Notes under the pieces: model-generated | Told to the model about the DNA's origin: nothing | Databases searched by the model: none | Seen by the model: the letters and a program-made list of their open reading frames with translations, nothing else | Position numbers and translations under genes: made by a program | IMG/VR virus record: IMGVR_UViG_3300042934_000980 | Coordinates: 156,496 to 220,495 of that record | Direction: 5' to 3' (one strand) | DNA length: 64,000 nucleotides | Shown here: in pieces, positions 1 to 64,000 of the stretch | Numbering within the stretch: the first letter of the stretch is position 1 | Layout: each line of letters starts with the position of its first letter

Positions 1-113
1 TTACGGCGAATCATCTGGATCAACTTTAACCGAGCGTCAAGCTCTTTTAAGTAATCCGGGATGACGGTGCAAGGTTGACGTCGGTTGGGGAACAACGGAA
101 TAACTTCACCCAT
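1..113 (-). CDS. small hypothetical protein, runs off window edge
   Basis: ATG at 113, open to window start (MGEVIPLFPNRRQP...); not in ORF track; lies just downstream of 124..498. Confidence 0.5.
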   Translation of the reverse strand, partial: MGEVIPLFPNRRQPCTVIPDYLKELDARLKLIQMIRR

Positions 114-123
114 GACTTAACCC

Positions 124-498
124 TTAATGCAAGGAGCCAGAGCGACCGTGCCCTTTGCTGGATTTGTTCATGGCGGCCGAGACCAGAGGGCTCTTCCAGT
201 TCTGGTCTTCGTTCATCAGCTTGAGCAGAGATGGGCTGGACTTCACCAGAGGACTCATCTCCATTTCAAACCGACCGCCTTTGCGGATGTGCAGTACGCC
301 CAGTTGGTGACCGATCTCGGTACTGGCAAATTCAATGAAATCACCTTCGTTGCAGTAGCTGATGGCCAGCTGCAACATCCGTGGCATCGCGGTGTCAAAG
401 TAACTGTAGTGACGGACCATGATGACTTCTTTGGATTTACCGCGAGTCATGGTGGCGACAACACGGCGACGATGGATACTGCTAACTTCTTTACTCAT
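124..498 (-). CDS. hypothetical protein
   Basis: 124-aa ORF co-oriented with neighbours. Confidence 0.7.
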   Translation of the reverse strand: MSKEVSSIHRRRVVATMTRGKSKEVIMVRHYSYFDTAMPRMLQLAISYCNEGDFIEFASTEIGHQLGVLHIRKGGRFEMEMSPLVKSSPSLLKLMNEDQNWKSPLVSAAMNKSSKGHGRSGSLH

Positions 499-565
499 GG
501 TTATTCTAACCCCAATTATTTGGTTTACTGGTACTTAAGCAACATACGTCTAAGACCGACCGGTC

Positions 566-1159
566 TTATAAGGCTTCGATTGCTAGGCGGTGTTGATCCA
601 CCCGATCGCCGAACACTTTCAAATACATGTCAGGATAACGAACATATCCACCTCGGCTGTACTTTTGTTTGAGGTGTTGGGTTGCACCCTCTCTGCATTC
701 ATCTTCTGAATAATGAGGGTGGGTCTTTTTCAGGTAGGACATGGCGCGACCGATCATGTGATCGATGTTGCCTGGAAACTCCCGGTCAGCTGAGTTAATC
801 AGCTCACAGAAAGTATTCTTGAACGACCCTTTAAAGGACGCACGGTGCTGGCCACACCCCCAAGCCACCAACATGGTTTCTGAAGGGCTCAGGTTTTCAA
901 GTATCACCGGATGATCGGTAGTGCTCATCCAATGAAATGCCAGTTCATGGTGGTTGTTGCGACTCCAAGCGAAGAAGTCGTGGAAGTAGGCGGCGAACAG
1001 AATGAGCTTAGGGTCAAACCCCAAGTCCAGTTGTTGGTTGATCACAAGACCGGTTTGATAAACCGTTTCGAAATGACCTTGCCGGTGGGCCGGATCGTTC
1101 ATCTCCCACTTGTCAGCAAAAGCATTAACAATCTGTTGCGTGAGCGGATGCTTATTCAT
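566..1159 (-). CDS. HD-domain phosphohydrolase
   Basis: H-x3-H (AHRQGH), AAYFHD, HH, H and ADR acidic motif in canonical HD order; early-promoter motif about 35 nt upstream. Confidence 0.85.
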   Translation of the reverse strand: MNKHPLTQQIVNAFADKWEMNDPAHRQGHFETVYQTGLVINQQLDLGFDPKLILFAAYFHDFFAWSRNNHHELAFHWMSTTDHPVILENLSPSETMLVAWGCGQHRASFKGSFKNTFCELINSADREFPGNIDHMIGRAMSYLKKTHPHYSEDECREGATQHLKQKYSRGGYVRYPDMYLKVFGDRVDQHRLAIEAL

Positions 1160-1194
1160 AATCTTCCTAAGAAGGTTGGTTACTTATCCTCCAA

Positions 1195-1202
1195 GTAATA
1201 TA
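1195..1202 (-). promoter_or_regulatory. phiKZ-type early promoter core TATATTAC
   Basis: GTAATATA on + strand, intergenic, upstream of 566..1159; matches published phiKZ early consensus. Confidence 0.7.
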
Positions 1203-1246
1203 GGTCTAAGATGCTCTGTAAGTTAAAAATAAAAACACTGAATAAC

Positions 1247-1274
1247 CCCCTACCTCCCCTAGGGGAGGTAGGGG
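1247..1274 (-). terminator. intrinsic terminator hairpin
   Basis: CCCCTACCTCCC-CTAG-GGGAGGTAGGGG perfect stem after 1297..1854, T-rich run follows on minus strand. Confidence 0.8.
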
Positions 1275-1296
1275 TATTCTTAATCAATCCAGTTGC

Positions 1297-1854
1297 TTAG
1301 CAGGTGACCTTGAAAATCAGTTGTTCGTAGTACTCTTGGGTAAACGCCTGATCCACCATGCGCGGCATGCCAGAGAAACCGAACTCTTTGAACAACAAGA
1401 TCTTGCCCCGAAATGATTGCAGCAAGTGCTTTTCCATGAACGCTTCAATCGAGTCGTTCATGATGTCTTGCTCATCGTCCGGGTTCCAACGGTCATCGCG
1501 CCGCAACCATTTAGGGTTGGCACGAATCTCAAACCCGTAGATCTGGTCCTGGTCCATGATCATGCCGTGGTTACCATCGTCGCGCAGCGCCTGCATGATG
1601 ATGGGGATGTCGTTGATCTCTTTGAAAGCTTCTTTGAGAAACTTCACTGGGTCACCGGCTTTCAGCACACTCGACACCACCCCACGCTTGGCATGCGCCG
1701 GCACTTCAGGGTCGTTCATCAAGCGCAGCGCCAGCTTCTTAAGCTTCTTGATGTTGGTGGTGAAGTGGTCCTCAAAGTACTTAAGTACCCGCCCTTCCTG
1801 CTCCAGCGGCGATTGACTAGCGTCGCCTACAAACGCCGGTGCGCCCTTTTGCAT
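1297..1854 (-). CDS. hypothetical protein
   Basis: 185-aa ORF, start overlaps stop of upstream gene. Confidence 0.75.
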   Translation of the reverse strand: MQKGAPAFVGDASQSPLEQEGRVLKYFEDHFTTNIKKLKKLALRLMNDPEVPAHAKRGVVSSVLKAGDPVKFLKEAFKEINDIPIIMQALRDDGNHGMIMDQDQIYGFEIRANPKWLRRDDRWNPDDEQDIMNDSIEAFMEKHLLQSFRGKILLFKEFGFSGMPRMVDQAFTQEYYEQLIFKVTC

Positions 1855-2042
1855 TACACCACCCCCAAAGCTTGCATGAGCTTCTCAACCGCCAAGTACC
1901 AAGCCCACGGAAAGCAGACGATGGCCACGCAGGTGCTCACGAAGCCTTTGGCGGCGACCACTCCAAGGAGCCACAGAAACAACCAGAAGCTGGCCACCCA
2001 ACCGTGCTTACTACCCAAGCTAAATGAAAACTTCATATCCAC
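1854..2042 (-). CDS. small membrane protein
   Basis: 62 aa with two hydrophobic segments. Confidence 0.65.
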   Translation of the reverse strand: MDMKFSFSLGSKHGWVASFWLFLWLLGVVAAKGFVSTCVAIVCFPWAWYLAVEKLMQALGVV

Positions 2043-2323
2043 TTCCTTAACCAGTTCTTTAGCCGCACCTTAAAGGGCACATGCTCTTTGAGTTCAGGGA
2101 TTCGTTCAGGGTTGACCTTAATAGTCAACAAGGCCTGCTCGATTTCTTTTGCTTCATCCTCCAATGCCAGCGCTTCACGGCGCAGCGCGGCAGAGGCTTC
2201 AGGGTCGCTGTGGTACAAGGCCCAACTACCCTGGTGTTTACGCTGGGCTTCTTCGAGCAGGTGTTGACGTGACAGTGTTAAGTGGTGCTTATTCTGGTTA
2301 TACTTGCGACCGCTCAATGGCAT
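2033..2323 (-). CDS. hypothetical protein
   Basis: 96 aa, helical/coiled-coil character, overlaps neighbours operon-style. Confidence 0.65.
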   Translation of the reverse strand: MPLSGRKYNQNKHHLTLSRQHLLEEAQRKHQGSWALYHSDPEASAALRREALALEDEAKEIEQALLTIKVNPERIPELKEHVPFKVRLKNWLRKWI

Positions 2324-2640
2324 GATAAACCTTCTTCAGATTCAAGGAATTTGATCATGTCCTCAGCGAAGAGGGCATGCACCGGGGCAAAGTTCTTGGC
2401 GCGTTGCACCAGTGACGCGGTGATGGACACAAAGTAGTGATCGGCACTGCCTTGGGCGACAAAGTACATCCCCTTGACGATCCCCACAGTCTCATTCCAC
2501 ACCACGTAAACGTTTCGCTTTACTCCATTACCGAGCTCCAGCACTACCTCACCCAAAAAGACTTTATCTTTGGTGAGTTGATCAACGCCGATGTCAAGTA
2601 CGGTTGGATTAAGACGTTGCTTCATAAACAGGTACCTCAA
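2314..2640 (-). CDS. hypothetical protein
   Basis: 108-aa ORF in operon. Confidence 0.65.
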   Translation of the reverse strand: MRYLFMKQRLNPTVLDIGVDQLTKDKVFLGEVVLELGNGVKRNVYVVWNETVGIVKGMYFVAQGSADHYFVSITASLVQRAKNFAPVHALFAEDMIKFLESEEGLSCH

Positions 2641-2695
2641 TTACAAAATAGCGGACATAAGCCCAGTGCCGGTTAATCGCCGGCACTGGTACTAC

Positions 2696-3820
2696 TTACT
2701 TAACAGCGTCTCGTTGCTCGTTACACCAAGCACGCAGCGCTTTGCCTTCACTATCATCCAGGTTGTCGAGGGTGTCCTCCAACTTGGAAAGATTGTCTTT
2801 GGCAGTTTTCTTCGCCCCGTTCTCAATGTTGCCCTGGATCTGCTTAACCAGCTTTTGAACGCTGGCCAGCTTAGCCTGAGGCACATCTTTGAACAGTTCG
2901 TCAGTGTTCTCCGGCGTTGCAGGTGTGGCTGGGGTAGAAGGAGCCGGGGAGCTACCGTCGGTGGGTGAAGGGGGTACCGGGGTGGTTGGCTTCTCAGGGG
3001 CCGTCGGCTTAAGCGGCGGCAACTGGAAACGCTCAGGAGCATCAAGGTCAAACTGTTCGTTGACCCGCCAGAACGCACCCTCGTCCAGATCAATGATGTC
3101 CAGATCTAGGGTATCACCGTGGTACAGGGCGCACTCAAAGTGAGCCATGATCGCGGTGCCGTCTTTTTGCTCTTTCACCGGCAGCTTAATGTCGGTCTGG
3201 CAGTACAGCCCCCACTTGGCGTACAACCCTTTGTCTTCACTGTACGAGCCGTCTTGGTTGATCTTGACGGTCTTGATGATGGGGTTGTTGGACTTCCAGT
3301 TGAAACCGGCAACAAAGGTGTCTTTGTTGAAGCCAAACGCCAGGTCATAGATCTGACCCCGCTTAACACCCTTGACCAAGATGAACGGCTTTTCCTTGGC
3401 CTTGAAGGTCTCAGCCAACTGCACGTTCAGGTAGTAGGTGTCGGTTTCTTTGTCGTACAGCCACTGTCCTTTAACCAACGGACGGGTGGAGCTGCCGTGC
3501 CACTGAAGCCCGATGGCTTTGCCGTCTGGCCCCAGGTCAAAGATGGCCTGACGTACTGCGATGACGCTGCCTTTGTACTGGCCAATCTTGGCCGCCGCCT
3601 TGTTACCCGTTTTAGGATCCATCTCACGGGTTTCAGAACGACCGTACTTGGTATTCTCAGTGGGCTTAAGGTCAGCCCCCTTGGTGCGTACGATCGAAAT
3701 GATCCGGTCTTTTCGACTGGTGTCCCAGAACTCGTTGTTGAGGTTGGGCAAGTCTTTTTGACTGGTGGTCTTGTTGCAAGGGTCGGTGTGGTTAAAGCAG
3801 TTAATCTGCGCAAATGGCAT
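2696..3820 (-). CDS. polysaccharide lyase family 7 (alginate lyase-like) with Pro/Thr linker and C-terminal helical domain
   Basis: TENTKYGRSETRE, IGLQWH and LYAKWGLYCQ correspond to the PL7 motifs RSELRE, QIH and YFKAGxYxQ; start placed at MPFAQ (ORF track starts at 3865). Confidence 0.75.
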   Translation of the reverse strand: MPFAQINCFNHTDPCNKTTSQKDLPNLNNEFWDTSRKDRIISIVRTKGADLKPTENTKYGRSETREMDPKTGNKAAAKIGQYKGSVIAVRQAIFDLGPDGKAIGLQWHGSSTRPLVKGQWLYDKETDTYYLNVQLAETFKAKEKPFILVKGVKRGQIYDLAFGFNKDTFVAGFNWKSNNPIIKTVKINQDGSYSEDKGLYAKWGLYCQTDIKLPVKEQKDGTAIMAHFECALYHGDTLDLDIIDLDEGAFWRVNEQFDLDAPERFQLPPLKPTAPEKPTTPVPPSPTDGSSPAPSTPATPATPENTDELFKDVPQAKLASVQKLVKQIQGNIENGAKKTAKDNLSKLEDTLDNLDDSEGKALRAWCNEQRDAVK

Positions 3821-3881
3821 GATGAAAGCCTCTGTGGTGATGGAATGCCCTGGGTACTCACTCAAGGCATAACATCCACGG

Positions 3882-4157
3882 TCAACCTTCCAACTGCCGC
3901 TTTAACTGCTCCCTGAGCAACGCCATCTTTTCACCCAGCGCCAGCATGCGCAGCACCACGTTCTCGCGCTCTGTAACCGTTGCGAAGGTGGGGATCGAAT
4001 CACGCAGGTTGGCGATCCGCATTTCAAGCGACAGGATCTCAAGCGACAGACCCAGTTTTTCCGTGGTTTGCGGGGAATCGAGAAGCTGCAACGTGTTAGG
4101 AAACGTTGGTTGCGCACGGCGGTGTTTGAACTCCGCCATGTAGATTACTTGACCCAT
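3882..4157 (-). CDS. hypothetical protein
   Basis: 91 aa, GAGG SD upstream, coiled-coil-like C-terminus. Confidence 0.7.
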   Translation of the reverse strand: MGQVIYMAEFKHRRAQPTFPNTLQLLDSPQTTEKLGLSLEILSLEMRIANLRDSIPTFATVTERENVVLRMLALGEKMALLREQLKRQLEG

Positions 4158-4208
4158 ATAGCACCTCGTAATGATAGTTAGAGCTTACGGTTAAGCGTAG
4201 CTGTTCGA

Positions 4209-4331
4209 CTATGTTGCTTGCACGATAAAAACAAAGCCTGCGATAACAACCCCCACAACCAACCCCACCACCATTACAAAAATGAAGAAGGACCGGTTTG
4301 CTTTAAAGTACTCTTTCCAAAACCCTTCCAT
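4209..4331 (-). CDS. 40-aa single-pass membrane peptide
   Basis: MEGFWKEYFKANRSFFIFVMVVGLVVGVVIAGFVFIVQAT; below ORF-track cutoff, fills an intergenic gap. Confidence 0.55.
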   Translation of the reverse strand: MEGFWKEYFKANRSFFIFVMVVGLVVGVVIAGFVFIVQAT

Positions 4332-4359
4332 ACAAAAAATACCCCTAATCAGTTATAAA

Positions 4360-4385
4360 CCTAGTGCCGGAAAACCGGCACTAGG
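4360..4385 (-). terminator. terminator hairpin
   Basis: CCTAGTGCCGG-AAAA-CCGGCACTAGG after 4392..4631. Confidence 0.7.
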
Positions 4386-4391
4386 GTATTC

Positions 4392-4631
4392 TTAGCTTTT
4401 CTTGCTTAGCGTTTGAAGTTGCTTATTCAAACCCTGCAATTGCTGGTGCAGTTCTTGAATGTACAACGCCACCTGTTGTTGATCAACAGGGTCTTTAACA
4501 GAAGCTGATGCCAAAGACAACGCACGAATACGCTTGGCCAGAGCGTCCATGCGTGTTCTGATTTCAAGTATATCCTTTTTTGTTAAACGGCCGGATGGAG
4601 AAAAATCTGCCATTTGAATCGCCACACCCAT
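4392..4631 (-). CDS. hypothetical coiled-coil protein
   Basis: 79 aa, heptad-like. Confidence 0.6.
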   Translation of the reverse strand: MGVAIQMADFSPSGRLTKKDILEIRTRMDALAKRIRALSLASASVKDPVDQQQVALYIQELHQQLQGLNKQLQTLSKKS

Positions 4632-4645
4632 GTGCTGGGGACCTT

Positions 4646-4906
4646 TTATTTTCGGTTAGGTTGCTGAAGCACAAGCGGAGGGACATCCCTGCCCAGCGAC
4701 AAGAAGTACTGAGTTCTCCTCGCAATAGCCTCTTCGAGTATCGCATTGGCAAGCGCGGTGATGCGTCGCCGTTTCCTAGGTAGGGTCCAAAAACGAATGG
4801 ACCCATAGAGTCGTTCCGCTTCATCGATCAGATCACCGATAAGTCTGAGCTCGTTTACGCGGTACAAAGCACAGTGGGTGTTCTTTAAAGCGACCACCTT
4901 GTTCAC
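4646..4906 (-). CDS. hypothetical protein
   Basis: 86 aa, GTG start with GGAG SD. Confidence 0.65.
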   Translation of the reverse strand: MNKVVALKNTHCALYRVNELRLIGDLIDEAERLYGSIRFWTLPRKRRRITALANAILEEAIARRTQYFLSLGRDVPPLVLQQPNRK

Positions 4907-4915
4907 AACTCCTCC

Positions 4916-5773
4916 TTAGAACTTAGAGGCTTCGACTTGTTCTTTGGTGAGGTTGTAGTAGTAATAATCAAGGGTACGGCGAGGAAACTGGTCTTCACCC
5001 CCTACCCAGGCTTGCAACCAGCGACCCGACTGCCCTACCCCTACGGTATAGTGTGCAAAGCGCTTGGAAAGGGCTATCGCCAAATCAGCAATGTCTTCCT
5101 TTTCCAAGGCCCAGACTTCCATCGATACTGTGCCCAAGGCGAGCTCGATACGAAAGTTTTGGACAAACTTAGGTATCGTTTTCATGATCACGCCCTTAAA
5201 CCCAAGCTTGAACGCGTAGTCCTCGCGGATCAGGAAGGGCTTGCCGTCTATGTTCCAAGCTACCAGCTTACCGTAGTTGCGCTCATGACCATTCTCGTCG
5301 GTACGAATAACGTCTTCGATAACCTTGGAATGTTCTGTATCCCCATGGCGCCCAACTTCGATATTGCCCACATGGACATGCTCTTCGACGTCTACCGCAG
5401 GTGCTGTTACCGAAAGGTTAAAAGGTTCGCCACCGGTGTCAATGTAGGCCTGCACCAACCGCTGGATGACCTTGCGATGGTCTTGCTGCTCAAACACCAT
5501 AAACCAGTGATCGCCCATGGCGTGTTCATGGCCCATGCAGTCCAGGTCCAAACCAAAAGACTCGCCAGTGTCCGGGGCACGGGTCATGAGCTCCAGATGC
5601 TCGTCGCTGTTGTTAACCTGGAGTTCCAGCAAACCCTGAGCATAGAAGCTATGCCCTACCCCCGCATTACTGCCCTTGATAAGGATATCACCAAAGAACG
5701 TCTCGCGGTCAAAGGGGCTGTACAGCGTGCCGGCGGGCAATTCGAGAAACTTTTTCAGGTTTACAATTTTCAT
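4916..5773 (-). CDS. hypothetical protein (MKIVN..FLxLPAGT phage-type N-terminal domain plus second domain)
   Basis: 285 aa; N-terminus resembles a common phage hypothetical family (recognition by eye only). Confidence 0.75.
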   Translation of the reverse strand: MKIVNLKKFLELPAGTLYSPFDRETFFGDILIKGSNAGVGHSFYAQGLLELQVNNSDEHLELMTRAPDTGESFGLDLDCMGHEHAMGDHWFMVFEQQDHRKVIQRLVQAYIDTGGEPFNLSVTAPAVDVEEHVHVGNIEVGRHGDTEHSKVIEDVIRTDENGHERNYGKLVAWNIDGKPFLIREDYAFKLGFKGVIMKTIPKFVQNFRIELALGTVSMEVWALEKEDIADLAIALSKRFAHYTVGVGQSGRWLQAWVGGEDQFPRRTLDYYYYNLTKEQVEASKF

Positions 5774-5819
5774 GACGTAATCCTTTTACGGTTTTAATAA
5801 GTGGTTATTACTCCCCTGA

Positions 5820-5827
5820 ATAATGTA
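5820..5827 (-). promoter_or_regulatory. variant early promoter (TACATTAT)
   Basis: same flanking GGTCTGAGA context as TATATTAC sites; upstream of 4916..5773. Confidence 0.45.
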
Positions 5828-5945
5828 GGTCTGAGATTCATTTAAATGTAATGCGGCGTTAAATATAATTTGCAGTGTCAGTATTTTTACCCCGATGATT
5901 TTATGTTCCATCCCCCTAAATACCTTTATCAACTGTGGAACTCCT

Positions 5946-6530
5946 ATGGCCTTTCCTAATCAGCAACTGTTTTTGGACAGGTTCATCGCTTATAACAAAA
6001 ACAGATATAAGGATGATCCTGAAATCGTTGAGGCGCTGAATGCCCTTCAGCTCGGCGCTGTCACCTTCCTCAATCCCCGTAAAGAGACCGTCGACGGGGT
6101 CACCCAGCACCTGACTGACCTGAACGTTCCAGGGGTGCTGACGGCGGTCAACCAACGTTTCATCCCAGCCGATTACCCCCTTCACGGTGTGGCTCAGCTT
6201 GTTTCTGAAAATCCACTGGTCATGGCTGACCTGCAACTGGAAATGGAAGCCGGGGTATATTGGTTGCGCACTGACGAGGACGGCAGCAAGGTCGGGGCCC
6301 TGTTGGTAGCACATGGTGAAAAGACCGAAGCCAACGTGCTCTCTTTGATCAAAGGCAAGTGCCTGTTTGATCTGCAAGACAGCGAAATCACGGTCAACGA
6401 CGACGTCACCCAAGTGGCGATCGACTCTCCGACGATCACCGGTCTTTTGGCCGTGGTGGAATCGCTGGGTGATATCACCGAGGCTGTCTACAACGGCGAC
6501 TTCGCTTTTGACGGCACCCTGACTTACTAA
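5946..6530 (+). CDS. putative virion protein, paralog of 20506..21099 and 21216..21785
   Basis: FLDRFIAYNKNRYKDD vs FVTRFVAFNLNRYKDD; start placed at MAFPN. Confidence 0.75.
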   Translation: MAFPNQQLFLDRFIAYNKNRYKDDPEIVEALNALQLGAVTFLNPRKETVDGVTQHLTDLNVPGVLTAVNQRFIPADYPLHGVAQLVSENPLVMADLQLEMEAGVYWLRTDEDGSKVGALLVAHGEKTEANVLSLIKGKCLFDLQDSEITVNDDVTQVAIDSPTITGLLAVVESLGDITEAVYNGDFAFDGTLTY

Positions 6531-6598
6531 GGACAGAAGTAGGGGGCTCCACAGGCGTAGCACCGACACACATTTATATTTCCTCAAGGGAAGTTATC

Positions 6599-9568
6599 AT
6601 GGCTGACACTGAAGTAACAGAATGGGTACAAGACGTACCCCTCATCGAAGTCGGTGAGAAGGTTAAGGGCGGCGTTGACGGCGCCGCTAACAAGAGCTCC
6701 AAAGAACTGATCAAACGCACCGACTACCTGTACGCCCAACTGCAAGCACTGGTGGTGGGTGGACTGAGTGTCCTCGGTAAGCTGGACAGTGAAGCAGAAC
6801 TGGACGCCATCGACACCACCGGGTTGGTCAAAGGCACCGCGTACTTTGTCAGCGGCTCCCTGCGAGTCTGGAACGGCGAAGAATGGACGGACTCCGGCTC
6901 TTTGCTCGGTCCTCGCGGCATCAACCTGCTCGGCACCTGGCCTGACGCCCAAGAGTTGCCAGCGATCGCTTCCAACGAAGTGGGTGACGCCTACATCTGG
7001 AAAGGCGACGTCAACATCCTGATCCCGGTGGGTGAAGGTGAAACGGCTACCCGTGAGTGGGCCAGCATCGGTCTTAAAGGCCCTCAAGGTGATTCGGCCT
7101 ACGAGCTCGCCCAAGACATCGACGGCTTCCAAGGCACCAAAGCCCAGTGGCTGGCCAGCTTGGTGGGTAAAAGCAACTACCAGATCTGGTTGGACCAAGG
7201 CAACACCGGCACCGAAGCCGACTTCTTGGCCACGCTCAAGTCAACTGAACCAGGCCCACCCGGTGAGTCGGTTAAAGGCGACCCAGGTGACCCTGCCACC
7301 CCGTTTGCGATTGAAGGCACGGTAGAGTCGGCGGATCAGCTCCCTACCCCGGGTGATGCGCGCAAAGCGTACTACATCGGCAGCCACCTGTTTGTCTGGG
7401 TTGAATCCCAGAGCAACTACGTGGACTTGGGTTCGGTAGGCGGTCTCTCTGCTTACGACCTGTGGAAGGCTGAAGGCAATACAGGCACCCTCGCTGACTT
7501 CTTCGAGGCGTACCGGTCGACAGTTCCGGGTCCAAAAGGTGACAACGGTGCCAACGTCAACGTCAAGGGTACCCTGAGCACTTCGGACAGCTTGGCGGCG
7601 TTGCAAGACCCGCAGAACCAAGACGCCTACGCGATGAGCGACACAGGTAACCTGTGGATCCTTATCGATGGGACTTGGACAGACACCGGCCCATGGCGTG
7701 GTAAGAGCAACTACGATCTCTACGTCGAGAACGGCGGTCAAGCCGATCAACCCACGTGGCTTGCCAGTCTGCAAGGCCGTGATGGGGAAGACGGGACCAA
7801 CATCCAGCTCAAGGGTATCGTTCCTTCCTACGAAAACCTGCCAACCAGTCCTGCCGAACAAGACGTGTACGCCGTACGCGACCTGAACAGCATCTTTGCC
7901 TTCATCAACGGCGGCTGGGACCTGATGGGTCAGTTCAAGGGTGAAGACGGTGAAGATGGCCAGAACGGCACCTCCATCAATGTCGTCAAGATCCTGACCG
8001 CGGATGACACCGCCATTCCAGCGGCTGCTGGTAACGCCGGCAAAGCCTACGTGGACCTCGACGGTCACATCTGGCTGTCCAACAACAGCATCTGGATCGA
8101 CGTTGGTCCTGTGGGTGCTGCAGGCCCTCAGGGTCCTCAAGGTACAGGCTTTAACCTGCGTGGTAACGTGGCCACTGCCGGTCAGCTGCCTAACACCGCC
8201 CAGGTGCAAGACGGCGATGCCTACATCACCACCATCGACAAGATGCTCTACGTGCGCGTGGAAGGTCAGTGGAACGGTCCGTTTGACATCATCGGTCCTG
8301 AAGGTCGTCAAGGTGTGCCAGGTCCTCAAGGTGCTGATGGTAAGTCCATCGCCATCATGGGTTCCTACACCACCGATGCCGACTTGAAAGCCGCTCACCC
8401 CACAGGCAACTTGGGTGAAGGCTACTTGGTGGGCACTCACCTGTGGATCTGGACGACTGCCGATGGCGGTAAGTGGATCGACGTGGGTGAAGTACGTGGT
8501 CCACAAGGGTTGCCAGGGCCTGAAGGTAAAGCCAGCACCAAACCCGGCCCTAAAGGTGAGCGTGGTACGGTGTGGATCACCTTGCCGGCCGGTCAAGATG
8601 AGCCTTCGCAAGGCTTTGCCGGTAACGTGGGTGACTGGGCGGTCTCGGACACCTTCAAGGTGTACTACCGCAGCGTCAACGGCTGGGTGTACTGGGGTCA
8701 ACTGGTAGCGGGTGATGTAAACTCGCCGCTGGAAAGCTTTGGCAAGGCTGTGCGTCTGGGTAACCAGTGGGTGGTGTTGCCGATCGATGAAGTGGAAGCA
8801 CCTCAAGACGGCAAGTTCTACGTTCGTCGTCTCAAAGCAGGCAGCAACCCTTTGGCTACGGAATGGGTCGCACTTAAGGAAGTGCCTGAAGAACTCACCG
8901 CCAAAGACGGTAAGCTCTACGGTCGGTTCTGGGATGCCGCCACCACCAAGTTCCTGTGGAAAGAAGTGGCTATCCCTTCCGGCATCGCCGATCTGGTCAC
9001 CAAAGACGGCAAGCAGTACGCCCGGGTGTTTGAATCGGGTGCGACCACGCCGATCTGGAAAGAGATCGTCACCATCGCCGACATCACGGCCAAGGACGGG
9101 AAGTACTACGCCCGCTTCTTTGCAGCCGACGGCACCGCCCCGATCTGGAAAGAAGTCCCTGTAGGGATCTCCGACCTGACCACTAAGGACGGTAAGCAGT
9201 ACGTTCGGGTCTATGAGGTGGCAGGTGCTGCACCGATCTGGAAAGAGTTTGTGCTGCCTACCATGGACAAGTACACACTCAAGATGTTGGCGGCCACCAC
9301 CATCCTCGACCTGAGCCAGGCACAGGTGTTCAGCATTGCCAATAGCTCGGCCCGCACGCTTGCGTTCATGGCCCAAACCCAACCGGCTGCTGACCGCTCG
9401 ATGACCGTGGTATTGATCATCAACGGTGCAGGTGTGATCACCTGGCCTGCCAACGTGGTCTGGACCGGCAGTACTCAACCGATCTTGGGGGCAACCACCA
9501 CCGTGGTGACCCTGTTGTGGGACGGCATTGGCGGTCGTTGGATCGGTAGCGTAGGCGCCAGCATCTAA
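6599..9568 (+). CDS. long tail fibre with collagen-like triplets and modular repeats
   Basis: 989 aa; GPQG/GPKG triplets, repeated LP..GDAY..LWVW..W.D.G and SAYELW..G..GT...WLASL modules, five DGKxYxR..W repeats. Confidence 0.85.
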   Translation: MADTEVTEWVQDVPLIEVGEKVKGGVDGAANKSSKELIKRTDYLYAQLQALVVGGLSVLGKLDSEAELDAIDTTGLVKGTAYFVSGSLRVWNGEEWTDSGSLLGPRGINLLGTWPDAQELPAIASNEVGDAYIWKGDVNILIPVGEGETATREWASIGLKGPQGDSAYELAQDIDGFQGTKAQWLASLVGKSNYQIWLDQGNTGTEADFLATLKSTEPGPPGESVKGDPGDPATPFAIEGTVESADQLPTPGDARKAYYIGSHLFVWVESQSNYVDLGSVGGLSAYDLWKAEGNTGTLADFFEAYRSTVPGPKGDNGANVNVKGTLSTSDSLAALQDPQNQDAYAMSDTGNLWILIDGTWTDTGPWRGKSNYDLYVENGGQADQPTWLASLQGRDGEDGTNIQLKGIVPSYENLPTSPAEQDVYAVRDLNSIFAFINGGWDLMGQFKGEDGEDGQNGTSINVVKILTADDTAIPAAAGNAGKAYVDLDGHIWLSNNSIWIDVGPVGAAGPQGPQGTGFNLRGNVATAGQLPNTAQVQDGDAYITTIDKMLYVRVEGQWNGPFDIIGPEGRQGVPGPQGADGKSIAIMGSYTTDADLKAAHPTGNLGEGYLVGTHLWIWTTADGGKWIDVGEVRGPQGLPGPEGKASTKPGPKGERGTVWITLPAGQDEPSQGFAGNVGDWAVSDTFKVYYRSVNGWVYWGQLVAGDVNSPLESFGKAVRLGNQWVVLPIDEVEAPQDGKFYVRRLKAGSNPLATEWVALKEVPEELTAKDGKLYGRFWDAATTKFLWKEVAIPSGIADLVTKDGKQYARVFESGATTPIWKEIVTIADITAKDGKYYARFFAADGTAPIWKEVPVGISDLTTKDGKQYVRVYEVAGAAPIWKEFVLPTMDKYTLKMLAATTILDLSQAQVFSIANSSARTLAFMAQTQPAADRSMTVVLIINGAGVITWPANVVWTGSTQPILGATTTVVTLLWDGIGGRWIGSVGASI

Positions 9569-9629
9569 GTGACCGTGCGGTAAGGTTAACGCAACTTACC
9601 GCATCACCCTTTACATTGAGGTAAGTAAC

Positions 9630-10697
9630 ATGGCTGACGAAAACGTTGTGGATAACGACGAATTGGGTGAAGAGCCGTCCAAAGAAGAACTGGACGCCGC
9701 CCCTGATGCAAACGCTGAACCCGAGGCAGATAACACCGCCGCTGAAGAAGGCACGGATGAAACGGTTGAAGGTGACGTTGAGCCTGAAGCTGAATACTCC
9801 AACGCCGTGGCAGCTGAAGCTCCGGTTGCCAGCGCGGAACTGGGTGAAGGGGAATACCCTGACCACCAAGTCCCTGCGCCGGTATCGGACAGTCCTACCC
9901 AGGAAACCACCAACGAACCCCTGCCTGACGATCACGTAGACCAAGTGGCAACCACCACTGCGGTGACGGAAGAAGAAAGCGAGGAAGCGCCTGAACCTGA
10001 GGTGCCTCAGGAACGTGTGAACGCCTCAACCTTGCTGATCGAGCTGGAATCGGGCGGGTATCCGGTGACCCTAGGTGCGATCTTCTCCAAGTACTCGGAC
10101 CGTTCGTTCCCGCAGTCCCCGTTGTTGCATGATCTTGAAGCCTTGGGTTACGCCAAGGTAGAACCCACCCCTCGCCCTGAAGGCGCCGTCGTAACTGAAG
10201 GTAAGCCGGTGGAAGAGGACGGTGTGTGGAAACGGGTCTGGGTAGCACGGGACTGGAACGACGAAGAAAAGGCCACGCAGCTGGCGGCCCAGAAGGAGCA
10301 AGCGAACCAAAAGATTCTGCAGGTTCGCAATGACGACTTCGAGATGGGCTTGGAGTTCTCCTTCCAGGACACTTCGTTCCACGCCCAGTTGCGTGACGGC
10401 GACCGCATCAACCTGATGTTTCTCAATGACCAAGCCAAAGAACGTCTGGCCGCCGGCAGTGACGAAACCGAACCGTTCCGCAGCTACGAGAATATCAGCT
10501 ACGAACTGCCTCCACAGGAGTTGCTGGATCTCACGTACGCAGCGTTGGCAGCCTACAAGGCCATCCTGCGCAACAGCTGGGCCATCAAGGACCAAGTCGA
10601 CAGAGCCACCACAGTAGCCGAGTTGCCGGAAATCCCGGGTACGTTCCTGCCTTCAAGCAGTGCCCTGAAATTGGGCGCAAGCGAAGCAACTGAGTAA
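9630..10697 (+). CDS. tail-fibre assembly/chaperone-like protein (DUF4376-like C-terminus) with long acidic N-terminal extension
   Basis: directly after the fibre; VWKRVWVARD and FHAQLRDGDRINL motifs typical of fibre-associated proteins; first ~135 aa E/D/A/P-rich. Confidence 0.65.
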   Translation: MADENVVDNDELGEEPSKEELDAAPDANAEPEADNTAAEEGTDETVEGDVEPEAEYSNAVAAEAPVASAELGEGEYPDHQVPAPVSDSPTQETTNEPLPDDHVDQVATTTAVTEEESEEAPEPEVPQERVNASTLLIELESGGYPVTLGAIFSKYSDRSFPQSPLLHDLEALGYAKVEPTPRPEGAVVTEGKPVEEDGVWKRVWVARDWNDEEKATQLAAQKEQANQKILQVRNDDFEMGLEFSFQDTSFHAQLRDGDRINLMFLNDQAKERLAAGSDETEPFRSYENISYELPPQELLDLTYAALAAYKAILRNSWAIKDQVDRATTVAELPEIPGTFLPSSSALKLGASEATE

Positions 10698-10757
10698 CAC
10701 GCACGTAGGTGGCCTCCTCAGCTGAGGAGGTCGCTTACTCTTCAAAGGAATTAACCC

Positions 10758-11489
10758 ATGCTAGAAGCAATGCTGTTAGGTGCAAGACCTACCGTCATGC
10801 CAGCACCCATCTTTCTGTTTGATATGGCGACCCAAAAAGCCAGTGGTCCGAATGGGAATATCCCGGTCACCACCACTGTTGCCGGTGGGAGCGTTGTGGA
10901 CAACGCATACCTCATTAACGACAAACCGTCCATGAGCCTGCCTGCCGCCACCAGCAACTTGGTTATTAACATAACCACGCCACTGGATCTGACAAACGGA
11001 CCGCTGCCGAATGAATTCACCTTGGAATGGTCGTTCATTCACCACAGTGGGTTGGCGGCTGCACAGTATTACGGTAGCACGTACTTTCAAAACGGTGCCG
11101 GTAACCCGGGCGCAGCGATCTATTACGGTGATACCCCGTTCAACAACTCGTTGCTCTATTCGACAACACCGGGCACTGCATCCTCAACGTGCTGGGTGCT
11201 TACCGGGGCAACCAAAACGGCTCAGCTGGCACTTCTGATCCAAGCGGCCATCGTGGTAAGGGGAGGCTTGGTGTACTTCTACCGAAACGGCACCTTGCTG
11301 CGCGTTCAACGATACGGTGAGTGGATCGAGCAGGACGCCAGTGCCAACCAAGGTACTTGGAATGCTCTGAGTCGTATCACCTTGGGGTGGTTTAACTCTA
11401 CCTTGAAGAACGCCCCGAGTCACTACGGTAACATTCGTATTTCCAACTACGCCCGCTATACCCAGAACTACGTCCCCACACCGTTCTAA
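10758..11489 (+). CDS. LamG/concanavalin-A-like virion protein
   Basis: EFTLEW, AAIVVRGGLVYFYRNG and NIRISNYARYTQNYVP match the LamG-type pattern of phage structural proteins. Confidence 0.7.
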   Translation: MLEAMLLGARPTVMPAPIFLFDMATQKASGPNGNIPVTTTVAGGSVVDNAYLINDKPSMSLPAATSNLVINITTPLDLTNGPLPNEFTLEWSFIHHSGLAAAQYYGSTYFQNGAGNPGAAIYYGDTPFNNSLLYSTTPGTASSTCWVLTGATKTAQLALLIQAAIVVRGGLVYFYRNGTLLRVQRYGEWIEQDASANQGTWNALSRITLGWFNSTLKNAPSHYGNIRISNYARYTQNYVPTPF

Positions 11490-11542
11490 GGGATAAGAGT
11501 AATTAACGGGTCACATTCCACCCCTGAGCAGCAGGACAAACC

Positions 11543-12001
11543 ATGAGTGATTTTACTCGATTCAGTGCCATTGAGCGATTGGGGTACGACGTTGAATCCA
11601 GCCGTAAGTACGGTAAGGATATCTGGAGCGTAGCGCCTGGGTATCGTTACTACATCGGATTCAAAGGGTCTACACGTTACGTTGACGTGGAAGACGGCTT
11701 TCTGACTGACGGGGCTACTATCCCGCGTTTCCTGTGGTGGTTGTTGCCACCGTTGGGCGAATACAGTCAAGCAACCAGCTTGCACGATAAACTGTGCCGG
11801 TCGTATTACATCTTGGAACTCATCAACGGCGTTGAGACCCAAGTCCCTGTCACTCGTGCTGAGATCGACGCGATCCTCAAAGAAGCCCTGGAAGTGTTGG
11901 AGGTCAAGAAATGGAAAGAGACCTGTATCATGGCTGGGGTGAATGCGTACCGACTCTTTACCAACCCCACGGAGGCCCGAGGACTGGCTGACAGTTTATA
12001 A
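11543..12001 (+). CDS. DUF1353 family protein
   Basis: GFLTDGATIPRFLWWLLPPLGEYSQATSLHD signature. Confidence 0.85.
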   Translation: MSDFTRFSAIERLGYDVESSRKYGKDIWSVAPGYRYYIGFKGSTRYVDVEDGFLTDGATIPRFLWWLLPPLGEYSQATSLHDKLCRSYYILELINGVETQVPVTRAEIDAILKEALEVLEVKKWKETCIMAGVNAYRLFTNPTEARGLADSL

Positions 12002-12039
12002 TCGGGTCGCCATCCACCCTAACCCGCAAAGGTTAAGAC

Positions 12040-12501
12040 ATGGCTGATATCAAAGAGAAACCCGACGCGTTCCCATCCGTGCCGTTGATTCAACCTGGAT
12101 GGAAGATCAAAGGCGGTGCGGAGGATGCCGCTGCCAACCTTCAAGCGGTCGCGCTGACCCAGCGTACCGCCCACCTTAAGAAGCAGCAAGATGAAATCAA
12201 AAAGTTGCTACTGGGTGGGATAAAAATTATTGGTCGTCTGGTGAATGAAGATGCACTGGACACCATCGACACCTCCAAGCTTTCCATGGGAGACGGCTAC
12301 TTTGTAGACGGTGCAATATTCCTGTGGAACGGCAAAGAGTGGGTCAGTTCGGGCTCGCTTAAAGCGGACCCGGTTGATCTGGCTGAAGGGGTCAGCACTG
12401 ACCCTGGCAACATCCTCCGTTTAGGAGAAGATGGTAAGTTGTACGTGTCCTTTGACACTACACGGGATCTTCTTTCGATTTACAATGCCGCTAAGGAGTA
12501 A
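12040..12501 (+). CDS. short fibre adaptor, N-terminus paralogous to tail fibre 6599..9568
   Basis: VPLI..G.K.KGG...AAN....L..RT..L...G...YFV.G....WNG.EW..SGSL shared with the fibre; ends DLLSIYNAAKE. Confidence 0.75.
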   Translation: MADIKEKPDAFPSVPLIQPGWKIKGGAEDAAANLQAVALTQRTAHLKKQQDEIKKLLLGGIKIIGRLVNEDALDTIDTSKLSMGDGYFVDGAIFLWNGKEWVSSGSLKADPVDLAEGVSTDPGNILRLGEDGKLYVSFDTTRDLLSIYNAAKE

Positions 12502-12506
12502 GACGT

Positions 12507-13019
12507 ATGTCACTTGCACTTCAACTGGAAGACTTGGCCGAACAGCTGGGTAAAGATTACAAAACCCTGGTGGGGTCTCAAGGTGATCTGAGCACCCTGC
12601 CCACCGAAGCCAAAGACAACGTGGTCAATGCGATCGCCGAAATCTACAGCCTGCTGGCCGATGCCGGTATCCACATTGACGACACCGCAGGTGCCGGTCA
12701 AACAAACGTGGTGCTGTCCGCTGACAAAGTGGTGGCGCTGCTGGAAGAAGCCAAGAAGGCTGTCAAAGATGACTTGCTCTCAGGCGCAAGCGAAGCTTAT
12801 GACACCTTCAAAGAGCTGCAAGACCGCTTTGAAGCTGACGAAGAAGGCGCAGCTGCCGTCACAGCTGCCTTGGGTAAGCGTGTGCGGTTTGACGCTCCCC
12901 AAACGTTGACTGCTGAAGAGCAGACCACCGCTCGTAACAACATCGGTGCGGTAGCCGCCGCTGACATCGGCGACACCGAAGTTGACTTGGTAGCCATCTA
13001 CAACGCCGCCAAGGCTTAA
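12507..13019 (+). CDS. putative fibre/decoration subunit
   Basis: L..LPT.AKDNVVNAIAEI and Q.LTAEEQTTARNNIGA motifs; ends DLVAIYNAAKA. Confidence 0.75.
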   Translation: MSLALQLEDLAEQLGKDYKTLVGSQGDLSTLPTEAKDNVVNAIAEIYSLLADAGIHIDDTAGAGQTNVVLSADKVVALLEEAKKAVKDDLLSGASEAYDTFKELQDRFEADEEGAAAVTAALGKRVRFDAPQTLTAEEQTTARNNIGAVAAADIGDTEVDLVAIYNAAKA

Positions 13020-13077
13020 GCGCTAGGAGCAAGGGCCGTGTGCGGTTTGGCACGGCCTCTTTTAAAAGGAGTAGTGT

Positions 13078-14154
13078 ATGGACCTTGTGGCGAGGGTTGT
13101 TGCGTTTGTTAAAACTGCCGCCGCGGATTTTAAATCGTTGTCTTCAGCGGTTTCATCCAAGGTAGATAAAGTCGAGGGCAAAGGACTCTCTACGGAGGAT
13201 TACACCACCACCGATAAAGGCAAGGTTGCCTCGTTAGGCGACTTGGGTGGTCAGAACTTGTTTTACAACTCAGCCATGCGGTTGAGTACCATCCCAGGCT
13301 TGGCAGACGGCTGGAAGATTGACGTACCCGGAAGCCCCGGTGCCTCAACAGTAACCTTCTCTCTGGTTCCGTCTCCTATGAACTTGGGAGAGAATGCACA
13401 GCGGCTGACTGTCGCGGGGTTGAACACCAGCACCTTGTACCGCTCGTTGATCAATGACCCTTCCTACCAACCCCCTAGGGTGTGCGAGGGGATGAACATC
13501 ACCGTCTCCACGCATGTGAAAGGCACGGCTGGACTGGGTCTTCGGATCTACGTGCAGGCCCTCAGTGCAGCAGGAGCGGTCTTGGGTACGGTTAACAGTG
13601 CGTTGTCGGCATTGGACGGTACGGTGCAACGGTTTTCCAAGTCGTACAACAACCTGCCGGTGGGTACAACGCGCATTCAGGTGGTGTATCGGATTTATGG
13701 CGGGACGACGGTCACAGCGGGGGTGGTGGACTTTACCCGTCCTCAGTTGCAGATTGGGTTGCTCTCTAGCTGGACTGAGGACACCCTCAGCCACATGACC
13801 GGTTGGATCACGTTGCCCTTGCTCAGCGGGTTCAGTGCGGTAGCCAGCCATCCCCCTCAGTACCGCATCGTCAATGATGAAGTGAAGCTTCGTGGTAAAG
13901 TGACCATGGGGGCTAAAGTGCTGTCTGGCGGTTCTTACCCGTTCGCCACGTTACCTGCTGGGTATCGCCCTGCGGGGATGACCACCGACAGTGAAGTGAT
14001 GATGGTCCCTGTGGTGTGCTCCTCCAGCGTCGGTACAGCGTGTCACTGTTCGGTTACCCGCACGGGGACTTGTTCCATTGTGCTGGGTGGTTCGTTGTCT
14101 TTGGCCTCTTCCACCTACGACCTGTCCAACGTTAGCTTCTCAACGACGGCATAA
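13078..14154 (+). CDS. putative receptor-binding fibre-tip protein
   Basis: KVDKVEGKGLSTEDYTT fibre motif, central carbohydrate-binding-like domain, C-terminal PQYRIVNDEVKLRG..FATLPAGYRP tip domain. Confidence 0.7.
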   Translation: MDLVARVVAFVKTAAADFKSLSSAVSSKVDKVEGKGLSTEDYTTTDKGKVASLGDLGGQNLFYNSAMRLSTIPGLADGWKIDVPGSPGASTVTFSLVPSPMNLGENAQRLTVAGLNTSTLYRSLINDPSYQPPRVCEGMNITVSTHVKGTAGLGLRIYVQALSAAGAVLGTVNSALSALDGTVQRFSKSYNNLPVGTTRIQVVYRIYGGTTVTAGVVDFTRPQLQIGLLSSWTEDTLSHMTGWITLPLLSGFSAVASHPPQYRIVNDEVKLRGKVTMGAKVLSGGSYPFATLPAGYRPAGMTTDSEVMMVPVVCSSSVGTACHCSVTRTGTCSIVLGGSLSLASSTYDLSNVSFSTTA

Positions 14155-14175
14155 CGAAAAAATAAATAGACGTGA

Positions 14176-14214
14176 ATAACCCTACCCAACCCATTACGGG
14201 TTGGGTAGGGTTAT
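14176..14214. terminator. bidirectional terminator
   Basis: perfect 17-bp stem ATAACCCTACCCAACCC/GGGTTGGGTAGGGTTAT between convergent genes. Confidence 0.85.
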
Positions 14215-14222
14215 AACTGGTG

Positions 14223-14432
14223 TTATTCCATTTCTTCCAGTTTCTCTTCCAATTCTTCAAGCAGCTCTTGGAGAGTTTCAGCTTCAACGCCTTCATCAAC
14301 CTCATCACCAAACCAACCCACCCAAATCCCGTTTTGGACGTCGTAGTTCAGTGTGAGGTCAAGTTGGTCGATGTCGCACAGGTCTTGGAGTCGCGAGATC
14401 CGCTCTTCCAAGGTAACGTCGATAACTGGCAT
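14223..14432 (-). CDS. small, very acidic protein
   Basis: 69 aa, 22 D/E vs 3 K/R. Confidence 0.7.
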   Translation of the reverse strand: MPVIDVTLEERISRLQDLCDIDQLDLTLNYDVQNGIWVGWFGDEVDEGVEAETLQELLEELEEKLEEME

Positions 14433-14455
14433 GGTACAGCCCTCGCGATCAGTGA

Positions 14456-15328
14456 TTAACGCGAAGGGGTCAGTTGCACGACGTCTTCAGACACCGTAGT
14501 ACCCGCCAACTCGTCCACCGTGGTGCCGGCCAGGGCTTTCTCAAGCAGCGAGATTTGCTGGGCGCGTTCACGGAAGTTCATGTCAGCAGGGCTGCGCGGG
14601 GTGGCGCGGCGGTCACGGCGTTCGTTGCGTTCGATCACACGCAGCGTCTTGTTGATCTGCGCTTTGGGGTACACGTTCAGGTCATACCCGTACACGTAAC
14701 CACCAACACTGATCATGGCGTCTTGAGGCGCGTCAGGATCGAAGTAAATCCGGCAGGGCATGTCTTCACCCTCAGCGCTGCGAATCGTCGTGACGAGTTC
14801 TACAGGGTCTGGGAAGACTGCTTGCATGATCTTCTCGAAGAAGCTTGTGATGATCATGGCCGTCTTGATGTAGATCCGAGGACCTTTGATCAAGTTGTTG
14901 TACAACAGTTCCAACACCGCTTCACGCATGTTGGTCGAAGCTTCGGGGACGTAAAACGCGAAAGATACATTGCCCCGGACCACGACGTAGTGCGTACGCT
15001 GTGTGCAACCGATGGCGACAAAGCGGAAGTTACCGTTGTCGCCGACGATCATGTTGTACGAAATGATCGGGCCTTCCAGAAACACTTTAACCGCAGGACC
15101 AGGTCCCTCGGGGTTCAGCTTGGGCTTACCGGTGTGGGAAAGAACTTCCAGCACACGTTCCTGGGTTGAATCGATAAACGCCTGATCCAACCCCAAGTCG
15201 GTGATCAATACACCGCCGTTCCCTTCTTCAACGCGGTTGCTGGCTTCCAGCACCACTCTTAACGGACTTTGTGAAAACTTGGGAAGACGATCGTTAAGCT
15301 CGTTGAGATTACTCGACACTGAACTCAT
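14456..15328 (-). CDS. hypothetical protein
   Basis: 290 aa, GGAG SD upstream. Confidence 0.8.
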   Translation of the reverse strand: MSSVSSNLNELNDRLPKFSQSPLRVVLEASNRVEEGNGGVLITDLGLDQAFIDSTQERVLEVLSHTGKPKLNPEGPGPAVKVFLEGPIISYNMIVGDNGNFRFVAIGCTQRTHYVVVRGNVSFAFYVPEASTNMREAVLELLYNNLIKGPRIYIKTAMIITSFFEKIMQAVFPDPVELVTTIRSAEGEDMPCRIYFDPDAPQDAMISVGGYVYGYDLNVYPKAQINKTLRVIERNERRDRRATPRSPADMNFRERAQQISLLEKALAGTTVDELAGTTVSEDVVQLTPSR

Positions 15329-15353
15329 AAATACTCCTTGTTGTACTGCTGGT

Positions 15354-15893
15354 TTATTTCAACCTTCTAATGTGGATGTCTTGTGGACCAACACTCTCAA
15401 GTGGAAGGGAACTGTCATTAAACGGATGCGTCATCCGGGTAGGCGATCTGTTAGTGTTCCTAACTTGGATGATCCCCACCATCCTCATCTCTACCGGATC
15501 AAGTATTCGCCACTCACCTGTCACGTGAGCATCCCACACCAGTCTTTCATTGGTTAGGACCTGGGGCGAAACAATCCGTTCTTTGCCAGTCAACTTCGGT
15601 CGGTACACATAGAAATTAAGATAAGGTACTTTACCGACCTCAAAAAATTTCGCGACGTTTGGAAATACCCCAAGAAAGCATCCTTCCAACGTTGGGGCTA
15701 CACAGACCGCTTGCATCGGTGGTTCCGGGTACGCCCAAGTGGAATCTTCCTGTTCACCTGGTGTATCGAAGCCTGCCTGCTCACCCGGGGTCCACAGACC
15801 TTCAAGTGCGCCGTTAAGGCTTAAGTGAAATAAATCCCCGAAACTCCATTCAGTCTTGGGGACAACCAGCTTTTTAACGTTGACCTTTGCCAT
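15354..15893 (-). CDS. hypothetical protein, possible ADP-ribosyltransferase-like fold
   Basis: LFHLS...EP..AVCVAPTLEGC...FYVY...VWDAHVTGEWRIL pattern. Confidence 0.6.
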   Translation of the reverse strand: MAKVNVKKLVVPKTEWSFGDLFHLSLNGALEGLWTPGEQAGFDTPGEQEDSTWAYPEPPMQAVCVAPTLEGCFLGVFPNVAKFFEVGKVPYLNFYVYRPKLTGKERIVSPQVLTNERLVWDAHVTGEWRILDPVEMRMVGIIQVRNTNRSPTRMTHPFNDSSLPLESVGPQDIHIRRLK

Positions 15894-16017
15894 CCTTTAC
15901 CTGTTTGCCTTTCGCAGCTGCACGGACACTGCGATAGATGTTTTCGATCCGCTTACGCTCCTCAGGTTTCATGGGAGGATGAAGCAACCCGATATAATCA
16001 ATCGTTCGCCCCATCAT
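15874..16017 (-). CDS. 47-aa basic peptide
   Basis: MMGRTIDYIGLLHPPMKPEERKRIENIYRSVRAAAKGKQVKDGKGQR; ATGA overlap with upstream stop; not in ORF track. Confidence 0.55.
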   Translation of the reverse strand: MMGRTIDYIGLLHPPMKPEERKRIENIYRSVRAAAKGKQVKDGKGQR

Positions 16018-16319
16018 ACCCGTGCCCGCGCTAAACGCTGCAAATCGCGCATCAAGCGATCAACGTCCTTTTCTAGGTTGTAGATACGGGCAGGCTTTAC
16101 CATGTCAAGCGCTACCATCGACGCCCCACGCGAAGTATTGACGTACATCATCTCCATCTCCCCAGGGCGATGTCCGCCAAAGGTTTCAGGTTTGCTGTTC
16201 ACGTCGGTCACTGCGCGACCACCCACCAACAGGCGGTTGTGTTCCAGAGTGATGGAGTGATCTGACGTGACTCGGTGAGAACCGAGCATCGCCAACCCCA
16301 GTAGGTTCTTTAGCTTCAT
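16014..16319 (-). CDS. hypothetical protein
   Basis: 101 aa, ATGA overlap. Confidence 0.7.
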   Translation of the reverse strand: MKLKNLLGLAMLGSHRVTSDHSITLEHNRLLVGGRAVTDVNSKPETFGGHRPGEMEMMYVNTSRGASMVALDMVKPARIYNLEKDVDRLMRDLQRLARARV

Positions 16320-16951
16320 GATTTATGACTCGGTCGGGTAGATAGGTTGGGTAGGTTCTTTCTAACCCAATCCTGAACGTCAGAGTTATCGGACTCACTG
16401 ACCGTGTGGGTGATGTGCTTACAAAGACGATCCGTCACCAAATCGTCAAGCACCGAGGGGGCTTCCTGCTTGTGCCATGTCCCCCAGTGCAGAGTTCCCT
16501 GGGCGTTTGCCAGCGCCTGTTGAATGTGCTCCTTAGACGGCATCAGACGGTCGGCGTACTTCTTATCCTCATAACCACCTTTACCCACGCACCAGACCGC
16601 TGCACCCGCTACCACCAGCGTTCCGCCTGCAGTGCAAGTAAGCGCCGGGATACGCCGCTTAGGGTGTGGGGCCATCTTGAACATGCTGACGTACGGCCAA
16701 TTGCTGACATAGTCGGCTGGATTGGAAATATACCCCACGTTTGAGGGAATACGAAACTCCCGGTGGCTCAGCAAGTCATGGTCTTTGTACTCTTGGCGAC
16801 CTACTTGTTGGATGAATGCCGGGGCGTTATAGAGGAGGTACTCCACCCCGTTAAACGTCTGTATGTGTCGGTGACGGCTGTACTGCTCGTCTTCTTGGAC
16901 CTTAAGAGACAGAGGCGTACGCCCAACTAACACAAGAGGAAGCTTTTCCAT
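16316..16951 (-). CDS. hypothetical protein
   Basis: 211 aa in operon. Confidence 0.7.
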   Translation of the reverse strand: MEKLPLVLVGRTPLSLKVQEDEQYSRHRHIQTFNGVEYLLYNAPAFIQQVGRQEYKDHDLLSHREFRIPSNVGYISNPADYVSNWPYVSMFKMAPHPKRRIPALTCTAGGTLVVAGAAVWCVGKGGYEDKKYADRLMPSKEHIQQALANAQGTLHWGTWHKQEAPSVLDDLVTDRLCKHITHTVSESDNSDVQDWVRKNLPNLSTRPSHKS

Positions 16952-16954
16952 GGT

Positions 16955-17380
16955 TCACCCAAAGATGGCGTTGAGGTTTTGGACGACCTTTTTCAGTTGT
17001 TCGTAGTTCTCGTCCGTTTCAGGCAGATCCATGTAGCACAGCCCGATTTCCTTGGCTGCGGCAAACATCTGCTCACGACTGCCGGTCAGCAGCATGACCT
17101 TAAGCATCTGGTCATGAGTGGCCTTGTCGTCAATGCGAATAAACGCCACTTCGTTACTCACAGGTGGCGACAGCGGCCGCCCATTGATCGTGTCGCTCAA
17201 AGCGCTGTCAATCCACTTGCTGTAGTACGGGTACTGCTTGCGGATGGGACCCAGGTAGCATTCGTCCAGATCGGCAATGGCTTTGCCCACCACACACGCT
17301 TCATCTTCAAGCCCTTTGACCGACTGGCTGAACGAATCGCAGGCAGCCTTGGTTTTTTCAAACAACTCTTGTTCCATCAC
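16955..17380 (-). CDS. hypothetical protein
   Basis: 141 aa in operon. Confidence 0.75.
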   Translation of the reverse strand: MMEQELFEKTKAACDSFSQSVKGLEDEACVVGKAIADLDECYLGPIRKQYPYYSKWIDSALSDTINGRPLSPPVSNEVAFIRIDDKATHDQMLKVMLLTGSREQMFAAAKEIGLCYMDLPETDENYEQLKKVVQNLNAIFG

Positions 17381-17444
17381 AAACCCCTAATTACGTCTTT
17401 TAAACTGATAGCATATTGTCAGTATACTATCAGTTTTCTAGTAC

Positions 17445-18065
17445 TTAAAACTCAACCGGCACCCGGACCTTGGTCAGGATCCCGATGGTGTTGAGTAAAG
17501 GCGTGCTGATCCCCATGTACTGGGTATCCTGCCCATGGCGACTGGGGTAGGTGACACTGATATAGCCCGGTGGGGTGTGGTCGCAGACTTCCAAGCTCAG
17601 CGAACAGGGTTTGCCGTCTATCATGCCGTTGATCACTTTGCGGTATTCCCCGTACCGCTCGTAATCCAAGGCAAAGATGAAGAACCTCGCCAGAGCGCGG
17701 AAGAGCTGCGAAGACTTGGGTTGGCGGTCAAACACCAGATGCTCGTACAAAAGCCGCCAGCCCTCTTCATAGCCCCTTACAGCACCCTCTGCGGTGTAGA
17801 TATAACGCTTACCGTTACAGTGCCAGTAGTAACGCGTCTGCGCCTCATCGCTGATGGTGATCAGCATGTCATCATTCAGATGCGTTACCGAGTAGAACTT
17901 CACCGCGCCCTTAAGCGCGTGGCGAATGCGCATGATCTTTTTGGCGTTACGGCGCTGCGGCATAGCCGAGGTAGGGCAACCCGTCACACTGTCCACATTT
18001 AACTGGGTGCCCACATTGCCGTAGTCAGGGAAGACCCCAACGTGCGAATAGGTTTTCTTAAGCAT
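17445..18065 (-). CDS. hypothetical protein
   Basis: 206 aa, GGAGG SD. Confidence 0.75.
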   Translation of the reverse strand: MLKKTYSHVGVFPDYGNVGTQLNVDSVTGCPTSAMPQRRNAKKIMRIRHALKGAVKFYSVTHLNDDMLITISDEAQTRYYWHCNGKRYIYTAEGAVRGYEEGWRLLYEHLVFDRQPKSSQLFRALARFFIFALDYERYGEYRKVINGMIDGKPCSLSLEVCDHTPPGYISVTYPSRHGQDTQYMGISTPLLNTIGILTKVRVPVEF

Positions 18066-18079
18066 AGCCCCTCCGAGGG

Positions 18080-19432
18080 TTACTTGATAATATCGAGCAC
18101 CGGTTGCTTAAGCTCGGTGCTGTCCAGCTCACGTTGGATCGGGTTACAGAACCCGTCACTGGTGGCCACGATCAGTTCTTTGTCGGTCTGAAACAGGTAG
18201 ATGTCAGCATCTTTAAGGATCATGATGCCTTTCTCCCCCATCCCGGCTTTATTCTGCCAGTAGGTTTTATTGCCTTTAAGCCCGACCACGGTGATCTTGT
18301 CGCCGTTGACGTTCATGACCGTGTCGACCAGCACCTTGTTCTCATCAACTAAGCGAAACCCAAACAAGGTTTTGTAAGGATAACTGAAGGTTCGCTTACC
18401 GCTGATGGTCAAGTTGCCTTTGGACACTTTACAGCTGCGCTCATCGGTGTAACGCCCGGTGGTAATGCTGGACATCACATACAGATAAGCCCCGTACACC
18501 AAACCGCCGATGATCACCGCAAACAACAACCGCCACAGCACACCGGCTATCAAGCGGTTACGCTTAAGACGCTTGTTCTCTTTACGGGTTTCCAGCAACA
18601 TCCGAGCCAACGAGCCTTTGTCGTGCCAGTCATCGTCACAGGCCAGGTTCAGGCGTTCGTCGTGTTCCGGTTCCAGCTGGCGGAACTTGCTGGGCGTGTG
18701 CAAGTCCATCCAGATGCCCGGTGGTGACAGCACCCACATGCTGTCGCGCCAAGCATAGGCGTCATACATGTCAAGGGTGTTGGGATCTGGAAGTTCTTTG
18801 TCGTTAGGCCAAGGACCCAAGACGCGCAAACCAGGAAGTGCGGAATTGGATTGTTCAGGGGCGGTGGGGTTGACGGTTTCACGGGTAGCCGCCTTCAGCA
18901 ACCCATTAAGCACCCCGTTCTTCTTCTCCCACTCTTCGCGTGTCCCTTCAAACCCAGAGTCCTGTGCCCGCTCCCACAGCTGGCATTCAACGCTTGGCAC
19001 AGGACTGCCCAAACGAACAGTCCAACCTTGTTTGGTTTTGCTTTGCAGTTCGCCGCGCCACAGCATTCCTGCACCCAATGGAATGGTATCATCCTCAGGC
19101 AGCTCTTCTTCGGTAGGCCATACCCCCAAGTACTTGTCAGGTATGGTCACCCAACCATGGGTAGTCAGAATTTCCTGGCCTTCACCAGTTTCAACGATTT
19201 GACCGACAACCGAGTGGTAGGTGGTCAAGTCACCTTTAAGTGTCCAGTAAGGGGTAAGAAGCCCTGCAATAGATTGCAGCTCAACCACCCACAACTCATT
19301 ACCCGCTACAGCAGCCGCGCCAATTTCACACACTTTTGCGTCGGGTAAAGGCTCGCCCGGTTCGAGAAAAAGTGACACCTCCCAAGAACTGTCCCCGATG
19401 GTAATGGTCTTTAACTTCTCTTTGTCAACCAT
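18080..19432 (-). CDS. membrane-anchored protein with tail-fibre-like repeats
   Basis: LGVWPTEEELP, LRVLGPWPNDKELP..DAYAWR and LWERAQDSGFEGTREEW match modules of fibre 6599..9568; basic run then one TM helix; start placed at MVDKE. Confidence 0.75.
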   Translation of the reverse strand: MVDKEKLKTITIGDSSWEVSLFLEPGEPLPDAKVCEIGAAAVAGNELWVVELQSIAGLLTPYWTLKGDLTTYHSVVGQIVETGEGQEILTTHGWVTIPDKYLGVWPTEEELPEDDTIPLGAGMLWRGELQSKTKQGWTVRLGSPVPSVECQLWERAQDSGFEGTREEWEKKNGVLNGLLKAATRETVNPTAPEQSNSALPGLRVLGPWPNDKELPDPNTLDMYDAYAWRDSMWVLSPPGIWMDLHTPSKFRQLEPEHDERLNLACDDDWHDKGSLARMLLETRKENKRLKRNRLIAGVLWRLLFAVIIGGLVYGAYLYVMSSITTGRYTDERSCKVSKGNLTISGKRTFSYPYKTLFGFRLVDENKVLVDTVMNVNGDKITVVGLKGNKTYWQNKAGMGEKGIMILKDADIYLFQTDKELIVATSDGFCNPIQRELDSTELKQPVLDIIK

Positions 19433-19467
19433 AGTGTAATTTGTCCTTAAACAAAAAGAAAGCAACC

Positions 19468-19504
19468 CCAATACGCCATTAGGGGTTACCTAATGGCGTA
19501 TTGG
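19468..19504 (-). terminator. terminator hairpin
   Basis: 16-bp stem CCAATACGCCATTAGG/CCTAATGGCGTATTGG, T-rich tail on minus strand. Confidence 0.8.
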
Positions 19505-19510
19505 AAGTTG

Positions 19511-20080
19511 TTAGTGGAGAGACTCTAACCGAGTCAAATGGAAGGGGACCATCGTCGTGGTCTTGTCCTTCAGGTTGGCAAATACCAACACACCAAATTC
19601 AGGGTGCGGGGTGTGCCGGTTCAACGTCATCTGCATCGGGATGGAATCCATCACAAACATTACACTTTCCCGGCGCAGATGTTTCATCAGCAACGCAATG
19701 TTGCCCAGGTACCCGTGGTCGAAGAACTCTTGGATCGACGCCATGGTTTCCGGACCGACACTGCAGCCCCACTGGGTTTTGTCGTGCGAGCGACTGGCAA
19801 AGTCGTTGAAGACGTTCACAGCCTGACTGCCAGTCTTGGCAACATCGGGGCTGTTAAGCAGGCGGTCCTTGGGGAAGTTGTTGGTTTTGATCATCTCGTC
19901 CAGATGGTCAACAGCGTAGACAAATTCTTCCAGAACGGTTTCTTGCAAGGGCGTTTGTTTGAACTCTCGTACAAGTTCAGGGTTCAAGGTGCGGGTAACT
20001 TCCTCGAACGTTAATACCGGTTCTGCTTCAAGTACGAGTGGGTTCAATGCATCGCCAACCTCCGCGAGTAGTGCATTCAT
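19511..20080 (-). CDS. hypothetical (early) protein
   Basis: 189 aa; TATATTAC about 100 nt upstream. Confidence 0.8.
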   Translation of the reverse strand: MNALLAEVGDALNPLVLEAEPVLTFEEVTRTLNPELVREFKQTPLQETVLEEFVYAVDHLDEMIKTNNFPKDRLLNSPDVAKTGSQAVNVFNDFASRSHDKTQWGCSVGPETMASIQEFFDHGYLGNIALLMKHLRRESVMFVMDSIPMQMTLNRHTPHPEFGVLVFANLKDKTTTMVPFHLTRLESLH

Positions 20081-20178
20081 GGTACGTGTATCCTGTTATA
20101 AGAGCGGTGGAGTTGCTATAAGTACATGTTTGAGTTATTTAAAGTTAGAAGGTCTAGAAGAGGTCTTGACACAGTGTA

Positions 20179-20186
20179 GTAATATA
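20179..20186 (-). promoter_or_regulatory. early promoter core TATATTAC
   Basis: exact motif, intergenic. Confidence 0.7.
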
Positions 20187-20231
20187 GGTTTCAGATTGGC
20201 CAAGACCTCCCCTTATTAGGACGTCTTTACC

Positions 20232-20414
20232 TTAACGCATGATCCCTGCATACCCTACATACGCCAACGACACACCTACCACCATGACTGCGGTAATCAA
20301 CAGGTTCTTCCAACGACGTTTGCGGATCTGGACCTCCAGTACATCTGCCATGGCGATCTGGTCCAGTGAGGACATGTCGTATTTTGGGAGGTGACTATGA
20401 GTACGATCGGACAT
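20232..20414 (-). CDS. small protein with C-terminal TM helix
   Basis: 60 aa from MSDRT; RKRRWK then hydrophobic helix. Confidence 0.6.
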   Translation of the reverse strand: MSDRTHSHLPKYDMSSLDQIAMADVLEVQIRKRRWKNLLITAVMVVGVSLAYVGYAGIMR

Positions 20415-20505
20415 TGTTATTCTCCTAAATTTCCTAAATGCGGAATAATGGCAGAACGGAAGAGCGCCCGAAGGCACTCCTCCTTTCTAGCTAACCCTGA
20501 TGGGA

Positions 20506-21099
20506 TCAGACGGCTGGTTCTTCTGGGAAGGTCAGTTGACCATAATCGGTATCAGGGATGGTGAACACCTCAGCTTGCGCCACGGCGTGAACAACGCTAC
20601 CCCAGATGCACGGGGCGTCGATCGACACAGTGGTGGCGTCTGCGGTGACTTCTTGATCCAGCGTGTCGTACTTGAGCGCTGTGGCAAACGCAGCTTTGGC
20701 AGCAGCAGGACGGTCAGCTTCGGCTGTGCCGTGCGGCAGCAAGATTGCGATCTTGGTGGTGGTCCCGTCTTCGTCCAGGAACGCGTAGGTGCCGGGTACT
20801 ACCAGCGCCTTGACCGCGTCAAAGTCTTCGTAGACGGTAGCATCCGTCATGTCGTAACCGCGGGCGCTGTTGGGGTTTGCAGCGGTCCAAGATTGCTCCA
20901 GACCGATAAAGCGACGCGCTGCCGACTTTACGGTAGCCGAACGCAGACCATTGGCACCTGACGTGATGTCTTCGAAGGAGAGTTCTGCTTCAGTCAAACC
21001 GTCGAACAACGCTTTCTTCTCAGCATCGTCTTTATAACGATTCAGGTTGAAAGCCACGAAACGGGTGACGAACAGACTCATCCGGGAGGATTTAGCCAT
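20506..21099 (-). CDS. putative virion protein (paralog family with 5946 and 21216)
   Basis: 197 aa, alignable over most of its length; TATG late-type motif upstream. Confidence 0.75.
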   Translation of the reverse strand: MAKSSRMSLFVTRFVAFNLNRYKDDAEKKALFDGLTEAELSFEDITSGANGLRSATVKSAARRFIGLEQSWTAANPNSARGYDMTDATVYEDFDAVKALVVPGTYAFLDEDGTTTKIAILLPHGTAEADRPAAAKAAFATALKYDTLDQEVTADATTVSIDAPCIWGSVVHAVAQAEVFTIPDTDYGQLTFPEEPAV

Positions 21100-21169
21100 T
21101 ACTGTACTCCGGGGAATGAGGTGTGGTGGTCAGGGAATCCTGTCACATAATATCTCATCCAACCGGCTA

Positions 21170-21198
21170 TAAAGCCCTACCCAGTGGGTAGGGCTTTA
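21170..21198 (-). terminator. terminator hairpin
   Basis: TAAAGCCCTACCC-AGT-GGGTAGGGCTTTA. Confidence 0.8.
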
Positions 21199-21215
21199 CG
21201 TTTACGCCAACAGCC

Positions 21216-21785
21216 TTAGCCGTTGAGGTCCATCGGCTCACCTGGCTGCAGTTCAGCTACAGGCGCCTTGGCGACCACGTAGTCGACTTCACCGTAGATG
21301 GTGTCGCCTTCCACGATGATGGTGCCATCGGTCGCGGTGATCTGGTCAGCCGGGATGTCGTACTTGAGCGCGTCGATCAGCACGGCAGTGGCGGCGTCGG
21401 CTTGCTGGGCTTCAGCGGTGCCTTCGGCGATGACCACAACGGCCTTGGCGTCAGCGCCTTCGCCGACCAGGTACACACCAGGCTCTTGCTTGGCTTGTGC
21501 CGCGTCCGTGTCAGCCAGTGTCTCGCTGTCGGTCAGGGTCAGGACTTTGGGGCTGTTGACATTGGCCGACTTCCAGGTCTGATCAGGCCCGGTAAAGTTG
21601 CGACCTTGCGAGTCGATGTTGGCGGTGCGCACGCCATCGGCTTGGTGCTGGATGTTGGTGATCTGCAGATCTTCCAGGGTCAGGCCTTCGAAGCTCTTCA
21701 GCATTTCCTTGTCGGCTTTGTACAGCTGCTGGTTCTTCTGAACGAAAGGCCCCAGCAGAAGGCTTAGGGGCGATTGCTTGCTCAT
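21216..21785 (-). CDS. putative virion protein (paralog family with 5946 and 20506)
   Basis: 189 aa; ALKYD and GTAEA motifs shared with 20506. Confidence 0.75.
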   Translation of the reverse strand: MSKQSPLSLLLGPFVQKNQQLYKADKEMLKSFEGLTLEDLQITNIQHQADGVRTANIDSQGRNFTGPDQTWKSANVNSPKVLTLTDSETLADTDAAQAKQEPGVYLVGEGADAKAVVVIAEGTAEAQQADAATAVLIDALKYDIPADQITATDGTIIVEGDTIYGEVDYVVAKAPVAELQPGEPMDLNG

Positions 21786-21848
21786 GGGTAGTCCTCAGTG
21801 AGTGGGTGTAGCAGACCGGGGTGGTCGTAAGGCATATAATCCGTGTTG

Positions 21849-22055
21849 CTAGAAGAGCAGGGCTTTAACGAACCACAGCCCGACCACCGACCAGTACGCG
21901 GTGTGAAGCTTAAAGCGGTTGATTAAAACCAGCGCGGTAAACAACAGAATACCTAAGAGCGGGGATGCCTTATGAGCGAATAAGGGGATAAGCAGCAGCC
22001 CCAACATGTACAGCCCTCCCTCAAAGCTGAACAGCTTCTTCATTTCAGCAGTCAT
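21849..22055 (-). CDS. small membrane protein
   Basis: 68 aa, three hydrophobic segments. Confidence 0.65.
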   Translation of the reverse strand: MTAEMKKLFSFEGGLYMLGLLLIPLFAHKASPLLGILLFTALVLINRFKLHTAYWSVVGLWFVKALLF

Positions 22056-22083
22056 TACTACCTCAAAGATACAAAAAAGAAAA

Positions 22084-22107
22084 GCAAGGGAAATGACTCT
22101 CCCTTGC
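22084..22107 (-). terminator. terminator after chaperonin
   Basis: GCAAGGGA/TCCCTTGC stem with T-run on minus strand. Confidence 0.65.
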
Positions 22108-22119
22108 CTTACTTAGGTC

Positions 22120-23841
22120 TTAGTGCGTCTTGACCGCGTGCAGCTTGTCGCCCAACAGCAGGCTGCTGGCATTGGCCAAGATCTTGGCTGTTTGCAGGCC
22201 GCCCTTAAGCGCTGTGACCAACGCGAACGCAGTGTCGTACACACCCAGGTCTTGAGCTTGTCCCGTTTCACCGGTGGCCAAGTTGGTGATGTCCGGTACA
22301 TTACCTGCGTACTTTTTGAGCAGCTCTGGCAGGTCAGGTATGTACGCACCCTCGTCGCTTTGCTTGGCCAGATGCACGTACGGCACGCACACCAGCTCGG
22401 CTAGGCGTTCGAGGATCTTTGCATCCGTCTTGTCCCGGGCGAAGGTCACCGGATACAGGCTTTCCTTATTCTTGGGGGCAAGGACCACATGGTCTTGGTG
22501 ATGGCAGTGATCATAAAGATCCGACAACACCAACAATCCAGCCTTCATCAACGAGGTACCGGCGCCTGGCAGAATGCCGTTGTCCAACGCACTCTTGACC
22601 GCCTTGACGACGTCCTCGAACCGATCCAAACGCTCCTTCACGTCCGAATAGGTTTCACCGCCCACAAAGATGGTGACCAACTGGCCGCGCAGGTTACGGA
22701 TCCGGCTTTCGTTGAACTTGGCGCGTACGCTGAAACGGTCACCCATTTCGTACCCGCTCAGTTCTTGCTCGATGGCATCAGCACGCTGCTGCACGCGCAC
22801 TAAGGCATTAGCATCCAGCTCGCTCACCAACGAGCGGCTGTTGCCGACCGTGACGTGCATGTTCGGAACGTTGAACTCCGCACCCACCGCGTCTTGCAGC
22901 TGAGTGAACATCGGCACGCCAAAGATGGTGGCGATATCACCCATGATCAAGCTGCCCACCGAACCACCGGCGTTGGTGTTGATCCCCACGAAAGTTGGGC
23001 CGCCCAGGAAGGTGTTGACCATTCCACCCATGCGTGCACTGGATTTTACTTGGTTATTGATGTTGGCCATGACAGCCCCCACCTCATGCTCGATCGAGCG
23101 GGCAATGATAAGGATGTGGTCGGTCTGGCCCTTGAACTGGTCATGCAGCTTGATCAGCTCATCGGTCAGGTCCGCACCACGCCCCAGCGTACCGTCGATC
23201 ACCACCGGGATGAAGTTTTCCAGCAAAGTGTCGGCACCGTTGCCGTACTTGCTAAAGCCTGGGTTACTGAAACTCATGTTCAGTGGCAGGCCGTTGCTGT
23301 GCACCACCTTGTCTTCGCTGCTCTGGCCTTCCTTGAGCTCGATGGCAGGGTAACGATCACCCGACTGCTTGTAGATGTCGGTGATGATGGTCGACAGCTC
23401 GTGGTCGCTGTTGGAGGAGGTCAGGGCCAGCTTGAACAACCGATCGTCTTCCGGGGTAACCTGGATGGCGAGGCTGCGCAGCTTCTTGCCGATCTCACCG
23501 ATCACTTGCTCGATGAAACGCTGTTCACGAAAGCTCTTGAACTGGCTGAGCACGCTGTACAGTTCAGCGGTCAACATGACGGTGGTGGTGGTGCCATCGC
23601 CACACTCGTGGTCGGTCTTGATCGCCGCTTCAACGATCACCCGGTTAATGACCTCATCACGCGGGTCATCGAACTTGATGGACTTGGCGACCGTCACGCC
23701 ATCCTTGGTGACCTTAACCGAGGTGCCGGTGCCGATCAAAGCGAGTTTGCCATTGGGACCCATGGTGGCCACAACTGCTTGGTGTACCTTGGTCATGACG
23801 TCTTTGACCATGTCCTGGGTGTTATCCAAAGTCAGCAGCAT
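22120..23841 (-). CDS. groEL: GroEL-like phage chaperonin (EL gp146 type)
   Basis: TMGPNG, VTKDGVTVAKSI, GDGTTT, VGGETYSDVKERLDRFEDVVKAVKSALDNGILPG; no GGM tail; no GroES gene adjacent. Confidence 0.95.
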   Translation of the reverse strand: MLLTLDNTQDMVKDVMTKVHQAVVATMGPNGKLALIGTGTSVKVTKDGVTVAKSIKFDDPRDEVINRVIVEAAIKTDHECGDGTTTTVMLTAELYSVLSQFKSFREQRFIEQVIGEIGKKLRSLAIQVTPEDDRLFKLALTSSNSDHELSTIITDIYKQSGDRYPAIELKEGQSSEDKVVHSNGLPLNMSFSNPGFSKYGNGADTLLENFIPVVIDGTLGRGADLTDELIKLHDQFKGQTDHILIIARSIEHEVGAVMANINNQVKSSARMGGMVNTFLGGPTFVGINTNAGGSVGSLIMGDIATIFGVPMFTQLQDAVGAEFNVPNMHVTVGNSRSLVSELDANALVRVQQRADAIEQELSGYEMGDRFSVRAKFNESRIRNLRGQLVTIFVGGETYSDVKERLDRFEDVVKAVKSALDNGILPGAGTSLMKAGLLVLSDLYDHCHHQDHVVLAPKNKESLYPVTFARDKTDAKILERLAELVCVPYVHLAKQSDEGAYIPDLPELLKKYAGNVPDITNLATGETGQAQDLGVYDTAFALVTALKGGLQTAKILANASSLLLGDKLHAVKTH

Positions 23842-23895
23842 TTACGTGTTCTCCGTACAAGTTTAAAAAGTTAATGGTTGCTGTGCTACGGGTAA

Positions 23896-23903
23896 GTAAT
23901 ATA
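23896..23903 (-). promoter_or_regulatory. early promoter core TATATTAC
   Basis: exact motif about 55 nt upstream of chaperonin. Confidence 0.7.
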
Positions 23904-23998
23904 GGTTTCAGATTTGCTTACAAAAAACAAAATGGCGGCATAGAGGTTAGGGACCTCCCCTCAAGCCTGTTGGCCCGACTAAAGGGGAGGGTGTTGCT

Positions 23999-24364
23999 CT
24001 ACGAAGCCTGGGCAGCCTTTTTGGACTGCCACGGTTCTTTCTGGACCAGGAAGAGAAGTTTTTCCTTGTTGTGCTCTTCAAACACAAACGCTGAGTCAGC
24101 GACAAAGCGGTGCGGTTCGGTAACCGAAATCAACACCTCAAAGTCAATGCCTTGCTCCAGGATATTCTCCACCTGCCCAATGCAGTCTTGGCTGTCCACG
24201 TCACCTTCTGGTTGCATGACCAGTAGCACTAAGCCGCTGTCGATCATCAACTTCAGGCGCTCGTACTGTTCAGGCTCAAGGACGTTGGGAACTTTAACGG
24301 TAATCATGGGGTCCTCAGGTAATATACCCGCCTCAGTGATGCAACAGTGAAAAGGGGTAACCAC
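23999..24364 (-). CDS. hypothetical protein
   Basis: 121 aa in operon. Confidence 0.65.
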   Translation of the reverse strand: MVTPFHCCITEAGILPEDPMITVKVPNVLEPEQYERLKLMIDSGLVLLVMQPEGDVDSQDCIGQVENILEQGIDFEVLISVTEPHRFVADSAFVFEEHNKEKLLFLVQKEPWQSKKAAQAS

Positions 24365-24369
24365 TACCC

Positions 24370-24717
24370 CTACACGATTTTAGGTTTACGCATGTCTTTC
24401 ATGATGCGAAACGAGGTGTCGTCGTGGGCCAGTCTGAGTGGCTCACGGGTGCTCTCGTGTTCTTGTCGTTCCGCTTCATTACGTTCTGCGTGCGCTAGGT
24501 GTTCATTCAAGTCCGACTCGCGACCTTGGGTGTAGAGCTCGTAACAGGTTTGACACATGAGGTGATGCTCAGCGCCCCATTTGTCGTGCTTAGCCAGATA
24601 ACCAAACGCTTGATCACCCTCATGGAGGTGTTCACAATGGTCACCTTCAGATACCCGGCCATCCTCACAGAACCCTACTAACCGCTCTGTCGGACCCCAG
24701 GTAATCCAGGTGTCCAT
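24370..24717 (-). CDS. Cys/His metal-binding protein, paralog of 25262..25702
   Basis: HCEHL...H..G.E..LMCxxCYE. Confidence 0.75.
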   Translation of the reverse strand: MDTWITWGPTERLVGFCEDGRVSEGDHCEHLHEGDQAFGYLAKHDKWGAEHHLMCQTCYELYTQGRESDLNEHLAHAERNEAERQEHESTREPLRLAHDDTSFRIMKDMRKPKIV

Positions 24718-24719
24718 TA

Positions 24720-25265
24720 TCAGTCATCCTTTTCAGGTTTGGGTGGGGGTTGCTTCTTTACCGCCTTGGGGAGTTTAAACACTTGGATCTTGCCCCCGGT
24801 ATGAGGATCCATGTCCTTGGCCAGTTTAATGGCCCCTTTAGCACCCTTACCTAAGCGCAGCGCAGCTTCGGCGTGAATGCCACCTGACCCGATACCAAAG
24901 GGGACGTAACACCGTGTTACGTTGAAGGTGTCGGGGACGTTAGCCCCTTGCTTGTAACTGCCCTGTATCGACCACCCATTATGAAACTCATCGATCACAA
25001 TGGCTGAAAAGCTCATCTTGGTCGCGATCTTAAGTTCAGTGCGGTGAGTGATCCCTTCTTTGCTTTGCAAGGCTTCTTTAATGAAAAGCTCACAACCTGG
25101 CTGCCCTGCCCGTCCAAAGGCAATCACTCGCTGGCCCATGATTTTCCATTCTTCCCCGACCTCAGGAAAAAGGATCTTCCTTACCGTGGCATTGGAAATA
25201 ATCCCGCCACGCACCCGACGTGAATCGGAAGCGAGTTTGCCTTTTGTCCAAATAACTGTAGTCAT
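24720..25265 (-). CDS. Ntn-hydrolase (HslV/proteasome-beta-like) peptidase
   Basis: N-terminal MTT, LASDSR, RKI, GIGSGG and D.HTGG motifs. Confidence 0.75.
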   Translation of the reverse strand: MTTVIWTKGKLASDSRRVRGGIISNATVRKILFPEVGEEWKIMGQRVIAFGRAGQPGCELFIKEALQSKEGITHRTELKIATKMSFSAIVIDEFHNGWSIQGSYKQGANVPDTFNVTRCYVPFGIGSGGIHAEAALRLGKGAKGAIKLAKDMDPHTGGKIQVFKLPKAVKKQPPPKPEKDD

Positions 25266-25702
25266 AGGTCGTCTTCTCTATCCCAGTGTTCGTCGTCCAG
25301 CGATTCCATTTCTTCACGGTCGCGGTCGATCTCTTGTTGATCTCGCAGCAACCGATCCTTGTGCCGGGCTTCTTGTTGACAGCCTTTGCAGATACGCATG
25401 CGGATCCGTTCGTACTCAGGAGTGCCTGGGTCGTACGGGGTGTAGGTTACAGTCTGACTGCGCGGAAACTCACCCCCGCAGTCGTGGCACGTGGTCGGCT
25501 CTTCCCGCTTCTCCACCACGAACTTCTCGTAGCAGGGCTTGCACATCAGGTACATCTCAGAGCCGAACGAATCGTGCTCAGACGAATGCCCGAACACTTC
25601 ACCCCCATTGTCCAAGTGTTCGCAGTGACCGCCCTCGCAAACATTCCCATCCATGACAAACCCAACTTCTTTGTGGGTCAAGCCAAAGGTAGTCCAACCC
25701 AT
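25262..25702 (-). CDS. Cys/His metal-binding protein with extra CxxC...CxxC finger
   Basis: HCEHL..LMCKPCYE plus CHDC and CKGC; start placed at MGWTT (ORF-track extension overlaps 25704..26072). Confidence 0.75.
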   Translation of the reverse strand: MGWTTFGLTHKEVGFVMDGNVCEGGHCEHLDNGGEVFGHSSEHDSFGSEMYLMCKPCYEKFVVEKREEPTTCHDCGGEFPRSQTVTYTPYDPGTPEYERIRMRICKGCQQEARHKDRLLRDQQEIDRDREEMESLDDEHWDREDDL

Positions 25703-25703
25703 A

Positions 25704-26072
25704 TCAGTGCACTCCTTTGGGAGCTGAGTGGAGCATGGCAGGGGCGGTGACTTTGATCGAGCGCAGGTAATCTTCAGCCTGCACGTCAGCCGGGTGGAAT
25801 TCGTTGAGCAGGTCGCAAACAAACTTGCCGATCTCTTGTTGCTGCACCGGATTGCCCTCGCGGTCAACAATAGCCGGTTTACCCGTGGCTTTGTCGGTAC
25901 CCCGAAAGTACACGTCCCGGTACGCGTCAATCCGCTTACCCAAGCGCTTTTGGAAATTGGCCAGAAACGTTGCGGCGTCCTGATCACCTGCTTTGGCGCG
26001 TTCGTTGAGCTGGTTAAGCAGCCGGATGGTTGCAACTTCCAACGGGGAAAGGATGTTCTTGAAATGGTCCAT
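25704..26072 (-). CDS. hypothetical protein
   Basis: 122 aa, AGGAG SD. Confidence 0.75.
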   Translation of the reverse strand: MDHFKNILSPLEVATIRLLNQLNERAKAGDQDAATFLANFQKRLGKRIDAYRDVYFRGTDKATGKPAIVDREGNPVQQQEIGKFVCDLLNEFHPADVQAEDYLRSIKVTAPAMLHSAPKGVH

Positions 26073-26125
26073 GGTACTTCTCCTACCAATACGGCGCTCA
26101 TTTTGAGCTTAGGTTAATAACACCC

Positions 26126-26353
26126 TTACAAATATAAGGGCTGGTGGTCGGCAATGAGGGTGTTGCCTTTACGGATCAAGGTTTCACCCACGGTTAGCCC
26201 GTCGATAACCCCTTTGATGTGGAACCGTTTACTTCCGTGCACCAGGAGGAAATCCCTCTTCCGGACTGATGTCACTTTGAAGATACTGTAAGTCTTTAGG
26301 AGACAGTACTCTTCGGTCTTCAGCGTCAGGGTTCGACTGGGCATCGAGATCAT
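26126..26353 (-). CDS. possible small protein overlapping 3' end of 26229..26750
   Basis: 75-aa ORF filling a gap but with 125-nt overlap. Confidence 0.4.
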   Translation of the reverse strand: MISMPSRTLTLKTEEYCLLKTYSIFKVTSVRKRDFLLVHGSKRFHIKGVIDGLTVGETLIRKGNTLIADHQPLYL

Positions 26354-26750
26354 CCGTCTTGATCATCGACGAGCATTGGGTGTACAGCGACTTGTCCATG
26401 AACCCTGCATCAGAGTCCATTTCGTAATGGCTGATGCCGATGTTGGTCACCCCATGATCGTCTTTGTAGAGATAAAGGATCCGCGAATCTTGCTCCAGGT
26501 AATAGGTGGTAGCAAGCCCCGCTAACCCCACACTGGCCGGATCGACCGTGGTGAACACCTTGTCGCGAAACACCACACTGCCGGTGCCCAGCAAGAACAC
26601 GTTGGTGCGCTCGTGGGTGTTGATGTTGTGGAAGTTGTCCGGGTTATTGGTGTAACCCACCTGACTGCAGACAATGGCGTCCACCGAAGACTGGGCCAGC
26701 GCTGGAGCTGCCAGCAGCAACCCCAGGGCCCCTGCGATCAAAGCTTTCAT
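26229..26750 (-). CDS. exported (signal-peptide) protein
   Basis: MKALIAGALGLLLAAPALA-Q signal peptide; two Cys at ends of mature domain. Confidence 0.75.
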   Translation of the reverse strand: MKALIAGALGLLLAAPALAQSSVDAIVCSQVGYTNNPDNFHNINTHERTNVFLLGTGSVVFRDKVFTTVDPASVGLAGLATTYYLEQDSRILYLYKDDHGVTNIGISHYEMDSDAGFMDKSLYTQCSSMIKTDDLDAQSNPDAEDRRVLSPKDLQYLQSDISPEEGFPPGARK

Positions 26751-27280
26751 GCACATGCTCCTTCAACAGCGTTGGAGAATTCGATCTGTTCGATCTGGGT
26801 CAGGTGGTCCGCCATGGCCTGGCGGAACTCTTCGATCTTTTCCTCGAAGCTGCCGGTGGTGTGGTCGACCCGGGTCACGTCCCAGCTGATGGCCATGTCA
26901 AACAGCCCCTCGCCAAAGATCTTGAGGTTCAGGGTGCCGTCTTTGCACACCGCATGAAAGTACATGGGCTTTTCTTGGCACAATACCTTGCTGTACGGGT
27001 ACGCCATGTTACCGCGTGCCCACAGCTGCACATCTTCCAGCACATCGATCTGTTCCAGAAGGTCTTGCTGGTAGTTCTTCAGCTTCTTGGTGACTTCCCA
27101 CATCGGGACGCCCTTTACCGGGATGCGCACTTCGTTCTTCCAGCGCCCCCACTGACCGAAGTCAAAGTCCAGCTCAAACCACAACTCTCCCAGCCGGTTA
27201 CGATTACCGCGAGACAGAATAACAACATTACGCAGCGGAAACGAATCAGCCAGTTTACGATTTTGGAATAGAACAGCCAT
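26747..27280 (-). CDS. hypothetical protein
   Basis: AGGAG SD before MAVLF. Confidence 0.75.
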   Translation of the reverse strand: MAVLFQNRKLADSFPLRNVVILSRGNRNRLGELWFELDFDFGQWGRWKNEVRIPVKGVPMWEVTKKLKNYQQDLLEQIDVLEDVQLWARGNMAYPYSKVLCQEKPMYFHAVCKDGTLNLKIFGEGLFDMAISWDVTRVDHTTGSFEEKIEEFRQAMADHLTQIEQIEFSNAVEGACA

Positions 27281-27343
27281 GGGTACAACTCCTAGTTTTT
27301 CAAAGACTCCAATAGTCCCTGGTAAAAGGTAAAACACAACGGG

Positions 27344-27616
27344 TTATTGACCACCTCTTAGTTTGAAAGAGATGGCGTCGAGCTCGTTCACAGAGTACGC
27401 ACCATTAAGAACGATGTGCCTTGGGTCTTCATGCGGGGCATGCCGGCCCAAATCCTCCGAATCATAATGGTGCGCTTTTTCTGCGACTTCCACACGAACC
27501 ACCGCCACTAACCCCTCTTGTCTCAGCAAGGCGCTGATCTTTTTAAAGAGGGACTCGTTTAAAGAACCATCAAGACCTGTTATCGTGATGGTGTTCTCTG
27601 GGGCTAGTTCAGACAT
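27344..27616 (-). CDS. hypothetical (early) protein
   Basis: 90 aa, GGAGG SD, TATATTAC upstream. Confidence 0.75.
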   Translation of the reverse strand: MSELAPENTITITGLDGSLNESLFKKISALLRQEGLVAVVRVEVAEKAHHYDSEDLGRHAPHEDPRHIVLNGAYSVNELDAISFKLRGGQ

Positions 27617-27663
27617 TGATCCTCCTGGATCTACTACTTATCGGCTATTGCCTATACCCCCTG

Positions 27664-27671
27664 GTAATATA
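27664..27671 (-). promoter_or_regulatory. early promoter core TATATTAC
   Basis: exact motif, intergenic. Confidence 0.7.
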
Positions 27672-27691
27672 GGTTTGAAAACAACTGTAAC

Positions 27692-28132
27692 TCAATTGAT
27701 TTCAGTCATGCCGATGGTGATGGGAATGAACCCCAGGGATTGGTAAAACAATTGAGCCTCTTTGTTGTTGATCACGGTGTTGACCCGGGCAGAGCCCGAA
27801 ATCATCTCCTTGATCTGGCGCACCAGTTCCTTACCAATGCCTTGTCGCCGCCGTTCCTCGATGACGTACAACCCAGAGATGCAACCTGGGTCGCGCTTGG
27901 TCGTACAGATAAAGCCTAAGAGCTTGGTGTTCTCTATGGCCAGTGCCAGCTTACCCACTTGCATGTAAGCGGTGGTCGCTGCGGCCACCAGTTGCTCATC
28001 GGTCATCTCAACCCGGTCCAGTAAGTGGAACCGGTCCTCATTACCCAGTTTGATGAACAGCTCCTTTAAGCCATGGGTTTTGGGGTAGTCGGAATGGGGG
28101 TTGACAACAGGCAGTTTAACGTAATGAATCAT
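27692..28132 (-). CDS. GNAT family acetyltransferase
   Basis: LYVIEERRRQGIGKEL (motif A) and NKEAQLFYQSLGF (motif B). Confidence 0.9.
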   Translation of the reverse strand: MIHYVKLPVVNPHSDYPKTHGLKELFIKLGNEDRFHLLDRVEMTDEQLVAAATTAYMQVGKLALAIENTKLLGFICTTKRDPGCISGLYVIEERRRQGIGKELVRQIKEMISGSARVNTVINNKEAQLFYQSLGFIPITIGMTEIN

Positions 28133-28218
28133 GGTGAGACTCCTTGTTTTACACACCTAACAACCCAAGGACCTAACGGCCCCTGAGTCGTCATAACGGA
28201 TGGAGGATGGGGTTTAAT

Positions 28219-29505
28219 TTAAGAGACCAGTTCGAGCACAGGTCTCCAGCCAATGTCAGCGTTGACGTTGGTGGCAACGGTAACAAAGTAGTTGTTGATG
28301 CTGCGGCGCAGCACCACGTAGCCGCTGGCGGCGGCGTTGGACTGGTTACGGGTACTGGTCTCGTAACACAAGGTGGAAGCACCGTTGGCGTACGTTCCAG
28401 AGCTTACTACCGCGCCCAATTCAGCGTCGGTAAAGGCTGCCCATTTCTTGCCGTTGCTGGGTTGGCTGGCGCTGATGTTCTGGAACAACCGGGTCCACTC
28501 GGAGTTCAGGGTGCCGGGTGGGTTGGTGGTGTTGTGGTTGGCTGTGGCAGGGTCGGCATCAGCACCTTTGATACAGCGCACGTTGTAGGTCTTACCAGCA
28601 ATGACCACTTGCTTGGTGCCTTTGGTCAACCCTAGGGCATTGAGCTGGTTCCAGCTTAGCCCGTAACGGAATGGCTTCTTGGCCACCAGCAAGGTCTTGC
28701 CTTCCTGGGTTTGGAACTTAAGCCAGCCGGCGTCGGTGTTGGTGGCTGTACCGTTGGTCAATCCCACGGCCGTGGTCAGGTCGGCGTTACTGATCAGGTC
28801 AGCAGGGGCCACTTCACCTTGGTAGGAATCCCCCGCGTAAGGGTCAGGCCCCAAGTACTCCAGCACCGGACGCCACGCAGGTTCTTTGGAGTTGTTGGTC
28901 AGCAGTGTCACGTAGTAGTTAAGGATGCCTTTATACCCACGCACCACGCCGTACCCGGTGGCGGCCTCGTTGCTTTGCCCGATGGAAGATTTGTTACTCA
29001 CCCACGTGGAACTGGCAGTGGCACCGTTTACAGTCCCCAGATCGGCCTCTGTAAATTGCGCCCAGTTACGGCTGGCCGGGTTGGCCACGCAAACGTTTTC
29101 CAGCAATCGGTTCCATTCCGAGGCATCGGTGCCTACCGGGTTACTGGTGTCGTGCACCGCAGAGGAAGGGTCCTCATCAGCACCGGTCATGATCCGTACC
29201 AAGTACTGGCTGTTGCCAATGTTGACCTTGGCGTTGCCGTTGATCAGATCCAGCGCCAGCAGGTTGTTGTAAGACACCGCTGAACGGAACGGTCTTTTGG
29301 CAATGTGAAGGGTCTTGCCCTCCTCGGTCGTAAATTTAAGCCAGGTGGCTGTAGCGTTAGCCACTGCCCCGGCGCTTAGTCCAACCAACGCGGTAAGGTC
29401 AGCGTTGGTGATTAAATCTGTCGCGGCAATCTCGCCCAAGTAGGTGTCGTTATAGACCCGCCTGGCAGGAGTGTTGTGCGCTGAAAACAACATGGCTTCA
29501 AGCAT
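28219..29505 (-). CDS. putative virion protein with internal domain duplication
   Basis: two ~200-aa repeats (Y.GE.A..DLI.NADLT..VGL...WLKF.T.EGKTL..AK.PFR...SEW.RL...W..FT.A.LG...WRPVLE); MLEAML N-terminus. Confidence 0.8.
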   Translation of the reverse strand: MLEAMLFSAHNTPARRVYNDTYLGEIAATDLITNADLTALVGLSAGAVANATATWLKFTTEEGKTLHIAKRPFRSAVSYNNLLALDLINGNAKVNIGNSQYLVRIMTGADEDPSSAVHDTSNPVGTDASEWNRLLENVCVANPASRNWAQFTEADLGTVNGATASSTWVSNKSSIGQSNEAATGYGVVRGYKGILNYYVTLLTNNSKEPAWRPVLEYLGPDPYAGDSYQGEVAPADLISNADLTTAVGLTNGTATNTDAGWLKFQTQEGKTLLVAKKPFRYGLSWNQLNALGLTKGTKQVVIAGKTYNVRCIKGADADPATANHNTTNPPGTLNSEWTRLFQNISASQPSNGKKWAAFTDAELGAVVSSGTYANGASTLCYETSTRNQSNAAASGYVVLRRSINNYFVTVATNVNADIGWRPVLELVS

Positions 29506-29595
29506 GATGTTAGCCTTGGCAAGATAAGTTAAGAGACGAAAGAAATGGGTTATTCCCTCGAAGACACGCTATAAAATCTGAAACAAAAAAAAATA

Positions 29596-29638
29596 ACTAC
29601 TCCAGCAGCCAAGGCGTTAGCCCGGCTGCTGGAGTAGT
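29596..29638 (-). terminator. terminator hairpin
   Basis: 15-bp stem ACTACTCCAGCAGCC/GGCTGCTGGAGTAGT with long T tail on minus strand. Confidence 0.85.
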
Positions 29639-29651
29639 GGTTGGTTACGAT

Positions 29652-31607
29652 TTAGTCGAGACTAACAATCCCTTTCTTCAAGGTAAACCCGAAGAACTCC
29701 CGAACAGCTGGATCTTTGGGCATGGGTACCATAAACCGCATGGCCCTGCCGAAGTAATCGCTGTCAGGTTTGACCATCACCACCAGATTGTCCAGGTTAC
29801 CCCCGGCGTTCTGGAAGTGCTCGATCGCCCCTGCCTTGTCCGCCTCGTTTGCAACAACCATTACGGCTTGCCACTGCGAGGTACGGGTCAGGTGATGGAC
29901 CAACCCCACACACGCCGGCGGAATCTGTTCGTCCGTGTACAGCAACGGAAGCACCAATTCCTCGGTCGTCATTTCCAGATCACCCTCAGGGAAACGCTCA
30001 GCGCCCAGGTAGTTGCCCCGCTTTGTGCAGGTATGAACAAAGCCCTGACCTTGGGTGTCGACCGACCGATGGTAAATCTTTGTCCGGTCTGTATCGGAGA
30101 CGATCAACGTGCTGAGGTAGAAGCGACCTTCCGGCAGAATGGGTGGGTTCAGGTCAAACCCTGGCGGGATCACCGTATCACCCGGCGCCAATTCCATTGC
30201 TTTGAGATCCTTCACCAACCGAACACCGAAGTGTTTAGTCCAGCCTTCTGCCGTGGACAGCTCTTTAGCCCCGTCCAGCTTTTTCCAACGTTGCATTTCT
30301 CCGTAAGGGGAAGCTTTCAAACCACCCGGCAACAGCGACTTTTCAGCACTGCGGCTTTCGGAGCCTGAGAAAAGGTCTACCCCTTTGAGATTGGCAGCCA
30401 GGTTGCCCAAGATACTGCCCCCGGTTCCACGCTGAGCTTGTTCATCGCGCATGGTTTCCATGCGTTCGACCAGAACAGCACTGAGGTCCCGATCGGTAAA
30501 GCCACGCAATTGAGCATCCAGCTCTGGGCCAAACGGAGTACCGTTTTGACGCCATTTTGCGATCTCTAACAACTGGTCGGTGTCAAGGTCACGCAACACT
30601 GTCAGATTTTTCTGAGACACGTTACCGCCTGGCGCATCAGTCAGGATAAACCTTGACAACGGTTCACCAGTGATGTCTCGCGCAATGAGGTGATCTAGCG
30701 GTACCAGTGGCTTGGCGGTGTTGAGGTATGTGCCAGCCTCCGCAACCATGCCGCCGACAGGTGCTGAGAAGATGTTAGAATCAACATCCGTCATGCCCCG
30801 CCCCGGAAGGATGACTTGACGCAGTTGATTCACCTGAACCAGCTCGATATTAGGGATCGGGGCATCAGGTAACTTCGCCACCAGTTCCCGCACCCGCGCC
30901 GCGAACAACAGAGCTTCCAGCTCTTTGGTGTTAAGGTAGCCCTCCACGTAGTAGGTACCATCTACTTGGTCGTAATACCTGTCACGCTGTCCAGTGACTG
31001 ATTCCTCAGCCTCTTTGATCGTCTTGAACTCTGGCAGACCACGGGATGGGTCGGTTTCCAGCATTTTGTGCACTGCACTTTTAAGCGCTTCACGCATGGC
31101 TTCAGAAGTCAGTTCGTGATGGTCTTCAACCGTTTGGTACGCGAACAGTACCTGGTTGATGATCGCTTTGCCCTTGATGAAGCCAGAGCCCGTGTCGGTA
31201 CCGTAGGTGGATTCGTACCAATCACACCAGTCCGGATTGACCGTCAGGATGCGCCCTTCATCACCCGCCATAGCCAGCTCAGGCATCTCAGACACGCCGT
31301 GAGATGGCATCCCTGGGTAACGCCCTTCTGCTACCGCCAAACGCCGTGAGAGCCAACGCAGACGCTCCTTGACCGCGGTCATGATGGCGATCTTGGGAAG
31401 GCCCTCGATATGACCCATCATGACTGCCAGTTCGGCGTTCATATCACGGTCGTAGTTCATGAAGGCGTAGTTGGCCAGCTCATCATCACTGAGGTCAGCC
31501 GCTGGCAAATCTTCCCGCGGGCGGTTCAAGTAGTGAGCGAAGTCGTCGTCACGACCTTCGACCAACCAACGCATATCTACAACCGGTTGTTTATCTTTAA
31601 AAGGCAT
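29652..31607 (-). CDS. multidomain hypothetical protein
   Basis: 651 aa; N-terminal DLSDDELAN..TAVKERLRWLSRRL segment looks like a phage/prophage module fused to unrelated domains. Confidence 0.8.
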   Translation of the reverse strand: MPFKDKQPVVDMRWLVEGRDDDFAHYLNRPREDLPAADLSDDELANYAFMNYDRDMNAELAVMMGHIEGLPKIAIMTAVKERLRWLSRRLAVAEGRYPGMPSHGVSEMPELAMAGDEGRILTVNPDWCDWYESTYGTDTGSGFIKGKAIINQVLFAYQTVEDHHELTSEAMREALKSAVHKMLETDPSRGLPEFKTIKEAEESVTGQRDRYYDQVDGTYYVEGYLNTKELEALLFAARVRELVAKLPDAPIPNIELVQVNQLRQVILPGRGMTDVDSNIFSAPVGGMVAEAGTYLNTAKPLVPLDHLIARDITGEPLSRFILTDAPGGNVSQKNLTVLRDLDTDQLLEIAKWRQNGTPFGPELDAQLRGFTDRDLSAVLVERMETMRDEQAQRGTGGSILGNLAANLKGVDLFSGSESRSAEKSLLPGGLKASPYGEMQRWKKLDGAKELSTAEGWTKHFGVRLVKDLKAMELAPGDTVIPPGFDLNPPILPEGRFYLSTLIVSDTDRTKIYHRSVDTQGQGFVHTCTKRGNYLGAERFPEGDLEMTTEELVLPLLYTDEQIPPACVGLVHHLTRTSQWQAVMVVANEADKAGAIEHFQNAGGNLDNLVVMVKPDSDYFGRAMRFMVPMPKDPAVREFFGFTLKKGIVSLD

Positions 31608-31630
31608 GGCTAGTTTCCTACAAAGTTAGG

Positions 31631-31873
31631 TTATTTTGAATAGATCGCGGACGCGACATCGTTGCACTTTTTGATAATGTCCGGAGTCTGTTCTTTGCTT
31701 TCTTTCAAGCAGCGCTCCACCACGTGGGCGTGCGCTTGCTGTTTACGTTGCTGCAGGTGGTTGTCAAACAGCAGGGAGGCCACTGCCACCAGCACCCCCG
31801 CCACACCTGCAATAAGAGCGCGTCGAATATACAGCTTAGTTCGATTGCGCTCAGAACCCTTGCCATCAGTCAT
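31631..31873 (-). CDS. small single-pass membrane protein
   Basis: TM helix then CxxxxxxxxxxxxxC segment. Confidence 0.7.
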   Translation of the reverse strand: MTDGKGSERNRTKLYIRRALIAGVAGVLVAVASLLFDNHLQQRKQQAHAHVVERCLKESKEQTPDIIKKCNDVASAIYSK

Positions 31874-32342
31874 CCGTACATTTCCCGAGAACGATCAGAC
31901 GTTTCGCAGCGCCCGGCACCACAGCAGCCCCTGGACGCTGCACCTTGGTTTCTTCAAATTCGTAAATGATGAAATACGGGTTGCCTTCACCGCCGTCCTT
32001 TTTGAGGATCAACGTGGTAGGGTCGCCCGCCATACCGGCTGCCGAACCCATATTGGAGTTCGTCAGTTCTTTTTTGTACGCGTACACCGCACCTGGACGA
32101 ATGGTGAACCCCATCAATGTCTGCACCACACGGGTAGTAGCCATGATGGGGGCATTGTCCGTGACCGTCTTGTCGTTGACGATCCTGTTACTGGTGTAGG
32201 CTTTGCAGGTGTAGGTGATCTCTTTGTGGCTGGAGAGCACCTCATCCTGTGGCATCACCCAGCCCGACTCGCCCGAACGCGGCGACACCGCATAAGCCGA
32301 AAAGGACAGCACCACCAACAGCAACAGACTCAAACGTTTCAT
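31866..32342 (-). CDS. exported (signal-peptide) protein
   Basis: MKRLSLLLLVVLSFSAYA signal peptide; Cys near both ends of mature domain. Confidence 0.8.
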   Translation of the reverse strand: MKRLSLLLLVVLSFSAYAVSPRSGESGWVMPQDEVLSSHKEITYTCKAYTSNRIVNDKTVTDNAPIMATTRVVQTLMGFTIRPGAVYAYKKELTNSNMGSAAGMAGDPTTLILKKDGGEGNPYFIIYEFEETKVQRPGAAVVPGAAKRLIVLGKCTDD

Positions 32343-32416
32343 TGTGTATCTCCTGATAATTTACAATGGTGTAATTTGATACACTCTAATGATGTAGACT
32401 TATACCGATCTACAGA

Positions 32417-33004
32417 TCAATTTCTGACTTGCGTCACGAACTTGTATGTCCCAAGCCATACCCGTTCATTGGTCTGCTGATCGATTTTGGAACGCACCAC
32501 TTCCACCGTCTTGATGTGCCGGCGGTTGATCTTGTCCGTCGTGAAGGACACTTGGTGGCAATGAAGAAACCCTGGCTTGGCTTCTTCTGGCTCCAAGGCG
32601 TAGGGAATCCCGAACCGTTCCATGGTGTCATCGCAGTGGTGCAAGCTATAGGTTTTAGCCGTTTCGCGCACCCCTGCGTAACCCAACCCAAACAGCCCCG
32701 AGATACGGGGCTGCAAGGTGGCCGGTAAGGTGAGTCCAAAGCAATCGGTCCGCCCCTCATCCACCGCTGCTTTGCGCATGTCAGTGTAAGGGGTCAACGG
32801 AGTGCCTACGTACACGTCCAAGCCTTCTGGCAGCTTGGAGACGACGTCATGCAGGCTGGCCACCCACTGCACCCCAGAACGCAACGTATCAAAGTCTACG
32901 TTGTTACTGGCAGCCAGCAGCAAACCTGAAAGCTTGGTGTACTCGTATTCGTAACTTGCAGCGGTGTCAAGAATACGTGCCTCTTCACGGGTCAAGTACT
33001 TCAT
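32417..33004 (-). CDS. hypothetical protein
   Basis: 195 aa, ATGA overlap. Confidence 0.7.
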   Translation of the reverse strand: MKYLTREEARILDTAASYEYEYTKLSGLLLAASNNVDFDTLRSGVQWVASLHDVVSKLPEGLDVYVGTPLTPYTDMRKAAVDEGRTDCFGLTLPATLQPRISGLFGLGYAGVRETAKTYSLHHCDDTMERFGIPYALEPEEAKPGFLHCHQVSFTTDKINRRHIKTVEVVRSKIDQQTNERVWLGTYKFVTQVRN

Positions 33005-33381
33005 GCGCTTTTCCTGTTCAGTAACCAGACGTCTAGTGTCTTGGTGGGTGGAAATACCCGGCCGACCTTGGGGATGGTGTCAAGTCCTAAGCTTACACAC
33101 CCCAGCAGTTGCTTGAGCACGTAGCCAAAGGCCCGATCCCCAAACCACTGGGTGCGGTAAGTGGAGGAGTAGCCGTTGTCCTTGATCTCAGCCATGGGCA
33201 GACCATTGACAATGGCGTCTTCCTCGTCCTCGTCCAAGTCAAAGACTTCGATCCCCTCGATAGGGCCCATCCCGATGACGATACGTACGTCATCGGTGTA
33301 CAGGGTCTTACCTTCATAGCGTGGGCAATACAGTCCTGCCACCACCAACGCCCGAAACAGCTTAGAGATTTCGTCTTCCAT
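33001..33381 (-). CDS. hypothetical protein
   Basis: 126 aa, GGAG SD. Confidence 0.75.
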   Translation of the reverse strand: MEDEISKLFRALVVAGLYCPRYEGKTLYTDDVRIVIGMGPIEGIEVFDLDEDEEDAIVNGLPMAEIKDNGYSSTYRTQWFGDRAFGYVLKQLLGCVSLGLDTIPKVGRVFPPTKTLDVWLLNRKSA

Positions 33382-33392
33382 AACCTTCTCCC

Positions 33393-34049
33393 TTATGCTT
33401 TAAACGAGGTTGCATCACCCGACGCCATCCGGATTAAGCCCACATCGTGAGCCTTCTCCATCTTGATGCCGTTATGCAGCGCATGGAACAAGACCCAACG
33501 CAGGCTTGGAACCCCAGGCAGCGAGGACGTCAGGGGTGGCTCACCCTTGCCAAAGGCGGCCTTGTACTGCTGACGGGTGATCTTGAGGGTCGAACCGATG
33601 ATCATCTCAGCCACTTGGCTGGTGTGTACACGGGCCAGGTTCTCGTCCCGGATCACGGTACTCAGCCAGCTGCGGATCCCCACGTTGCTGCCAGAGGTGG
33701 CAAAGACCGAGGGGTCGCTGTCTTTGATCCGGGCAATCCAGCCGCGGGCGCGGATGTCACTGATAAAGGCAAACAGCCGCTGGCACTGCTGCATGTTTTC
33801 AGCCAAGGCTATCAGCTGATTGCTGGAGTTGCGGTGACGCTCCCCCACGCACTCCACCGAGCTTAGGTAAGTCAAGTGGTCGACCATGTCGTCCAGCTTG
33901 CTCAGGCCTGCAATGATGGCGTCGGTGGCACCAGCGTCGTGCTTGGTCATGTACCAGTCAACCCACTTACCGTTAAGGCTGACAATGGTCGGATCAAAAA
34001 CTGCGGGTTCTTCTTCAATCAAGATGGTGTTGGTGGTGTTCATGTTCAA
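33393..34049 (-). CDS. EPSxF-WxxW family protein
   Basis: EEPAVFD..NGKWVDWY and SLRWVLFH motifs. Confidence 0.75.
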   Translation of the reverse strand: MNMNTTNTILIEEEPAVFDPTIVSLNGKWVDWYMTKHDAGATDAIIAGLSKLDDMVDHLTYLSSVECVGERHRNSSNQLIALAENMQQCQRLFAFISDIRARGWIARIKDSDPSVFATSGSNVGIRSWLSTVIRDENLARVHTSQVAEMIIGSTLKITRQQYKAAFGKGEPPLTSSLPGVPSLRWVLFHALHNGIKMEKAHDVGLIRMASGDATSFKA

Positions 34050-34064
34050 TACCGAAAAGAAAGG

Positions 34065-34586
34065 TTAAAAGTTTTGACCTAAGCCTGAGAACCCATATTC
34101 CCAGAACATTGCCACCATGCCCGTGAACTTGCGTCCATTGGCCGCTTCCCACTCATCCATTGCCCAGTCCATGAGGTCAGTTTCCTCATCCATCGTGAAC
34201 TTGTAATCGGGGGAGTAGAGTTTAAAGCTGTCCTCAAACTGATCGATGTCATCCAGCTTGAGCGGGTACACAGTTTTGCGGTCCAGCACCATGATACCGT
34301 GGTAACCCTGTTTGAGTAGGGATGGAATCAGTTCCATGTACTCGCTGATCAGGTTGTAGGTATCGTCTAAGTGCGCCAGCGGTTTGGGCGCTGACAGCAA
34401 ATAGCGAAACAGCCGTTTTTGCAGGTACTCGGGGTACTCGGGCTGGATTTTGAGCACAAACTTTTTAAGCTTGAGCGGGTTGGTGAACTTCTGATCCACA
34501 ATGCGCTTGATGGCCAAGTATTCAACAACAATCGGCGCCTGTTCGTTCAGATCAAGGGTCGGTACTTCTTTGACGGTGTCTTTCAC
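34065..34586 (-). CDS. hypothetical protein
   Basis: GTG start in GTGA overlap with stop of 34583..34975 (ORF track starts at 34676). Confidence 0.7.
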   Translation of the reverse strand: MKDTVKEVPTLDLNEQAPIVVEYLAIKRIVDQKFTNPLKLKKFVLKIQPEYPEYLQKRLFRYLLSAPKPLAHLDDTYNLISEYMELIPSLLKQGYHGIMVLDRKTVYPLKLDDIDQFEDSFKLYSPDYKFTMDEETDLMDWAMDEWEAANGRKFTGMVAMFWEYGFSGLGQNF

Positions 34587-34975
34587 AGCGCAACTTCCCG
34601 GGACAACATCAGTTGACCGTCTGCGTGGGTTTCCAACCAGTCCAAGTCCCGGCGGTACTTGGCGTAGATCACCCAACGAAACGAGAGCACGCGGCGTTTA
34701 ATGCCCGCTTTCTTGAACTCTTCTTGGTAGATGCTCATGGCGGGCTCATCGCCCAGATCACCGACCGGCCGCGGCGCTTCTGCCATCAGACTTTCGATGA
34801 TCCTGCTGCCGTACTCGAACGCTTTGAGGATCGAGGTTTCGGCTTTGCGCGAGTACCAGAGCATCCATTCGCTGCCTGGTTGCCCTACGTTTACGCCAAA
34901 GATGCTTGGCTCGTCCTCGGCTGGGGTGTAGTGGTGAGAAGGGGTACGCCCATTTGGCGCAACTATGCTGTTCAT
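34583..34975 (-). CDS. EPSxF-WxxW family protein
   Basis: YTPAEDEPSIF..SEWMLWY and SFRWVIY. Confidence 0.75.
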   Translation of the reverse strand: MNSIVAPNGRTPSHHYTPAEDEPSIFGVNVGQPGSEWMLWYSRKAETSILKAFEYGSRIIESLMAEAPRPVGDLGDEPAMSIYQEEFKKAGIKRRVLSFRWVIYAKYRRDLDWLETHADGQLMLSREVAL

Positions 34976-35604
34976 TCTCTTTTCCTTAGTACATTGACAT
35001 GAATAATGCGATTGTCTTCAAACTGCTCTAAGGGGTAAAGGACTTCATTAAGCCATCCCCCAATGTAGACTTCTAAGTAGCGCGTGCTGCGCGCCTTTTC
35101 CTTAAAGATCAAATGCAAGCCGTGGTCCACTTTAAAGCCGACCAACATCTTGCCCATCTTCATCAACGCTTCCAGTATGTCCCCCAGTACCACCAGTGTA
35201 ATGTTGCGCATGGGGGTTTTGTACATCAGGCGCTCTTTGACAAAGTGGTGAAACTCTTTGGTTAACCCTGACGAACGAAACGGGGAGCACTCAATGGTGT
35301 CCAAGTACACCCGCCTTACACTGAGAAAATCCCCAGTGTATTCAGGAACACGGCTGGTGATGAGAAACTCATCAATCCCCATACCCCTTAACTGTTTACC
35401 CTTCACCCACACAAACGCTGAATGGGTCAGCACACTGTTGTTAGCGTGCGGGGTTTTTAACACACGGTTTGCGTAACTTTTTACAAAAGCAGAAACGCCA
35501 CAGCCGCCTGTAGCCACTTCTTCCACGTAGGGATAAAGCCGCTTAAGGGAGCTGTGTAAATCCTTTACTTGCCGTGCGTTGGTAAGTGTTGCAATTTTGT
35601 CCAT
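34972..35604 (-). CDS. hypothetical protein
   Basis: 210 aa, ATGA overlap. Confidence 0.75.
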   Translation of the reverse strand: MDKIATLTNARQVKDLHSSLKRLYPYVEEVATGGCGVSAFVKSYANRVLKTPHANNSVLTHSAFVWVKGKQLRGMGIDEFLITSRVPEYTGDFLSVRRVYLDTIECSPFRSSGLTKEFHHFVKERLMYKTPMRNITLVVLGDILEALMKMGKMLVGFKVDHGLHLIFKEKARSTRYLEVYIGGWLNEVLYPLEQFEDNRIIHVNVLRKRE

Positions 35605-35630
35605 GGGTACTACTCATGAAGACTATTGGG

Positions 35631-35876
35631 TTAAGCCCGCAGCAAAGGGTGGATCCCTCGTCTTAGGAGCTCTTCTCTAGCCAAGAACAAGTTGCTCTGA
35701 TCGAACAACAATTGCCCTTGGTGTGGGTCGACACACATCATTTTGTAATCTGTGTGTTCGAGCCTAACCATAGCTTCCAACCGCCACGCTTCGGATCTTC
35801 GCAGATAAGAAATGTGGTGACGCGATTTCTTCTTGTTATTAAACTGTTGACGGGAGATGAACAACAAAACGCTCAT
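35631..35876 (-). CDS. hypothetical protein
   Basis: 81 aa. Confidence 0.6.
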   Translation of the reverse strand: MSVLLFISRQQFNNKKKSRHHISYLRRSEAWRLEAMVRLEHTDYKMMCVDPHQGQLLFDQSNLFLAREELLRRGIHPLLRA

Positions 35877-35879
35877 GCG

Positions 35880-36230
35880 TTAAAGAGTCCTATCGTTTTC
35901 CATATCGGTTCGATCCATCTCATCGAGCACCAGGCGAGCCTTACCGCACTTGCACTGGGTCTGTGAGAGGGCTTTAAAGCCGTAGGAGGACACCACCAAA
36001 GCCCGACCCTCTGCGAACGTTTGTATGCACACAGAGGCGCCTTGGGCGGGGTGTTTCACTTGGCGGATAGTACTCATGATCGACACACCGTGGACCGCTT
36101 CGGTGTAGTAATCAATGAACTCCTCCAACGATGCTTGCACAGAATTGGCCGGGAGGTTGGCAAACAATGCAGTGAAACGTTTGCGCACCTCCTCGTCCAC
36201 CTGAGGGTTAAACACAAGCTCAGGTTCCAT
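35880..36230 (-). CDS. hypothetical protein
   Basis: 116 aa in operon. Confidence 0.65.
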   Translation of the reverse strand: MEPELVFNPQVDEEVRKRFTALFANLPANSVQASLEEFIDYYTEAVHGVSIMSTIRQVKHPAQGASVCIQTFAEGRALVVSSYGFKALSQTQCKCGKARLVLDEMDRTDMENDRTL

Positions 36231-36232
36231 CG

Positions 36233-36607
36233 TTACATCCTTTTCAAAGCAGCCGCCAATTGCATGGCTTCTTCTGGGGTGAGGTGGTCACGGCGTGCAA
36301 CGTCCAACACCCACGCTAAGGAGATGTAATCGGTGCCGGCTACGTACATGCTAGGAGGCCTGGGTGGGAGTGTTACCCGTTGGGTAAGCAGCTCCTCACG
36401 GATGCGGTTACGTAGTTCGACGGCAACGCTTACAACGTCGTAGTTGGGGCGTTTGAGGCTGTAGGGACGGCCGCTGTCACGTCCAAACACTTGGATGTGG
36501 CTAAACCAGCTGGTCCACTCAATCGGCACCCCGGTGTCCTTGTCCGAGAATACCGACGGCTCATCCGCAGAAGGGGTATAAACAGTGAGGGGATCTTCTG
36601 GGTTCAT
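36233..36607 (-). CDS. EPSxF-WxxW family protein
   Basis: YTPSADEPSVF..IEWTSWF and SLAWVLD. Confidence 0.75.
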   Translation of the reverse strand: MNPEDPLTVYTPSADEPSVFSDKDTGVPIEWTSWFSHIQVFGRDSGRPYSLKRPNYDVVSVAVELRNRIREELLTQRVTLPPRPPSMYVAGTDYISLAWVLDVARRDHLTPEEAMQLAAALKRM

Positions 36608-37140
36608 TTGGTCTCCTTACCCGGATCGTGGTATTTGATTTTAACCAGGTACATGTCACTTGGGTCGATGGGCAAGATCTCAACGTTCATGCGCATCTTT
36701 TCCTGGAATTCTCGGTCCATCATTTGACTTGCTCCTGCCAACCATGCCAAGTCAAAGTCGGTACAACCGTGCTGGTGCTGGTACCATTTCACCCATTCAG
36801 GGTTCAGGTAACGTTTCTCCCAAGGTTGGGTCAGGGAGGGTTCTGGCATCAGGCTAACAGAGGTGTTTTCCATCGGGGGTGAGTCCTTGACGTTGTTCAC
36901 CACAAGCCTTGGGCGTAACTGGGCTTGCAGTTCTTTGATCAGTTGTTCGGTATTGAGGCGCGAGGCCGGTGCAGCCTTTTTGACCACCTGCAGTGGTTGA
37001 GGGTGGGCAAAGGGCTGGCTTAAAAAGTCTGCCACAGGGTCATGGGTTACGGGCTTGGGTCCTGCACTGATTACGTCTTTAATACGCTTTAGAAAGGCTT
37101 TTAGCATGCCAACCTCACAAAAATAAATAACCCGATTCAC
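36604..37140 (-). CDS. protein with partial EPS-WxxW motif
   Basis: PEPSL..LNPEWVKWY. Confidence 0.7.
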   Translation of the reverse strand: MNRVIYFCEVGMLKAFLKRIKDVISAGPKPVTHDPVADFLSQPFAHPQPLQVVKKAAPASRLNTEQLIKELQAQLRPRLVVNNVKDSPPMENTSVSLMPEPSLTQPWEKRYLNPEWVKWYQHQHGCTDFDLAWLAGASQMMDREFQEKMRMNVEILPIDPSDMYLVKIKYHDPGKETK

Positions 37141-37153
37141 CCCAAGGTATAAA

Positions 37154-37184
37154 CTAACCAGTAGGGAAAACCCCTACTGGTTAG
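37154..37184 (-). terminator. terminator hairpin
   Basis: 13-bp stem CTAACCAGTAGGG/CCCTACTGGTTAG. Confidence 0.75.
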
Positions 37185-37192
37185 CTCAACAC

Positions 37193-37666
37193 TTACGCTT
37201 TCAGAGGCATTGGAACGAGCTCTTCATGCAGCTCACCTGTGGTGTATTCAAAACCCGGCGTACCGGCTTGCAAAGACACCAAGTCATACCCGACGGTATA
37301 GGCTTCGGTAAAGCTTACGTTGTGTTTGTGCTTGTAGTGAAGAACAAACGCCATGGAGACCAGGGCCACATCTTTCAACATGGCTTGTGGTTCAGGGGCG
37401 TTCGGGTCAATGTAACGGCGCGGTTCGCGCTCCAGGTGGTCATACAGGGCGTTGCCGATGTTGGACGCCATCTGGTGGCTGAGGGCGAACTTGTTCATGA
37501 ACCAGTTGACCCAGCGAGGATGCAACACGCCCTCACCGCGGGTGAACATGCTAGGCTCAGTTGCCTCAGGTTGATAAGCTGTTTTGAACACAGGGTCTTG
37601 GTGCAGGTTTTCGTACGCCTTCGCCATTACGACTGGGTGTGCTACTACGTTGTGTTGGTTGATCAC
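37193..37666 (-). CDS. EPSxF-WxxW family protein
   Basis: YQPEATEPSMF..HPRWVNWF and SMAFVLH; GTG start with GAGG SD. Confidence 0.75.
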   Translation of the reverse strand: MINQHNVVAHPVVMAKAYENLHQDPVFKTAYQPEATEPSMFTRGEGVLHPRWVNWFMNKFALSHQMASNIGNALYDHLEREPRRYIDPNAPEPQAMLKDVALVSMAFVLHYKHKHNVSFTEAYTVGYDLVSLQAGTPGFEYTTGELHEELVPMPLKA

Positions 37667-37840
37667 GGCCTTGTACCTCTCGATAAAGTTTGGATGGGAA
37701 GGTTAAACATCTCCGGGGTGCTGCTCTCAATACCGGTAATGCCCAACTACGCTCCGGTGTTGTGGTGCCTTACCTGGCAAAACACTTAAGACTGCACCCT
37801 CCCGCCACATAGAGTCAGCATTGGAAGGGTTTGTACATGT

Positions 37841-37993
37841 TTACATGTAGCGTCGGTTCCTTGTAATACGGCCGAACTGAGCGCTCTGGCTGATGGACTT
37901 TTTATCCTTTCTGCTCAGGTCATGGTGTATGAACCCTTCGGGGCAGATGGACCTGGTGATATGTCCAAACAGCATTTGAGCTTTCTTTTTCAT
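37841..37993 (-). CDS. possible 50-aa basic peptide
   Basis: MKKKAQMLFGHITRSICPEGFIHHDLSRKDKKSISQSAQFGRITRNRRYM in an otherwise empty gap; no clear SD. Confidence 0.4.
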   Translation of the reverse strand: MKKKAQMLFGHITRSICPEGFIHHDLSRKDKKSISQSAQFGRITRNRRYM

Positions 37994-38050
37994 AAGGAAA
38001 TACCCAAAGGAGTTAAATAATAAAATTTAGCCAAGCAAAAACAAAAGGGG

Positions 38051-38078
38051 TAAGAGAGCCCCGTGAAGGGCTCTCTTA
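38051..38078 (-). terminator. terminator hairpin
   Basis: TAAGAGAGCCC/GGGCTCTCTTA with T-rich tail. Confidence 0.8.
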
Positions 38079-38090
38079 GATCACTGCTTG

Positions 38091-39665
38091 TTACAGCCCG
38101 GCCGCTGCGCCTTTGATACCGAACGCAGCTGTTGCTGGCATGGCTGGAACTGGGAGCGACGGCACGTCAGCAGCAGAGCCTTCAACGCCTTGACCGGCGC
38201 CAACGACTTTGCCTTCGATGAACCGACCGGCTTTGGAGCCCAGAGCACCGACTGCCATACCCAGCATGCCTGCCGCCACATAGCGACCGAACTGGCCTTC
38301 GATGTGCTTGTCGGTTTGCTCGGCCAGGAAGAAGGATGCACCCGCACCCACCAGCGTACCGACACCGGCGCCGACGGTGATCTGACCGGCATGGCCCATT
38401 TCCAGAGCACCGCCGACCAACGCCGAACCGACCGCTACCCAGCTCGACCGCACGCCTTCGTCACGATCACCCATGATCGAGTAACGCGACTTGGGTGCAG
38501 TGCTGCCGCCGCTGCTGCCCATGGCTTGCTCGGCGATCTTCTTGGCGATGTCCGGGTGCTTGGCCAGAATCCACAGGGTGAAGGTTTCTTCCAGCTCGCT
38601 GTTGCTTTCGCACGCCTTGAAGAAGGTTTCGTCAACCGACAGGGTGTCAGGCTGTGCGCTCACAGTTTCCTGGAACTTGGGGTGCAGCTTGATGAACTCT
38701 TGGAACAGTTCACCGCGGGCTTTGTCGCTGTCGTAGCCGAACACAACCAGGCCGGCGACGAAAGACATTACGTTTTCAGTTTTCATGGAAGTGGCCTTTT
38801 CAGAAGTGTTGGTTTCGGTGGAAGTGGTGGTGGTTGGGTTGGCGGCGTTGGTGTCTACAGAAGTAGCGTCGCGGAAGTCTTTCAGGTTGTTGTTCATGTC
38901 AGTGTGTTCCAAGGCAGGCGCGGCTACAGCAGGGGCTGGCTGCGCAGTTTCAGTTGGCTGGTTATCAGCGGTTTGGGTGGGTGCTTTGTCGAGCTCGATC
39001 TTGTGCAGGACAACTTCTTTGAAATCTTCACGCAGCTCTTTGGATTGAGTGCGCAGGAAGGTAAAGAACTTGTCATCGGTGTTGGAGCTGCGCATCTGTT
39101 GCTGAACCGTCAAGAACTGAGCGAGGACCTCTTTGCTCTGCGCGGCCATCCAGATGCTGTAGATGCTAGCCCGGCGGTCTTCGTCGTACTCGCCAAACCC
39201 TGCTGCAAACAGGGTATTGACAAAGTCCAACATTTCCTGGTCACTGATCTCGTGAACTGCACCGCCCACGATTGAGGACTTCAGTTGATCTTCCTTGATC
39301 ACATGCTCGATGACATGGGCCACGTCATCACCGCCTTTGGCACCGGCTTGAATCTCCACGCTGCCGTGCAGTTCATCGACCGGGATCAGGGACGGCTCTT
39401 TATGTTCCTGTGTCACGCTGCGCAGCAACGCCGGGTTGGCCTTACGCACTTGGTTCATGGTGAAGGTGGTTTTGAAGGCGGCGTTAACATCGCGCAGCAA
39501 AGCCTGCCGATCGTTTTTGGCGATCAGGCTTTCGTCGTACATCTTGGAGCGGAATACTGCAAGCAGCATGTCCTGCTCGCCACCTGCAGCTTTGGCAGCT
39601 TCGATAGCCTTGATGGTTTCATCAGCGGCGTCGTGGAAGTTTGGCAGGTCTTTTTTAGTGGTCAT
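38091..39665 (-). CDS. large protein with C-terminal glycine-zipper membrane segments
   Basis: 524 aa; T/A-rich linker; GxxxG repeats in VAVGSALVGGA..GAGVGTLVGAGA..AAGMLGMAVGALG. Confidence 0.8.
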   Translation of the reverse strand: MTTKKDLPNFHDAADETIKAIEAAKAAGGEQDMLLAVFRSKMYDESLIAKNDRQALLRDVNAAFKTTFTMNQVRKANPALLRSVTQEHKEPSLIPVDELHGSVEIQAGAKGGDDVAHVIEHVIKEDQLKSSIVGGAVHEISDQEMLDFVNTLFAAGFGEYDEDRRASIYSIWMAAQSKEVLAQFLTVQQQMRSSNTDDKFFTFLRTQSKELREDFKEVVLHKIELDKAPTQTADNQPTETAQPAPAVAAPALEHTDMNNNLKDFRDATSVDTNAANPTTTTSTETNTSEKATSMKTENVMSFVAGLVVFGYDSDKARGELFQEFIKLHPKFQETVSAQPDTLSVDETFFKACESNSELEETFTLWILAKHPDIAKKIAEQAMGSSGGSTAPKSRYSIMGDRDEGVRSSWVAVGSALVGGALEMGHAGQITVGAGVGTLVGAGASFFLAEQTDKHIEGQFGRYVAAGMLGMAVGALGSKAGRFIEGKVVGAGQGVEGSAADVPSLPVPAMPATAAFGIKGAAAGL

Positions 39666-39732
39666 TTTGACAACTCCGATTTGGTTATTACAACTAAAGG
39701 TTAGAAAGATTTGTGTGCATTACACTACCTGA

Positions 39733-39740
39733 ATAGTACA
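39733..39740 (-). promoter_or_regulatory. variant early promoter (TGTACTAT)
   Basis: same flanking GGTTTGAAA and CTGTAA elements as TATATTAC sites. Confidence 0.5.
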
Positions 39741-39781
39741 GGTTTGAAAGAAACTGTAAGTTAAAAATAAAAGAACAAACA

Positions 39782-39821
39782 TAAACCCCTACCCCACCGT
39801 TATGGTTGGGGTAGGGGTTTA
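39782..39821 (-). terminator. terminator hairpin
   Basis: 15-bp stem TAAACCCCTACCCCA/TGGGGTAGGGGTTTA. Confidence 0.8.
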
Positions 39822-39824
39822 GTC

Positions 39825-40169
39825 TTAAGCAGGTTGAGAAGTAACGTGTACTGCTGGATGGTCTTTGCGCGCTACCAGCAACATCTCAGCGCCCAAGGAC
39901 AGCAAGTGCTGAGGAGCAACGCCTGCCACCTTGCTGATCATGGTGGTGCCGTTCTCATGGTGGTAACGCGACAGGTCTTCGCCCAACACGATCCAGACAC
40001 CGGTGTTCAGGCCTTCAAACAATCCTTGGGTTTCCCCGTCGTTGAAGTGCGCCGCTTCACCCGGGGCAACATAGGCAAGCAGGGTGACCTGTTTACCGAT
40101 GTTCTCTTTGACCTTGAAAGCGCCCATGATGATCGCCCGCGCCCCTGGAAATAAATTAGATGCTCTCAT
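39825..40169 (-). CDS. hypothetical protein
   Basis: 114 aa, ATGA overlap with 2H gene. Confidence 0.7.
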   Translation of the reverse strand: MRASNLFPGARAIIMGAFKVKENIGKQVTLLAYVAPGEAAHFNDGETQGLFEGLNTGVWIVLGEDLSRYHHENGTTMISKVAGVAPQHLLSLGAEMLLVARKDHPAVHVTSQPA

Positions 40170-40606
40170 ACTTTACCCAGTCCGTATGCTTGGTTGGTGA
40201 AGGTCAACGCACGACCCGCCCAACCAGCCAGAGCCGACTTGAGTTTGAGGATGTCGTAATCGTTGAAGTCGTACGTCAGTGACATGTGTGGTAGGTACCC
40301 GTCGTAAGGACTTTGGTACCCCGCCTCGCGCAAACGCCGGTGTTCTTCTTGCAGTTCTTTGCTGGTCAGGTGAAAGACCAGCCCATCGCCCAGCACATCG
40401 ATCGACACCACGTACGCGGTAAACACCCGCTTAGGATCAAGCTCGGTAAAGGGCTTATCGATCTCACGCTTGCGCTTGTCGTACATCACGGTGCAGTGAA
40501 AGTCGTGGGTGGGCGCAGGGGGAATCCCAGCAGCCATCACGGCGGCCATCAGTTCGGCTTCGATGTCGTCGGTGAGTTCGACGCTGATGTAATGATAATC
40601 GGGCAT
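40166..40606 (-). CDS. 2H phosphoesterase, Acb1/T4 gp57B-like anti-CBASS nuclease candidate
   Basis: two HxT/S motifs FHCTVMY and YLPHMSLTY, spaced as in T4 57B (IHSTICY, YTPHITLSY); 146 aa. Confidence 0.75.
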   Translation of the reverse strand: MPDYHYISVELTDDIEAELMAAVMAAGIPPAPTHDFHCTVMYDKRKREIDKPFTELDPKRVFTAYVVSIDVLGDGLVFHLTSKELQEEHRRLREAGYQSPYDGYLPHMSLTYDFNDYDILKLKSALAGWAGRALTFTNQAYGLGKV

Positions 40607-40615
40607 AACGGTGTC

Positions 40616-41458
40616 CTAGTGACTGTTGAGTTCGACGTGGGAGAGGGGGAAACGAGGGTCGTCGAATTTCAGCTTGAAGCCCGATGCGTTCTTGTGTCCG
40701 CCGCCGCCAAAGGCTTCGGCTACCAGGTTCACGTGCTGGCCGCCGTCTTTACGGCTGCGCAAGGAGAACTGGCGTTCATCCACCCCGTCGTTATAGATAA
40801 CGGCGTAATCATTGTCCTGAGCCAGCAGGTGGCCGATCTCAGAGGCGTACATGTAAGGAGCGTTGACCACCGGCACATCTTGTCCATTGATCTTCATGCG
40901 TCGTACATTGGGCATGAACTTACCGATGTCGCTCTTTTCTTTGCGGATCAACAAAATGCCTTCTGAGATCAGTTCCATCTCAGGGCGCTTCATGATCTCG
41001 GAGAACGTCTCCAAGGACAGCGGGTAGCTGAAGGCCCCCATGGTCCAAGGTTTGGTGTTCTCCAATTTGAACTGGAACAGGTCGCGGTCCTGTACGTACA
41101 ACAGCTGCACAGGAGGGCGCTCAGAGCCAAAGAAGTAGTTCCAGGTCACCATCGCACCAGAGTGCGCTTGATCGATCTCAAACAGGCCTTCCAGGTCCTT
41201 AGCGGCGGTCTCATGGTGGTCCAAGATCACCACGTTGTTGTGCTGCATCAATTGCACAATCTGGTCGCGCTTGTAGCTGAAGTCGACCAAGTAGATGGTG
41301 CAACCGGTCAGTCCCTCAGGAACAGGGTGACCGTATTGTGCTGCGTGGAACTCCACCACGCCTGGGCCAAAGAATTGCTCAACCACCCAGGCAGAGGCGG
41401 CGCCGTCCAGGCAGTTAGCGTGGTAGATACATACCACACGATTATTTTCCTGAGTCAT
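40616..41458 (-). CDS. DHH/DHHA1 phosphoesterase
   Basis: YHANCLDG, LVDFS, ILDHHET, QDRDL, FSLRS, GGGGHKNASGF. Confidence 0.9.
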   Translation of the reverse strand: MTQENNRVVCIYHANCLDGAASAWVVEQFFGPGVVEFHAAQYGHPVPEGLTGCTIYLVDFSYKRDQIVQLMQHNNVVILDHHETAAKDLEGLFEIDQAHSGAMVTWNYFFGSERPPVQLLYVQDRDLFQFKLENTKPWTMGAFSYPLSLETFSEIMKRPEMELISEGILLIRKEKSDIGKFMPNVRRMKINGQDVPVVNAPYMYASEIGHLLAQDNDYAVIYNDGVDERQFSLRSRKDGGQHVNLVAEAFGGGGHKNASGFKLKFDDPRFPLSHVELNSH

Positions 41459-41537
41459 AAACCCGTCCCCTTGTGAGGATTAAGAAAGTCAATTGTCCAA
41501 TACAATTTGTAAAAGACTTTCTTAGCCCTTTCATTGT

Positions 41538-42287
41538 TCAGTTAACGTCGATAATGTCGAGGCAACGAAACACGCCAAAGGGAGAGTTAAACTCTGCGGA
41601 CAACCGGTTTGCTTCTTCTATTGCCTGGGCTTTGGTGGCGTGGCGGTACGGGGCTTTGGTAAAGACTGCCACCCCGTTAGTGGCTACCCGGCCAATCACG
41701 TAACGACCCAGTGTCTTGCCGTAACTGGGCTTGGCTTTGTTAGCCGCCACGATGACCAGTTTGCGCTGATACATCAGAAAACCTTTCCAGCGCTCCGCCA
41801 CCCACTGGACGATGTAGTGACCGCGTTCGTCCTTGGCCAAGTCCTTGGGGTCCAGCAGCACGTCTTCGTGCAGCAGGTTTTCAAACTCAGCCTGCAGGTT
41901 GGAATCCGAGGATGGCTTGTAGCTGTCTACGGGCACGCTCGGCTGGCTGCGTTTATCCAGCCTGCGTTGGTACGCCGAACGGTAATCCAACGGAATCCCG
42001 ACCACGTAAGGGTGGTTGCTGTCCTCTTCAGGCACAAACACCATGGCCGGTACATCGTCCTTGGCGTTAGGTCCTACGCGCTCATAGAGCACCTGTACGG
42101 CCTCCATTAACGCACCCGTGACATTCGGCTGGCCTGGATCGCCCACGTTGGTCAGTTGGGCTGCCCGCTTGTTGACCCACTGCGGATCAATGGCGCGAAA
42201 CGCAACAGGCTCTGACAATAAGAAGTCCTGTTCGGCTGGGGGGTTTTCCGTCAGCATGTCTTCGACGGTATTGTTTGTTCTTTCCAT
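41538..42287 (-). CDS. hypothetical protein
   Basis: 249 aa in operon. Confidence 0.75.
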   Translation of the reverse strand: MERTNNTVEDMLTENPPAEQDFLLSEPVAFRAIDPQWVNKRAAQLTNVGDPGQPNVTGALMEAVQVLYERVGPNAKDDVPAMVFVPEEDSNHPYVVGIPLDYRSAYQRRLDKRSQPSVPVDSYKPSSDSNLQAEFENLLHEDVLLDPKDLAKDERGHYIVQWVAERWKGFLMYQRKLVIVAANKAKPSYGKTLGRYVIGRVATNGVAVFTKAPYRHATKAQAIEEANRLSAEFNSPFGVFRCLDIIDVN

Positions 42288-42289
42288 TA

Positions 42290-42559
42290 CTACATGTCCC
42301 TTGCGAAAAACTCAGTGATGGTCGACGGCACCTCACTAGTATCGTGAAGTTCGGCCTCAATGATAAAACCGTTACTGATTCGTACCCTGTACGTGGAACC
42401 TGGTTCCCGGGCCGGAAGAATAACAATGTACTCCCGGTTACCGGTGATTCCAAGCACGGTGTCCATAACGTGCGCATCCACTTCTTTACCGACATCAAAA
42501 CCTGGACGTTTAAGGTAGAACCATTTTTCTTTGTGTTGGTAGAACTTGTACGTAGCCAT
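42290..42559 (-). CDS. hypothetical protein
   Basis: 89 aa in operon. Confidence 0.7.
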   Translation of the reverse strand: MATYKFYQHKEKWFYLKRPGFDVGKEVDAHVMDTVLGITGNREYIVILPAREPGSTYRVRISNGFIIEAELHDTSEVPSTITEFFARDM

Positions 42560-42561
42560 GT

Positions 42562-42825
42562 TCAGTCTTTTAACTCACGCTTAAAGATTCGGTCATGCAA
42601 CTTCATGGACGACACCATTCCAAAGGCAGCCCCTGTCCCTGCACTGAACATGACCGTCCAATCGCCTTTTACCACCAAGGCGATCGCGGCCACTTCAAAA
42701 GCGGCCATGAAGTAGGAGGTGAAGAACACCGACTTGACGTGGTTGCCGATGACGTTCTTGTGCTGAAACCCTTTAAGGAAGACAGCACAGAACGAGACAA
42801 CAAAACTCAGTGCGTATAACCACAC
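42562..42825 (-). CDS. small multi-pass membrane protein
   Basis: GTG start after GAGGAG; three hydrophobic helices, FLKGFQHKNV motif. Confidence 0.7.
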   Translation of the reverse strand: MWLYALSFVVSFCAVFLKGFQHKNVIGNHVKSVFFTSYFMAAFEVAAIALVVKGDWTVMFSAGTGAAFGMVSSMKLHDRIFKRELKD

Positions 42826-42826
42826 G

Positions 42827-43114
42827 TTACTTCTCCTCATCCTGAGGGGGATTGCAGTCGTGGTAACTTTCCTCAAGAAGCTTGGGGTCCCAAGGAATAC
42901 GCCCCTCCAGCATCTTCTCACGCTCTGTGAGCTCTGCCACAGGCTTACGACCCTCAGCCTTACGCCAAACCTTATCCAGCTCAGCCATGTGACCATCTAG
43001 GGTTTGTACCTTCACCCCGTTGGTCTTAGGTTTTGGTGGATCTAGGTGCAGCTCCAACGCGTGACTACCCGGCATCATGAGGGTGCCATCTTTGTAACGA
43101 ACAGGCTTAGCCAT
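42827..43114 (-). CDS. hypothetical protein
   Basis: 95 aa. Confidence 0.7.
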   Translation of the reverse strand: MAKPVRYKDGTLMMPGSHALELHLDPPKPKTNGVKVQTLDGHMAELDKVWRKAEGRKPVAELTEREKMLEGRIPWDPKLLEESYHDCNPPQDEEK

Positions 43115-43484
43115 GATCTGGTCTCCGTGGTACGGCGGGTTGAATGTGGAAGAAGAACGGTGTCAACCCTTTCCTCTCGCGCATCTGGTTCATCGTGAGT
43201 GTGAGACTGTTACTGGTGGGTTCAATGAACACGATCTCAAACCCTTCGGCGTCATTACTAAAGATCATGTCCATCGGATCTTCTTTGATAACCTTGAAGT
43301 AGGAGACTGCAAGCATCTCAATCCCCTCGTTAAGGTCGACGACAGCTTGATCGAAGGTTGGCCACTTTTCTGGCCATGCACCAGCTTGCTGAAGTTCTTT
43401 GAAGAATACCAACCCAGGCTCAATGGTCTTGCGCTTCTGATCTTCCAAGAGAAACTCTTGGAAGGGAATCGCTTTAGGTAGCAT
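43107..43484 (-). CDS. hypothetical protein
   Basis: 125 aa. Confidence 0.7.
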   Translation of the reverse strand: MLPKAIPFQEFLLEDQKRKTIEPGLVFFKELQQAGAWPEKWPTFDQAVVDLNEGIEMLAVSYFKVIKEDPMDMIFSNDAEGFEIVFIEPTSNSLTLTMNQMRERKGLTPFFFHIQPAVPRRPDHG

Positions 43485-43486
43485 GG

Positions 43487-43966
43487 TCAGACCCTCGTGT
43501 ATTCGATGTCGTGGACTTCGGGTTTGGCGGCGGCCTCTTTGGCCAGCCGGTCCGCTTCCTCGTTCTCCGGAATACCGGAGTGCGCCTTCACCTTGATGAA
43601 CTTAACCTTGTTTGCCCGCAGCAACTCGTTGAGGATCATCCACAGGTCTTTGTTCTTGACCATGGCACCGTCGCGGGTTAGCCAGTCATTGCGGTACCAG
43701 TTCTTCACCCACTTGGTAGACCCGTCAATGGTGTACTGGGAGTCCGTGTAGATATTGATCCGGGCGTTAGGACCAAACTCTTCGAGTGTGGCAATCACCG
43801 CCATCATTTCCATGCGGTTGTTGGTGGTCAGGAAATAGCCTTTTGAGAGTGTGACCTTAGTGTCTCCGCATCTCACTATCGCCGCATAACCACCAGGTCC
43901 TGGGTTACCGAGGGCACTGCCGTCGGTATGGACTTCATACACGATCGGTTCTTTCTTTTTCGTCAT
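43487..43966 (-). CDS. rnhA: ribonuclease HI
   Basis: TDGSALGNPGPGG, TNNRME, YTDSQY, VKNKDLW, KVKAHSG.PENEEADRLA; TAATG overlap sets start. Confidence 0.95.
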   Translation of the reverse strand: MTKKKEPIVYEVHTDGSALGNPGPGGYAAIVRCGDTKVTLSKGYFLTTNNRMEMMAVIATLEEFGPNARINIYTDSQYTIDGSTKWVKNWYRNDWLTRDGAMVKNKDLWMILNELLRANKVKFIKVKAHSGIPENEEADRLAKEAAAKPEVHDIEYTRV

Positions 43967-44946
43967 TAGCACACCGCGCTTAGTCGTAGATATTCTCTAG
44001 TGTTGATTTGTTTGATTACTTTAAGCCTGGACTGAATGCACTCTTCCACGTACTCAAGGATGGAGTCCAAGTGTTGTTCGCCCTTGATCTTGAGCTGATG
44101 GGTCAACCAATCATCAAATGCACCGGCTGGGGCGTTATAGGGTACTCCAAGGTCAACGCTGTCTTCAACTGTTACCCAAAAGTTGTCGTCGCTCTGACTG
44201 TCTTTAATCACGACCAAGTTAAAAGAGGGCAAGGTAATGATAAAGTGATCAAACTTGTTTCTAAGTTCTACATTCGGGAAATTACCCGTAAAGTGCTCTA
44301 GTCGGGTTCTTACCAACGTCACGTTGGATCCACTGGCCAGCCAAACATCGTCCAGCGAGGTGCGACCTAAGAAGATAGCCTCTCCAGTTATAGAGACGTC
44401 AGACAGACCGCACTTGATTATCTCAACCGTGCCACCTTCCTTTATATCAATCTGTACATCGAACAGCGTGGAGTCCACCACTACCCCAGGACCGTCTATG
44501 GAGACGCTGTGCGCCCGTACGTCATGGAACTGAATACCTTTGGCAGCTGGATTATTGTACCCCCGAACAGAGGAGAGACGACTGCCGATTACGTCACAGT
44601 CTTCCAGTCTGCAGGCCTCAATATCGGCCGCCCCAAAGAACGTTACGTTAGTCAAGTCCGAGCATTGAACTTTAAGCACACTTTCCAAGACGGGCGGGGC
44701 GCTGGGGTCATTATTGTAGTTTTCTATCACACCTTCCTCAATCCAGCGCTTGATAAAGCTGTCCGACTTCAAGGAGATCGTGCAATCCCCGTTCAGATAG
44801 ATCTTGACAGGATGATCCAAGATCGTTAGGTCATACTGCTCGTTCAGCCCTCGGTTGTACGGCATGTGCAATTCTAAACGCTCTGAGACAGTGGGGGTCA
44901 GTTTAACTCCATCCATCCATACACCCGTTTCTTTGTCGGTTTCCAT
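43966..44946 (-). CDS. beta-helix/pentapeptide-like repeat protein, paralog of 45013..46389
   Basis: 5-residue-periodic S/C/L repeats; C-terminal Y..E...SRLKVI motif; start placed at METDK. Confidence 0.7.
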   Translation of the reverse strand: METDKETGVWMDGVKLTPTVSERLELHMPYNRGLNEQYDLTILDHPVKIYLNGDCTISLKSDSFIKRWIEEGVIENYNNDPSAPPVLESVLKVQCSDLTNVTFFGAADIEACRLEDCDVIGSRLSSVRGYNNPAAKGIQFHDVRAHSVSIDGPGVVVDSTLFDVQIDIKEGGTVEIIKCGLSDVSITGEAIFLGRTSLDDVWLASGSNVTLVRTRLEHFTGNFPNVELRNKFDHFIITLPSFNLVVIKDSQSDDNFWVTVEDSVDLGVPYNAPAGAFDDWLTHQLKIKGEQHLDSILEYVEECIQSRLKVIKQINTREYLRLSAVC

Positions 44947-45012
44947 CTCTACTCCAATCAAAAATAAGGTTAGCCTCCGCCAGGGGGTTAGCCTGACGGA
45001 GGACATTAACGG

Positions 45013-46389
45013 TTAGGCGGAATACATGTCGTCCCACGCGTGGTTTTTTGCACCGACATCACGCACCAATTGCTTGGCTTCGTCGATCAGCTGGATCACC
45101 TTCAGGCGCGACATCACCGACTCGGTCAGGTAGTTGGCAAAACTGCGGGTGATCGAGGTCTCAGCCACCGGGAAGCCTTCTTCGTCGATGGACATGACCC
45201 CTGAGATGACTTTGCGCACCTCCTCAATGGTGCAGTTAAGCTTAAGGCGCTGCAGGTTGTACACCGACGTCCCCAAGTCAAACTCGCGATTAGACGCACG
45301 CACCAGGAACATTTTGCTGGCGGGGGTGTCCAACGACAGGTAGTTGAACTTGTTGAGGATGTGGATGGTCTTGCCCGAGAACATCAGGTTGTTGAACACA
45401 CTGTACTTGATCAGCAGTTCAGCTTCCGAACGCACGGTGCAGCTACCCAAGTTGACGTTCTTAAGCGTCATGCGGGTGCCCGACAGAGTGGTCTTGTCCA
45501 GATAGGACCGACTAGCGCTGGTAAAGCCGCTGGCTTCGATGGTGCAGCGGTTGAACTGGCATTCCAGGTACGAACCTTGGGTGATCATCGAATTGACCAC
45601 CGTGGTGCGTTTGAATTGCGACTCCGACACAGTCGCTCGGGATTTGATCGATTCGATCTTTTTACCGCTTATTTCCCACGGCTTGTCCACTGCGTGGTCG
45701 GCAAAGAGACCGTTATACCCGTACCCGTGAGGCGTTACGACGTCTTCGGTTGCAATCAGCGCGCTGCTATTGAGCAGGTTCTTCTGGGAGATAACGTTGA
45801 TCAACGCCGCTTCCCCCACGACGGTGTCATCGGTGCTCGACGAGTTAACCAGCGCCATTATGCTTTTGCGTGCCGCTACTGAGCCACCTTCGAAACCAAA
45901 TCGGTTACGTCTATTTTCCTTGATGTTGAGTTCCACGCTCGATTCATCGTCGAGCAGGTAGTAGTTTTGGTTAACCCCCACCTTGACGCTGAACAGTTTG
46001 AATTCCCGGTCGCTTACCCGGTAGCCGTGAGTGCCTGGCAGGTGGATGGCCTCGCCCAGTTCTTTGATGTAGATGGAGGTGAGGTCGGTTTTGATGCCGG
46101 TGGCGATCGGTTCGATTTCAACGCCATCAACGGTGACAGTACCCAGCTTACGGTTCATACCACGCCCCGCTGCTTTAAGGATGCGTTCTGCGTTCTGGAT
46201 TTGGCGATCGGTTGGTGAAGCGTCAACAGGCTGGGCTTCTTCAACCTTGTGGGCCGCCCCTGGAAGCTTGATGGAGACAACGGTGTCATCCGGTTCACCG
46301 CCGAAGGCTTGCTTGACCTCAGGTGTTACAACAAGGTCTTTGACTTTGCCCGTGGTCACGGTGGCGGTTTTCTTTTCCGGTTTACTCAT
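45013..46389 (-). CDS. beta-helix/pentapeptide-like repeat protein
   Basis: 458 aa; repeats SQFKRTTVVNSMITQ..CQFNRCTIEAS; NKF and SRLKVI motifs shared with next gene. Confidence 0.7.
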   Translation of the reverse strand: MSKPEKKTATVTTGKVKDLVVTPEVKQAFGGEPDDTVVSIKLPGAAHKVEEAQPVDASPTDRQIQNAERILKAAGRGMNRKLGTVTVDGVEIEPIATGIKTDLTSIYIKELGEAIHLPGTHGYRVSDREFKLFSVKVGVNQNYYLLDDESSVELNIKENRRNRFGFEGGSVAARKSIMALVNSSSTDDTVVGEAALINVISQKNLLNSSALIATEDVVTPHGYGYNGLFADHAVDKPWEISGKKIESIKSRATVSESQFKRTTVVNSMITQGSYLECQFNRCTIEASGFTSASRSYLDKTTLSGTRMTLKNVNLGSCTVRSEAELLIKYSVFNNLMFSGKTIHILNKFNYLSLDTPASKMFLVRASNREFDLGTSVYNLQRLKLNCTIEEVRKVISGVMSIDEEGFPVAETSITRSFANYLTESVMSRLKVIQLIDEAKQLVRDVGAKNHAWDDMYSA

Positions 46390-48386
46390 TGTACTGCCCC
46401 TGTTTTGAGAATGGTGATGAGAGCGTCAATGCTCGATGCATCGGTTGCGTTGATCGTAGGAATACTGAGCTCGGTAGCCTTAAGTACTTTGCTCTGCCCC
46501 GCCTTTTCCCCGATCAACAGGTAGTTACAGTCTTTGGTCAATTTATCAACCAGCTCGATACCATGGTCGGCGAAGTAATCAATCAATTCTTCGCGCGATT
46601 GCCCCAAGGTGCCGGTGATGCACACCTTAAGTTCGTTGCTGGCCGGAACGGTGTAATCGATCTTGAGCAGATTGATCAACCCTACCGCATTGGTGACAAA
46701 GTCTTGGCTTTCAAAGCTTAGACTGATCGGGATGGCAATGCCTGCCGAAATCCCGGGAACCTTTTGCAGTTCTTGCGGTTTAGCCAGCCAGTCCAGCAAA
46801 CGCTGACCTTCGTGGTTTTGCTGCACCTGTTCCCACTTGGGGATGTGCGCTGCCAGTTTCTTGGCTCGCACCAAGTCCACGTTAGGTAAGCCCAACGCTT
46901 TGATCACCACATGCACCGGGACCGGGTTGTTCTTGATCGCTTGGATGCGCTCGTAAACTTTCTCCGGCACGGCGGTGAATGGCAGCAGTAAGACGTCCAT
47001 CGGGTATTGGATAAACTTGTTTTCCACCAACGCCGCCAACGTCACCGGACCCAGCCCGTCAATGTCCAACGTGCGCTTGTGCACCAGGTTAATGCACCGG
47101 CCGATCAGTTGCGCCGGGCAGTCGGTAAGGTTGGTGCAGATCAGGTCCGCACTTTGTTTACCCACCCGCACTTCCAATACACAGCCGCAGCTTGGGCAAT
47201 CTTCAGGGTGCTTAAGCACCGGGCCTTTACCACCCTCGATCACCCGGTTAAGCCGTGGGATAACGTCCCCGTTGCGGGTAATCCCCACCACCGACCCCTT
47301 ACGCAGCTCCAGCGCAATGAATTGCTTGTAGTTGTCCAGGTTCGCCCGGGTACAGGTCACACCCCCGATGATCACAGGACGGTAGAGAGCCACCGGAATA
47401 ACCCGCCCGGTTGCAGCTGTCGACCACACCACGTCTTCCAGCGTACTGACTTCTTCCACGTCTGGGAACTTGTACGCGATGCCCCAGTTGGGGTACCGGT
47501 TGTTGACCCCCAGCTCTTTTTGCAAGGCAAAGCTGTTGGCCCGCACCACCACCCCGTCCATGGGAACGTTTGGATGCCGTGCATTGTTCTTCATATCGTC
47601 GGGATGACGGATTTGTGGCGGAGCCATGAAGCCTTGGTTGATGCACCACGTGCGCTGCTCTTCATAGGTATCAAACCACACATCACTCATCCAGTAAGCG
47701 GCAAATTGCAACTTACCCATGATGGCTGGGTCTTGGTTATCCGGCAGGGCGCGGATCCAGCCGCTGACCGCGTTACGTGGGGTGGCCTTCTGTTTAACCG
47801 AAGTTTCGTTGTACCGGTGGAAGTCATCCAGCAGGACAAACGCTTCACCACGAATGGCGATGTCCACATCAAACAGTTCGCCGTTGTCACCTTTGAGCGT
47901 ACGGGGGATGTACGCAAAGAGTGGCAAGGCGTGCATGACGTCTTCACCAATCAACCCATCCCCTCGGGTGGCCATGGCTACCAATCTACCGCGGGTGTAG
48001 ACCAGCTCCAACGCCAACCCATCAATCTTGGCGTCTTTGAACAGTTGTTCGTCGGTCAGCTTCTTGCTTTCCTGCCACTTGTCCACCGCTTCCAGCGTCA
48101 GGGCCTTCTTAAGGCTCAGCATGGGGTGATCGAACTTTACCGCGGTCAAACCCTGGTTGGTCGGTTCATGGATCGGCACAGGCTTCTGAGCGGTCTCAAA
48201 CAGCTCGGCAATCTCGGGGTGGTTTTCAGCCAACACCTCAAAACGTTCCACCAGCTCGTCATAGACGTGGTTGGGGACCTCTTGGGTGTCTTTGTTAAAG
48301 TACAGGTCGGCGTGATGAGTGATCTGCCGGTTGAGGTCATGCATTTCCTCGTAGACAGTTTTGTATTCAGGTTTCATGGTGTTCAA
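46386..48386 (-). CDS. ligA: NAD-dependent DNA ligase
   Basis: HPMLSL, KIDG adenylation motif, ATRGDG..GEDV, AYKFP, CPSC/C..C zinc finger, HhH repeats, C-terminal BRCT. Confidence 0.95.
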   Translation of the reverse strand: MNTMKPEYKTVYEEMHDLNRQITHHADLYFNKDTQEVPNHVYDELVERFEVLAENHPEIAELFETAQKPVPIHEPTNQGLTAVKFDHPMLSLKKALTLEAVDKWQESKKLTDEQLFKDAKIDGLALELVYTRGRLVAMATRGDGLIGEDVMHALPLFAYIPRTLKGDNGELFDVDIAIRGEAFVLLDDFHRYNETSVKQKATPRNAVSGWIRALPDNQDPAIMGKLQFAAYWMSDVWFDTYEEQRTWCINQGFMAPPQIRHPDDMKNNARHPNVPMDGVVVRANSFALQKELGVNNRYPNWGIAYKFPDVEEVSTLEDVVWSTAATGRVIPVALYRPVIIGGVTCTRANLDNYKQFIALELRKGSVVGITRNGDVIPRLNRVIEGGKGPVLKHPEDCPSCGCVLEVRVGKQSADLICTNLTDCPAQLIGRCINLVHKRTLDIDGLGPVTLAALVENKFIQYPMDVLLLPFTAVPEKVYERIQAIKNNPVPVHVVIKALGLPNVDLVRAKKLAAHIPKWEQVQQNHEGQRLLDWLAKPQELQKVPGISAGIAIPISLSFESQDFVTNAVGLINLLKIDYTVPASNELKVCITGTLGQSREELIDYFADHGIELVDKLTKDCNYLLIGEKAGQSKVLKATELSIPTINATDASSIDALITILKTGAVQ

Positions 48387-48465
48387 GACCTTTGAAAAAT
48401 GAGAAAGCGGAATAAACCCTAGGTAACCGGGATAGGCCTAAACCTACCCCAGTCCCTAGGTCACT

Positions 48466-48906
48466 TCATGCACGGACTTTGTGACGCTCTGCGTGAATCT
48501 CAGCCAACAGCTTAAGGTCGATCATGTCCTGCTGGCGTTTGGCCAGTGGACGCTGGTGCTCGGCGTAACCGCCACGCTTTTGCAGGATCAACCCCATCAC
48601 GTCGAACACCTGGAAGCCCTCGATCACTTCGTGGTTAAACCACATGTTGCGCTGACGGATGTAGTACTTGGGGGTGGGGAGTTGAATGACCGTGTCACGC
48701 AGGGGGTGCACCAACACCTTGCAGTCTTCGGCCAAGCGCATGAACTGATCAGATTCGATCCACAGGTTCAGATCGTCCGTCGACTCACGCAACCCCATCA
48801 GGACCATTGCCGCGCCACCGCCGACGGTGATGTACTTGACAGGAACCTTGTGCTCGGCGCTGAAACGGTGGATGCCCTGAATAACTTCTTGCTTGTTGTT
48901 AAACAT
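48466..48906 (-). CDS. minimal nucleotidyltransferase-like protein (degenerate active site)
   Basis: VGGGAAMVLMGLRESTDDLN; second catalytic Asp replaced by Asn. Confidence 0.7.
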   Translation of the reverse strand: MFNNKQEVIQGIHRFSAEHKVPVKYITVGGGAAMVLMGLRESTDDLNLWIESDQFMRLAEDCKVLVHPLRDTVIQLPTPKYYIRQRNMWFNHEVIEGFQVFDVMGLILQKRGGYAEHQRPLAKRQQDMIDLKLLAEIHAERHKVRA

Positions 48907-49003
48907 AATGGAACCTTAAATGGATCGGTAGTGCGTCAGTAGAAGGGAGGTTGCGTGGGGTCGATACAAAGGTACTCAGTAAAGACAAGACCCCACCGAA
49001 CAG

Positions 49004-49441
49004 TTAAGCCATGCGTGCGGTCAACTTGGGAGAGCGCACCAGCGATTCAAGCTGGACAATCTCCATCAAGTCTTTCTCACGCTTGTTAGGGGCGCGGTTA
49101 GGCATGCTGGCCAAGTGGCGCTTTTGCAACAGCAGTTCATTAGGGCTGTACACCCAAACACCGTCGATACACACCACCCCAGTGTTGTCACTGAGTTCGT
49201 GCAGATCAACAAATTCGTTGTACGCCACCCGAGGACTTACATTCTCCTCGTGGATGACGTTGCGACTAATCGAAGCCCAGCGAAATACATTGCCGGGGAT
49301 ATCCACGTCCATGTCGTTGGTGCACGGGCGAACACCCATCATCACCAATGCCGAACCTGCACTCAGTACCACTCGGTGCGCCGGCTCGTTCAACTCCTTA
49401 ACTAACTTGTGGTACTCGCGGATCAACTGATCTTTGTTCAT
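49004..49441 (-). CDS. minimal pol-beta-type nucleotidyltransferase
   Basis: SAGSALVMMGVRPCTNDMDVD, VDLH, L.QK...R..KREKD. Confidence 0.8.
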   Translation of the reverse strand: MNKDQLIREYHKLVKELNEPAHRVVLSAGSALVMMGVRPCTNDMDVDIPGNVFRWASISRNVIHEENVSPRVAYNEFVDLHELSDNTGVVCIDGVWVYSPNELLLQKRHLASMPNRAPNKREKDLMEIVQLESLVRSPKLTARMA

Positions 49442-49853
49442 TGCTATTCTGCCTCGGCTGCATGATGATTAAGGCCGGGGCAACAGCCCTCAGCTTATTA
49501 AAAAATTGCGCTGCATCCCACTGGTTTACGCTCTTACGCACGTAAGGGGTAAACGGAGAACTCAAGATAAAGTTCTCAAAGGCAACCCGCAACATTTCAA
49601 ATTTGAAAGAGTGCGGGAAAGACGCACCGTTGTTCCGAATGCGTTCGACAGCGGTATCAACTCGAACCGCGTCTAAGGGGACGTCAACACCCCATTCCGG
49701 AAAACGTTTGCGAATAACAAAGTACCAAGTATCGTGTTCATTGACTAAGCCTAAGACCAGCGAGCTTTTGTCAGTGCAAGACCTAACTTCAAAAGTAAGG
49801 GAGTCGAAAGCCCCTTCTGACTCAGGGGCTTTCGAGCGACTGGAGACGTTCAT
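49398..49853 (-). CDS. hypothetical protein (start uncertain)
   Basis: 151-aa ORF, but 5' part contains a 12-bp terminator-like hairpin at 49804-49835. Confidence 0.45.
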   Translation of the reverse strand: MNVSSRSKAPESEGAFDSLTFEVRSCTDKSSLVLGLVNEHDTWYFVIRKRFPEWGVDVPLDAVRVDTAVERIRNNGASFPHSFKFEMLRVAFENFILSSPFTPYVRKSVNQWDAAQFFNKLRAVAPALIIMQPRQNSNEQRSVDPRVPQVS

Positions 49854-49854
49854 A

Positions 49855-50145
49855 TCAATGCAACGACACCGGCAGCTGAGGGACGGAGGTGATGTAGCGG
49901 ATCAGGTTCTCCACACTCCGTTGTGTGGTGAAGTCAGCCGCCGGGTTTAGCAAGGTGTAATTCAGAACTTGCGTGCCCGTTTCATCGAAGTTCACCACGG
50001 CTTGGTTGAAACCAAAGAACGTGATGATGGCGGTTTTGGGTTGAGTGGGATCGTTGTTCACGTTAACCGTGGCAACGCCTTCGCCAAGGTGGTTAGGTGC
50101 CAACGAGCCGTCGGGCTGTTGCGACACGTTGATCTGGTAGTTCAT
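49855..50145 (-). CDS. hypothetical (early) protein
   Basis: 96 aa, AAGGAG SD, TATATTAC upstream. Confidence 0.75.
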   Translation of the reverse strand: MNYQINVSQQPDGSLAPNHLGEGVATVNVNNDPTQPKTAIITFFGFNQAVVNFDETGTQVLNYTLLNPAADFTTQRSVENLIRYITSVPQLPVSLH

Positions 50146-50262
50146 GATACAAAGACTCCTTCAGGGTCTCAAAAGTTAAAAGTACGGTTTGCTCCATAAA
50201 CATGGGGCGTAGTGTCCTAATACCACCTAGCTGATGAGACATCTGAGTCTGCACTCAACTAG

Positions 50263-50270
50263 GTAATATA
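50263..50270 (-). promoter_or_regulatory. early promoter core TATATTAC
   Basis: exact motif, intergenic. Confidence 0.7.
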
Positions 50271-50282
50271 GGTTTCAAAAAT

Positions 50283-52748
50283 TTAAGCGATGACACTGTT
50301 ACGGTTAACCTCACCCGGCATTGTCAGTCCCTCATAACGTAGGCCGATAATGTTGGGGTTGTCAAAGATCCCGTACTGGGCAATGTAGTGCGACACGATG
50401 AACAGCTGCTTGTGCGATTTGCTGCGGGTGTAGTCTTGAACGTAGTTAAAGAACCGCCCGCGGTTGATCTCGTCCAAGTTCACCCCCACCTCGTCCATGA
50501 TCAGTGGGTATTCGTCGGGGTAGTAATTGAGCATGACAAACCGGAACGTCCAGTCGATCAGGTCTCGTTCCCCTGCACTGCAATCGGTCACATCAGGGTT
50601 TGGGTCGCCTTCCCCCACCACCACTGGAAACTTGTAGGTCAAATCCCCGTTGGCCTTGGCGCACGGCTTGATAAAGAGTGTGGTGTTCCACACAGCCTTT
50701 AAGACCGCGTTCATGTTGGCGCACACCGCCTTGATGAAGTCGCCCATCAGTTTACCGATCACCCCCTTGTTGGGGCACAACCCGTCCTGACAGATCTCCA
50801 CAATCAACAGCCGGCGCTTCATGCGTTCGATGTCTTCGGAGATCGAGTTTACCACCGCCGTCAAGCTACGGTTTTTAATGATTGAGGTCATGTAGTCCTC
50901 TTTCTCAGAGGTGAGCATCATGATCCGGTCATCGACCTTCTGACGAAACTCATACTTGCCTTGGTTGGCCAAGCCCTTCATGATCTCTTCACGCAGACGA
51001 CGCAAAGTTTCCAAGTCGGTGTCGTAGGACAAAATAGCCGCCAGCTGGCGCTTCATCGATTCCACTTTACCGCGGTAGTAGGAGACCTTATTGTTCTCCT
51101 CGTGCAGCTCACGTTCCAAACCTTCCACGTACGAAGCCACAAACAGGACGTTGTTACGGTCCAGCAGGCCTATGCGAGTCTCCAGCAGGTTTTGTTCTTT
51201 GAGCAGCTCCGCTTTATGGCTCTTAAGCTTAGAGCGCTCCACGTAGCCTTGCAGAGCGTTTAACAACCGGTTGGTCTCAGCCTTACCGATCTCGTACTCG
51301 CGGATCAGTTGGGGCAGGATCTTGACGTGACCGTTTTCGCGCACAAACATGTACAGCTGGTTCATGCTCATGTACCAGTCGCTGTCGTTCTCGATCTTAG
51401 CCACCAGGTTCTTAAGCCGCTCTTCCATGCGCTCAATGTTCTTGTTCAAGGCATCGCGCCGGCCTTTAAGGTTGGCAATGTCCTGCGGGGTAATGCCGAT
51501 CTTGAACTTGTGCGTGCAGTCCGGACACTCCACCACTTCGGCCCGTTCATAGTGCTTGAGCTGGTGGGTCATGTCACTGGCTGTTTGCTTGGCTTGGCGA
51601 ATCTGGTTGGTCAGCTGCTCTTGTTCACGCAACCAGTCCTTGTACCCCGCGCCTGTCACTGAGGGGTCACTGGCCAAGGTCACCCGGTACAGGTAGCTTC
51701 TCAAGGTTTCATGGATCACTTCGATGTTGGCAAAGTCCGCTTCCGGGTCGTTAAACACCGGGTAGGCTTTGAGCAGCAGGTCGTGTTGCTCCAGCTGTTC
51801 ATTGATCTCCACCAATTCTTCGTTGATCTGCTTGGCTTGGCTTTTGAACACCTCAGGGTCTGCCAAGAACTCTTCCAAGCCTTCCAGTACCGAGGCGTTC
51901 TCAGCGATCGCCCCTTTGAGCACCAGGGCTTGGTCTTGGTGCAGGCTCATGAGGTTATTGTGGGTCTCAATGGCCGCTTCAAGTTCATGCCGGGTAAAGA
52001 TAAACCCGGACAGTTTGTTCACCGTCAGCTTATCGGTCAGCTGGGTGAACTCTTGGATGTGGTCGTTAACGCGCCGGTCCAACGTTACTCCATCCAGGCT
52101 GCCGCGCACCAACAAGCACTGACGCAGTTCCCCGTCCAGTAGCTTGATCCGGTTTTCCAACTCTTCCACGCCACACTCGGTGATGGTGGTCAGCTTGCGG
52201 TTCTCTTCGGTGTACCGGTTGATCTGGTTTTTGATCGCGCCCTTAAGGTCGTTACGCTCTTGGCGCAGCTTATTGAACACGTCCAAGGCGTAATCGGTGT
52301 TGTTGGGGTAGAGCTGCATGAACACGTCTTTGCGCCGCGCAGCACTCATGCCTGACAACAGGTCAGTCACCCGCAGGCCACTTAAGACCCGGTTAAGCCC
52401 CGGGTCCAAACGAAAGTAACTCTCGACCAGTTCTTTTTGTGAGGTGTAGGTGCCGCCGGTATTGAGCTCTTTACCGTTAAGCTTAAAACTGTGACCGTTA
52501 CCCATCCCGGTGTAAGAGTCCAGTACAAAGTGTTTGTTGCCCACTTTGCGTTCCACGTATTTGCGCCCACCGGCTTTGTAGTTTCCGTTCTCAGGCGGCA
52601 GCATGTTGAGTTCTTTCAGAATGCTCGTTTTACCCGTGCCGTTCTGAGAAATAAACAAGTTGATCATTTCATGGGTGTCAAGTTCCACCCGGTGAATTCC
52701 CTTACCCAGTAAAGGAATGTAGTTTTCCAGGATAAGTTTAAGTAACAT
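50283..52748 (-). CDS. sbcC: SbcC/Rad50-like SMC ATPase (phiKZ gp165-like)
   Basis: Walker A SQNGTGKT, coiled coil with CPDC hook, CSAGE signature, Walker B LIMDE, H-loop IVSH; start placed at MLLKL. Confidence 0.9.
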   Translation of the reverse strand: MLLKLILENYIPLLGKGIHRVELDTHEMINLFISQNGTGKTSILKELNMLPPENGNYKAGGRKYVERKVGNKHFVLDSYTGMGNGHSFKLNGKELNTGGTYTSQKELVESYFRLDPGLNRVLSGLRVTDLLSGMSAARRKDVFMQLYPNNTDYALDVFNKLRQERNDLKGAIKNQINRYTEENRKLTTITECGVEELENRIKLLDGELRQCLLVRGSLDGVTLDRRVNDHIQEFTQLTDKLTVNKLSGFIFTRHELEAAIETHNNLMSLHQDQALVLKGAIAENASVLEGLEEFLADPEVFKSQAKQINEELVEINEQLEQHDLLLKAYPVFNDPEADFANIEVIHETLRSYLYRVTLASDPSVTGAGYKDWLREQEQLTNQIRQAKQTASDMTHQLKHYERAEVVECPDCTHKFKIGITPQDIANLKGRRDALNKNIERMEERLKNLVAKIENDSDWYMSMNQLYMFVRENGHVKILPQLIREYEIGKAETNRLLNALQGYVERSKLKSHKAELLKEQNLLETRIGLLDRNNVLFVASYVEGLERELHEENNKVSYYRGKVESMKRQLAAILSYDTDLETLRRLREEIMKGLANQGKYEFRQKVDDRIMMLTSEKEDYMTSIIKNRSLTAVVNSISEDIERMKRRLLIVEICQDGLCPNKGVIGKLMGDFIKAVCANMNAVLKAVWNTTLFIKPCAKANGDLTYKFPVVVGEGDPNPDVTDCSAGERDLIDWTFRFVMLNYYPDEYPLIMDEVGVNLDEINRGRFFNYVQDYTRSKSHKQLFIVSHYIAQYGIFDNPNIIGLRYEGLTMPGEVNRNSVIA

Positions 52749-52794
52749 GATATAGTTTCTTTCAATGAAGTGTCTACAGAATGAGGTTTGAGGT

Positions 52795-53790
52795 ATGAAC
52801 TTAATCAACCACTTGGGGGTGGGCACCGTCGCGAGTACGAAGCAGACAGGCACCCATGAGATCATGGTGTACTTGCCAGGCTTTGCTCCGCAGGCCGATG
52901 GTCGAGTGGTGGCAACTGCTAAGGAAGTCGAAAAGACCAGCCAGAATGCTTACGGGGAAGAGACCAAGAGCAAGGTCTTAACCTCCAACACCTTTCCGGC
53001 TGAATGGCGAGCGATGGGCGACACCAACCGGGTTACGTCCCCGGATGTGCGTGAAGGCTCTCAAGTCTCTATCTACCAGGTCAGTGGGCAGAACAAGTAC
53101 TACTGGACCACGTGGGGCATCAACGCGGAAACCATGCGCCTTGAAACGGTGGTGATGGGCTTTCAAGCCAACCCCGCCCAAGGTGAGGACACCCCGTTTA
53201 ACATCGACAACTTCTACACCCTGACCGTCTCCACCCACGAAGGCTTTATGGCCTTGCGCACCACCCAGCAGAACAACGAGAAGACCACCTTTGAAGTCAA
53301 GGTCGACGCCATGAACGGCAAGATCATGATCGGCGGCGGTTACCGTAACTACTTAGTGTTTGACGACGTGGCGCGTTCGTTCACCTACAAGAACGCGGAC
53401 GAGTCGGTCTTTGACATCAACAAGAAAAAGATCACCGTGGTCTGCGAAGATTCGATTACCTTCGCCCCCAAAGAAACCTTCAGCATCAAAACCACCAACT
53501 TCAATCTGCTGTGCAACAAGATTGGGATTAAGGCGGATGAGGCTGACATTCATATTGGGGAGACCCGCTGGAACGGTAACATCATTCACACCGGTGATTA
53601 CGACCAGACAGGGGACTACACCCAAGCCGGCGACACTAACCGTACTGGCAACTCTACATCCACTGGGACGGTGATCGGGGCTAAAGGGGTCTTTACCGCC
53701 CTTAACAGCCTAGACGCTCACTTCCATGGCGGTGTGCGTACTGGCGATGGCACCACCAGCCAACCGGTACCTGGTACTGGCGCAGGGTAA
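52795..53790 (+). CDS. baseplate central spike / tail tip (gpV, phiKZ gp164-like)
   Basis: 6-residue beta-helix repeats TGDYDQTGDYTQAGD and apex HFH motif; divergent from SbcC as in phiKZ-like phages. Confidence 0.8.
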   Translation: MNLINHLGVGTVASTKQTGTHEIMVYLPGFAPQADGRVVATAKEVEKTSQNAYGEETKSKVLTSNTFPAEWRAMGDTNRVTSPDVREGSQVSIYQVSGQNKYYWTTWGINAETMRLETVVMGFQANPAQGEDTPFNIDNFYTLTVSTHEGFMALRTTQQNNEKTTFEVKVDAMNGKIMIGGGYRNYLVFDDVARSFTYKNADESVFDINKKKITVVCEDSITFAPKETFSIKTTNFNLLCNKIGIKADEADIHIGETRWNGNIIHTGDYDQTGDYTQAGDTNRTGNSTSTGTVIGAKGVFTALNSLDAHFHGGVRTGDGTTSQPVPGTGAG

Positions 53791-53798
53791 TAACCGTA

Positions 53799-53832
53799 CT
53801 ACCCCAAGCCCTTTTGCAGGGGCTTGGGGTAG
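53799..53832. terminator. bidirectional terminator
   Basis: CTACCCCAAGCCC/GGGCTTGGGGTAG between convergent genes. Confidence 0.8.
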
Positions 53833-53844
53833 GGGTTATGTTTG

Positions 53845-56715
53845 CTACTTCACATCTCGACGGGTAAAGAACTGGTTAGTCCCCAAGTTACCGTCATCTT
53901 GGAACACCGGAATGGCCGAACCTTGTCGCGTTGCGCTGACTTGGTGATCGTACATGACCAAGAAGTCCTTGTTCAATTCCAAGATCCCATTGCGGGCAAT
54001 CCCGAACATGACTTCGTTGTTACCTGGTTCACGCCGGATGGTTTGAGCAATCGCCGTCACCGCACCTGCTTGCCGTACCAAGTAGCAGTAGTACGTCCCC
54101 GTTGTACCGACTTTGACTGCGTAGTCTTTGTCAAGTATGTAGGTTCTGCCGCTGAGCACCACCCGCGTGCCGGAAGGTAGCCGCACCCAACCGGCTTCAT
54201 TGACCTCGTAAGGGTCCATGAAACTGGCACCACCCACTTCGCGCAGGTTGGTGGCAAACGCCCCACTGTTGCCGTCGTACTGGTAGACCCCTTTGTTGGG
54301 GATCAACAAGGCAGGGAACAACTCTTCGACCAAGTCAAATTGTTGCGTGCCGCTGTACAACCGTGCAGGGTTTACGCCACCTGCCGCGAACACAGGGGCT
54401 CCGGTAAAGCCTGTGACCGAGAAACTCACATCGCCGTACACTTCACCAAACGCCCGGGTCAACACAAACGAGTACACGTCTGCCGAGGTGCGTGTTACCA
54501 GCAGGTCCGAAGACTTGCTCCACACATCGTCGCCTGACTGCGAAGTCCGCGAAGTCCCTACCGGTACAGCCGCATTACCCGGTGTGACTCGGGTCAGGGG
54601 CAGACTCCCAGTGGTCACGTTCTGCAGGGTAAAAACATTGCCCGCAAGGGTAAACGGACTTACCCCGGCTTCAGCGTAGTTCAACCCGTCAGTAAAGACC
54701 ACCAAGGCTCGGTTGGCTGTGATCGCAAAGACTTGGATCTGCGGGACACGCAGCTTGTCATTGAGGTCCGGGTAGAGCCCCCGGGCCCGGGTGGTGACTT
54801 GAGACAGCAATGCGGTCAGACCGTTCTTGCTGTCTCGCGCCAGTGCAACATCCGCCCCCACCGTAAAGCTGCGGGTGTTGGCGCTGTACGCCACCGACGC
54901 CTTGCCGGTGAAGTTGTTGCCCGTGGTAAAGCACAGCCCGTCCAAGGACACACCCGTTGCAGCTTTGTTGACGAGCACCCGAAGCGAACTTGGGATGTTA
55001 GCCACCACCTTGTTCTCTTCCAACTGGTCCGGAGTCCGGATACCAAACTTCCCGTCACCGGTAGTCACCCCCACAGGACTGGCCGACGACCACGCCACGT
55101 TGCGCCATTCGTAGCGCCCATTAGACGGATCGGCGCAGTAGCTTAGAAAGCTTATGGAGGTTGCGTCACTGCCCACCGGAATGATCCGCTCAGGCACTGC
55201 ACCAAACGGCTGGTGGCGTGCTGGAGCGTAGATTTCAGTGGAAGCGTACTTGACGTTGATGTTACCCCGATCACTTCCCACAAAGGCTTTAAGGCCTGCG
55301 TGGCTGCTTTTGTAGCGCTTGGTGCGTAGTGCGTACTTGGTGGTCGCAGCTTTGACCACATCCCCCGAGTTCAGCACCACCCCAGGCCACTGCGACATGT
55401 CCATGAAGTTGAACGGATCGGTGGCCTTGAAAAAGCTTGGGGTGCCTTTCAAGGTCAGGTCCGCTTGCAGTACATCCTTGGTGCGGCTACCCAGTTGCTT
55501 GAAGATTGCCGAACCGCCTGCCACCAGTTTACCCGGTTGCACCGATTCGGTGAACTCCAAGGTAAAGACCTTGCTCACCCCGTTTAAGGTTGCCGTGACC
55601 GGCACCGCCACGTGCAGGTGCAGCTCCACATCCTGAGCGTTCCAGTACAAGGCGCTGGAAGGGCTCCCTAGGGCGAGTGTAGTGCCCGCCGGTACATCGA
55701 GGAAGTCCGCTGCGTTGTAGCTGTGAGAACCGATTGCAGGCGCACTGTAAGTGGCTTTGTTGATCTGGTCGAACGTTGCAGGGTAGGCGGTGGTGACAAC
55801 CGGCACCATGTTGGGGTTGGTGTTGATCGCATCGACGTAGAAGAACGAGTGATGGATCGTCAGAGTGCCCCCTGCCACGGCCAAACTGATTGCCAGTCCC
55901 TTAAAGGTGTAGCTGCCGAAAGCTTTGTACAGCAGGTAATTACGCTCGCCTGCCGGCAACCCCAAAGAGTTGATGAACTGGTAGACCTTCTTGTCCGCCA
56001 AAGAGCGGAAGAAGTTGGTCCGGCCGTTGGAGCTGTCGCAGCCCGTCTGGTTCCACCCCCGGCCTTGGTAGAGGCTGGTGATGTTGACAATCTCTGCCAG
56101 GCGTGTTTTTGCGCTGGTTTTGGTAGCGCCGCTGTAGAACAGGGTTTGCCGGCTGAACTGTGCGCCGTCTGAGACGGGCTGGAAGATCAACCGGTCGCCG
56201 TTGAACAACACCGGTGCTCTGGCCCCTTGGTTGAAGTAACGCGTCCCCAGCACAGTATCAGGTACTGCCACGGGGTATTCGTCGGGGGTGTAGAGTGAAG
56301 CCAGTTGGAAGACGTCGTTAAGTTGCAGGTTGGTGGTGACAAACTGCGCGTTGTTCTGCACAATCGCCTGTCGTGCCCCTTGAGGGGTAACGTAAGCGTT
56401 GACGTTGGCAAAGGCAATTTGTTCAGCCAAGGTAGCAGTGCGAAAGTTGTCCTTCTTACTCAGCCCTACGGTGACCTTGGTTTCGCCGTGCGCAGCGCCC
56501 CGTTTGGCCACGTGCGTATCCGACAACCCTGTCACGCTTGCCACATAGCCGTCGATAAACGTGTTGAGGTCGGTGATGCGCTGCTTGACCGTCTTGTTGA
56601 AGTTTTCCGTGGCTTCTCGGGTCACCCGATCCAGTTCGTTGAGGGTAACAATCACCTCACCGAATTCAGGTTCCGGTTGTTCCACAAAGGGGGGTTCTCC
56701 GCCCAGAATAATCAT
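53845..56715 (-). CDS. large tail-fibre/baseplate structural protein
   Basis: 956 aa; H..K.GAAHGETK.TVGL..KDNF.TAT motif. Confidence 0.8.
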   Translation of the reverse strand: MIILGGEPPFVEQPEPEFGEVIVTLNELDRVTREATENFNKTVKQRITDLNTFIDGYVASVTGLSDTHVAKRGAAHGETKVTVGLSKKDNFRTATLAEQIAFANVNAYVTPQGARQAIVQNNAQFVTTNLQLNDVFQLASLYTPDEYPVAVPDTVLGTRYFNQGARAPVLFNGDRLIFQPVSDGAQFSRQTLFYSGATKTSAKTRLAEIVNITSLYQGRGWNQTGCDSSNGRTNFFRSLADKKVYQFINSLGLPAGERNYLLYKAFGSYTFKGLAISLAVAGGTLTIHHSFFYVDAINTNPNMVPVVTTAYPATFDQINKATYSAPAIGSHSYNAADFLDVPAGTTLALGSPSSALYWNAQDVELHLHVAVPVTATLNGVSKVFTLEFTESVQPGKLVAGGSAIFKQLGSRTKDVLQADLTLKGTPSFFKATDPFNFMDMSQWPGVVLNSGDVVKAATTKYALRTKRYKSSHAGLKAFVGSDRGNINVKYASTEIYAPARHQPFGAVPERIIPVGSDATSISFLSYCADPSNGRYEWRNVAWSSASPVGVTTGDGKFGIRTPDQLEENKVVANIPSSLRVLVNKAATGVSLDGLCFTTGNNFTGKASVAYSANTRSFTVGADVALARDSKNGLTALLSQVTTRARGLYPDLNDKLRVPQIQVFAITANRALVVFTDGLNYAEAGVSPFTLAGNVFTLQNVTTGSLPLTRVTPGNAAVPVGTSRTSQSGDDVWSKSSDLLVTRTSADVYSFVLTRAFGEVYGDVSFSVTGFTGAPVFAAGGVNPARLYSGTQQFDLVEELFPALLIPNKGVYQYDGNSGAFATNLREVGGASFMDPYEVNEAGWVRLPSGTRVVLSGRTYILDKDYAVKVGTTGTYYCYLVRQAGAVTAIAQTIRREPGNNEVMFGIARNGILELNKDFLVMYDHQVSATRQGSAIPVFQDDGNLGTNQFFTRRDVK

Positions 56716-56745
56716 CGTGCTACTCCATTCTTGGTGAGGGAGAAT

Positions 56746-56765
56746 CCGGGGGAATGCTCCCCCGG
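56746..56765 (-). terminator. hairpin between fibre genes
   Basis: CCGGGGGA-ATGC-TCCCCCGG. Confidence 0.6.
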
Positions 56766-56770
56766 GGTGG

Positions 56771-59700
56771 TTAGTTCAACAGCTCCGCACTGCGCACGAA
56801 GTAGAAATCACCTTCGTCTTGTGGGAAGCCTGCCGAGATAGGAATGATCCCACCTTCACGGGTGTAGCTGAGCAGGTACTCCCCGATCATGAACGGCTGG
56901 TGCCGGGTGATGGTCAAGATCTGCTTTTGGTTAGTGACCAAGGTGGCGCCTTTAAGCAGGGTGCCCGACTTACGCAGGGCAATGCTTGAGATGATCCACT
57001 GGGGGGTGTCGTCTTCAATGGTGGCGTACACGTAGAACGTTTTGTTCTGCGGGGCAGTGTCAATGTCCCGCAAATCAAAGGTGCCGCCTGGCAGGGTGTA
57101 CATCGTGCCGTTGAAGATGACCCGAATCCCTTCCTGGATAAACACCAGCCACCCGGTCTCAGGGTACACCGACCCCAGCATGTACTGCGCCGCGCCTTTC
57201 TTAAAGATCGACGCCCCACCGCCTGTGTAAAGGAACGGGTCGGGACCCACTTCGCTGATCAAGCCATTGGCCAAGGTGACCGTGTCGCTCAACCCCAATC
57301 GTGGAATCATCGCCGCCATTTCACCCCAACCACCCCAACGCCCACCAGTAGCCAAGTTGCCAAGCTGGTTGGTGGACAGGTTTAGGTCCATGATGAACCG
57401 CATGGGGTTGTTGCCCTCATCAGAGGTGGTGACGGTGTAACCGCCAATCCCGTAGATCTTCAGGTTGTTGCCGTCGCGGTAGATCGACAGGAAGGTCTTG
57501 GTCAGGTTGCCGTGGTACAGCTGCTGCCCGTAACCGTCCTGCTTGTTGCGGTTGGCACTGGCGTTGTACTGTGAGATGGCGTGCAGGAACGTGTAGTCCT
57601 TGATCCAGTACACCCCTGGGTGGTCAGCGTTGGGGGCTTCCACCACCGGCCGGGCCAAGATCATTTCCCCGCCAAACTTACCGTTGCCGTCGTTGACCCA
57701 GTTGACCATGATCAGCATCAGGTTCAGGTTGCGGAACATGTACCCAGCTTCGGCTCCCAACATGTAGACGGTGAAGGACCATTTGTTGGTACGCCCCTCG
57801 GCCGGCACAAAGGTGTAGAGCTTGTCAATCAACGCCTGTCGCATCCCGTAGAAGCTATCGGGGGTAAAGGTTGCTGTTTTGGCTAACTCATCAATGCTGC
57901 GTGTGTGCGTACGAGGCCAAGAGATCTTGACGTTGCCGCTGGCTGGGGCACGCATGGCTGCGTTAACGGGTAAGAACTCATTGGGGTACATGGAACTGTA
58001 CCCACCCACCGACAACGACAGGCTGCCCTGTTCCACCCCGGCGGCCGCCAGTTCTGCGGCAGACCCTGTGATGTTGATGTAGCCATCTTCATGGCGCAGG
58101 TTGGCCTTGTAGATGGTGGTCACCAACGGGCGGGAGTAGACGTTGCCCAAGGTCAGGTTGTTCACCCCTTCCCGGATAGCGTAATCCCCTGCTACCCGAC
58201 GGTAGTAAGCCTGACGCACCCCGGTCTCTTGGTCCAAAGCTTCAAACAGTTCACCTTCAGGGTCATACGCCACAGTAGCCGGCGACGTGCCATTCAGGGT
58301 GGCCGGTTTGATCTTGGGGACAATACGTTCTGCACGGGTGTAGCTGACCACATCCGTTGCCCAGCTGCGTTCCATCACCGCTGGCGCGGTATCAAGCCCT
58401 GCCATCTTGAGCACCACCAACTGGGTGGGGAACAAGATGCCGGCTTCCACCACACTGCTGCACACCAAATGCCCGCTGGGCAGCAGCACGGTGGCAGGGC
58501 AGGTGTAACTGACCATCAACGGATCAAGGACTGAGTACCTAGCCCGTTGGTTGCCCGCACCGGTGTCTTTGGAGTCCACGTTCTGTGCCGGAGACTTCAT
58601 GGTCATGGAGAACACCCCCGTAGCGGGGTTGACCTCGTACTGCACTTCCATAATGGTGGCAATGGTGTTGGTGTCAGGTAGCTCCCGGTATGCCAAGTGC
58701 CAGTACTGCATTTGGCGCAGGTAGCAGATCCCGTTACCGTTGGGCTTTTCCAATGAGACGTGGAGCACCCGACGGATCTGGGCAAAGGTGGTCAGCGGCA
58801 GGCTGGGGGTCCAAGGACCCACCCGAACTACCCGATCACCGGCGGCGTTCAGGGTAGGCTTGCACAACTGCATGTAGTCGGCGTTGCTGAACGACTCACC
58901 GTGCCAGTTCTGGTAGGTAAGTCGCATCTTCTCCCACGCAATGGGTACCCCGTTGCGCACATCAGCGGTCTTGCAGCGGAAGAACTGCTGACGGCTGACG
59001 TTACCCAACCCTTCGTACGCCAAGTAGCTTTGGATCAGCACGATGTATTCACCCATCAGGTGGATCGTTGCCAAATCATGCTGGGTCCAAGGACTGCCAA
59101 AGACGTTGATCACCGCGGTCATGTCACACTTGACAAAAGCGTGAGAGCCTGGGTCAAAGGTGCCGTTGGTCAAGGCCAGGTACCAGTTGTTGGTGTTGCG
59201 CTGCCCCACCAAGATCACTTGGTTACCGCTACCCCCCACAATGGCGTCCACTTCCACGCCCTGAGACTGCAAGGTCGGCGGGGCGTACTTGTAGTTGGTG
59301 TACTTCACCACACTGCCCGGTTTGTCGTAGTCGTTCACCGTGCTGAAGTACAATCCCTTGGTACGACCGTCCAAGTGGTTGGTCAACATCATCAACACAC
59401 CGCTGGGTTCCAAGCACAGGCCAGACACTTCGTTCACCTGCCCCATGCCCTCAAACGAGCCGCTGATGGTGGGTGGGATAAACGTCTCACCACCCAGTCG
59501 GCTCAACGGCACGATGCCTGAACGCATCACCCCACTGGTGTCCGGCTCCAAGCTCTTGGCAAGTTCCTGAACCCCTAGGGGGGTACTGAACACATCGCTG
59601 CGCGTACCGGCCAAGTCTTCGGCGGGGGTAGCTGTGGCGAAGTTATCCACGTTGCCCAAGTCCACGTCAAACTTGGTCATGCCGTGGGGGTTGTAGTAGT

Positions 59701-60328
59701 TCCCGTCGTGCGCCTTCATCTTGGCTAGCACTTGGTCTTTGACCGGCTTGAGCAAGCTGTAAGCCCGGTCTACTGCGCTGGTGGCGTCGTCATTGAGCCC
59801 GGTGTCTTTGTTGTGCTGAGCGGTGGCCAGCAGTTTAAAGAACCAAGTCAGCTCGTACCAATCGGTGATCTCTTCTTTGGCGTTGTGCAGGTGGGAGGAA
59901 GGTGGCAAGGTCGCCGGGACTTTAAACACCTTGCTCCATGGGATGGGGCGGTTACCGCTGCGAATAGCGTCGAGCCATTCTTGCAGGTTGTTGCGTGGAA
60001 CAAAGTACGCCCCGATCGATTGGTAGTCGATGGAGACGGTTTTGTTGTTTTTCAAGATCTCGTCTGACAGCCGAATAAAGCTGCAGATCGAACGACCGGA
60101 GACGAGGCAGAGGGGTGGGAATTCACCCTCAAAGAAGTAGTCCCGGCCCAGCTTCATTTCCGCACCGCTCTGGTCGTAGACCGTGGTCAGTGCAGCTTCT
60201 GCGAAGAAGGGGGATCCGTTGGGGATGATCCACTCACACGTCTTGTCGACGGGAATGCGTTCACCCGGAATTGAGTTAACCGGGTTGGTGCCATGAATGT
60301 CAAACTGTACCAGCCTGATCGGTTCCAT
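56771..60328 (-). CDS. large tail-fibre/baseplate structural protein (paralog of 60399..63959)
   Basis: 1185 aa from MEPIR; NPHG..VDNFATAT, FIPP.I.GSFEG.G, SVYPE.GW..F, DLRDID.AP.NKTFYVYA. Confidence 0.85.
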   Translation of the reverse strand: MEPIRLVQFDIHGTNPVNSIPGERIPVDKTCEWIIPNGSPFFAEAALTTVYDQSGAEMKLGRDYFFEGEFPPLCLVSGRSICSFIRLSDEILKNNKTVSIDYQSIGAYFVPRNNLQEWLDAIRSGNRPIPWSKVFKVPATLPPSSHLHNAKEEITDWYELTWFFKLLATAQHNKDTGLNDDATSAVDRAYSLLKPVKDQVLAKMKAHDGNYYNPHGMTKFDVDLGNVDNFATATPAEDLAGTRSDVFSTPLGVQELAKSLEPDTSGVMRSGIVPLSRLGGETFIPPTISGSFEGMGQVNEVSGLCLEPSGVLMMLTNHLDGRTKGLYFSTVNDYDKPGSVVKYTNYKYAPPTLQSQGVEVDAIVGGSGNQVILVGQRNTNNWYLALTNGTFDPGSHAFVKCDMTAVINVFGSPWTQHDLATIHLMGEYIVLIQSYLAYEGLGNVSRQQFFRCKTADVRNGVPIAWEKMRLTYQNWHGESFSNADYMQLCKPTLNAAGDRVVRVGPWTPSLPLTTFAQIRRVLHVSLEKPNGNGICYLRQMQYWHLAYRELPDTNTIATIMEVQYEVNPATGVFSMTMKSPAQNVDSKDTGAGNQRARYSVLDPLMVSYTCPATVLLPSGHLVCSSVVEAGILFPTQLVVLKMAGLDTAPAVMERSWATDVVSYTRAERIVPKIKPATLNGTSPATVAYDPEGELFEALDQETGVRQAYYRRVAGDYAIREGVNNLTLGNVYSRPLVTTIYKANLRHEDGYINITGSAAELAAAGVEQGSLSLSVGGYSSMYPNEFLPVNAAMRAPASGNVKISWPRTHTRSIDELAKTATFTPDSFYGMRQALIDKLYTFVPAEGRTNKWSFTVYMLGAEAGYMFRNLNLMLIMVNWVNDGNGKFGGEMILARPVVEAPNADHPGVYWIKDYTFLHAISQYNASANRNKQDGYGQQLYHGNLTKTFLSIYRDGNNLKIYGIGGYTVTTSDEGNNPMRFIMDLNLSTNQLGNLATGGRWGGWGEMAAMIPRLGLSDTVTLANGLISEVGPDPFLYTGGGASIFKKGAAQYMLGSVYPETGWLVFIQEGIRVIFNGTMYTLPGGTFDLRDIDTAPQNKTFYVYATIEDDTPQWIISSIALRKSGTLLKGATLVTNQKQILTITRHQPFMIGEYLLSYTREGGIIPISAGFPQDEGDFYFVRSAELLN

Positions 60329-60351
60329 TGTGTTAACCTTATAAAGAAAAG

Positions 60352-60388
60352 AAGGGGAAGTGGGAGGGTTGCCCCTCCTACTCCCTTT
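60352..60388 (-). terminator. terminator hairpin
   Basis: GGGAGGG/CCCTCC core with extended purine/pyrimidine arms and T-tail on minus strand. Confidence 0.65.
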
Positions 60389-60398
60389 ACCCTTGGAT

Positions 60399-63300
60399 TT
60401 AAGGAAGCAGCTCCCTTGAATAGATCCAAGGGATTTGACCTTCCTCTGCCACCAAACCAGACGAGGCTGGGATGGAGTTACCGCGCTTGACTTCCGAGAT
60501 CCGGTGGCCATCCAAGGCCAGCACGTTAAAGCGATCCACCGAGACGATTTGGGTGGCGTTGGTCACGGCCGTGGCAACCCACAACTGATAATCCGACTCC
60601 AACCGTTTCTGGGTGGTGACCTCGTACACCGCCTTGCCGTCGCGCAGCACCGCGTACACGTAGAACGTCTTGTTGCCCGGGGCGCTGTCAATGTCTCGCA
60701 AGTCCACCAAGCCGTTCGGGATGGTAAACGTCTTGCCACGAAACACTGCCTGGATTGCGGTTTGGAAGAAAATCACCCAACCCACTTCCGGGTACACCGA
60801 GGCCAGTAGCACGTTATGGCCACTGCCGGCCTTGCGGGCGATGATTCCCGCGCCACCCGTTGATTCCTCGTAAGCGTAGGTTTGGGTGATGCCGTTATCC
60901 GGGGTGACCGCGTACGGCGGGACGTTAACCTGGGTGGAGCGCCACTCTGCCGTTGTCCACCGCTGGGTGTTGCGGTTGTCGTAGCGCAGGGAGATTCCCA
61001 TCCCCACCACGTTACTGTAGGCCCCCGATTGCACTGCTGGATCAAACCAGATATCCAAAGCGTTGCCGTTGAGGTAGTAATAACAGTGTTGGGCGCCTCG
61101 GTTATACCGCACGTCAGGACCTTCACTGTTACCGGTTACCCACCCATCTGCCCACCCGTTGTTCAGTTGACCCGAAGCTGAACCCTCAAAGAGGAAGTGC
61201 GTCTTATCCAGCACCGTGAACCCTGTGACCACCGACCGGGCGCCTTGCGCGCTGTAGGTTGGAGTAATGGTCAGGGTGGTTTGGCGTCTGGAGAAGTTTG
61301 CCCGTTCTGCGTAAGTGATCATCACCACCACAGGGAGCCAACCAAACCTGTTGGTCAACTGCCCATTAGGGTCGCAGATGGTCACCCAGACCTTGGCACT
61401 GCTCTGCATGGAGGCAAGGTTTTCCACCTGCTGCTTGAGCTGGTTAACAATCGTTGCCGGGTACAGGATCTCATGCCCTGGAACCAACGTTGCCGCACCA
61501 TCTGCATCCAAGCGGAAGGTGTGGGTGTCAATCAGCAGGACGTCGTCCAAGCCTACCGCCGGGGTCCAAGCGTCACCCATGGTGTTGCGGTCCGCGTAAC
61601 GCCGTTGCGGGGCCATGCACCATGAAGAGAGGGCTGTCTCGATCCCGTATGCATCCAGCTGGGCAGACGGCACCGACACTGTAGCCCCGCCCAAGTGAGT
61701 GGGTGCCTTGAGCAGACGAATGTCGTTGGTCAACCGGCGACTCCACAAGTCACTGATAAACAGGTTGCTGACGTTGCTTTGGGCTGCGTACTTACCGGTG
61801 ATGTTGCGCAGGTAAAACCCGAGGGCGTCAGAGTTGTCACCCCGGTTGCTGAGAAACACTTCAGCCGTTGGGAACGTCATCGGTGGGCGTGGAGCCACGT
61901 TGTTGGCTGTCGGCGGTACCACGCCTTCGTACGGGGCAACAGACACCTCGTACCCGGTGTTTTGCCAGACCCGGGTGAAGAAGTCATACTTGTTGATGAC
62001 CCCTGCAGGTTTGAGGATCTTGGTGTACCACGGGAACCCACCCGTCTTAAGGCAGCCTGAAGACAAGCAGCGCATGTCATCCAAGCACACCAACCCCACT
62101 TTGGCATCGCCAGTCACCAAAATGTCCCACGGCCCCGTCAGGTAGTTGTTACGCGGGTATTGATCGGCCCAGTTGATCGTGGGAAGCGTTGTCTGGGAGA
62201 TCTTGGTCATGACGTTGGTGTCAGGGTTGAACTCGTAGCACACCTCCAAGAACGCGTAGGTGTACTTGCCGCTTGCCACATCGCCACAGTAGTAGTAGCT
62301 CAGGAATTTCAGGGCAAAGAACCCAGGCTTGTTGGGGTTGGGGGTAGCCAAGGTGCACTGACTGTAGTTAATCCGGGCGTGCTGGTCTTCGTAAGGCTCG
62401 AAGTTAAACAGCAACTTTTTCGTCATCCCCGCACTGCCGCCTGGGAGCATGACACGAGTCCCCCAGCGCCAGACGTTGGTATTGTTCCAGGAATTGTTGT
62501 CAAGGTCAGTAAAGCTTAACGACACCGGTTGGGGTGTCATCTTGACCAGGTTCTTGATCCCTGAGAAACTCACCCGAAACACATGGCGGTACGTCAGGCT
62601 GTAAAACACCTCTTCGCTGGTGTCGGTGGGGTTAGGCCGCGAATGGGCAAAGAAGATGTACACCCAGTCCCCGATCTTGGCAATGCTGCAGGTGTAGAGC
62701 CAGTCGGACATCTTGCGTGTTTGCCAGTCGCTGTAGACCGCTTGGAGCAGCGGGTTCAAGTCGATCTGAGAATACACGTGCTTGGCCGGGTTCATGGTCC
62801 CGTTGGTGACCCCGATGTAAAACAGCTGTTTAGCGCTGTCTGCCACCAGCATCGCTTCGCCGTTACTGCCATTGACGACCATGTCAACGTTAGCCCCGTC
62901 CTGGATAAACTTCTGGTGGTTGTAGCGGTACGCCGAATACATCTGCTTTGGATTGTTGGTGGTGTAGTCTTTGAGCACCGAGAAGTACAGGCCATTGTTC
63001 CGCCCATCCAACCGGTTGCCCACGATCACCACCGAACCGTCATTTTCCAGCGCAAAGGCACAGGTTTCCGCTTTACTACCCAGCCCTTCAAACGACCCGT
63101 CAATCGACGGCGGGATGAAGTTGGTGTTACCAAACTGACTCATCGGCAACACACCGTTTTCCAAGTAGTCCCCTGGGGTGTACCCATAGGTCTCCACGAT
63201 CGACTTTAGGCCGCTGGGGGTCAGGTGCATGTCTTTGCGGGGCTGCAGGGCTTGGGCGGGGGTCGCGGTGGCAAAGTTATCCACCTTCTCCAGCAGCACT

Positions 63301-63959
63301 TGCGCGGCAGTCAGACCGTGAGCGTTGTAGGCGTTTTCATGGTTGCTCAGGTAGGAGCGCAACATGTCGCCAAACACTTGGGTGTAGTTCTTGATCAGGT
63401 TGTAGTAGTGCTCAACCCGCAACTGGATCCAGTCCCGCTGGTGGTTTTGTACGTAATCGATCAGGTGCCCGAAGAACTCGATCATGTCTTGGAAAGCCAC
63501 AATGTCGTACAAGATACTGTGGCTGTGCAAGGTGGGTGGGAAGACAGTGGGTTTACCCTGCAAGTATTCCCAGTAGACCGGGCGGTCGTCGTTCATGGCG
63601 TTGGCGATCAACTGGAGCAAGGCGTTGTCGATCACCGAAAACTCACCCGCGGTCTTGTAGTAGAACTTACCGGTGGTGATGTTGGGGTCCAGCAATTCGA
63701 TCATGCACGCCATAGGTGCGGCGGTAAGGTTACTCAACCGACCCATGTGCTGGAAGATTCTCCAGTGTTTACCAAAGATCAAAGGTTCGCCGGTGAGGGT
63801 GGTAAGCCTTAAGCTTTCTACAAAGAACGGTGCATGCCGTGGCACCACAACCCGGCTGAACAAACCGGCTTCGACCGAGAACGGTTCATTGTCGATTGCG
63901 TTCTCAAGGTTGGTGCCTTCGATGTCGGTTTTGTACTCTTTGACGATTGGGAATTGCAT
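60399..63959 (-). CDS. large tail-fibre/baseplate structural protein
   Basis: 1186 aa; NAHGLTAAQV..VDNFATAT, FIPPSIDGSFEGLG; same architecture as 56771..60328. Confidence 0.85.
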   Translation of the reverse strand: MQFPIVKEYKTDIEGTNLENAIDNEPFSVEAGLFSRVVVPRHAPFFVESLRLTTLTGEPLIFGKHWRIFQHMGRLSNLTAAPMACMIELLDPNITTGKFYYKTAGEFSVIDNALLQLIANAMNDDRPVYWEYLQGKPTVFPPTLHSHSILYDIVAFQDMIEFFGHLIDYVQNHQRDWIQLRVEHYYNLIKNYTQVFGDMLRSYLSNHENAYNAHGLTAAQVLLEKVDNFATATPAQALQPRKDMHLTPSGLKSIVETYGYTPGDYLENGVLPMSQFGNTNFIPPSIDGSFEGLGSKAETCAFALENDGSVVIVGNRLDGRNNGLYFSVLKDYTTNNPKQMYSAYRYNHQKFIQDGANVDMVVNGSNGEAMLVADSAKQLFYIGVTNGTMNPAKHVYSQIDLNPLLQAVYSDWQTRKMSDWLYTCSIAKIGDWVYIFFAHSRPNPTDTSEEVFYSLTYRHVFRVSFSGIKNLVKMTPQPVSLSFTDLDNNSWNNTNVWRWGTRVMLPGGSAGMTKKLLFNFEPYEDQHARINYSQCTLATPNPNKPGFFALKFLSYYYCGDVASGKYTYAFLEVCYEFNPDTNVMTKISQTTLPTINWADQYPRNNYLTGPWDILVTGDAKVGLVCLDDMRCLSSGCLKTGGFPWYTKILKPAGVINKYDFFTRVWQNTGYEVSVAPYEGVVPPTANNVAPRPPMTFPTAEVFLSNRGDNSDALGFYLRNITGKYAAQSNVSNLFISDLWSRRLTNDIRLLKAPTHLGGATVSVPSAQLDAYGIETALSSWCMAPQRRYADRNTMGDAWTPAVGLDDVLLIDTHTFRLDADGAATLVPGHEILYPATIVNQLKQQVENLASMQSSAKVWVTICDPNGQLTNRFGWLPVVVMITYAERANFSRRQTTLTITPTYSAQGARSVVTGFTVLDKTHFLFEGSASGQLNNGWADGWVTGNSEGPDVRYNRGAQHCYYYLNGNALDIWFDPAVQSGAYSNVVGMGISLRYDNRNTQRWTTAEWRSTQVNVPPYAVTPDNGITQTYAYEESTGGAGIIARKAGSGHNVLLASVYPEVGWVIFFQTAIQAVFRGKTFTIPNGLVDLRDIDSAPGNKTFYVYAVLRDGKAVYEVTTQKRLESDYQLWVATAVTNATQIVSVDRFNVLALDGHRISEVKRGNSIPASSGLVAEEGQIPWIYSRELLP

Positions 63960-64000
63960 AACCCGACCTCTTAGTTAATGTTGAGCGTACCGGCGGCTTG

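What the first reader, a model, noticed from the sequence alone, without database searches (positions are those of the whole stretch)
12040..14154. Possible daisy-chain accessory fibre built from complementary end-motifs
Seen: protein A (12040) has the N-terminal ~100 aa of the main fibre 6599 and ends DLLSIYNAAKE. Protein B (12507) starts with an amphipathic helix MSLALQLEDLAEQLGKDYKTL and ends DLVAIYNAAKA. Protein C (13078) starts with a similar helix MDLVARVVAFVKTAAADFKSL and ends in receptor-binding-like domains. Inference: the C-terminal DLxxIYNAAK helix binds the N-terminal helix of the next subunit, giving A-(B)n-C. That would be a virion anchor, a self-polymerising extender of variable length and a lectin tip competing for the main fibre's docking site. 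It could explain hair-like or curly fibres on some jumbo phages.
Basis: partly seen in the sequence, partly recalled or inferred. Interest (0 to 1): 0.7.

Follow-up and report, generated by a model that had tools for sequence, protein, structure and literature searches.

The report
Three-piece phage fibre with plug-in joints
Three neighbouring genes of a jumbo phage most likely build one accessory fibre (anchor, helical shaft, sugar-binding tip) whose pieces are joined by a short tail-to-head connector that recurs in hundreds of unrelated phages; the idea that the middle piece polymerises remains untested.

Summary
A (12040-12501) copies the N-terminal 107 aa of the main fibre and ends DLLSIYNAAKE. 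B (12507-13019) starts with a heptad helix and ends DLVAIYNAAKA. C (13078-14154) starts with the same kind of helix.

The pattern recurs widely. B belongs to a large family of stand-alone 160-285 aa proteins (phrog_4757), found in 222 viral contigs and 120 GenBank phages of Gordonia, Pseudomonas, Caulobacter, Ralstonia and Sinorhizobium. The usual order is an upstream protein ending in the motif, then B, then a tip protein that keeps only its first ~22 residues. Among 26 loci the tips fall into 15 unrelated families.

End type and helix type covary without exception (Y..AK with D 25/25; F..AL with E 31/31), though this follows two deep clades.

A 3:3 model of B with C(1-75) scored 0.79 against 0.00 for the best control. 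Its interface lies on B 152-170 and C 1-19.

C carries a CBM4/22-like carbohydrate-binding domain.

So the A-B-C end-to-end fibre is well supported. The (B)n polymer is untested and, if anything, disfavoured: most relatives have tight gene coupling, no locus has tandem B genes, and B lengthens by internal insertions. I found no published description of this connector.

The parts
6599..9568 (+). Main fibre (989 aa). This is context: its N-terminal ~102 aa is the virion-docking domain that A copies.
   Evidence: phrog_3904 tail fiber E 1.9e-142. 45% identity to A over 107 aa. It is the only other carrier of this domain in the genome.
12040..12501 (+). Protein A (153 aa): the anchor/adapter piece.
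   Evidence: ORF. Conserved as a 129-148 aa gene directly upstream of B in jumbo relatives L088, L089 and L090.
12040..12360 (+). A residues 1-107: copy of the main-fibre N-terminal docking domain.
   Evidence: BLASTP E 1e-22; tblastn of the genome.
12391..12498 (+). A residues 118-153: adapter C-terminal module (VSTDPGNILRLGEDGKLYV...DLLSIYNAAKE) ending in the C-terminal connector.
   Evidence: Aligns with the C-terminal ~36 aa of the small adapter proteins upstream of B in other phages.
12507..13019 (+). Protein B (170 aa): all-helical shaft segment, family phrog_4757.
   Evidence: phrog_4757 E 4.7e-45; 86 homologous clusters; AF2 model all-helical with pLDDT 74. Residues 85-137 carry the LDTLxELAxAL helix-turn-helix motif seen in Bxb1 gp4 collar fibre 9d93 (E 8e-5) and 80alpha FibU 6v8i.
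12507..12575 (+). B residues 1-23: N-terminal connector helix (MSLALQLEDLAEQLGKDYKTL). Its inferred partner is the A end.
   Evidence: Helix 3-25 in the model. The same class of helix is conserved at the N-terminus of the whole family.
12960..13016 (+). B residues 152-170: C-terminal connector (ADIGDTEVDLVAIYNAAKA).
   Evidence: Exactly these residues form the predicted interface with C. The family consensus is GDPExDFVAxYxAAKA.
13034..13063 (+). GC-rich hairpin plus T-run in the unusual 58-nt B-C spacer. It may be a weak attenuator or terminator.
   Evidence: Read from the sequence and listed by the terminator scan. The fold is not better than shuffles (z -0.53), so it is only a lead.
13078..14154 (+). 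Protein C (358 aa): the tip.
   Evidence: ORF. Orthologues at 70% and 57% identity, and a 727-aa version in L089.
13078..13143 (+). C residues 1-22: N-terminal connector helix (MDLVARVVAFVKTAAADFKSL).
   Evidence: Predicted interface residues 1-19 and 22. It is the only part of the tip conserved across phages.
13135..13242 (+). C residues ~20-55: one copy of the fibre repeat KVDKxxGKGLSxxDYT.
   Evidence: The same unit is matched up to 18 times inside giant fibre proteins.
13255..13782 (+). C residues 60-235: CBM4/22/61-like beta jelly roll, a putative carbohydrate-binding domain.
   Evidence: pLDDT about 90. Foldseek 4bj0 E 2.8e-8 with TM 0.68; also matches domains of phage tailspikes CBA120 TSP4, K2-2 TSP and Kp7 gp52.
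13783..14151 (+). C residues 236-358: C-terminal domain of unknown fold.
   Evidence: pLDDT about 30. Weak phrog_3639 'minor tail protein' match E 1.9e-6. It is shared with the 727-aa tip of L089.
14178..14212 (.). 15-bp perfect hairpin closing the + strand fibre operon against the convergent - strand genes.
   Evidence: Read from the sequence.

Best explanation
A, B and C are three separate, probably homotrimeric, segments of one accessory fibre joined end to end in the order A-B-C.

How the joint works. The last ~19 residues of the upstream trimer (G-D-x-E-x-D-[LF]-V-A-x-Y-x-A-A-K-[AE]-stop) pack against the first ~20 residues of the downstream trimer. Those first residues form a heptad helix ending in D-[IVFY]-K.

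The three pieces:
- A supplies virion attachment. It is a chimera of the main fibre's N-terminal docking domain and the C-terminal module of the small adapter proteins that precede B in other phages.
- B is an alpha-helical spacer.
- C carries one fibre repeat, a CBM-like carbohydrate-binding domain and an unmodelled distal domain. It gives the phage a second receptor specificity.

The locus is a local version of a very widespread, unnamed modular cassette of anchor, adapter, shaft and exchangeable tip.

Shown: the sequences, their conservation, the covariation and the fold of C 60-235. Supported by a model only: the B/C interface. Inferred by homology: the A/B interface, trimeric state, tail location and receptor type.
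For: 1. Recurrence.
- B-family genes are flanked in the same way in GenBank phages PMBT3, BL57, phiM12, CcrBL9, Cygsa01, SM1, Burley and Tanis.
- The same holds in 80 IMG/VR loci.
- Jumbo relatives keep A-B-C with tips of 74, 358 and 727 aa.

2. Docking-peptide signature.
- Tips align only over residues 1-22.
- In 26 Y-type loci the tip bodies form 15 unrelated BLASTP families.

3. Matching types.
- B end Y..AK goes with tip helix D in 25/25 loci, and F..AL with E in 31/31.
- Upstream end against B helix gives 20/20 and 4/4, with no cross pairs.
- Where B follows a terminase gene and has no motif-bearing upstream partner, its own helix (SLVIRVAQEFNDV) has diverged from the tip's helix.

4. Model.
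- 3xB + 3xC(1-75) scored 0.79 (three runs, 0.77-0.81) against a best control of 0.00.
- That mark was reached by 58 of 80 solved complexes and 2 of 110 mismatched pairs. The counts hold only roughly because my own alignments were used.
- Interface: B 152-170 and C 1-19, 22.

5. Uniqueness in the genome: the motifs occur only on A, B and C.

6. A residues 118-153 are homologous to adapter C-termini.

7. C 60-235 has a CBM4/22-like fold.
Against: - There is no experimental datum.
- The complex model is a prediction made with hand-built, unpaired alignments, and the tool itself says it supports binding but does not show it.
- The covariation follows two deep clades, so shared descent of adjacent genes explains part of it.
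- Trimer stoichiometry was assumed, not tested.
- The A/B joint was not modelled.
- Some relatives annotate B homologues as 'head fiber protein' or 'capsid-related', and in lambda-like contexts B lies between terminase and portal. Where family members sit on the virion is therefore unsettled.
- One relative (L088) has no tip gene after B.
Confidence: 0.72

Rival explanations
1. The connectors are promiscuous, so B trimers also dock on B trimers. That gives fibres of variable length, capped by C.
For: - In Y-type cassettes the N-helix profiles of B and of the tip are practically the same (SLExRLIALAQAIGADVKxL against SLxxRIxALAQAIGADIKAL).
- In this window the A end and the B end are 10/14 identical, while the two helices that must bind them share only 4/20 residues. 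The helix requirement therefore looks loose.
- The B-C spacer here is 58 nt with a terminator-like hairpin, which could make B more abundant than C.
Against:
- In most relatives B and the tip are 0-3 nt apart, which suggests coupled equimolar synthesis.
- None of 88 loci has two B genes.
- B length varies by internal insertion (163-285 aa; the Burley protein is 277 aa with internal repeats).
- The interface includes B 152-162, where A (KLYVSFDTTR) and B (AADIGDTEV) differ. This could encode order specificity.
- The hairpin is not statistically distinct from shuffled sequence.
Confidence: 0.13
2. The conserved termini are not a protein-protein joint. They would be by-products of gene organisation: a ribosome-binding site embedded in the last codons (AAG-GAG, AAG-GGx), translational coupling, or conserved DNA used as recombination break-points for swapping tip genes.
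For: - A's last codons AAG GAG TAA are the Shine-Dalgarno sequence of B, 8 nt before its ATG.
- Many adapters end AKG or AKE, which are AAGG-containing codons.
- Tips clearly are exchanged at exactly this boundary.
Against: - Conservation is at protein level with synonymous differences, and it spans hosts from Actinobacteria to Proteobacteria with very different G+C content.
- B keeps AAKA here although C has its own ribosome-binding site 58 nt downstream.
- F-type ends (FEAALV) have no AAGG.
- The conserved stretch covers ~19 + ~20 residues with a heptad pattern.
- The model puts precisely these residues in contact.
- A recombination role is compatible with the joint and does not replace it.
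Confidence: 0.07
3. A, B and C do form a chain, but it is not a tail fibre. It would be a head or neck (collar) fibre, as annotated for some B homologues.
For: - Gordonia phages Burley and Pherobrine annotate the B homologue as 'head fiber protein', and phiM7/phiN3 as 'capsid-related'.
- The cassette lies beside capsid genes in CcrBL9 and BL57, and between terminase and portal in lambda-like contigs.
- B's helix-turn-helix motif resembles the one described for phi29 head fibres (named as such for an F-pyocin fibre in PMC13455828).
Against: - In this genome the anchor is the N-terminal domain of a 989-aa protein of the family phrog_3904 'tail fiber protein'.
- That protein is flanked by DUF4376 and DUF1353 (phrog_1158 'tail assembly chaperone') genes.
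- In Gordonia phages the first cassette gene is LtfC-like (PF23926, E 4e-21), and LtfC is a tail-tip collar in DT57C/T5 (PMC10713586).
- The annotations seen give no evidence for the name 'head fiber'; I do not know what they rest on.
Confidence: 0.15

Closest known systems
T4 long tail fibre (gp34-gp35-gp36-gp37). Recalled from established knowledge, not tested here.
   Same: It is one fibre built from several different gene products joined end to end, with the receptor-binding piece last.
   Different: There is no sequence similarity. The T4 joints are not described as a short C-terminal helix on an N-terminal coiled coil. The T4 pieces are large and not freely exchangeable across distant phages.
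T5/DT57C lateral tail fibres: LtfC collar, LtfA and LtfB (PMC10713586)
   Same: - In Gordonia relatives the cassette starts with an LtfC-like beta-sandwich gene (PF23926).
- That gene is followed by a short beta-strand-rich adapter, analogous to the LtfA N-terminus that augments LtfC sheets and then forms a trimeric helix bundle.
- A second fibre protein (LtfB) hangs on the first.
   Different: - The window has no LtfC-like gene near A, B and C. A uses the main fibre's docking domain instead.
- LtfB branches off LtfA rather than extending it end to end.
- No IYNAAK-type motif is described there.
Receptor-binding proteins with a conserved N-terminal docking peptide and a variable body (Klebsiella KP32-type, SP6/K1-5 and CBA120 tailspike systems). 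Recalled from knowledge.
   Same: The logic is the same: a short conserved N-terminus docks a hypervariable receptor-binding protein onto a constant anchor, which lets tips be swapped.
   Different: In those systems the acceptor is a globular domain (T4 gp10-like or an adaptor protein). Here the acceptor is predicted to be the extreme C-terminus of a helical shaft, and the same joint is used twice in series.
F-type pyocin side fibre on the central-fibre coiled coil (PMC13455828; PDB 25ve)
   Same: - Fibre-to-fibre attachment occurs by helices packing into the grooves of a three-stranded coiled coil (a six-helix bundle).
- The tip of the SM1 cassette is homologous to the F2 pyocin side fibre (E 1.3e-12).
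   Different: - The attachment there is lateral, onto the middle of another fibre, and is helped by OB domains.
- The window's C has no detectable homology to PyoF13.
phi29 gp8.5 head fibre, 80alpha FibU (6v8i) and Bxb1 gp4 collar fibre (9d93)
   Same: B residues 85-137 carry the same APxxLDTLxELAxAL helix-turn-helix shaft motif (E 8e-5 to 9d93 and 0.04 to 6v8i).
   Different: Only ~50 residues match, and the terminal connectors are not part of the match. Those proteins are 350-390 aa single-chain fibres.

Membership tests
phrog_4757 / B-type shaft family (unnamed) | Full-length profile match to the family | tested here: met
   hmmscan E 4.7e-45 with B 1-169 on profile positions 9-184 of 359. 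phmmer found 86 clusters at 35-59% identity, mostly 161-185 aa.
phrog_4757 / B-type shaft family (unnamed) | Conserved N-terminal heptad helix ending D/E-[IVF]-K and a conserved C-terminal D-x-x-A-x-[YF]-x-x-[AG]-[KL] end | tested here: met
   Both are present in B and in essentially all family members listed.
Modular anchor-adapter-shaft-tip cassette (as defined here from relatives) | The gene directly upstream of B ends in the connector motif, and the gene directly downstream starts with the connector helix | tested here: met
   In the window, A ends DLLSIYNAAKE and C starts MDLVARVVAFVKTAAADFKSL. The same arrangement is seen in 24 (upstream) and 56 (downstream) of 83 non-redundant loci.
Modular anchor-adapter-shaft-tip cassette (as defined here from relatives) | A small ~100-130 aa beta-sandwich gene (LtfC-like, phrog_1084/1126 or GP4 gp80-like) precedes the adapter | tested here: not met
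   The window has DUF1353 (11543-12001) before A and no such gene. The anchor function is instead fused into A. Relatives: PF23926 E 4e-21 and PF23140 E 3e-22.
T5-type lateral tail fibre system (LtfC/LtfA) | LtfC-like collar protein and an LtfA-like N-terminus | tested here: not met
   No Pfam LtfC hit in 8 fibre-locus proteins of the window. A's N-terminus matches only the phage's own main fibre and phrog_16348.
Serially joined multi-protein fibre (T4 LTF-like in function) | A physical end-to-end joint between consecutive gene products | tested here: inconclusive
   The prediction supports a B-end/C-start interface (0.79 against a best control of 0.00; mark reached by 58/80 solved complexes and 2/110 mismatched pairs). 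There is no experiment, and the A/B joint was not modelled.
Carbohydrate-binding module, CBM4/22/61-like fold (C residues 60-235) | Beta jelly-roll fold superposable on CBMs | tested here: met
   AF2 pLDDT about 90 for residues 60-235. Foldseek 4bj0 E 2.8e-8 with TMt 0.68, and 2xom TMt 0.74.
Carbohydrate-binding module, CBM4/22/61-like fold (C residues 60-235) | Ligand-binding cleft residues and actual glycan binding | not testable with these tools
Indirect evidence is mixed.

The most novel reading that the evidence does not exclude
The two-part connector is a promiscuous, portable 'plug and socket'. It consists of a ~19-residue C-terminal motif and a ~20-residue N-terminal heptad helix, and it is shared by phages of Actinobacteria and Proteobacteria. 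Any helix-bearing trimer could dock on any motif-bearing trimer of the same type. In this jumbo phage that would allow B-on-B extension and alternative capping, giving fibres of variable length and composition set by the B:C expression ratio.
Probability: 0.13. Interest if true: 0.8.

Novelty: new variant of a known kind. Interest (0 to 1): 0.6.

Why it matters
Multi-protein fibres, and receptor-binding proteins with a conserved docking peptide, are already known. This particular joint may not be. It is a short C-terminal motif packing on the next protein's N-terminal helix, it is used twice in series, and it recurs in phages of very distant hosts. I did not find it described in the papers I could search.

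If confirmed, it would do three things:
- It would assign a role to a large family of 'hypothetical', 'head fiber' and 'capsid-related' proteins (phrog_4757 and its small neighbours).
- It would explain how tip genes are exchanged cleanly at a gene boundary.
- It would give a rule for finding receptor-binding proteins in metagenomic phages: look for the N-terminal MSLxxRIxALAQAIGADIKAL-type helix downstream of a B gene.

It would also offer a small, natural module for studying how fibre segments are ordered and how fibre length is set.

Tried and rejected
- Megablast of the whole fibre locus against GenBank phages gave no match.
- Pfam gave nothing for A, B or C.
- PDB sequence searches gave nothing meaningful for A, C or the main fibre.
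- Foldseek with the monomer model of B gave no hit below E 1. This is expected for an elongated chain taken out of a trimer.
- AF2 could not model C 236-358.
- I considered read-through or frameshift fusion of A-B-C and rejected it. A and B are in different frames, and across relatives the B-tip gap varies (-1, 0, 2, 3, 5, 8, 10, 58 nt), so no constant frame relation exists. No protein with an internal end-motif followed by the helix was found among 150 relatives of C.
- Residue-level mutual information between B ends and tip helices gave many 'significant' pairs. They are confounded by phylogeny, so I do not use them.
- The hairpin between B and C is terminator-like by pattern but folds no better than shuffled sequence.
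- Literature searches found no description of this connector. The topics were head filaments, collar fibres, LtfC, Bxb1 9D93 and six-helix bundles. The 'chain-like fibres' of podophage A1002/GP4 are dimers strung on a rope protein, which is a different thing. The library lacks many subscription papers, for example the Bxb1 structure paper, so absence is weak evidence.
I left those rows out entirely and sent the rest.
Full report
**What the window is.** The window is the last 64 kb of a 220,495-bp IMG/VR virus record rated 96% complete, so it is a jumbo phage. It has no close relative in GenBank phages at DNA level. The region 5895-14154 is a + strand island of fibre genes among - strand genes. 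In order it holds:
- a virion protein;
- the 989-aa main fibre (phrog_3904 'tail fiber', E 1.9e-142);
- a DUF4376 protein;
- a 243-aa protein;
- a DUF1353 protein (phrog_1158 'tail assembly chaperone');
- then A, B and C.

**Check of the observation.**
- A 1-107 is 45% identical to the main fibre's N-terminus (E 1e-22). No third gene in the genome has this domain.
- A and B share 10 of their last 14 residues. Synonymous differences at D, L, I, N and A codons show selection on the protein rather than recent duplication.
- A loose pattern scan of all 1550 ORFs of the genome finds the C-terminal motif only on A and B, and the N-terminal helix only on B and C.
- The two helices share few residues. 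They keep the hydrophobic positions 2, 6, 9, 13, 17 and 20 and the D-[YF]-K triplet.

**The wider pattern.**
- B is a member of phrog_4757 (E 4.7e-45).
- Homologues are abundant: 86 clusters in the protein collection, mostly 161-185 aa stand-alone proteins; 222 confirmed loci in IMG/VR; and 120 GenBank phages (57 Gordonia, 18 Pseudomonas, 12 Caulobacter, 12 Ralstonia, 7 Sinorhizobium and others).
- I read the neighbours in eight annotated phages and in 80 viral contigs. This shows a recurrent cassette of four genes.
  - The first is a ~100-130 aa beta-sandwich protein.
  - The second is a 67-160 aa adapter ending DPLAYYILAKG or DLxLLFNNALx.
  - The third is B.
  - The fourth is a tip protein of 64-773 aa beginning MSLxxRIxALAQAIGADIKAL or MSLxxxIxxLAxRIGxEIK.
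- The first cassette gene is LtfC-like in Gordonia phages (PF23926, E 4e-21) and GP4-gp80-like in CcrBL9 (PF23140, E 3e-22). In DT57C/T5, LtfC is the dodecameric tail-tip collar whose sheets are augmented by the N-terminal strands of the lateral fibre (PMC10713586).
- A second context lacks the adapter. In lambda-like head modules B follows the large terminase and is followed by a 130-aa phrog_11355 'tail fiber' protein. There B's own N-helix has diverged from the tip's helix.

**Jumbo relatives.** Three contigs of 53-242 kb carry B at 51-59% identity, each preceded by an A-like gene. That gene has the main-fibre-type N-terminus and ends AKE or AKEG.
- L089 has a 727-aa tip that shares C's distal end.
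- L090 has only a 74-aa helix-plus-repeat protein followed by a Kelch protein.
- L088 has no tip gene next to B.

A residues 118-153 align with the C-terminal ~36 residues of the adapters of the general cassette (ISxDPxNxLxLGxDxKLYV...D.L..Y..AK). A is therefore a fusion of the phage's own fibre anchor with the adapter's connector module.

**Evidence that the termini are a joint.**
1. Tips align only over their first ~22 residues. With the first 30 residues removed, the tips of 26 Y-type loci fall into 15 unrelated BLASTP families. That is the signature of a docking peptide on exchangeable receptor-binding proteins.
2. There are two connector types, and they never mix.
   - B ends of type Y..AK are followed by helices with D before [IV]K (25/25). 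Ends of type F..AL are followed by E (31/31).
   - The upstream junction behaves the same way (20/20 and 4/4).
   - This follows two deep clades, so descent contributes. I do not lean on residue-level mutual information.
3. A 3:3 prediction of full-length B with C 1-75, using my alignments, scored 0.79 (0.77-0.81 in three runs) against 0.00 for the best of three controls.
   - The tool's mark was reached by 58 of 80 solved complexes and 2 of 110 mismatched pairs in its calibration. Those counts hold only roughly here.
   - The confident contacts are B 152-162 and 164-170 with C 1-19 and 22, which are the two motifs.
   - The tool's wording applies: the model supports binding, it does not show it.

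**What the pieces are.**
- B is all-helical. Residues 85-137 carry the LDTLxELAxAL helix-turn-helix shaft motif of Bxb1 gp4 'tail collar fibers' (9d93, E 8e-5) and 80alpha FibU.
- C has four parts: the connector helix, one KVDKxxGKGLSxxDYT repeat (a unit present up to 18 times in giant fibre proteins), a CBM-like domain, and a distal domain of unknown fold.
  - The CBM-like domain (residues 60-235) is confidently modelled as a CBM4/22/61-like jelly roll. The top match is 4bj0 (E 2.8e-8, TM 0.68), with similar domains in the CBA120 TSP4, K2-2 and Kp7 fibres.
  - The distal domain is residues 236-358.

**The polymer hypothesis.** I could not test B against B.

For it:
- B and tip helices are almost indistinguishable in Y-type cassettes.
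- In this window the A and B ends are nearly identical, while the helices that bind them differ. The helix requirement seems loose.
- The unusual 58-nt B-C spacer has a terminator-like hairpin.

Against it:
- B-tip gaps of 0-3 nt elsewhere suggest coupled synthesis.
- There are no tandem B genes in 88 loci.
- B lengthens by internal insertion.
- The interface extends into residues 152-162, where A and B differ.
- The hairpin is not significant.

I put this hypothesis at about 0.13.

**Location and rivals.** Some B homologues are annotated as head or capsid proteins, and they lie near head genes. In this genome the anchor is shared with a protein of a tail-fibre family that is flanked by tail-fibre-chaperone-type genes. 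I therefore favour a tail location, but I hold the head/collar alternative at about 0.15. The terminal K-E codons of A double as B's ribosome-binding site. This may add constraint on the last two residues but cannot explain the whole motif.

**Comparison with known systems and novelty.**
- In function this resembles the serial T4 long tail fibre.
- It also resembles receptor-binding proteins with conserved N-terminal docking peptides.
- The helix-on-coiled-coil packing recalls the F-pyocin side fibre joint (PMC13455828).
- In ancestry the cassette is closest to the T5-type LtfC-anchored lateral fibres (PMC10713586). The window itself lacks an LtfC-like gene.
- I found no paper describing this connector. 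The library is incomplete.
- I rate it a new variant of a known kind, of moderate to good interest because of its breadth and its practical use for spotting receptor-binding proteins.

Noticed in passing
window 22120-23841 (-): The phage encodes a GroEL-type chaperonin (phrog_5725, E 7e-119). Only a few jumbo-phage lineages have one.
   Followed up: no
window 53845-63959 (-): Three consecutive giant virion proteins (956, 1246 and 1186 aa). The last two are paralogues (phrog_3573, E 1e-143 to 1e-158), and all three share an N-terminal phrog_2163 'virion structural protein' region.
   Followed up: no
window 46386-48386 (-) and 50283-52865 (-): A NAD-dependent DNA ligase (phrog_3869, E 2e-154) and an SbcC-like nuclease subunit (phrog_77, E 4e-74).
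   Followed up: no
L024:3002-5893 and about 45 similar IMG/VR loci: In lambda-like head modules a B homologue and a 130-aa phrog_11355 'tail fiber' protein sit between the large terminase and the portal, with no motif-bearing adapter upstream. What B's diverged N-helix (SLVIRVAQEFNDV) docks on there is unknown.
   Followed up: partly
L090:8559-9774 and L088:10915-11826: In two jumbo relatives the gene after B is only a 74-aa helix-plus-repeat protein ending in a short coiled coil, or is absent altogether. A 303-aa Kelch beta-propeller gene lies next to it, possibly an alternative tip attached by another joint.
   Followed up: no
L089:3639-7426 and L088:4836-7589: Relatives carry three or four tandem ~300-aa paralogous genes between the DUF4376 gene and A. 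Several of them start with an FN3-like 'KWxNPN...IYR' segment. This window has only the 243-aa ORF 10758-11489 and DUF1353 in that position.
   Followed up: no
L005:4061-4456 and 6148-6519 (Caulobacter phage CcrBL9 gp127, gp132): Two paralogues of the podophage GP4 fibre-I protein family (PF23140) flank the CcrBL9 cassette. The adapter gp128 (160 aa) may play the part of the 'rope' protein of GP4-type chain fibres.
   Followed up: no
window 9630-10697 (+): The DUF4376 protein downstream of the main fibre has a ~125-aa extremely acidic, low-complexity N-terminus (E/D/A/P-rich) before the conserved domain.
   Followed up: no
window 12490-12509: The last two sense codons of A (AAG GAG) followed by TAA form the Shine-Dalgarno sequence for B, 8 nt upstream of its ATG. 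This is dual coding and may help to fix the terminal K-E of A in the jumbo relatives.
   Followed up: partly

What the first reader, a model, noticed from the sequence alone, without database searches (positions are those of the whole stretch)
18080..19432. Membrane-anchored protein displaying tail-fibre repeat modules on the cytoplasmic side
Seen: its N-terminal 260 aa contain copies of the fibre's modules. LGVWPTEEELP and GLRVLGPWPNDKELPDPNTLDMYDAYAWRDSMWVL match the fibre's GINLLGTWPDAQELPAIASNEVGDAYIWKGDVNIL, and QLWERAQDSGFEGTREEW matches AYELAQDIDGFQGTKAQW. The collagen triplets are absent. A basic run (RKENKRLKRNR), one TM helix and a two-Cys C-terminal domain follow. The gene lies in a non-structural minus-strand operon 9 kb from the fibre. 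Inference: topology is N-in/C-out. It could be a membrane platform that templates or sequesters fibre assembly, a decoy for host sensors of fibre proteins, or a two-sided superinfection sensor. I do not know of a described precedent.
Basis: partly seen in the sequence, partly recalled or inferred. Interest (0 to 1): 0.75.

Follow-up and report, generated by a model that had tools for sequence, protein, structure and literature searches.

The report
Phage membrane protein with tail-fibre modules
An EL-like giant phage encodes a single-pass inner-membrane protein from an undescribed but widespread family, and its cytoplasmic tail has been extended with bead modules otherwise found in the phage's tail fibre; the resemblance is real and old, its function is unknown, and the gene looks early-expressed, not part of fibre assembly.

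Summary
The 450-aa product of 18080..19432(-) carries two 'WP' bead modules (aa 101-137, 201-244) and one helical module (aa 146-172). All three match the fibre 6599..9568 better than every shuffle, and profile-profile comparison gives E 4.7e-9. A basic run, one TM helix (aa 294-320) and a C-terminal domain with two invariant Cys follow, so N-in/C-out is well supported.

The conserved part is the other end of the protein. A juxtamembrane helix, the TM helix and a roughly 110-aa beta-sandwich define a family of at least 210 clusters, including EL ORF149, Noxifer gp308 and Bacillus phage AgentSmith gp148. Most members are about 175 aa with a tail of about 40 aa. There is no Pfam or PHROG family and no convincing fold relative.

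Fibre modules occur in only about 10 of 150 representatives, all in one clade. They copy one N-proximal bead shared by the fibres of this phage, EL (ORF156) and phiKZ (gp146). They are no closer to this phage's own fibre, so the graft is old.

The gene is second in a conserved operon (early-type promoter, gene, strong hairpin, this gene), and the fibre cluster has no such promoter.

Best reading, at low confidence: an early envelope-directed transmembrane adaptor involved in superinfection or lysis-timing control. The nearest precedent is the phiKZ holin gp142 with its regulator gp143.

The parts
18080..19432 (-). CDS of the membrane protein (450 aa, ATG start, stop included)
   Evidence: ORF list; translation and hydropathy; identical protein on a 220,554-bp contig
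19022..19132 (-). WP-type fibre bead module 1 (aa 101-137)
   Evidence: Family-own module HMM 47.9 bits; Smith-Waterman against the fibre beats 1000 of 1000 shuffles; beta strands in the model
18917..18997 (-). Helical B-like fibre module (aa 146-172)
   Evidence: Aligns to fibre aa 167-184; score 48 against a shuffle maximum of 46; part of the collinear BLASTP match; helices at 148-171 in the model
18701..18832 (-). WP-type fibre bead module 2 (aa 201-244)
   Evidence: BLASTP E 1e-5; fibre HMM with 0 of 2000 shuffles reaching it; phrog_3904 tail fibre E 1.3e-4; hhalign E 4.7e-9; pLDDT 90-95
18554..18631 (-). Conserved cytoplasmic juxtamembrane helix with basic run (aa 268-293; D271 and A276 nearly invariant)
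   Evidence: Family alignment; continuous helix 272-322 in the model; 7 K/R in the last 15 aa
18473..18553 (-). Single transmembrane helix (aa 294-320)
   Evidence: Kyte-Doolittle maximum 2.36; the only hydrophobic segment; present in nearly all family members
18137..18466 (-). Periplasmic beta-sandwich domain (aa 323-432) with invariant Cys334, Arg347 and Cys429
   Evidence: Profile search finds 210 clusters; invariant columns; domain model pLDDT 90.5; no convincing fold match
19466..19506 (-). Strong hairpin followed by a U-tract between the upstream gene and this gene (terminator or attenuator)
   Evidence: Scan; fold energy -34.5 kcal/mol, z -6.7; equivalent hairpins with different stem sequences in EL, L002 and L003
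20178..20197 (-). Early-class promoter motif AATCTGAAACCTATATTACT heading the operon
   Evidence: identical 20-mer upstream of GroEL; same motif upstream of the orthologous gene in L002, L003 and EL; consensus in PMC7058600; class assignment from PMC7598289
19511..20080 (-). Conserved upstream partner gene (189 aa, EL ORF148 orthologue)
   Evidence: BLASTP to EL ORF148 and to the L002 and L003 neighbours, E 1e-27 to 4e-68
17445..18065 (-). Conserved downstream partner gene (206 aa, EL ORF150 orthologue)
   Evidence: BLASTP to the L002 and L003 neighbours and to EL ORF150, E 5e-65 to 3e-8; phrog_29031
6917..7033 (+). The fibre's WP bead (fibre aa 107-145), the module type copied in the membrane protein
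   Evidence: Every module-bearing relative that matches this fibre matches this bead best; the same bead occurs at the same place in EL ORF156 and phiKZ gp146
7088..7168 (+). The fibre's first helical B module (fibre aa 164-190)

Best explanation
What it is (shown): a bitopic inner-membrane protein, N-in/C-out, of an undescribed jumbo-phage family. The family core is a conserved cytoplasmic juxtamembrane helix, one TM helix and a periplasmic beta-sandwich of about 110 aa with two invariant Cys, probably forming a disulfide. In one clade of EL-like phages the short cytoplasmic tail was extended with 1-5 copies of a roughly 40-aa 'WP' beta-bead. This protein has two beads and one helical B module. 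In gp146/ORF156-type tail fibres the WP bead occurs once, near the baseplate-proximal end.

How it most likely works (inferred): it is made from an early-class operon and acts as a transmembrane adaptor. The conserved outer domain engages an envelope ligand or event. The conserved juxtamembrane helix passes that state across the membrane. The grafted bead array supplies cytoplasmic protein contacts, either self-association or binding whatever partner recognises the fibre's WP bead.

The most likely role is an early envelope-directed one: control of superinfection, or a lysis-timing signal of the T4 RI / phiKZ gp142-gp143 kind. Building the fibre is unlikely.
For: Module homology.

Topology: 7 K/R before the TM helix against 1 after it, and two invariant Cys outside.

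Family core and variable tail:
- 210 clusters; typical length about 175 aa; TM helix and 2 Cys in nearly all members.
- Homologues in EL, Noxifer, Lu11, DT01 and Bacillus phage AgentSmith.
- Modules in 10-11 of 150 representatives, all inside one 32-member clade supported 96/90.

Age of the graft: the modules match the same bead of three fibres equally well.

Early-class operon, conserved in four phages: promoter motif upstream of the preceding gene, then a strong hairpin, then this gene. The motif identity comes from PMC7058600. PMC7598289 states that such conserved motifs proved to be early virion-RNAP promoters in every phage profiled. There is no such motif in the fibre cluster.

Precedent for a bitopic N-in protein whose cytoplasmic domain talks to a virion-fibre-family protein: PMC12894885 and preprint 10.64898/2026.04.21.720040.
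Against: - No function has been shown for any member of the family.
- The early class is inferred from a motif. EL-like phages have not been transcript-profiled here, and the hairpin could block read-through.
- No ligand of the outer domain is known, and fold searches gave nothing above noise (best Z 6.1-6.5).
- UniProt labels the Noxifer member 'virion structural protein' while NCBI says hypothetical. If the UniProt label is right, that points elsewhere.
- phiKZ lacks the family, at least in the phage-collection searches, so it is not a core function of nucleus-forming phages.
Confidence: 0.4

Rival explanations
1. It is a class III-type holin or antiholin. The TM helix forms or gates membrane holes, the periplasmic domain and cytoplasmic beads are regulatory, and the beads couple lysis timing to the supply of fibre or baseplate parts.
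For: - Same gross topology as T4 gpt and phiKZ gp142 (N-in, one TMD, C-out), with two conserved periplasmic Cys (PMC12894885).
- The phiKZ holin's cytoplasmic domain binds gp143, a member of the virion DUF7941 family (PMC12894885; preprint 10.64898/2026.04.21.720040).
- The EL endolysin gp188 has no membrane-protein neighbour, so EL's holin is unassigned.
- A second small tail-anchored membrane ORF lies in the same region (20232..20477).
Against: - The early-class promoter motif argues against a late function.
- Noxifer carries this family as well as gp142/gp143-type lysis proteins, which the phiKZ paper used for modelling (PMC12894885).
- No sequence similarity to phiKZ gp141-144.
- No Pfam holin family matches.
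- The outer domain is all-beta, and no solved structure, holin or otherwise, matched convincingly.
Confidence: 0.15
2. One reading: a membrane platform that templates, nucleates or sequesters tail-fibre assembly through homotypic contacts between its beads and the fibre's WP bead.
For: - The beads are of exactly the type found at the conserved N-proximal position of the fibre, and they are kept across a clade.
- Paralogues of the fibre-adjacent gene 5895..6530 lie just upstream, at 20506..21099 and 21216..21785.
- A GroEL-like chaperonin is nearby.
Against: - EL has the same fibre bead but a module-free family member.
- Most family members lack modules.
- The modules are no closer to the phage's own fibre than to foreign fibres, so there is no sign of co-evolution.
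- The fibre next to the module-bearing relative in locus L002 has no such beads, although only part of that genome was seen.
- The early-type operon contrasts with a fibre cluster that has no early motif.
- There are no collagen triplets for co-trimerisation.
Confidence: 0.1
3. It is a decoy or anti-defence protein. The membrane-tethered fibre-like beads soak up a host immune sensor that recognises fibre proteins, early in infection.
For: Early-class operon; a hypervariable cytoplasmic extension across the family, of the kind seen in arms-race proteins; the beads mimic a conserved fibre epitope.
Against: No known sensor of this bead. The conserved part of the family is periplasmic, which a cytoplasmic decoy does not need. 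The family also occurs in a Bacillus phage.
Confidence: 0.07
4. It is a virion or ejected protein. The protein travels with the particle, for example in the peripheral baseplate, and inserts into the host membrane at infection, with the beads being true fibre-like virion parts.
For: UniProt calls the Noxifer member 'virion structural protein'. The neighbours belong to a family with 'virion structural protein' PHROG relatives.
Against: NCBI calls the same Noxifer protein hypothetical. phiKZ holin gp142 also carries the 'virion structural protein' label, which shows how unreliable that label is. The early-type operon also argues against it, and a type II membrane anchor with a disulfide domain suits insertion from the producing cell's cytoplasm.
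Confidence: 0.07
5. It is a neutral domain-shuffling relic. The fibre fragments were fused by chance to a membrane protein and have no function of their own.
For: Modules are absent from most of the family and from the close relative P0004. The N-terminus evolves faster than the C-domain.
Against: The key bead residues (W-P, L-P, D-A-x-x-W-R, W-V, W) are invariant among P0001-P0003. Recognisable beads persist in lineages whose C-domains are only about 37-51% identical, and copy number has expanded up to five.
Confidence: 0.05

Closest known systems
Pseudomonas phage EL ORF149 (CAG27243.1, hypothetical protein) and its homologues in Noxifer (gp308), Lu11, pPa_SNUABM_DT01 and Bacillus phage AgentSmith (gp148)
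   Same: The juxtamembrane helix, TM helix and two-Cys outer domain are homologous (35% identity over 120 aa to EL, E 2e-20). The operon context in EL is the same: GroEL nearby, then promoter, ORF148, hairpin, ORF149, ORF150.
   Different: Their cytoplasmic tails are unrelated to fibre modules, and most family members have only about 40 aa there. None has a described function.
phiKZ class III(B) holin gp142 with its cytoplasmic regulator gp143 (PMC12894885)
   Same: A jumbo-phage N-in/C-out single-pass protein with a sizeable cytoplasmic N-domain that serves regulation. Its partner gp143 belongs to a virion fibre-associated family (DUF7941). This gives a precedent for a membrane protein wired to fibre-type proteins on the cytoplasmic side.
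   Different: No sequence similarity. gp142 has a tiny periplasmic tail, whereas here the periplasmic domain is the conserved part. In phiKZ the fibre-family element acts in trans; here it is fused in cis. The phiKZ genes lie in a lysis cassette, while this gene lies in an early-type operon. The local paralogue family shows no homology to gp143.
T4 holin gpt (class IIIA) and antiholin RI
   Same: Large virulent phage; a short cytoplasmic N-tail in typical family members, one TMD, and a globular periplasmic domain with a Cys pair. RI is an early-expressed periplasmic sensor of superinfection. (Established knowledge of T4 lysis inhibition, as summarised in PMC12894885.)
   Different: No Pfam match, and no solved structure of any kind matched the outer domain convincingly. 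The outer domain here is all-beta.
gp146/ORF156-type tail fibres of phiKZ-like and EL-like phages (phrog_3904)
   Same: It shares the WP bead (38-43% identity over about 35-40 aa) and one helical B module, in the same order as in the fibre. Foldseek places the N-terminal region with tail fibres and collagen-like proteins.
   Different: It has no collagen triplets, no N-terminal attachment region (aa 20-68 not significant), no distal receptor-binding part, and a membrane anchor that no fibre has.

Membership tests
EL ORF149-like bitopic membrane protein family (undescribed; defined here) | Single TM helix preceded by a basic juxtamembrane helix with a conserved D-x-G-x-x-A-R motif | tested here: met
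   D271 and A276 are at least 90% conserved, and a TM helix is present in nearly all of 150 representatives
EL ORF149-like bitopic membrane protein family (undescribed; defined here) | C-terminal domain of about 110 aa with two invariant Cys and an invariant Arg | tested here: met
   C334, R347 and C429 are invariant in 104 sequences and in 80 sequences; profile E-values down to 1e-75 outside the immediate relatives
gp146/ORF156-type tail fibre (phrog_3904) | WP or A bead modules | tested here: met
   Two copies
gp146/ORF156-type tail fibre (phrog_3904) | Collagen-like G-X-Y runs between the beads | tested here: not met
   None in the 450-aa sequence
gp146/ORF156-type tail fibre (phrog_3904) | Full-length collinearity, including the N-terminal attachment region and the distal C-terminal domain | tested here: not met
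   The PHROG match covers only aa 201-238; aa 20-68 is not significant; the C-terminus is a different, membrane-anchored domain
T4 gpt holin (class IIIA) | N-in, one TMD, C-out with a large periplasmic domain | tested here: met
   By prediction only: charge bias, a single hydrophobic segment and outer Cys pair
T4 gpt holin (class IIIA) | Sequence or fold homology to gpt | tested here: not met
   No Pfam family at E up to 1. No PDB match with Foldseek E at or below 0.001, and best VIA Z of 6.1 is to an unrelated Ig-like DUF3244
T4 gpt holin (class IIIA) | Timed lethal hole formation, triggerable by an uncoupler | not testable with these tools
   Needs expression assays
phiKZ gp142 holin (class IIIB) | Sequence homology to gp142 and an adjacent gp143-type regulator, spanins and endolysin | tested here: not met
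   BLASTP of gp139-144 against the window and the family found nothing below E 0.1. hhalign of the local paralogues against gp143 gave probability 0.07%. No endolysin or spanin was seen among the neighbours
i-spanin (Rz-like) | Type II anchor with a coiled-coil periplasmic domain and a downstream or overlapping outer-membrane lipoprotein gene | tested here: not met
   The outer domain is a beta-sandwich. The downstream product has no signal peptide (sequence). The family also occurs in a Gram-positive phage

The most novel reading that the evidence does not exclude
The protein is a two-sided checkpoint. An early-made transmembrane device reads an envelope event through its conserved periplasmic domain, for instance a superinfecting particle or envelope damage. 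Through cytoplasmic beads that mimic the baseplate-proximal bead of the tail fibre, it captures or releases fibre or baseplate-binding factors. This would link envelope state to virion completion or lysis timing, as a cis-fused counterpart of the phiKZ gp142-gp143 pair.
Probability: 0.12. Interest if true: 0.85.

Novelty: new variant of a known kind. Interest (0 to 1): 0.55.

Why it matters
Jumbo phages of the phiKZ/EL type are being developed as therapeutic agents and studied for their unusual cell biology, yet their membrane proteins are almost unknown. This work defines a widespread single-pass membrane protein family that no database describes: at least 210 sequence clusters, from Pseudomonas and Bacillus phages and many metagenomes. 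Its periplasmic fold has no relatives.

It also shows that one lineage grafted tail-fibre beads onto the cytoplasmic side. Together with the recent finding that the phiKZ holin is regulated by a fibre-family protein, this raises a testable idea: giant phages may connect envelope events to virion parts across the inner membrane.

If the family turns out to control superinfection or lysis timing, it would give a handle on high-multiplicity lysis delay and pseudolysogeny-like behaviour in these phages.

Tried and rejected
1. Chance similarity. Rejected by shuffles, HMMs and profile-profile comparison.
2. Recent copy of, or concerted evolution with, the phage's own fibre. Rejected: identity is equal or higher to the EL and phiKZ fibres, and the fibre next to the relative in L002 has no beads.
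3. Known families for the whole protein and for ten other long-tailed members. Pfam and PHROGs gave nothing except the bead hit to phrog_3904.
4. Fold relatives of the outer domain. The whole-protein model and a separate domain model (pLDDT 90.5) were searched against PDB (Foldseek and VIA-wide) and AFDB clusters; BFVD and the ESM Atlas were searched with the whole-protein model only. Only noise-level Ig-like and long-hairpin matches appeared, plus the family's own Noxifer member and tail fibres for the N-terminus.
5. Homology to the phiKZ lysis cassette gp141-144. None.
6. Homology of the neighbouring paralogue family (phrog_18233) to phiKZ gp143/DUF7941. None by hhalign or Pfam.
7. Solved structures related to the fibre by sequence. 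None.
8. A search with the N-terminal 265 aa alone found only the closest relative.
9. The sigma-70 promoter scan is uninformative for this phage type.
10. Conserved neighbours beyond the EL-like group. None detectable by BLASTP.
11. Literature on EL gp149 or on virion proteomics of Noxifer. Nothing usable was found in the held library.
Full report
**The gene.** The ORF at 18080..19432 on the minus strand encodes 450 aa. The alternative TTG start at 19471 lies inside the stem of an 18-bp hairpin that precedes the gene. The ATG at 19432, 14 nt downstream of an AAGGA, is therefore the start. An identical protein is on record on a 220,554-bp contig. The window is part of a jumbo phage related to Pseudomonas phage EL:
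- A GroEL-type chaperonin (22120..23841, phrog_5725, E 7e-119) lies upstream, as in EL.
- The three-gene block 19511..20080, this gene and 17445..18065 is orthologous to EL ORF148-149-150 and to two metagenomic loci.

**Checking the observation.**
- BLASTP against the 989-aa fibre (6599..9568) gives two independent matches at E 1e-5. Residues 201-239 align to fibre 107-145, and residues 102-168 align collinearly to fibre 111-184.
- Each of the three quoted pieces was aligned by Smith-Waterman to the whole fibre and compared with 1000 shuffles of itself. All three exceed every shuffle: 84 against a maximum of 56, 63 against 57, and 48 against 46.
- An HMM built only from the fibre's nine bead modules finds residues 204-244, with 0 of 2000 shuffled N-termini reaching that score.
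- Among 420 six-frame ORFs of the window, that HMM finds only the fibre, a small fibre-cluster ORF (12040..12498) and this gene.
- A profile of three relatives' N-termini against a profile of three fibres gives 96% probability, E 4.7e-9.
- PHROGs sees the same stretch as tail fibre family phrog_3904.
- Foldseek against viral models puts the N-terminal region with tail fibres and collagen-like proteins.
- The helical module is the weakest piece. It fails against a small four-copy HMM (28 of 2000 shuffles) but passes the direct test and lies collinear with the bead before it.
- Residues 20-68 show no significant fibre similarity.
- The sequence contains no collagen triplets.

**Topology.** There is one hydrophobic segment, aa 294-320. 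Seven K/R fall in the 15 residues before it and one in the 15 after it. The N-terminal domain is acidic, has 290 residues and has no signal peptide. The C-terminal domain has two Cys that are invariant in 104 family members. N-in/C-out is therefore a sound inference, although it has not been tested experimentally.

**What the protein really belongs to.** The conserved part is not the fibre-like end.
- tblastn and a profile search of 1.8 billion representatives find 210 clusters. These share a juxtamembrane helix (D271 and A276 nearly invariant), the TM helix and a domain of about 110 aa with invariant C334, R347 and C429.
- Named members are EL ORF149, Noxifer gp308 and AgentSmith gp148, with further matches in Lu11 and pPa_SNUABM_DT01. 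AgentSmith infects Bacillus, so the family is not tied to a Gram-negative envelope.
- The typical member is about 175 aa with a cytoplasmic tail of about 40 aa. Tails range up to about 590 aa and are mostly unrelated to one another.
- No Pfam or PHROG family covers the core.
- AlphaFold models it with high confidence: pLDDT above 95 in the full model and 90.5 for the domain alone. After the membrane helix it forms a long beta-hairpin leading into a beta-sandwich.
- Searches of PDB, AFDB clusters, BFVD and the ESM Atlas return nothing above background. The best Z of 6.1-6.5 is to an Ig-like DUF3244 protein, below the stated noise level.

**Where the fibre modules came from.**
- A module HMM built from the family itself (consensus ILGVWPDEKELPEPETFKPGDAFIWRGELWVVTHNGKWV) finds 25 copies in 11 of 150 representatives and none in shuffles. 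There are one to five copies per protein and two in this one.
- All module-bearing members that were put in a tree of the outer domain fall within one 32-member clade (support 96/90). Four to five gains or losses are needed, so the modules are an old feature of that clade that has been lost or degraded several times.
- The window's fibre is the orthologue of EL ORF156 and phiKZ gp146. All three carry one 'WP' bead at the same N-proximal position: aa 107-145, 122-158 and 139-172.
- Every module-bearing relative with a significant match to the window's fibre matches that bead best.
- This protein's bead is 38% identical to its own fibre's bead, 43% to EL's and 41% to phiKZ's.
- So the modules are an ancient derivative of a particular, conserved, baseplate-proximal fibre bead. 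They are not a recent copy, and there is no sign of co-evolution with the resident fibre.
- EL has the bead in its fibre but none in ORF149.

**Expression context.**
- An identical 20-mer, AATCTGAAACCTATATTACT, lies upstream of 19511..20080 (at 20197..20178) and upstream of GroEL (at 23914..23895).
- A relaxed form of the motif occurs seven times in the window against 1.25 expected. All copies are on the minus strand, and the copies at 1198, 5823, 20182, 23899, 27667, 39736 and 50266 each lie just upstream of a minus-strand ORF. None lies in the plus-strand fibre cluster.
- It matches the published EL promoter consensus WTTTYAAACCTACATTATY and contains the phiKZ element TATATTAC (PMC7058600).
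- The review PMC7598289 states that such bioinformatically conserved motifs proved to be early, virion-RNA-polymerase promoters in every jumbo phage profiled, and that middle and late promoters cannot be found this way.
- The same motif precedes the orthologous upstream gene in L002, L003 and EL.
- Between that gene and this one, all four phages have a strong hairpin followed by a U-tract. Fold energies are -32 to -43 kcal/mol, z-scores are -4.6 to -6.7, and the stem sequences differ.
- The gene is therefore probably early and attenuated relative to its upstream neighbour. This is inference and needs transcript data.

**Mechanism.** Three observations point to a core activity at or beyond the membrane, with the bead array as a lineage-specific cytoplasmic add-on: the conserved outer domain with its conserved juxtamembrane helix, the highly variable cytoplasmic tail, and the early-type operon.
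- The nearest functional precedents are T4's early periplasmic superinfection sensor RI working on holin gpt, and the recently described phiKZ class III holin gp142. The cytoplasmic domain of gp142 is bound by gp143 (PMC12894885). A Goslar structural study assigns gp143 to the virion 'fibre cloud' family DUF7941 (preprint 10.64898/2026.04.21.720040).
- That pair shows that giant phages do connect a bitopic membrane protein to a fibre-family protein on the cytoplasmic side. Here the fibre-type element is fused in cis.
- I therefore favour an early envelope-directed transmembrane adaptor (superinfection control or a lysis-timing signal), in which the beads mediate self-association or capture of a partner that also recognises the fibre's WP bead. 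Confidence is about 0.4 for the package. It is much higher for the anatomy and evolution, and low for the role.

**Rivals.**
- A true holin or antiholin remains possible. EL's endolysin gp188 has no membrane neighbour. Against it are the early motif, the co-occurrence with gp142/gp143-type proteins in Noxifer, and the lack of any similarity to gp141-144 or gpt.
- The fibre-assembly platform is weakened by EL (bead in the fibre, none in ORF149), by the rarity of modules in the family, by the absence of co-evolution and by the timing.
- The decoy and virion-protein readings cannot be excluded. UniProt's 'virion structural protein' label for the Noxifer member is contradicted by NCBI's 'hypothetical protein'. 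The same label sits on the phiKZ holin, so it carries little weight.
- A neutral relic is unlikely, because the key bead residues are invariant among close relatives and copy number has expanded.

**Novelty and score.** The family, its outer fold and the fusion with fibre beads are undescribed as far as the libraries and papers searched here show. The general kind, a phage bitopic membrane protein with a regulatory cytoplasmic domain, is known. I rate it a new variant of a known kind with interest 0.55. A specialist would be moderately surprised by the fusion, and the family offers a concrete entry point into envelope control in giant phages. No function is established.

Noticed in passing
window 22120..23841 (-): A 573-aa GroEL-type chaperonin (phrog_5725, E 7e-119). 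It is syntenic with EL gp146 and preceded by the same early-type 20-mer promoter motif (23914..23895).
   Followed up: partly
window 5895..6530 (+), 20506..21099 (-), 21216..21785 (-), 28219..29505 (-): A paralogous family (phrog_18233 / N-terminal part of phrog_21620 'virion structural protein'). One copy sits directly upstream of the fibre and two lie between GroEL and the membrane-protein operon. EL ORF147 is a member. No detectable homology to phiKZ gp143/DUF7941 by hhalign.
   Followed up: partly
window 19466..19506 (-); L001 about 3380..3425; L002 about 9921..9970; L003 about 830..878: A strong hairpin with a U-tract between the ORF148-like gene and the membrane-protein gene, conserved in four phages with different stem sequences (-32 to -43 kcal/mol). 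Probably a terminator or attenuator that sets the expression ratio of the two genes.
   Followed up: partly
window motif copies on the minus strand at 1198, 5823, 20182, 23899, 27667, 39736, 50266: Seven copies of the EL/phiKZ-type promoter motif (TTYNRRACCTRYAT with up to one mismatch; 1.25 expected). All are on the minus strand and the copies at these positions each lie just upstream of a minus-strand ORF. None lies in the plus-strand fibre cluster. They give a map of presumed early operons.
   Followed up: partly
window 20232..20477 (-): A small ORF (81 aa from GTG, about 60 aa from an internal ATG) with a basic run and a C-terminal TM helix. This looks like a tail-anchored N-in membrane protein and resembles the phiKZ class IIIB holin in outline only. 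L002 has a 57-aa ORF at the same place.
   Followed up: no
window 6599..9568 (+); L010 4698..7838 (EL ORF156); L009 13646.. (phiKZ gp146): The fibre is the orthologue of EL ORF156, which is annotated only as a hypothetical protein, and of phiKZ gp146. It has nine bead modules, four helical modules and short collagen runs, and then four to five KDGK-Y-R-type repeats near aa 760-880.
   Followed up: partly
window 9630..14154 (+): The rest of the fibre cluster: a 355-aa acidic protein (phrog_4998), a tail-fibre assembly chaperone (11543..12001, phrog_1158), a 153-aa ORF with a fibre N-terminus and one bead (12040..12498), and further fibre-like ORFs (12507..13019, 13078..14154).
   Followed up: no
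window 53845..63959 (-): Three very large proteins in tandem (956, 1246 and 1186 aa). The two largest are paralogues (phrog_3573 plus N-terminal phrog_2163 'virion structural protein'), and their annotated reading frames overlap (60399..60511).
   Followed up: no
window 46386..48386 (-), 50283..52865 (-): An NAD-dependent DNA ligase (phrog_3869, E 2e-154) and an SbcC-like nuclease subunit (phrog_77). A DNA ligase also lies near the family member in Noxifer.
   Followed up: no
L011 17020..19182 (EL ORF187-189): The EL endolysin gp188 has no transmembrane neighbour, so EL-like phages do not show the phiKZ-type lysis cassette at that place. Their holin and spanins remain unassigned.
   Followed up: partly

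What the first reader, a model, noticed from the sequence alone, without database searches (positions are those of the whole stretch)
24370..25702. N-terminal-Thr protease sandwiched between two paralogous Cys/His zinc proteins, next to the chaperonin
Seen: the order is Zn-paralog 2 (25262..25702; HCEH..CxxC plus CxxC..CxxC), the Ntn peptidase (MTT, DSR, K, GSG) and Zn-paralog 1 (24370..24717). They are tightly coupled and lie just upstream of groEL. There is no HslU or other AAA partner in the window. Established: HslV and proteasome-beta subunits use Thr1 and normally need an ATPase or adaptor. Inference: the zinc proteins act as ATP-independent adaptors or inhibitors in a phage-encoded targeted-proteolysis module, possibly against host defence proteins or ubiquitin-like conjugates.
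Basis: partly seen in the sequence, partly recalled or inferred. Interest (0 to 1): 0.6.

Follow-up and report, generated by a model that had tools for sequence, protein, structure and literature searches.

The report
Phage HslV-like peptidase flanked by zinc proteins
A soil jumbo phage carries an extra copy of a proteasome-like (HslV-type) threonine peptidase between two related zinc-binding proteins of unknown function, but comparison with related phages shows the two gene families usually live apart, so a dedicated protease-adaptor machine is possible only for this small lineage and is unproven.

Summary
On the minus strand lie Zn2 (25262-25702), an HslV/proteasome-beta-type peptidase (24720-25265) and Zn1 (24370-24717), translationally coupled, about 0.5-1.4 kb upstream of a phage chaperonin (22120-23841).

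The peptidase model matches E. coli HslV at Z 17.3 and keeps Thr1, Asp, Lys, GSG and the D-x-x-T-G-G motif. It starts at Met-Thr-Thr with no propeptide. No AAA+ gene was found in the 220-kb genome.

The two Zn proteins are paralogues (50% identity over 60 residues) of phage family phrog_8344. The family has two conserved zinc sites, an acidic tail and no known fold.

The adaptor reading is weakly supported. Zn-peptidase adjacency occurs only for one divergent peptidase lineage, in 4 of 4 genomes. In eight related chaperonin loci the Zn gene has no peptidase beside it. In SPN3US-like and Erwinia phages the two genes lie over 90 kb apart, and each family occurs without the other.

Most likely the peptidase is an extra, active paralogue lodged in a conserved Zn-chaperonin block. 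A lineage-specific partnership remains possible at about 20%.

The parts
25262..25702 (-). Zn2 (P0001, 146 aa): phrog_8344 family protein with two zinc sites (C27/H29/C54/C57 and C72/C75/C105/C108), a long C-terminal helix and a short acidic tail
   Evidence: phrog_8344 E 5.7e-24. Ligand columns are invariant in 11 sequences and nearly so in 71. AF2 pLDDT 93.5. No known fold. AAGGAG lies 8 nt before the ATG.
24720..25265 (-). HslV/proteasome-beta-type N-terminal-Thr peptidase (P0002, 181 aa), a divergent extra paralogue
   Evidence: phrog_1040 'peptidase HslV family' E 4.9e-25. A profile of 10 relatives hits proteasome beta5 and HslV in the PDB at E 2e-4 to 5e-3. AF2 pLDDT 87.5. VIA Z 17.3, rmsd 2.5 A over 145 residues to E. 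coli HslV, with model residue 2 on HslV residue 1. M1, T2, T3, D14, G126, G128, D153, G157 and G158 are invariant; S15, K30 and S127 nearly so.
24370..24717 (-). Zn1 (P0003, 115 aa): shortened paralogue that keeps the N-terminal sub-domain and the first zinc site only
   Evidence: 50% identity to Zn2 over residues 4-63, E 2e-21. phrog_8344 E 5.7e-7 over residues 20-65. It groups with a different Zn sub-lineage from Zn2 in the tree.
23999..24364 (-). Small conserved ORF (P0004) between Zn1 and the chaperonin; function unknown
   Evidence: Homologues sit in the same position in L006 and L014. No Pfam, PHROG, NCBIfam or Atlas lead.
22120..23841 (-). Phage GroEL-type chaperonin (P0006, 573 aa), the conserved anchor of the block
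   Evidence: Pfam Cpn60_TCP1 2e-24 and phrog_5725 6.8e-119. 45-59% identical homologues lie 0.8-2.3 kb downstream of the Zn gene in 11 other loci.
22081..22110 (-). Terminator-like hairpin (13 pairs plus T-run) just after the chaperonin stop; likely end of the transcription unit
   Evidence: Consensus scan only.
25704..26072 (-). Upstream ORF (P0005, 122 aa) ending one base before the Zn2 start; function unknown
   Evidence: ORF list and junction sequence. No family hit.

Best explanation
The locus is a run of co-transcribed accessory genes in a PhuZ- and chaperonin-encoding, EL-related jumbo phage from soil. The middle gene encodes an active-looking N-terminal-threonine peptidase of the HslV/proteasome-beta fold. 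It matures simply by removal of Met1 and has no propeptide. It is an extra, fast-evolving paralogue: the genome also keeps the ancestral HslV-like gene beside PhuZ, as phage EL does. It sits inside a conserved block whose constant members are a phrog_8344 zinc protein and the chaperonin. The two flanking zinc proteins come from two old sub-lineages of that family, and one has lost its second zinc site. The zinc family has a job of its own that does not need the peptidase. Its features suggest a small protein- or nucleic-acid-binding regulator: two structural zinc sites, a long helix and an acidic tail. By analogy with HslV and with the ATPase-less homologues BPH and Anbu, the peptidase is inferred to self-assemble into rings. 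It would then cleave peptides or unfolded chains without a phage-encoded unfoldase, alone or with a host one. Shown here: gene structure, fold, catalytic residues, paralogy, distribution and absence of a phage AAA+. Inferred: catalytic activity, oligomeric state, independence from the Zn proteins, and co-transcription.
For: Fold and catalytic set. No AAA+ in the genome. A second HslV-like gene lies next to PhuZ, syntenic with EL gp15/gp16. The Zn-adjacent copies form their own clade (100/100), apart from the distal and tandem copies. Zn and chaperonin are linked without a peptidase in L014, L015-L019, L048 and L049. Four complete relatives keep their HslV-like genes as a tandem pair about 95-130 kb from the Zn gene. 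SPN3US-like and Erwinia phages have both genes 93-144 kb apart. The peptidase occurs without Zn in EL, G010, G011 and G012. Zn occurs without the peptidase in RSF1 and AgentSmith. The Zn family is broad, 219 clusters at 50% identity. The two window paralogues fall in different Zn sub-lineages.
Against: Every known member of this particular peptidase lineage abuts a Zn-family gene, usually with a 4-nt overlap. That covers four genomes, down to about 50% peptidase identity. The Zn gene is upstream in G006 and L044, downstream in G007, and on both sides in the window. Adjacency that survives a swap of gene order is what a functional pair would show. No activity, oligomer state or expression data exist: no RNA run holds the locus. 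No function can be read from the Zn fold, so 'independent job' is an argument from distribution only.
Confidence: 0.5

Rival explanations
1. This divergent HslV paralogue has recruited the neighbouring zinc protein(s) as an ATP-independent adaptor, gate-opener, inhibitor or assembly factor, giving a small phage proteolysis module. The zinc family keeps another role in phages that lack this paralogue.
For: Adjacency holds in 4 of 4 genomes carrying this lineage, with translational coupling and with the Zn gene on either side. No phage unfoldase is available. The peptidase clade sits on a long branch, consistent with new constraints. From the sequences, the peptidase tail is basic and proline-rich while the Zn tails are acidic.
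Against: The four genomes are related and the whole block is syntenic, so adjacency may be plain inheritance. The Zn gene stays in the same place without the peptidase in 8 of 12 chaperonin loci. The families are independent in both directions elsewhere. The Zn fold resembles no known protease adaptor or inhibitor.
Confidence: 0.2
2. The zinc proteins belong functionally with the chaperonin block, for example as a co-factor, client or regulator of the phage GroEL. The peptidase is an unrelated insertion.
For: A Zn gene lies 0.8-2.3 kb upstream of the chaperonin on the same strand in all 12 loci of this group examined. The only strong terminator-like hairpin follows the chaperonin.
Against: EL has the chaperonin but no Zn-family gene. 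In SPN3US, RSF1, pVa-21 and AgentSmith no chaperonin is annotated near the Zn gene. Synteny among relatives is weak evidence of function.
Confidence: 0.12
3. The peptidase is the proteolytic half of a hybrid machine that uses the host's HslU (or another host unfoldase). The zinc proteins are irrelevant to it.
For: The closest solved structures are HslV chains (Z 16.3-17.3). The phage has no AAA+. Named phages with this family infect Pseudomonas, Salmonella, Erwinia and Escherichia, genera that from general knowledge carry hslVU.
Against: The model has a single helix (58-67) between strands 45-54 and 84-92. From my knowledge of HslV and beta-subunit structures, two helices pack there, on the face that meets HslU or the alpha ring. 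About 25 HslV residues find no counterpart. The host is unknown because the phage comes from soil metagenomes. BPH, an ATPase-less homologue, matches about as well (Z 16.4).
Confidence: 0.15

Closest known systems
HslV (ClpQ), the peptidase of bacterial HslUV (MEROPS family T1)
   Same: It has the same Ntn fold (Z 17.3, rmsd 2.5 A, 145 residues). Thr follows Met1 directly with no propeptide. The Asp, Lys, Gly-Ser-Gly and Asp-x-x-(Ser/Thr)-Gly-Gly positions are conserved. The size is similar, about 180 aa.
   Different: Identity is only 19-27%. There is no Pfam PF00227 hit. No HslU gene lies beside it or anywhere in the genome. One of the two helices on one face appears to be missing (plus my knowledge of HslV). 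It has a basic, proline-rich C-terminal tail.
Phage 'peptidase HslV family' proteins (phrog_1040), e.g. Pseudomonas phage EL gp15 and the SPN3US and Erwinia jumbo-phage homologues
   Same: It is a member by profile (E 4.9e-25), 28-36% identical to these proteins. Like them it is a stand-alone gene in phages that have no HslU gene.
   Different: Those genes sit next to PhuZ (EL) or far from any Zn-family gene. The window's copy is an additional paralogue in a separate clade, lodged beside Zn genes. None of the family has been characterised biochemically in the papers I could search.
BPH and Anbu, bacterial proteasome homologues without an ATPase partner
   Same: They are ATPase-less Thr1 peptidases of the same fold. 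BPH matches at Z 16.1-16.4.
   Different: Sequence identity to BPH is 13-17%. The ring symmetry here is unknown, and there is no evidence of common descent closer than to HslV.
phrog_8344 (e.g. SPN3US gp164, RSF1 ORF172, pVa-21 gp188)
   Same: Zn2 is a full-length member and Zn1 an N-terminal fragment-like member. They share the two zinc sites and the near-invariant N-terminal Asn-Trp.
   Different: The family has no assigned function. Only in the window's small lineage does it flank a peptidase.
[quoted passage not shown]
   Same: It is another HslV-type accessory protein of a nucleus-forming jumbo phage, and the only experimental datum found for such proteins.
   Different: The profile built from the window's family finds no match in the RAY genome at E<=0.01. 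gp116 is therefore not demonstrably the same family, and its localisation cannot be transferred.

Membership tests
HslV / proteasome beta (Ntn-hydrolase, MEROPS T1) | N-terminal threonine nucleophile exposed after Met or propeptide removal | tested here: met
   The ORF starts Met-Thr-Thr, with only 4 open codons upstream. M1, T2 and T3 are invariant in 10 relatives. Model residue 2 aligns with HslV residue 1.
HslV / proteasome beta (Ntn-hydrolase, MEROPS T1) | Catalytic helpers equivalent to Asp17, Lys33, Ser129/Gly130, Asp166 and Ser169 | tested here: met
   D14 and K30 fall in the stretch aligned to the beta5 Asp17/Lys33 segment. GSG126-128 and D153..T156-G157-G158 fall in the stretch aligned to the beta5 GSG and D-x-x-S-G-G segment. 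They are invariant or nearly so in the family. Thr replaces Ser at the last position.
HslV / proteasome beta (Ntn-hydrolase, MEROPS T1) | Alpha-beta-beta-alpha sandwich fold | tested here: met
   Foldseek probability is 1.00 to HslV, 20S beta and BPH. VIA Z is 15.9-17.3. One helix of the first helical layer seems to be absent.
HslV / proteasome beta (Ntn-hydrolase, MEROPS T1) | Match to Pfam PF00227 (Proteasome) above the gathering score | tested here: not met
   No Pfam family at E<=1. The relationship appears only with a family profile or by structure.
HslV / proteasome beta (Ntn-hydrolase, MEROPS T1) | Assembly into stacked six- or seven-membered rings enclosing the active sites | not tested
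No homo-oligomer prediction was run.
HslUV system | An adjacent or co-encoded HslU-type AAA+ unfoldase | tested here: not met
   No PF07724 or PF00004 match in the 220-kb record, which is 96% complete. Both models ring in all 14 control genomes. A host HslU cannot be tested because the host is unknown.
phrog_1040 (phage peptidase, HslV family) | Significant match to the family profile over most of its length | tested here: met
   E 4.9e-25, residues 1-172.
phrog_8344 (zinc proteins) | Significant match to the family profile | tested here: met
   Zn2 E 5.7e-24 (residues 23-131). Zn1 E 5.7e-7 (residues 20-65 only).
   The genes are adjacent only in 4 related genomes. They are apart or singly present in all other lineages examined.
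FYVE zinc finger (PF01363) | Score above the Pfam gathering threshold | tested here: not met
   18.0 bits against a cut-off of 27.8, E 0.0032. Structural matches to FYVE domains have E about 0.8-1.6.
HNH endonuclease (zinc-bound beta-beta-alpha-metal fold) | Catalytic His after the first CxxC and His directly after the second CxxC | tested here: not met
   Neither position holds His: CHDC is followed by GGEFPR and CKGC by QQEAR. Structural matches are weak, E 0.1-0.7.

The most novel reading that the evidence does not exclude
One fast-evolving lineage of phage HslV-like peptidases has become dependent on a zinc protein of a previously undescribed fold. That protein would serve as an ATP-independent adaptor, gate or inhibitor, giving jumbo phages a regulated, unfoldase-free proteolysis module. 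The window, with one full and one trimmed zinc paralogue on either side, would preserve its fullest form.
Probability: 0.18. Interest if true: 0.65.

Novelty: new member of a known kind. Interest (0 to 1): 0.35.

Why it matters
Stand-alone HslV-type peptidases are annotated in many phages, and related jumbo phages carry up to three copies. None has a known substrate, partner or oligomeric state in the papers I could search, and these phages encode no unfoldase. This locus offers a concrete, cheap test of whether such a peptidase needs a partner at all: three small genes, all expressible. It also flags a broad zinc-protein family (219 clusters at 50% identity) with a confidently predicted fold that matches nothing solved. 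If the partnership were real, it would be a new way of regulating a proteasome-like protease. If not, the finding is an ordinary case of neighbouring accessory genes.

Tried and rejected
- Co-folding of the peptidase with Zn2 returned 'no answer' (score 0.00, mark 0.32). It is not used for or against binding.
- Megablast of the locus against the phage collection found no match.
- Single-sequence PDB search for the peptidase gave only a chance hit, RIB43A, E 0.014. The family profile was needed.
- Pfam and NCBIfam gave nothing above threshold for the peptidase, Zn1, P0004 or P0005. Zn2 got only sub-threshold FYVE, DUF and rubrerythrin-like hits.
- Zn2 fold searches found no known fold: Foldseek PDB best E 0.35, VIA against 48,161 chains best Z 3.5. 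The ESM Atlas searches by structure and by features, and BFVD, returned only uncharacterised phage proteins or generic zinc ribbons. FYVE and HNH readings were rejected (see membership test).
- Pfam scan of ten longer, possibly fused Zn-family members found nothing except a marginal GAAD hit (23.2 against 23.6 bits) in one.
- I hoped to transfer the nuclear localisation of RAY gp116. The family profiles find nothing in RAY, so it was not transferred.
- The metagenome-contig scan for more members of the Zn-adjacent peptidase lineage returned only the already known contig.
- The sequencing-run search found soil DNA runs from four studies and no RNA run.
- The Atlas look-up for P0004, as a possible co-chaperonin, gave no usable hit.
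- The sigma-70 promoter scan found none in the region, so it says nothing about where the unit's transcription starts; from general knowledge, jumbo phages of this kind use their own RNA polymerases.

Full report
**What is there**

The window is the last 64 kb of a 220,495-bp viral record that CheckV rates 96% complete. Between 26072 and 22120 the minus strand carries a tight run of genes:
- P0005 (25704-26072)
- Zn2/P0001 (25262-25702)
- the peptidase P0002 (24720-25265)
- Zn1/P0003 (24370-24717)
- P0004 (23999-24364)
- after a 157-nt gap, a 573-aa chaperonin (22120-23841)

The junctions show translational coupling. One base separates P0005 from Zn2, whose start is preceded by AAGGAG. The Zn2 stop and the peptidase start overlap in ATGA. 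Two bases separate the peptidase from Zn1, whose start is preceded by AAGGA. The only strong terminator-like hairpin in the region follows the chaperonin stop at 22110-22081.

**The peptidase**

P0002 matches phrog_1040, 'peptidase HslV family', at E 4.9e-25. It matches no Pfam or NCBIfam model.

A profile of ten relatives retrieves only proteasome beta subunits and HslV from the PDB sequences, at E from 2e-4. In those alignments:
- D14 and K30 lie in the stretch aligned to the Asp17/Lys33 segment of beta5.
- GSG126-128 and D153..T156-G157-G158 lie in the stretch aligned to the beta5 GSG and D-x-x-S-G-G segment.

Across the ten relatives, M1, T2, T3, D14, G126, G128, D153, G157 and G158 are invariant, and S15, K30 and S127 nearly so.

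The AF2 model (pLDDT 87.5) matches HslV, 20S beta subunits and BPH with Foldseek probability 1.00. On re-alignment it gives Z 17.3, rmsd 2.5 A over 145 residues to E. coli HslV, with model residue 2 on HslV residue 1. Only four open codons lie upstream of the ATG, so there is no propeptide. As in HslV, removal of Met1 would expose the nucleophile.

One difference stands out. The model has one helix (58-67) between strands 45-54 and 84-92. From my knowledge of HslV and beta-subunit structures, two helices pack there. About 25 HslV residues have no counterpart. I therefore file the protein as a divergent but catalytically complete member of the HslV/proteasome-beta superfamily. Activity and ring assembly are inferred, not shown.

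**No unfoldase, and a second copy**

Neither AAA_2 (the ClpX/HslU type) nor the general AAA model matches anywhere in the genome, although both ring in all 14 control genomes.

The genome has a second HslV-like gene at record position 92565-93053. It lies about 0.9 kb from a PhuZ tubulin gene that is 43% identical to EL gp16. That is the arrangement of EL gp15/gp16, so the phage is an EL-related, PhuZ- and chaperonin-encoding jumbo phage. Nearly identical DNA occurs in soil metagenomes from four studies, and no RNA run holds it.

**The zinc proteins**

Zn2 and Zn1 are 50% identical over their first 60 residues (E 2e-21), and both hit phrog_8344, a family of unknown function.

A profile search of 1.84 billion representatives finds 219 clusters at E<=1e-3. 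Most are 120-250 aa stand-alone proteins. Ten longer members carry no informative Pfam domain.

Conserved positions are C27, H29, C54 and C57 (site 1); C72, C75, C105 and C108 (site 2); H114, R117 and D121; and the N-terminal Asn-Trp. Most relatives end in a long Asp/Glu-rich tail. Zn1 keeps site 1 only.

With a 71-sequence alignment, AF2 gives a confident model (pLDDT 93.5). It shows a beta-rich N-terminal sub-domain, a zinc ribbon and a long C-terminal helix. It matches nothing solved: Foldseek best E 0.35 and VIA best Z 3.5. Atlas and BFVD return only uncharacterised phage proteins. FYVE and HNH readings fail their defining features.

**Is the linkage conserved?**

Evidence against a general partnership:
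- In SPN3US-like and Erwinia jumbo phages both families are present but 93-144 kb apart.
- EL and three smaller phages (41-82 kb) have the peptidase and no Zn-family gene.
- Ralstonia phage RSF1 and Bacillus phage AgentSmith have the Zn family and no peptidase.
- Four complete relatives carry the Zn gene 1.7-2.3 kb upstream of the chaperonin with no peptidase nearby. Their HslV-like genes form a tandem pair, one starting MTT or MTS and one MSV or MST, about 95-130 kb away.
- Four further chaperonin loci (L014, L016, L048, L049) also have the Zn gene without a peptidase.

The constant unit is therefore Zn plus chaperonin, seen in 12 of 12 loci. The peptidase is present in 4 of them.

Evidence for a lineage-specific link:
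- The window's peptidase and its relatives at 69% and 65% identity form a separate, long-branched clade (100/100), distinct from the PhuZ-linked and tandem copies. The more distant relative P0008 (49-51% identity) was not in that tree; I group it with them by identity and a shared C-terminal tail.
- Every member abuts a Zn-family gene. G006 has Zn then peptidase with a 4-nt overlap. G007 has peptidase then Zn with a 4-nt overlap, between the same flanking genes. Contig L044 has Zn then peptidase with a 4-nt overlap. The window has a Zn gene on both sides.
- A scan of 241 million metagenome records found no further member, so n stays at four related genomes.

**How the sandwich arose**

In the Zn tree, Zn2 groups with the peptidase-less L014/P0010 type (90/95). 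Zn1 groups with P0016 and P0018, which are also peptidase-less, and with the G006/G007 Zn proteins (91/94). The two flanking genes are therefore old sub-lineages, not a fresh local duplication.

The simplest history, which is inference, is an ancestral Zn-peptidase-Zn arrangement within the chaperonin block. Different descendants then lost different parts. The window keeps all three, with Zn1 trimmed.

**Verdict on mechanism**

I commit, at about 0.5, to the reading that these are neighbours without an obligate partnership:
- The peptidase is an extra, active HslV-type paralogue. It works as a self-assembling peptidase without a phage unfoldase, alone or with a host one.
- The zinc family has a peptidase-independent role.

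The 4 of 4 adjacency on either side supports it. It is weakened because those genomes are close kin and the Zn gene persists without the peptidase in eight related loci. The co-folding job gave no answer and is not counted either way. Two further readings are listed as rivals: Zn proteins serving the chaperonin, and the peptidase borrowing host HslU.

**Novelty and limits**

Phage 'HslV family' peptidases and phrog_8344 are both already catalogued, so this is a new member of a known kind in an unusual local arrangement. The literature I could search has no biochemical study of either family. The one experimental datum is the localisation of RAY gp116 with the phage DNA, probably inside the phage nucleus. 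It cannot be transferred, because the family profiles find no match in RAY.

Noticed in passing
Loci L023-L030 (records G001, G003, G004, G005), e.g. G005:C1:45299-46345: Four complete related jumbo phages carry two HslV-like genes in tandem. The first starts Met-Thr-Thr (Met-Thr-Ser in G001). The second starts Met-Ser-Val or Met-Ser-Thr and forms its own long-branched clade. This could be a two-subunit ring with one altered or inactive subunit.
   Followed up: partly
G000:C1:90749-93053 (outside the window; loci L032, L039): The window's own genome has a second HslV-like gene about 0.9 kb from a PhuZ tubulin gene, the same arrangement as EL gp15/gp16. The PhuZ-peptidase linkage may be the older, conserved one.
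   Followed up: partly
Window 28219-29505 (- strand): A 428-aa ORF is made of two similar halves of about 210 residues, each containing the motif ADLI(T/S)NADLT...WLKF...EGKTL...AK(R/K)PFR. It looks like an internal duplication, perhaps in a fibre or receptor-binding protein. Seen by eye only.
   Followed up: no
Window 20506-21099 and 21216-21785 (- strand): Two tandem paralogous ORFs (197 and 189 aa) lie just downstream of the chaperonin unit. A homologue sits in the same place in the relative L005 (7857-8441). Function unknown.
   Followed up: no
Window 23999-24364; L005 5085-5686; L006 5617-6194; L014 2954-3560: One or two conserved ORFs of about 100 aa always sit directly upstream of the phage chaperonin, where bacteria have groES. 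No Cpn10 match or Atlas lead was found, so whether they are co-chaperonin-like is open.
   Followed up: partly
Window 27692-28156 (- strand): The ORF ends with a GNAT-acetyltransferase-like motif (RRRQGIG...LFY..LGF). A homologue lies at the start of L006. Judged from the sequence only.
   Followed up: no
Record G008 (L008/L035): 140453-140947 and 148275-148655: In another 231-kb jumbo phage the single HslV-like gene and the Zn-family gene are on the same strand, only 7.3 kb apart. This is neither adjacent nor distant.
   Followed up: no
L005 versus L006 (records G006 and G007): Two close relatives have the peptidase and Zn genes in swapped order between identical flanking genes, each with a 4-nt overlap. 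The rearrangement mechanism is unexplained; one possibility is differential loss from a Zn-peptidase-Zn ancestor.
   Followed up: partly
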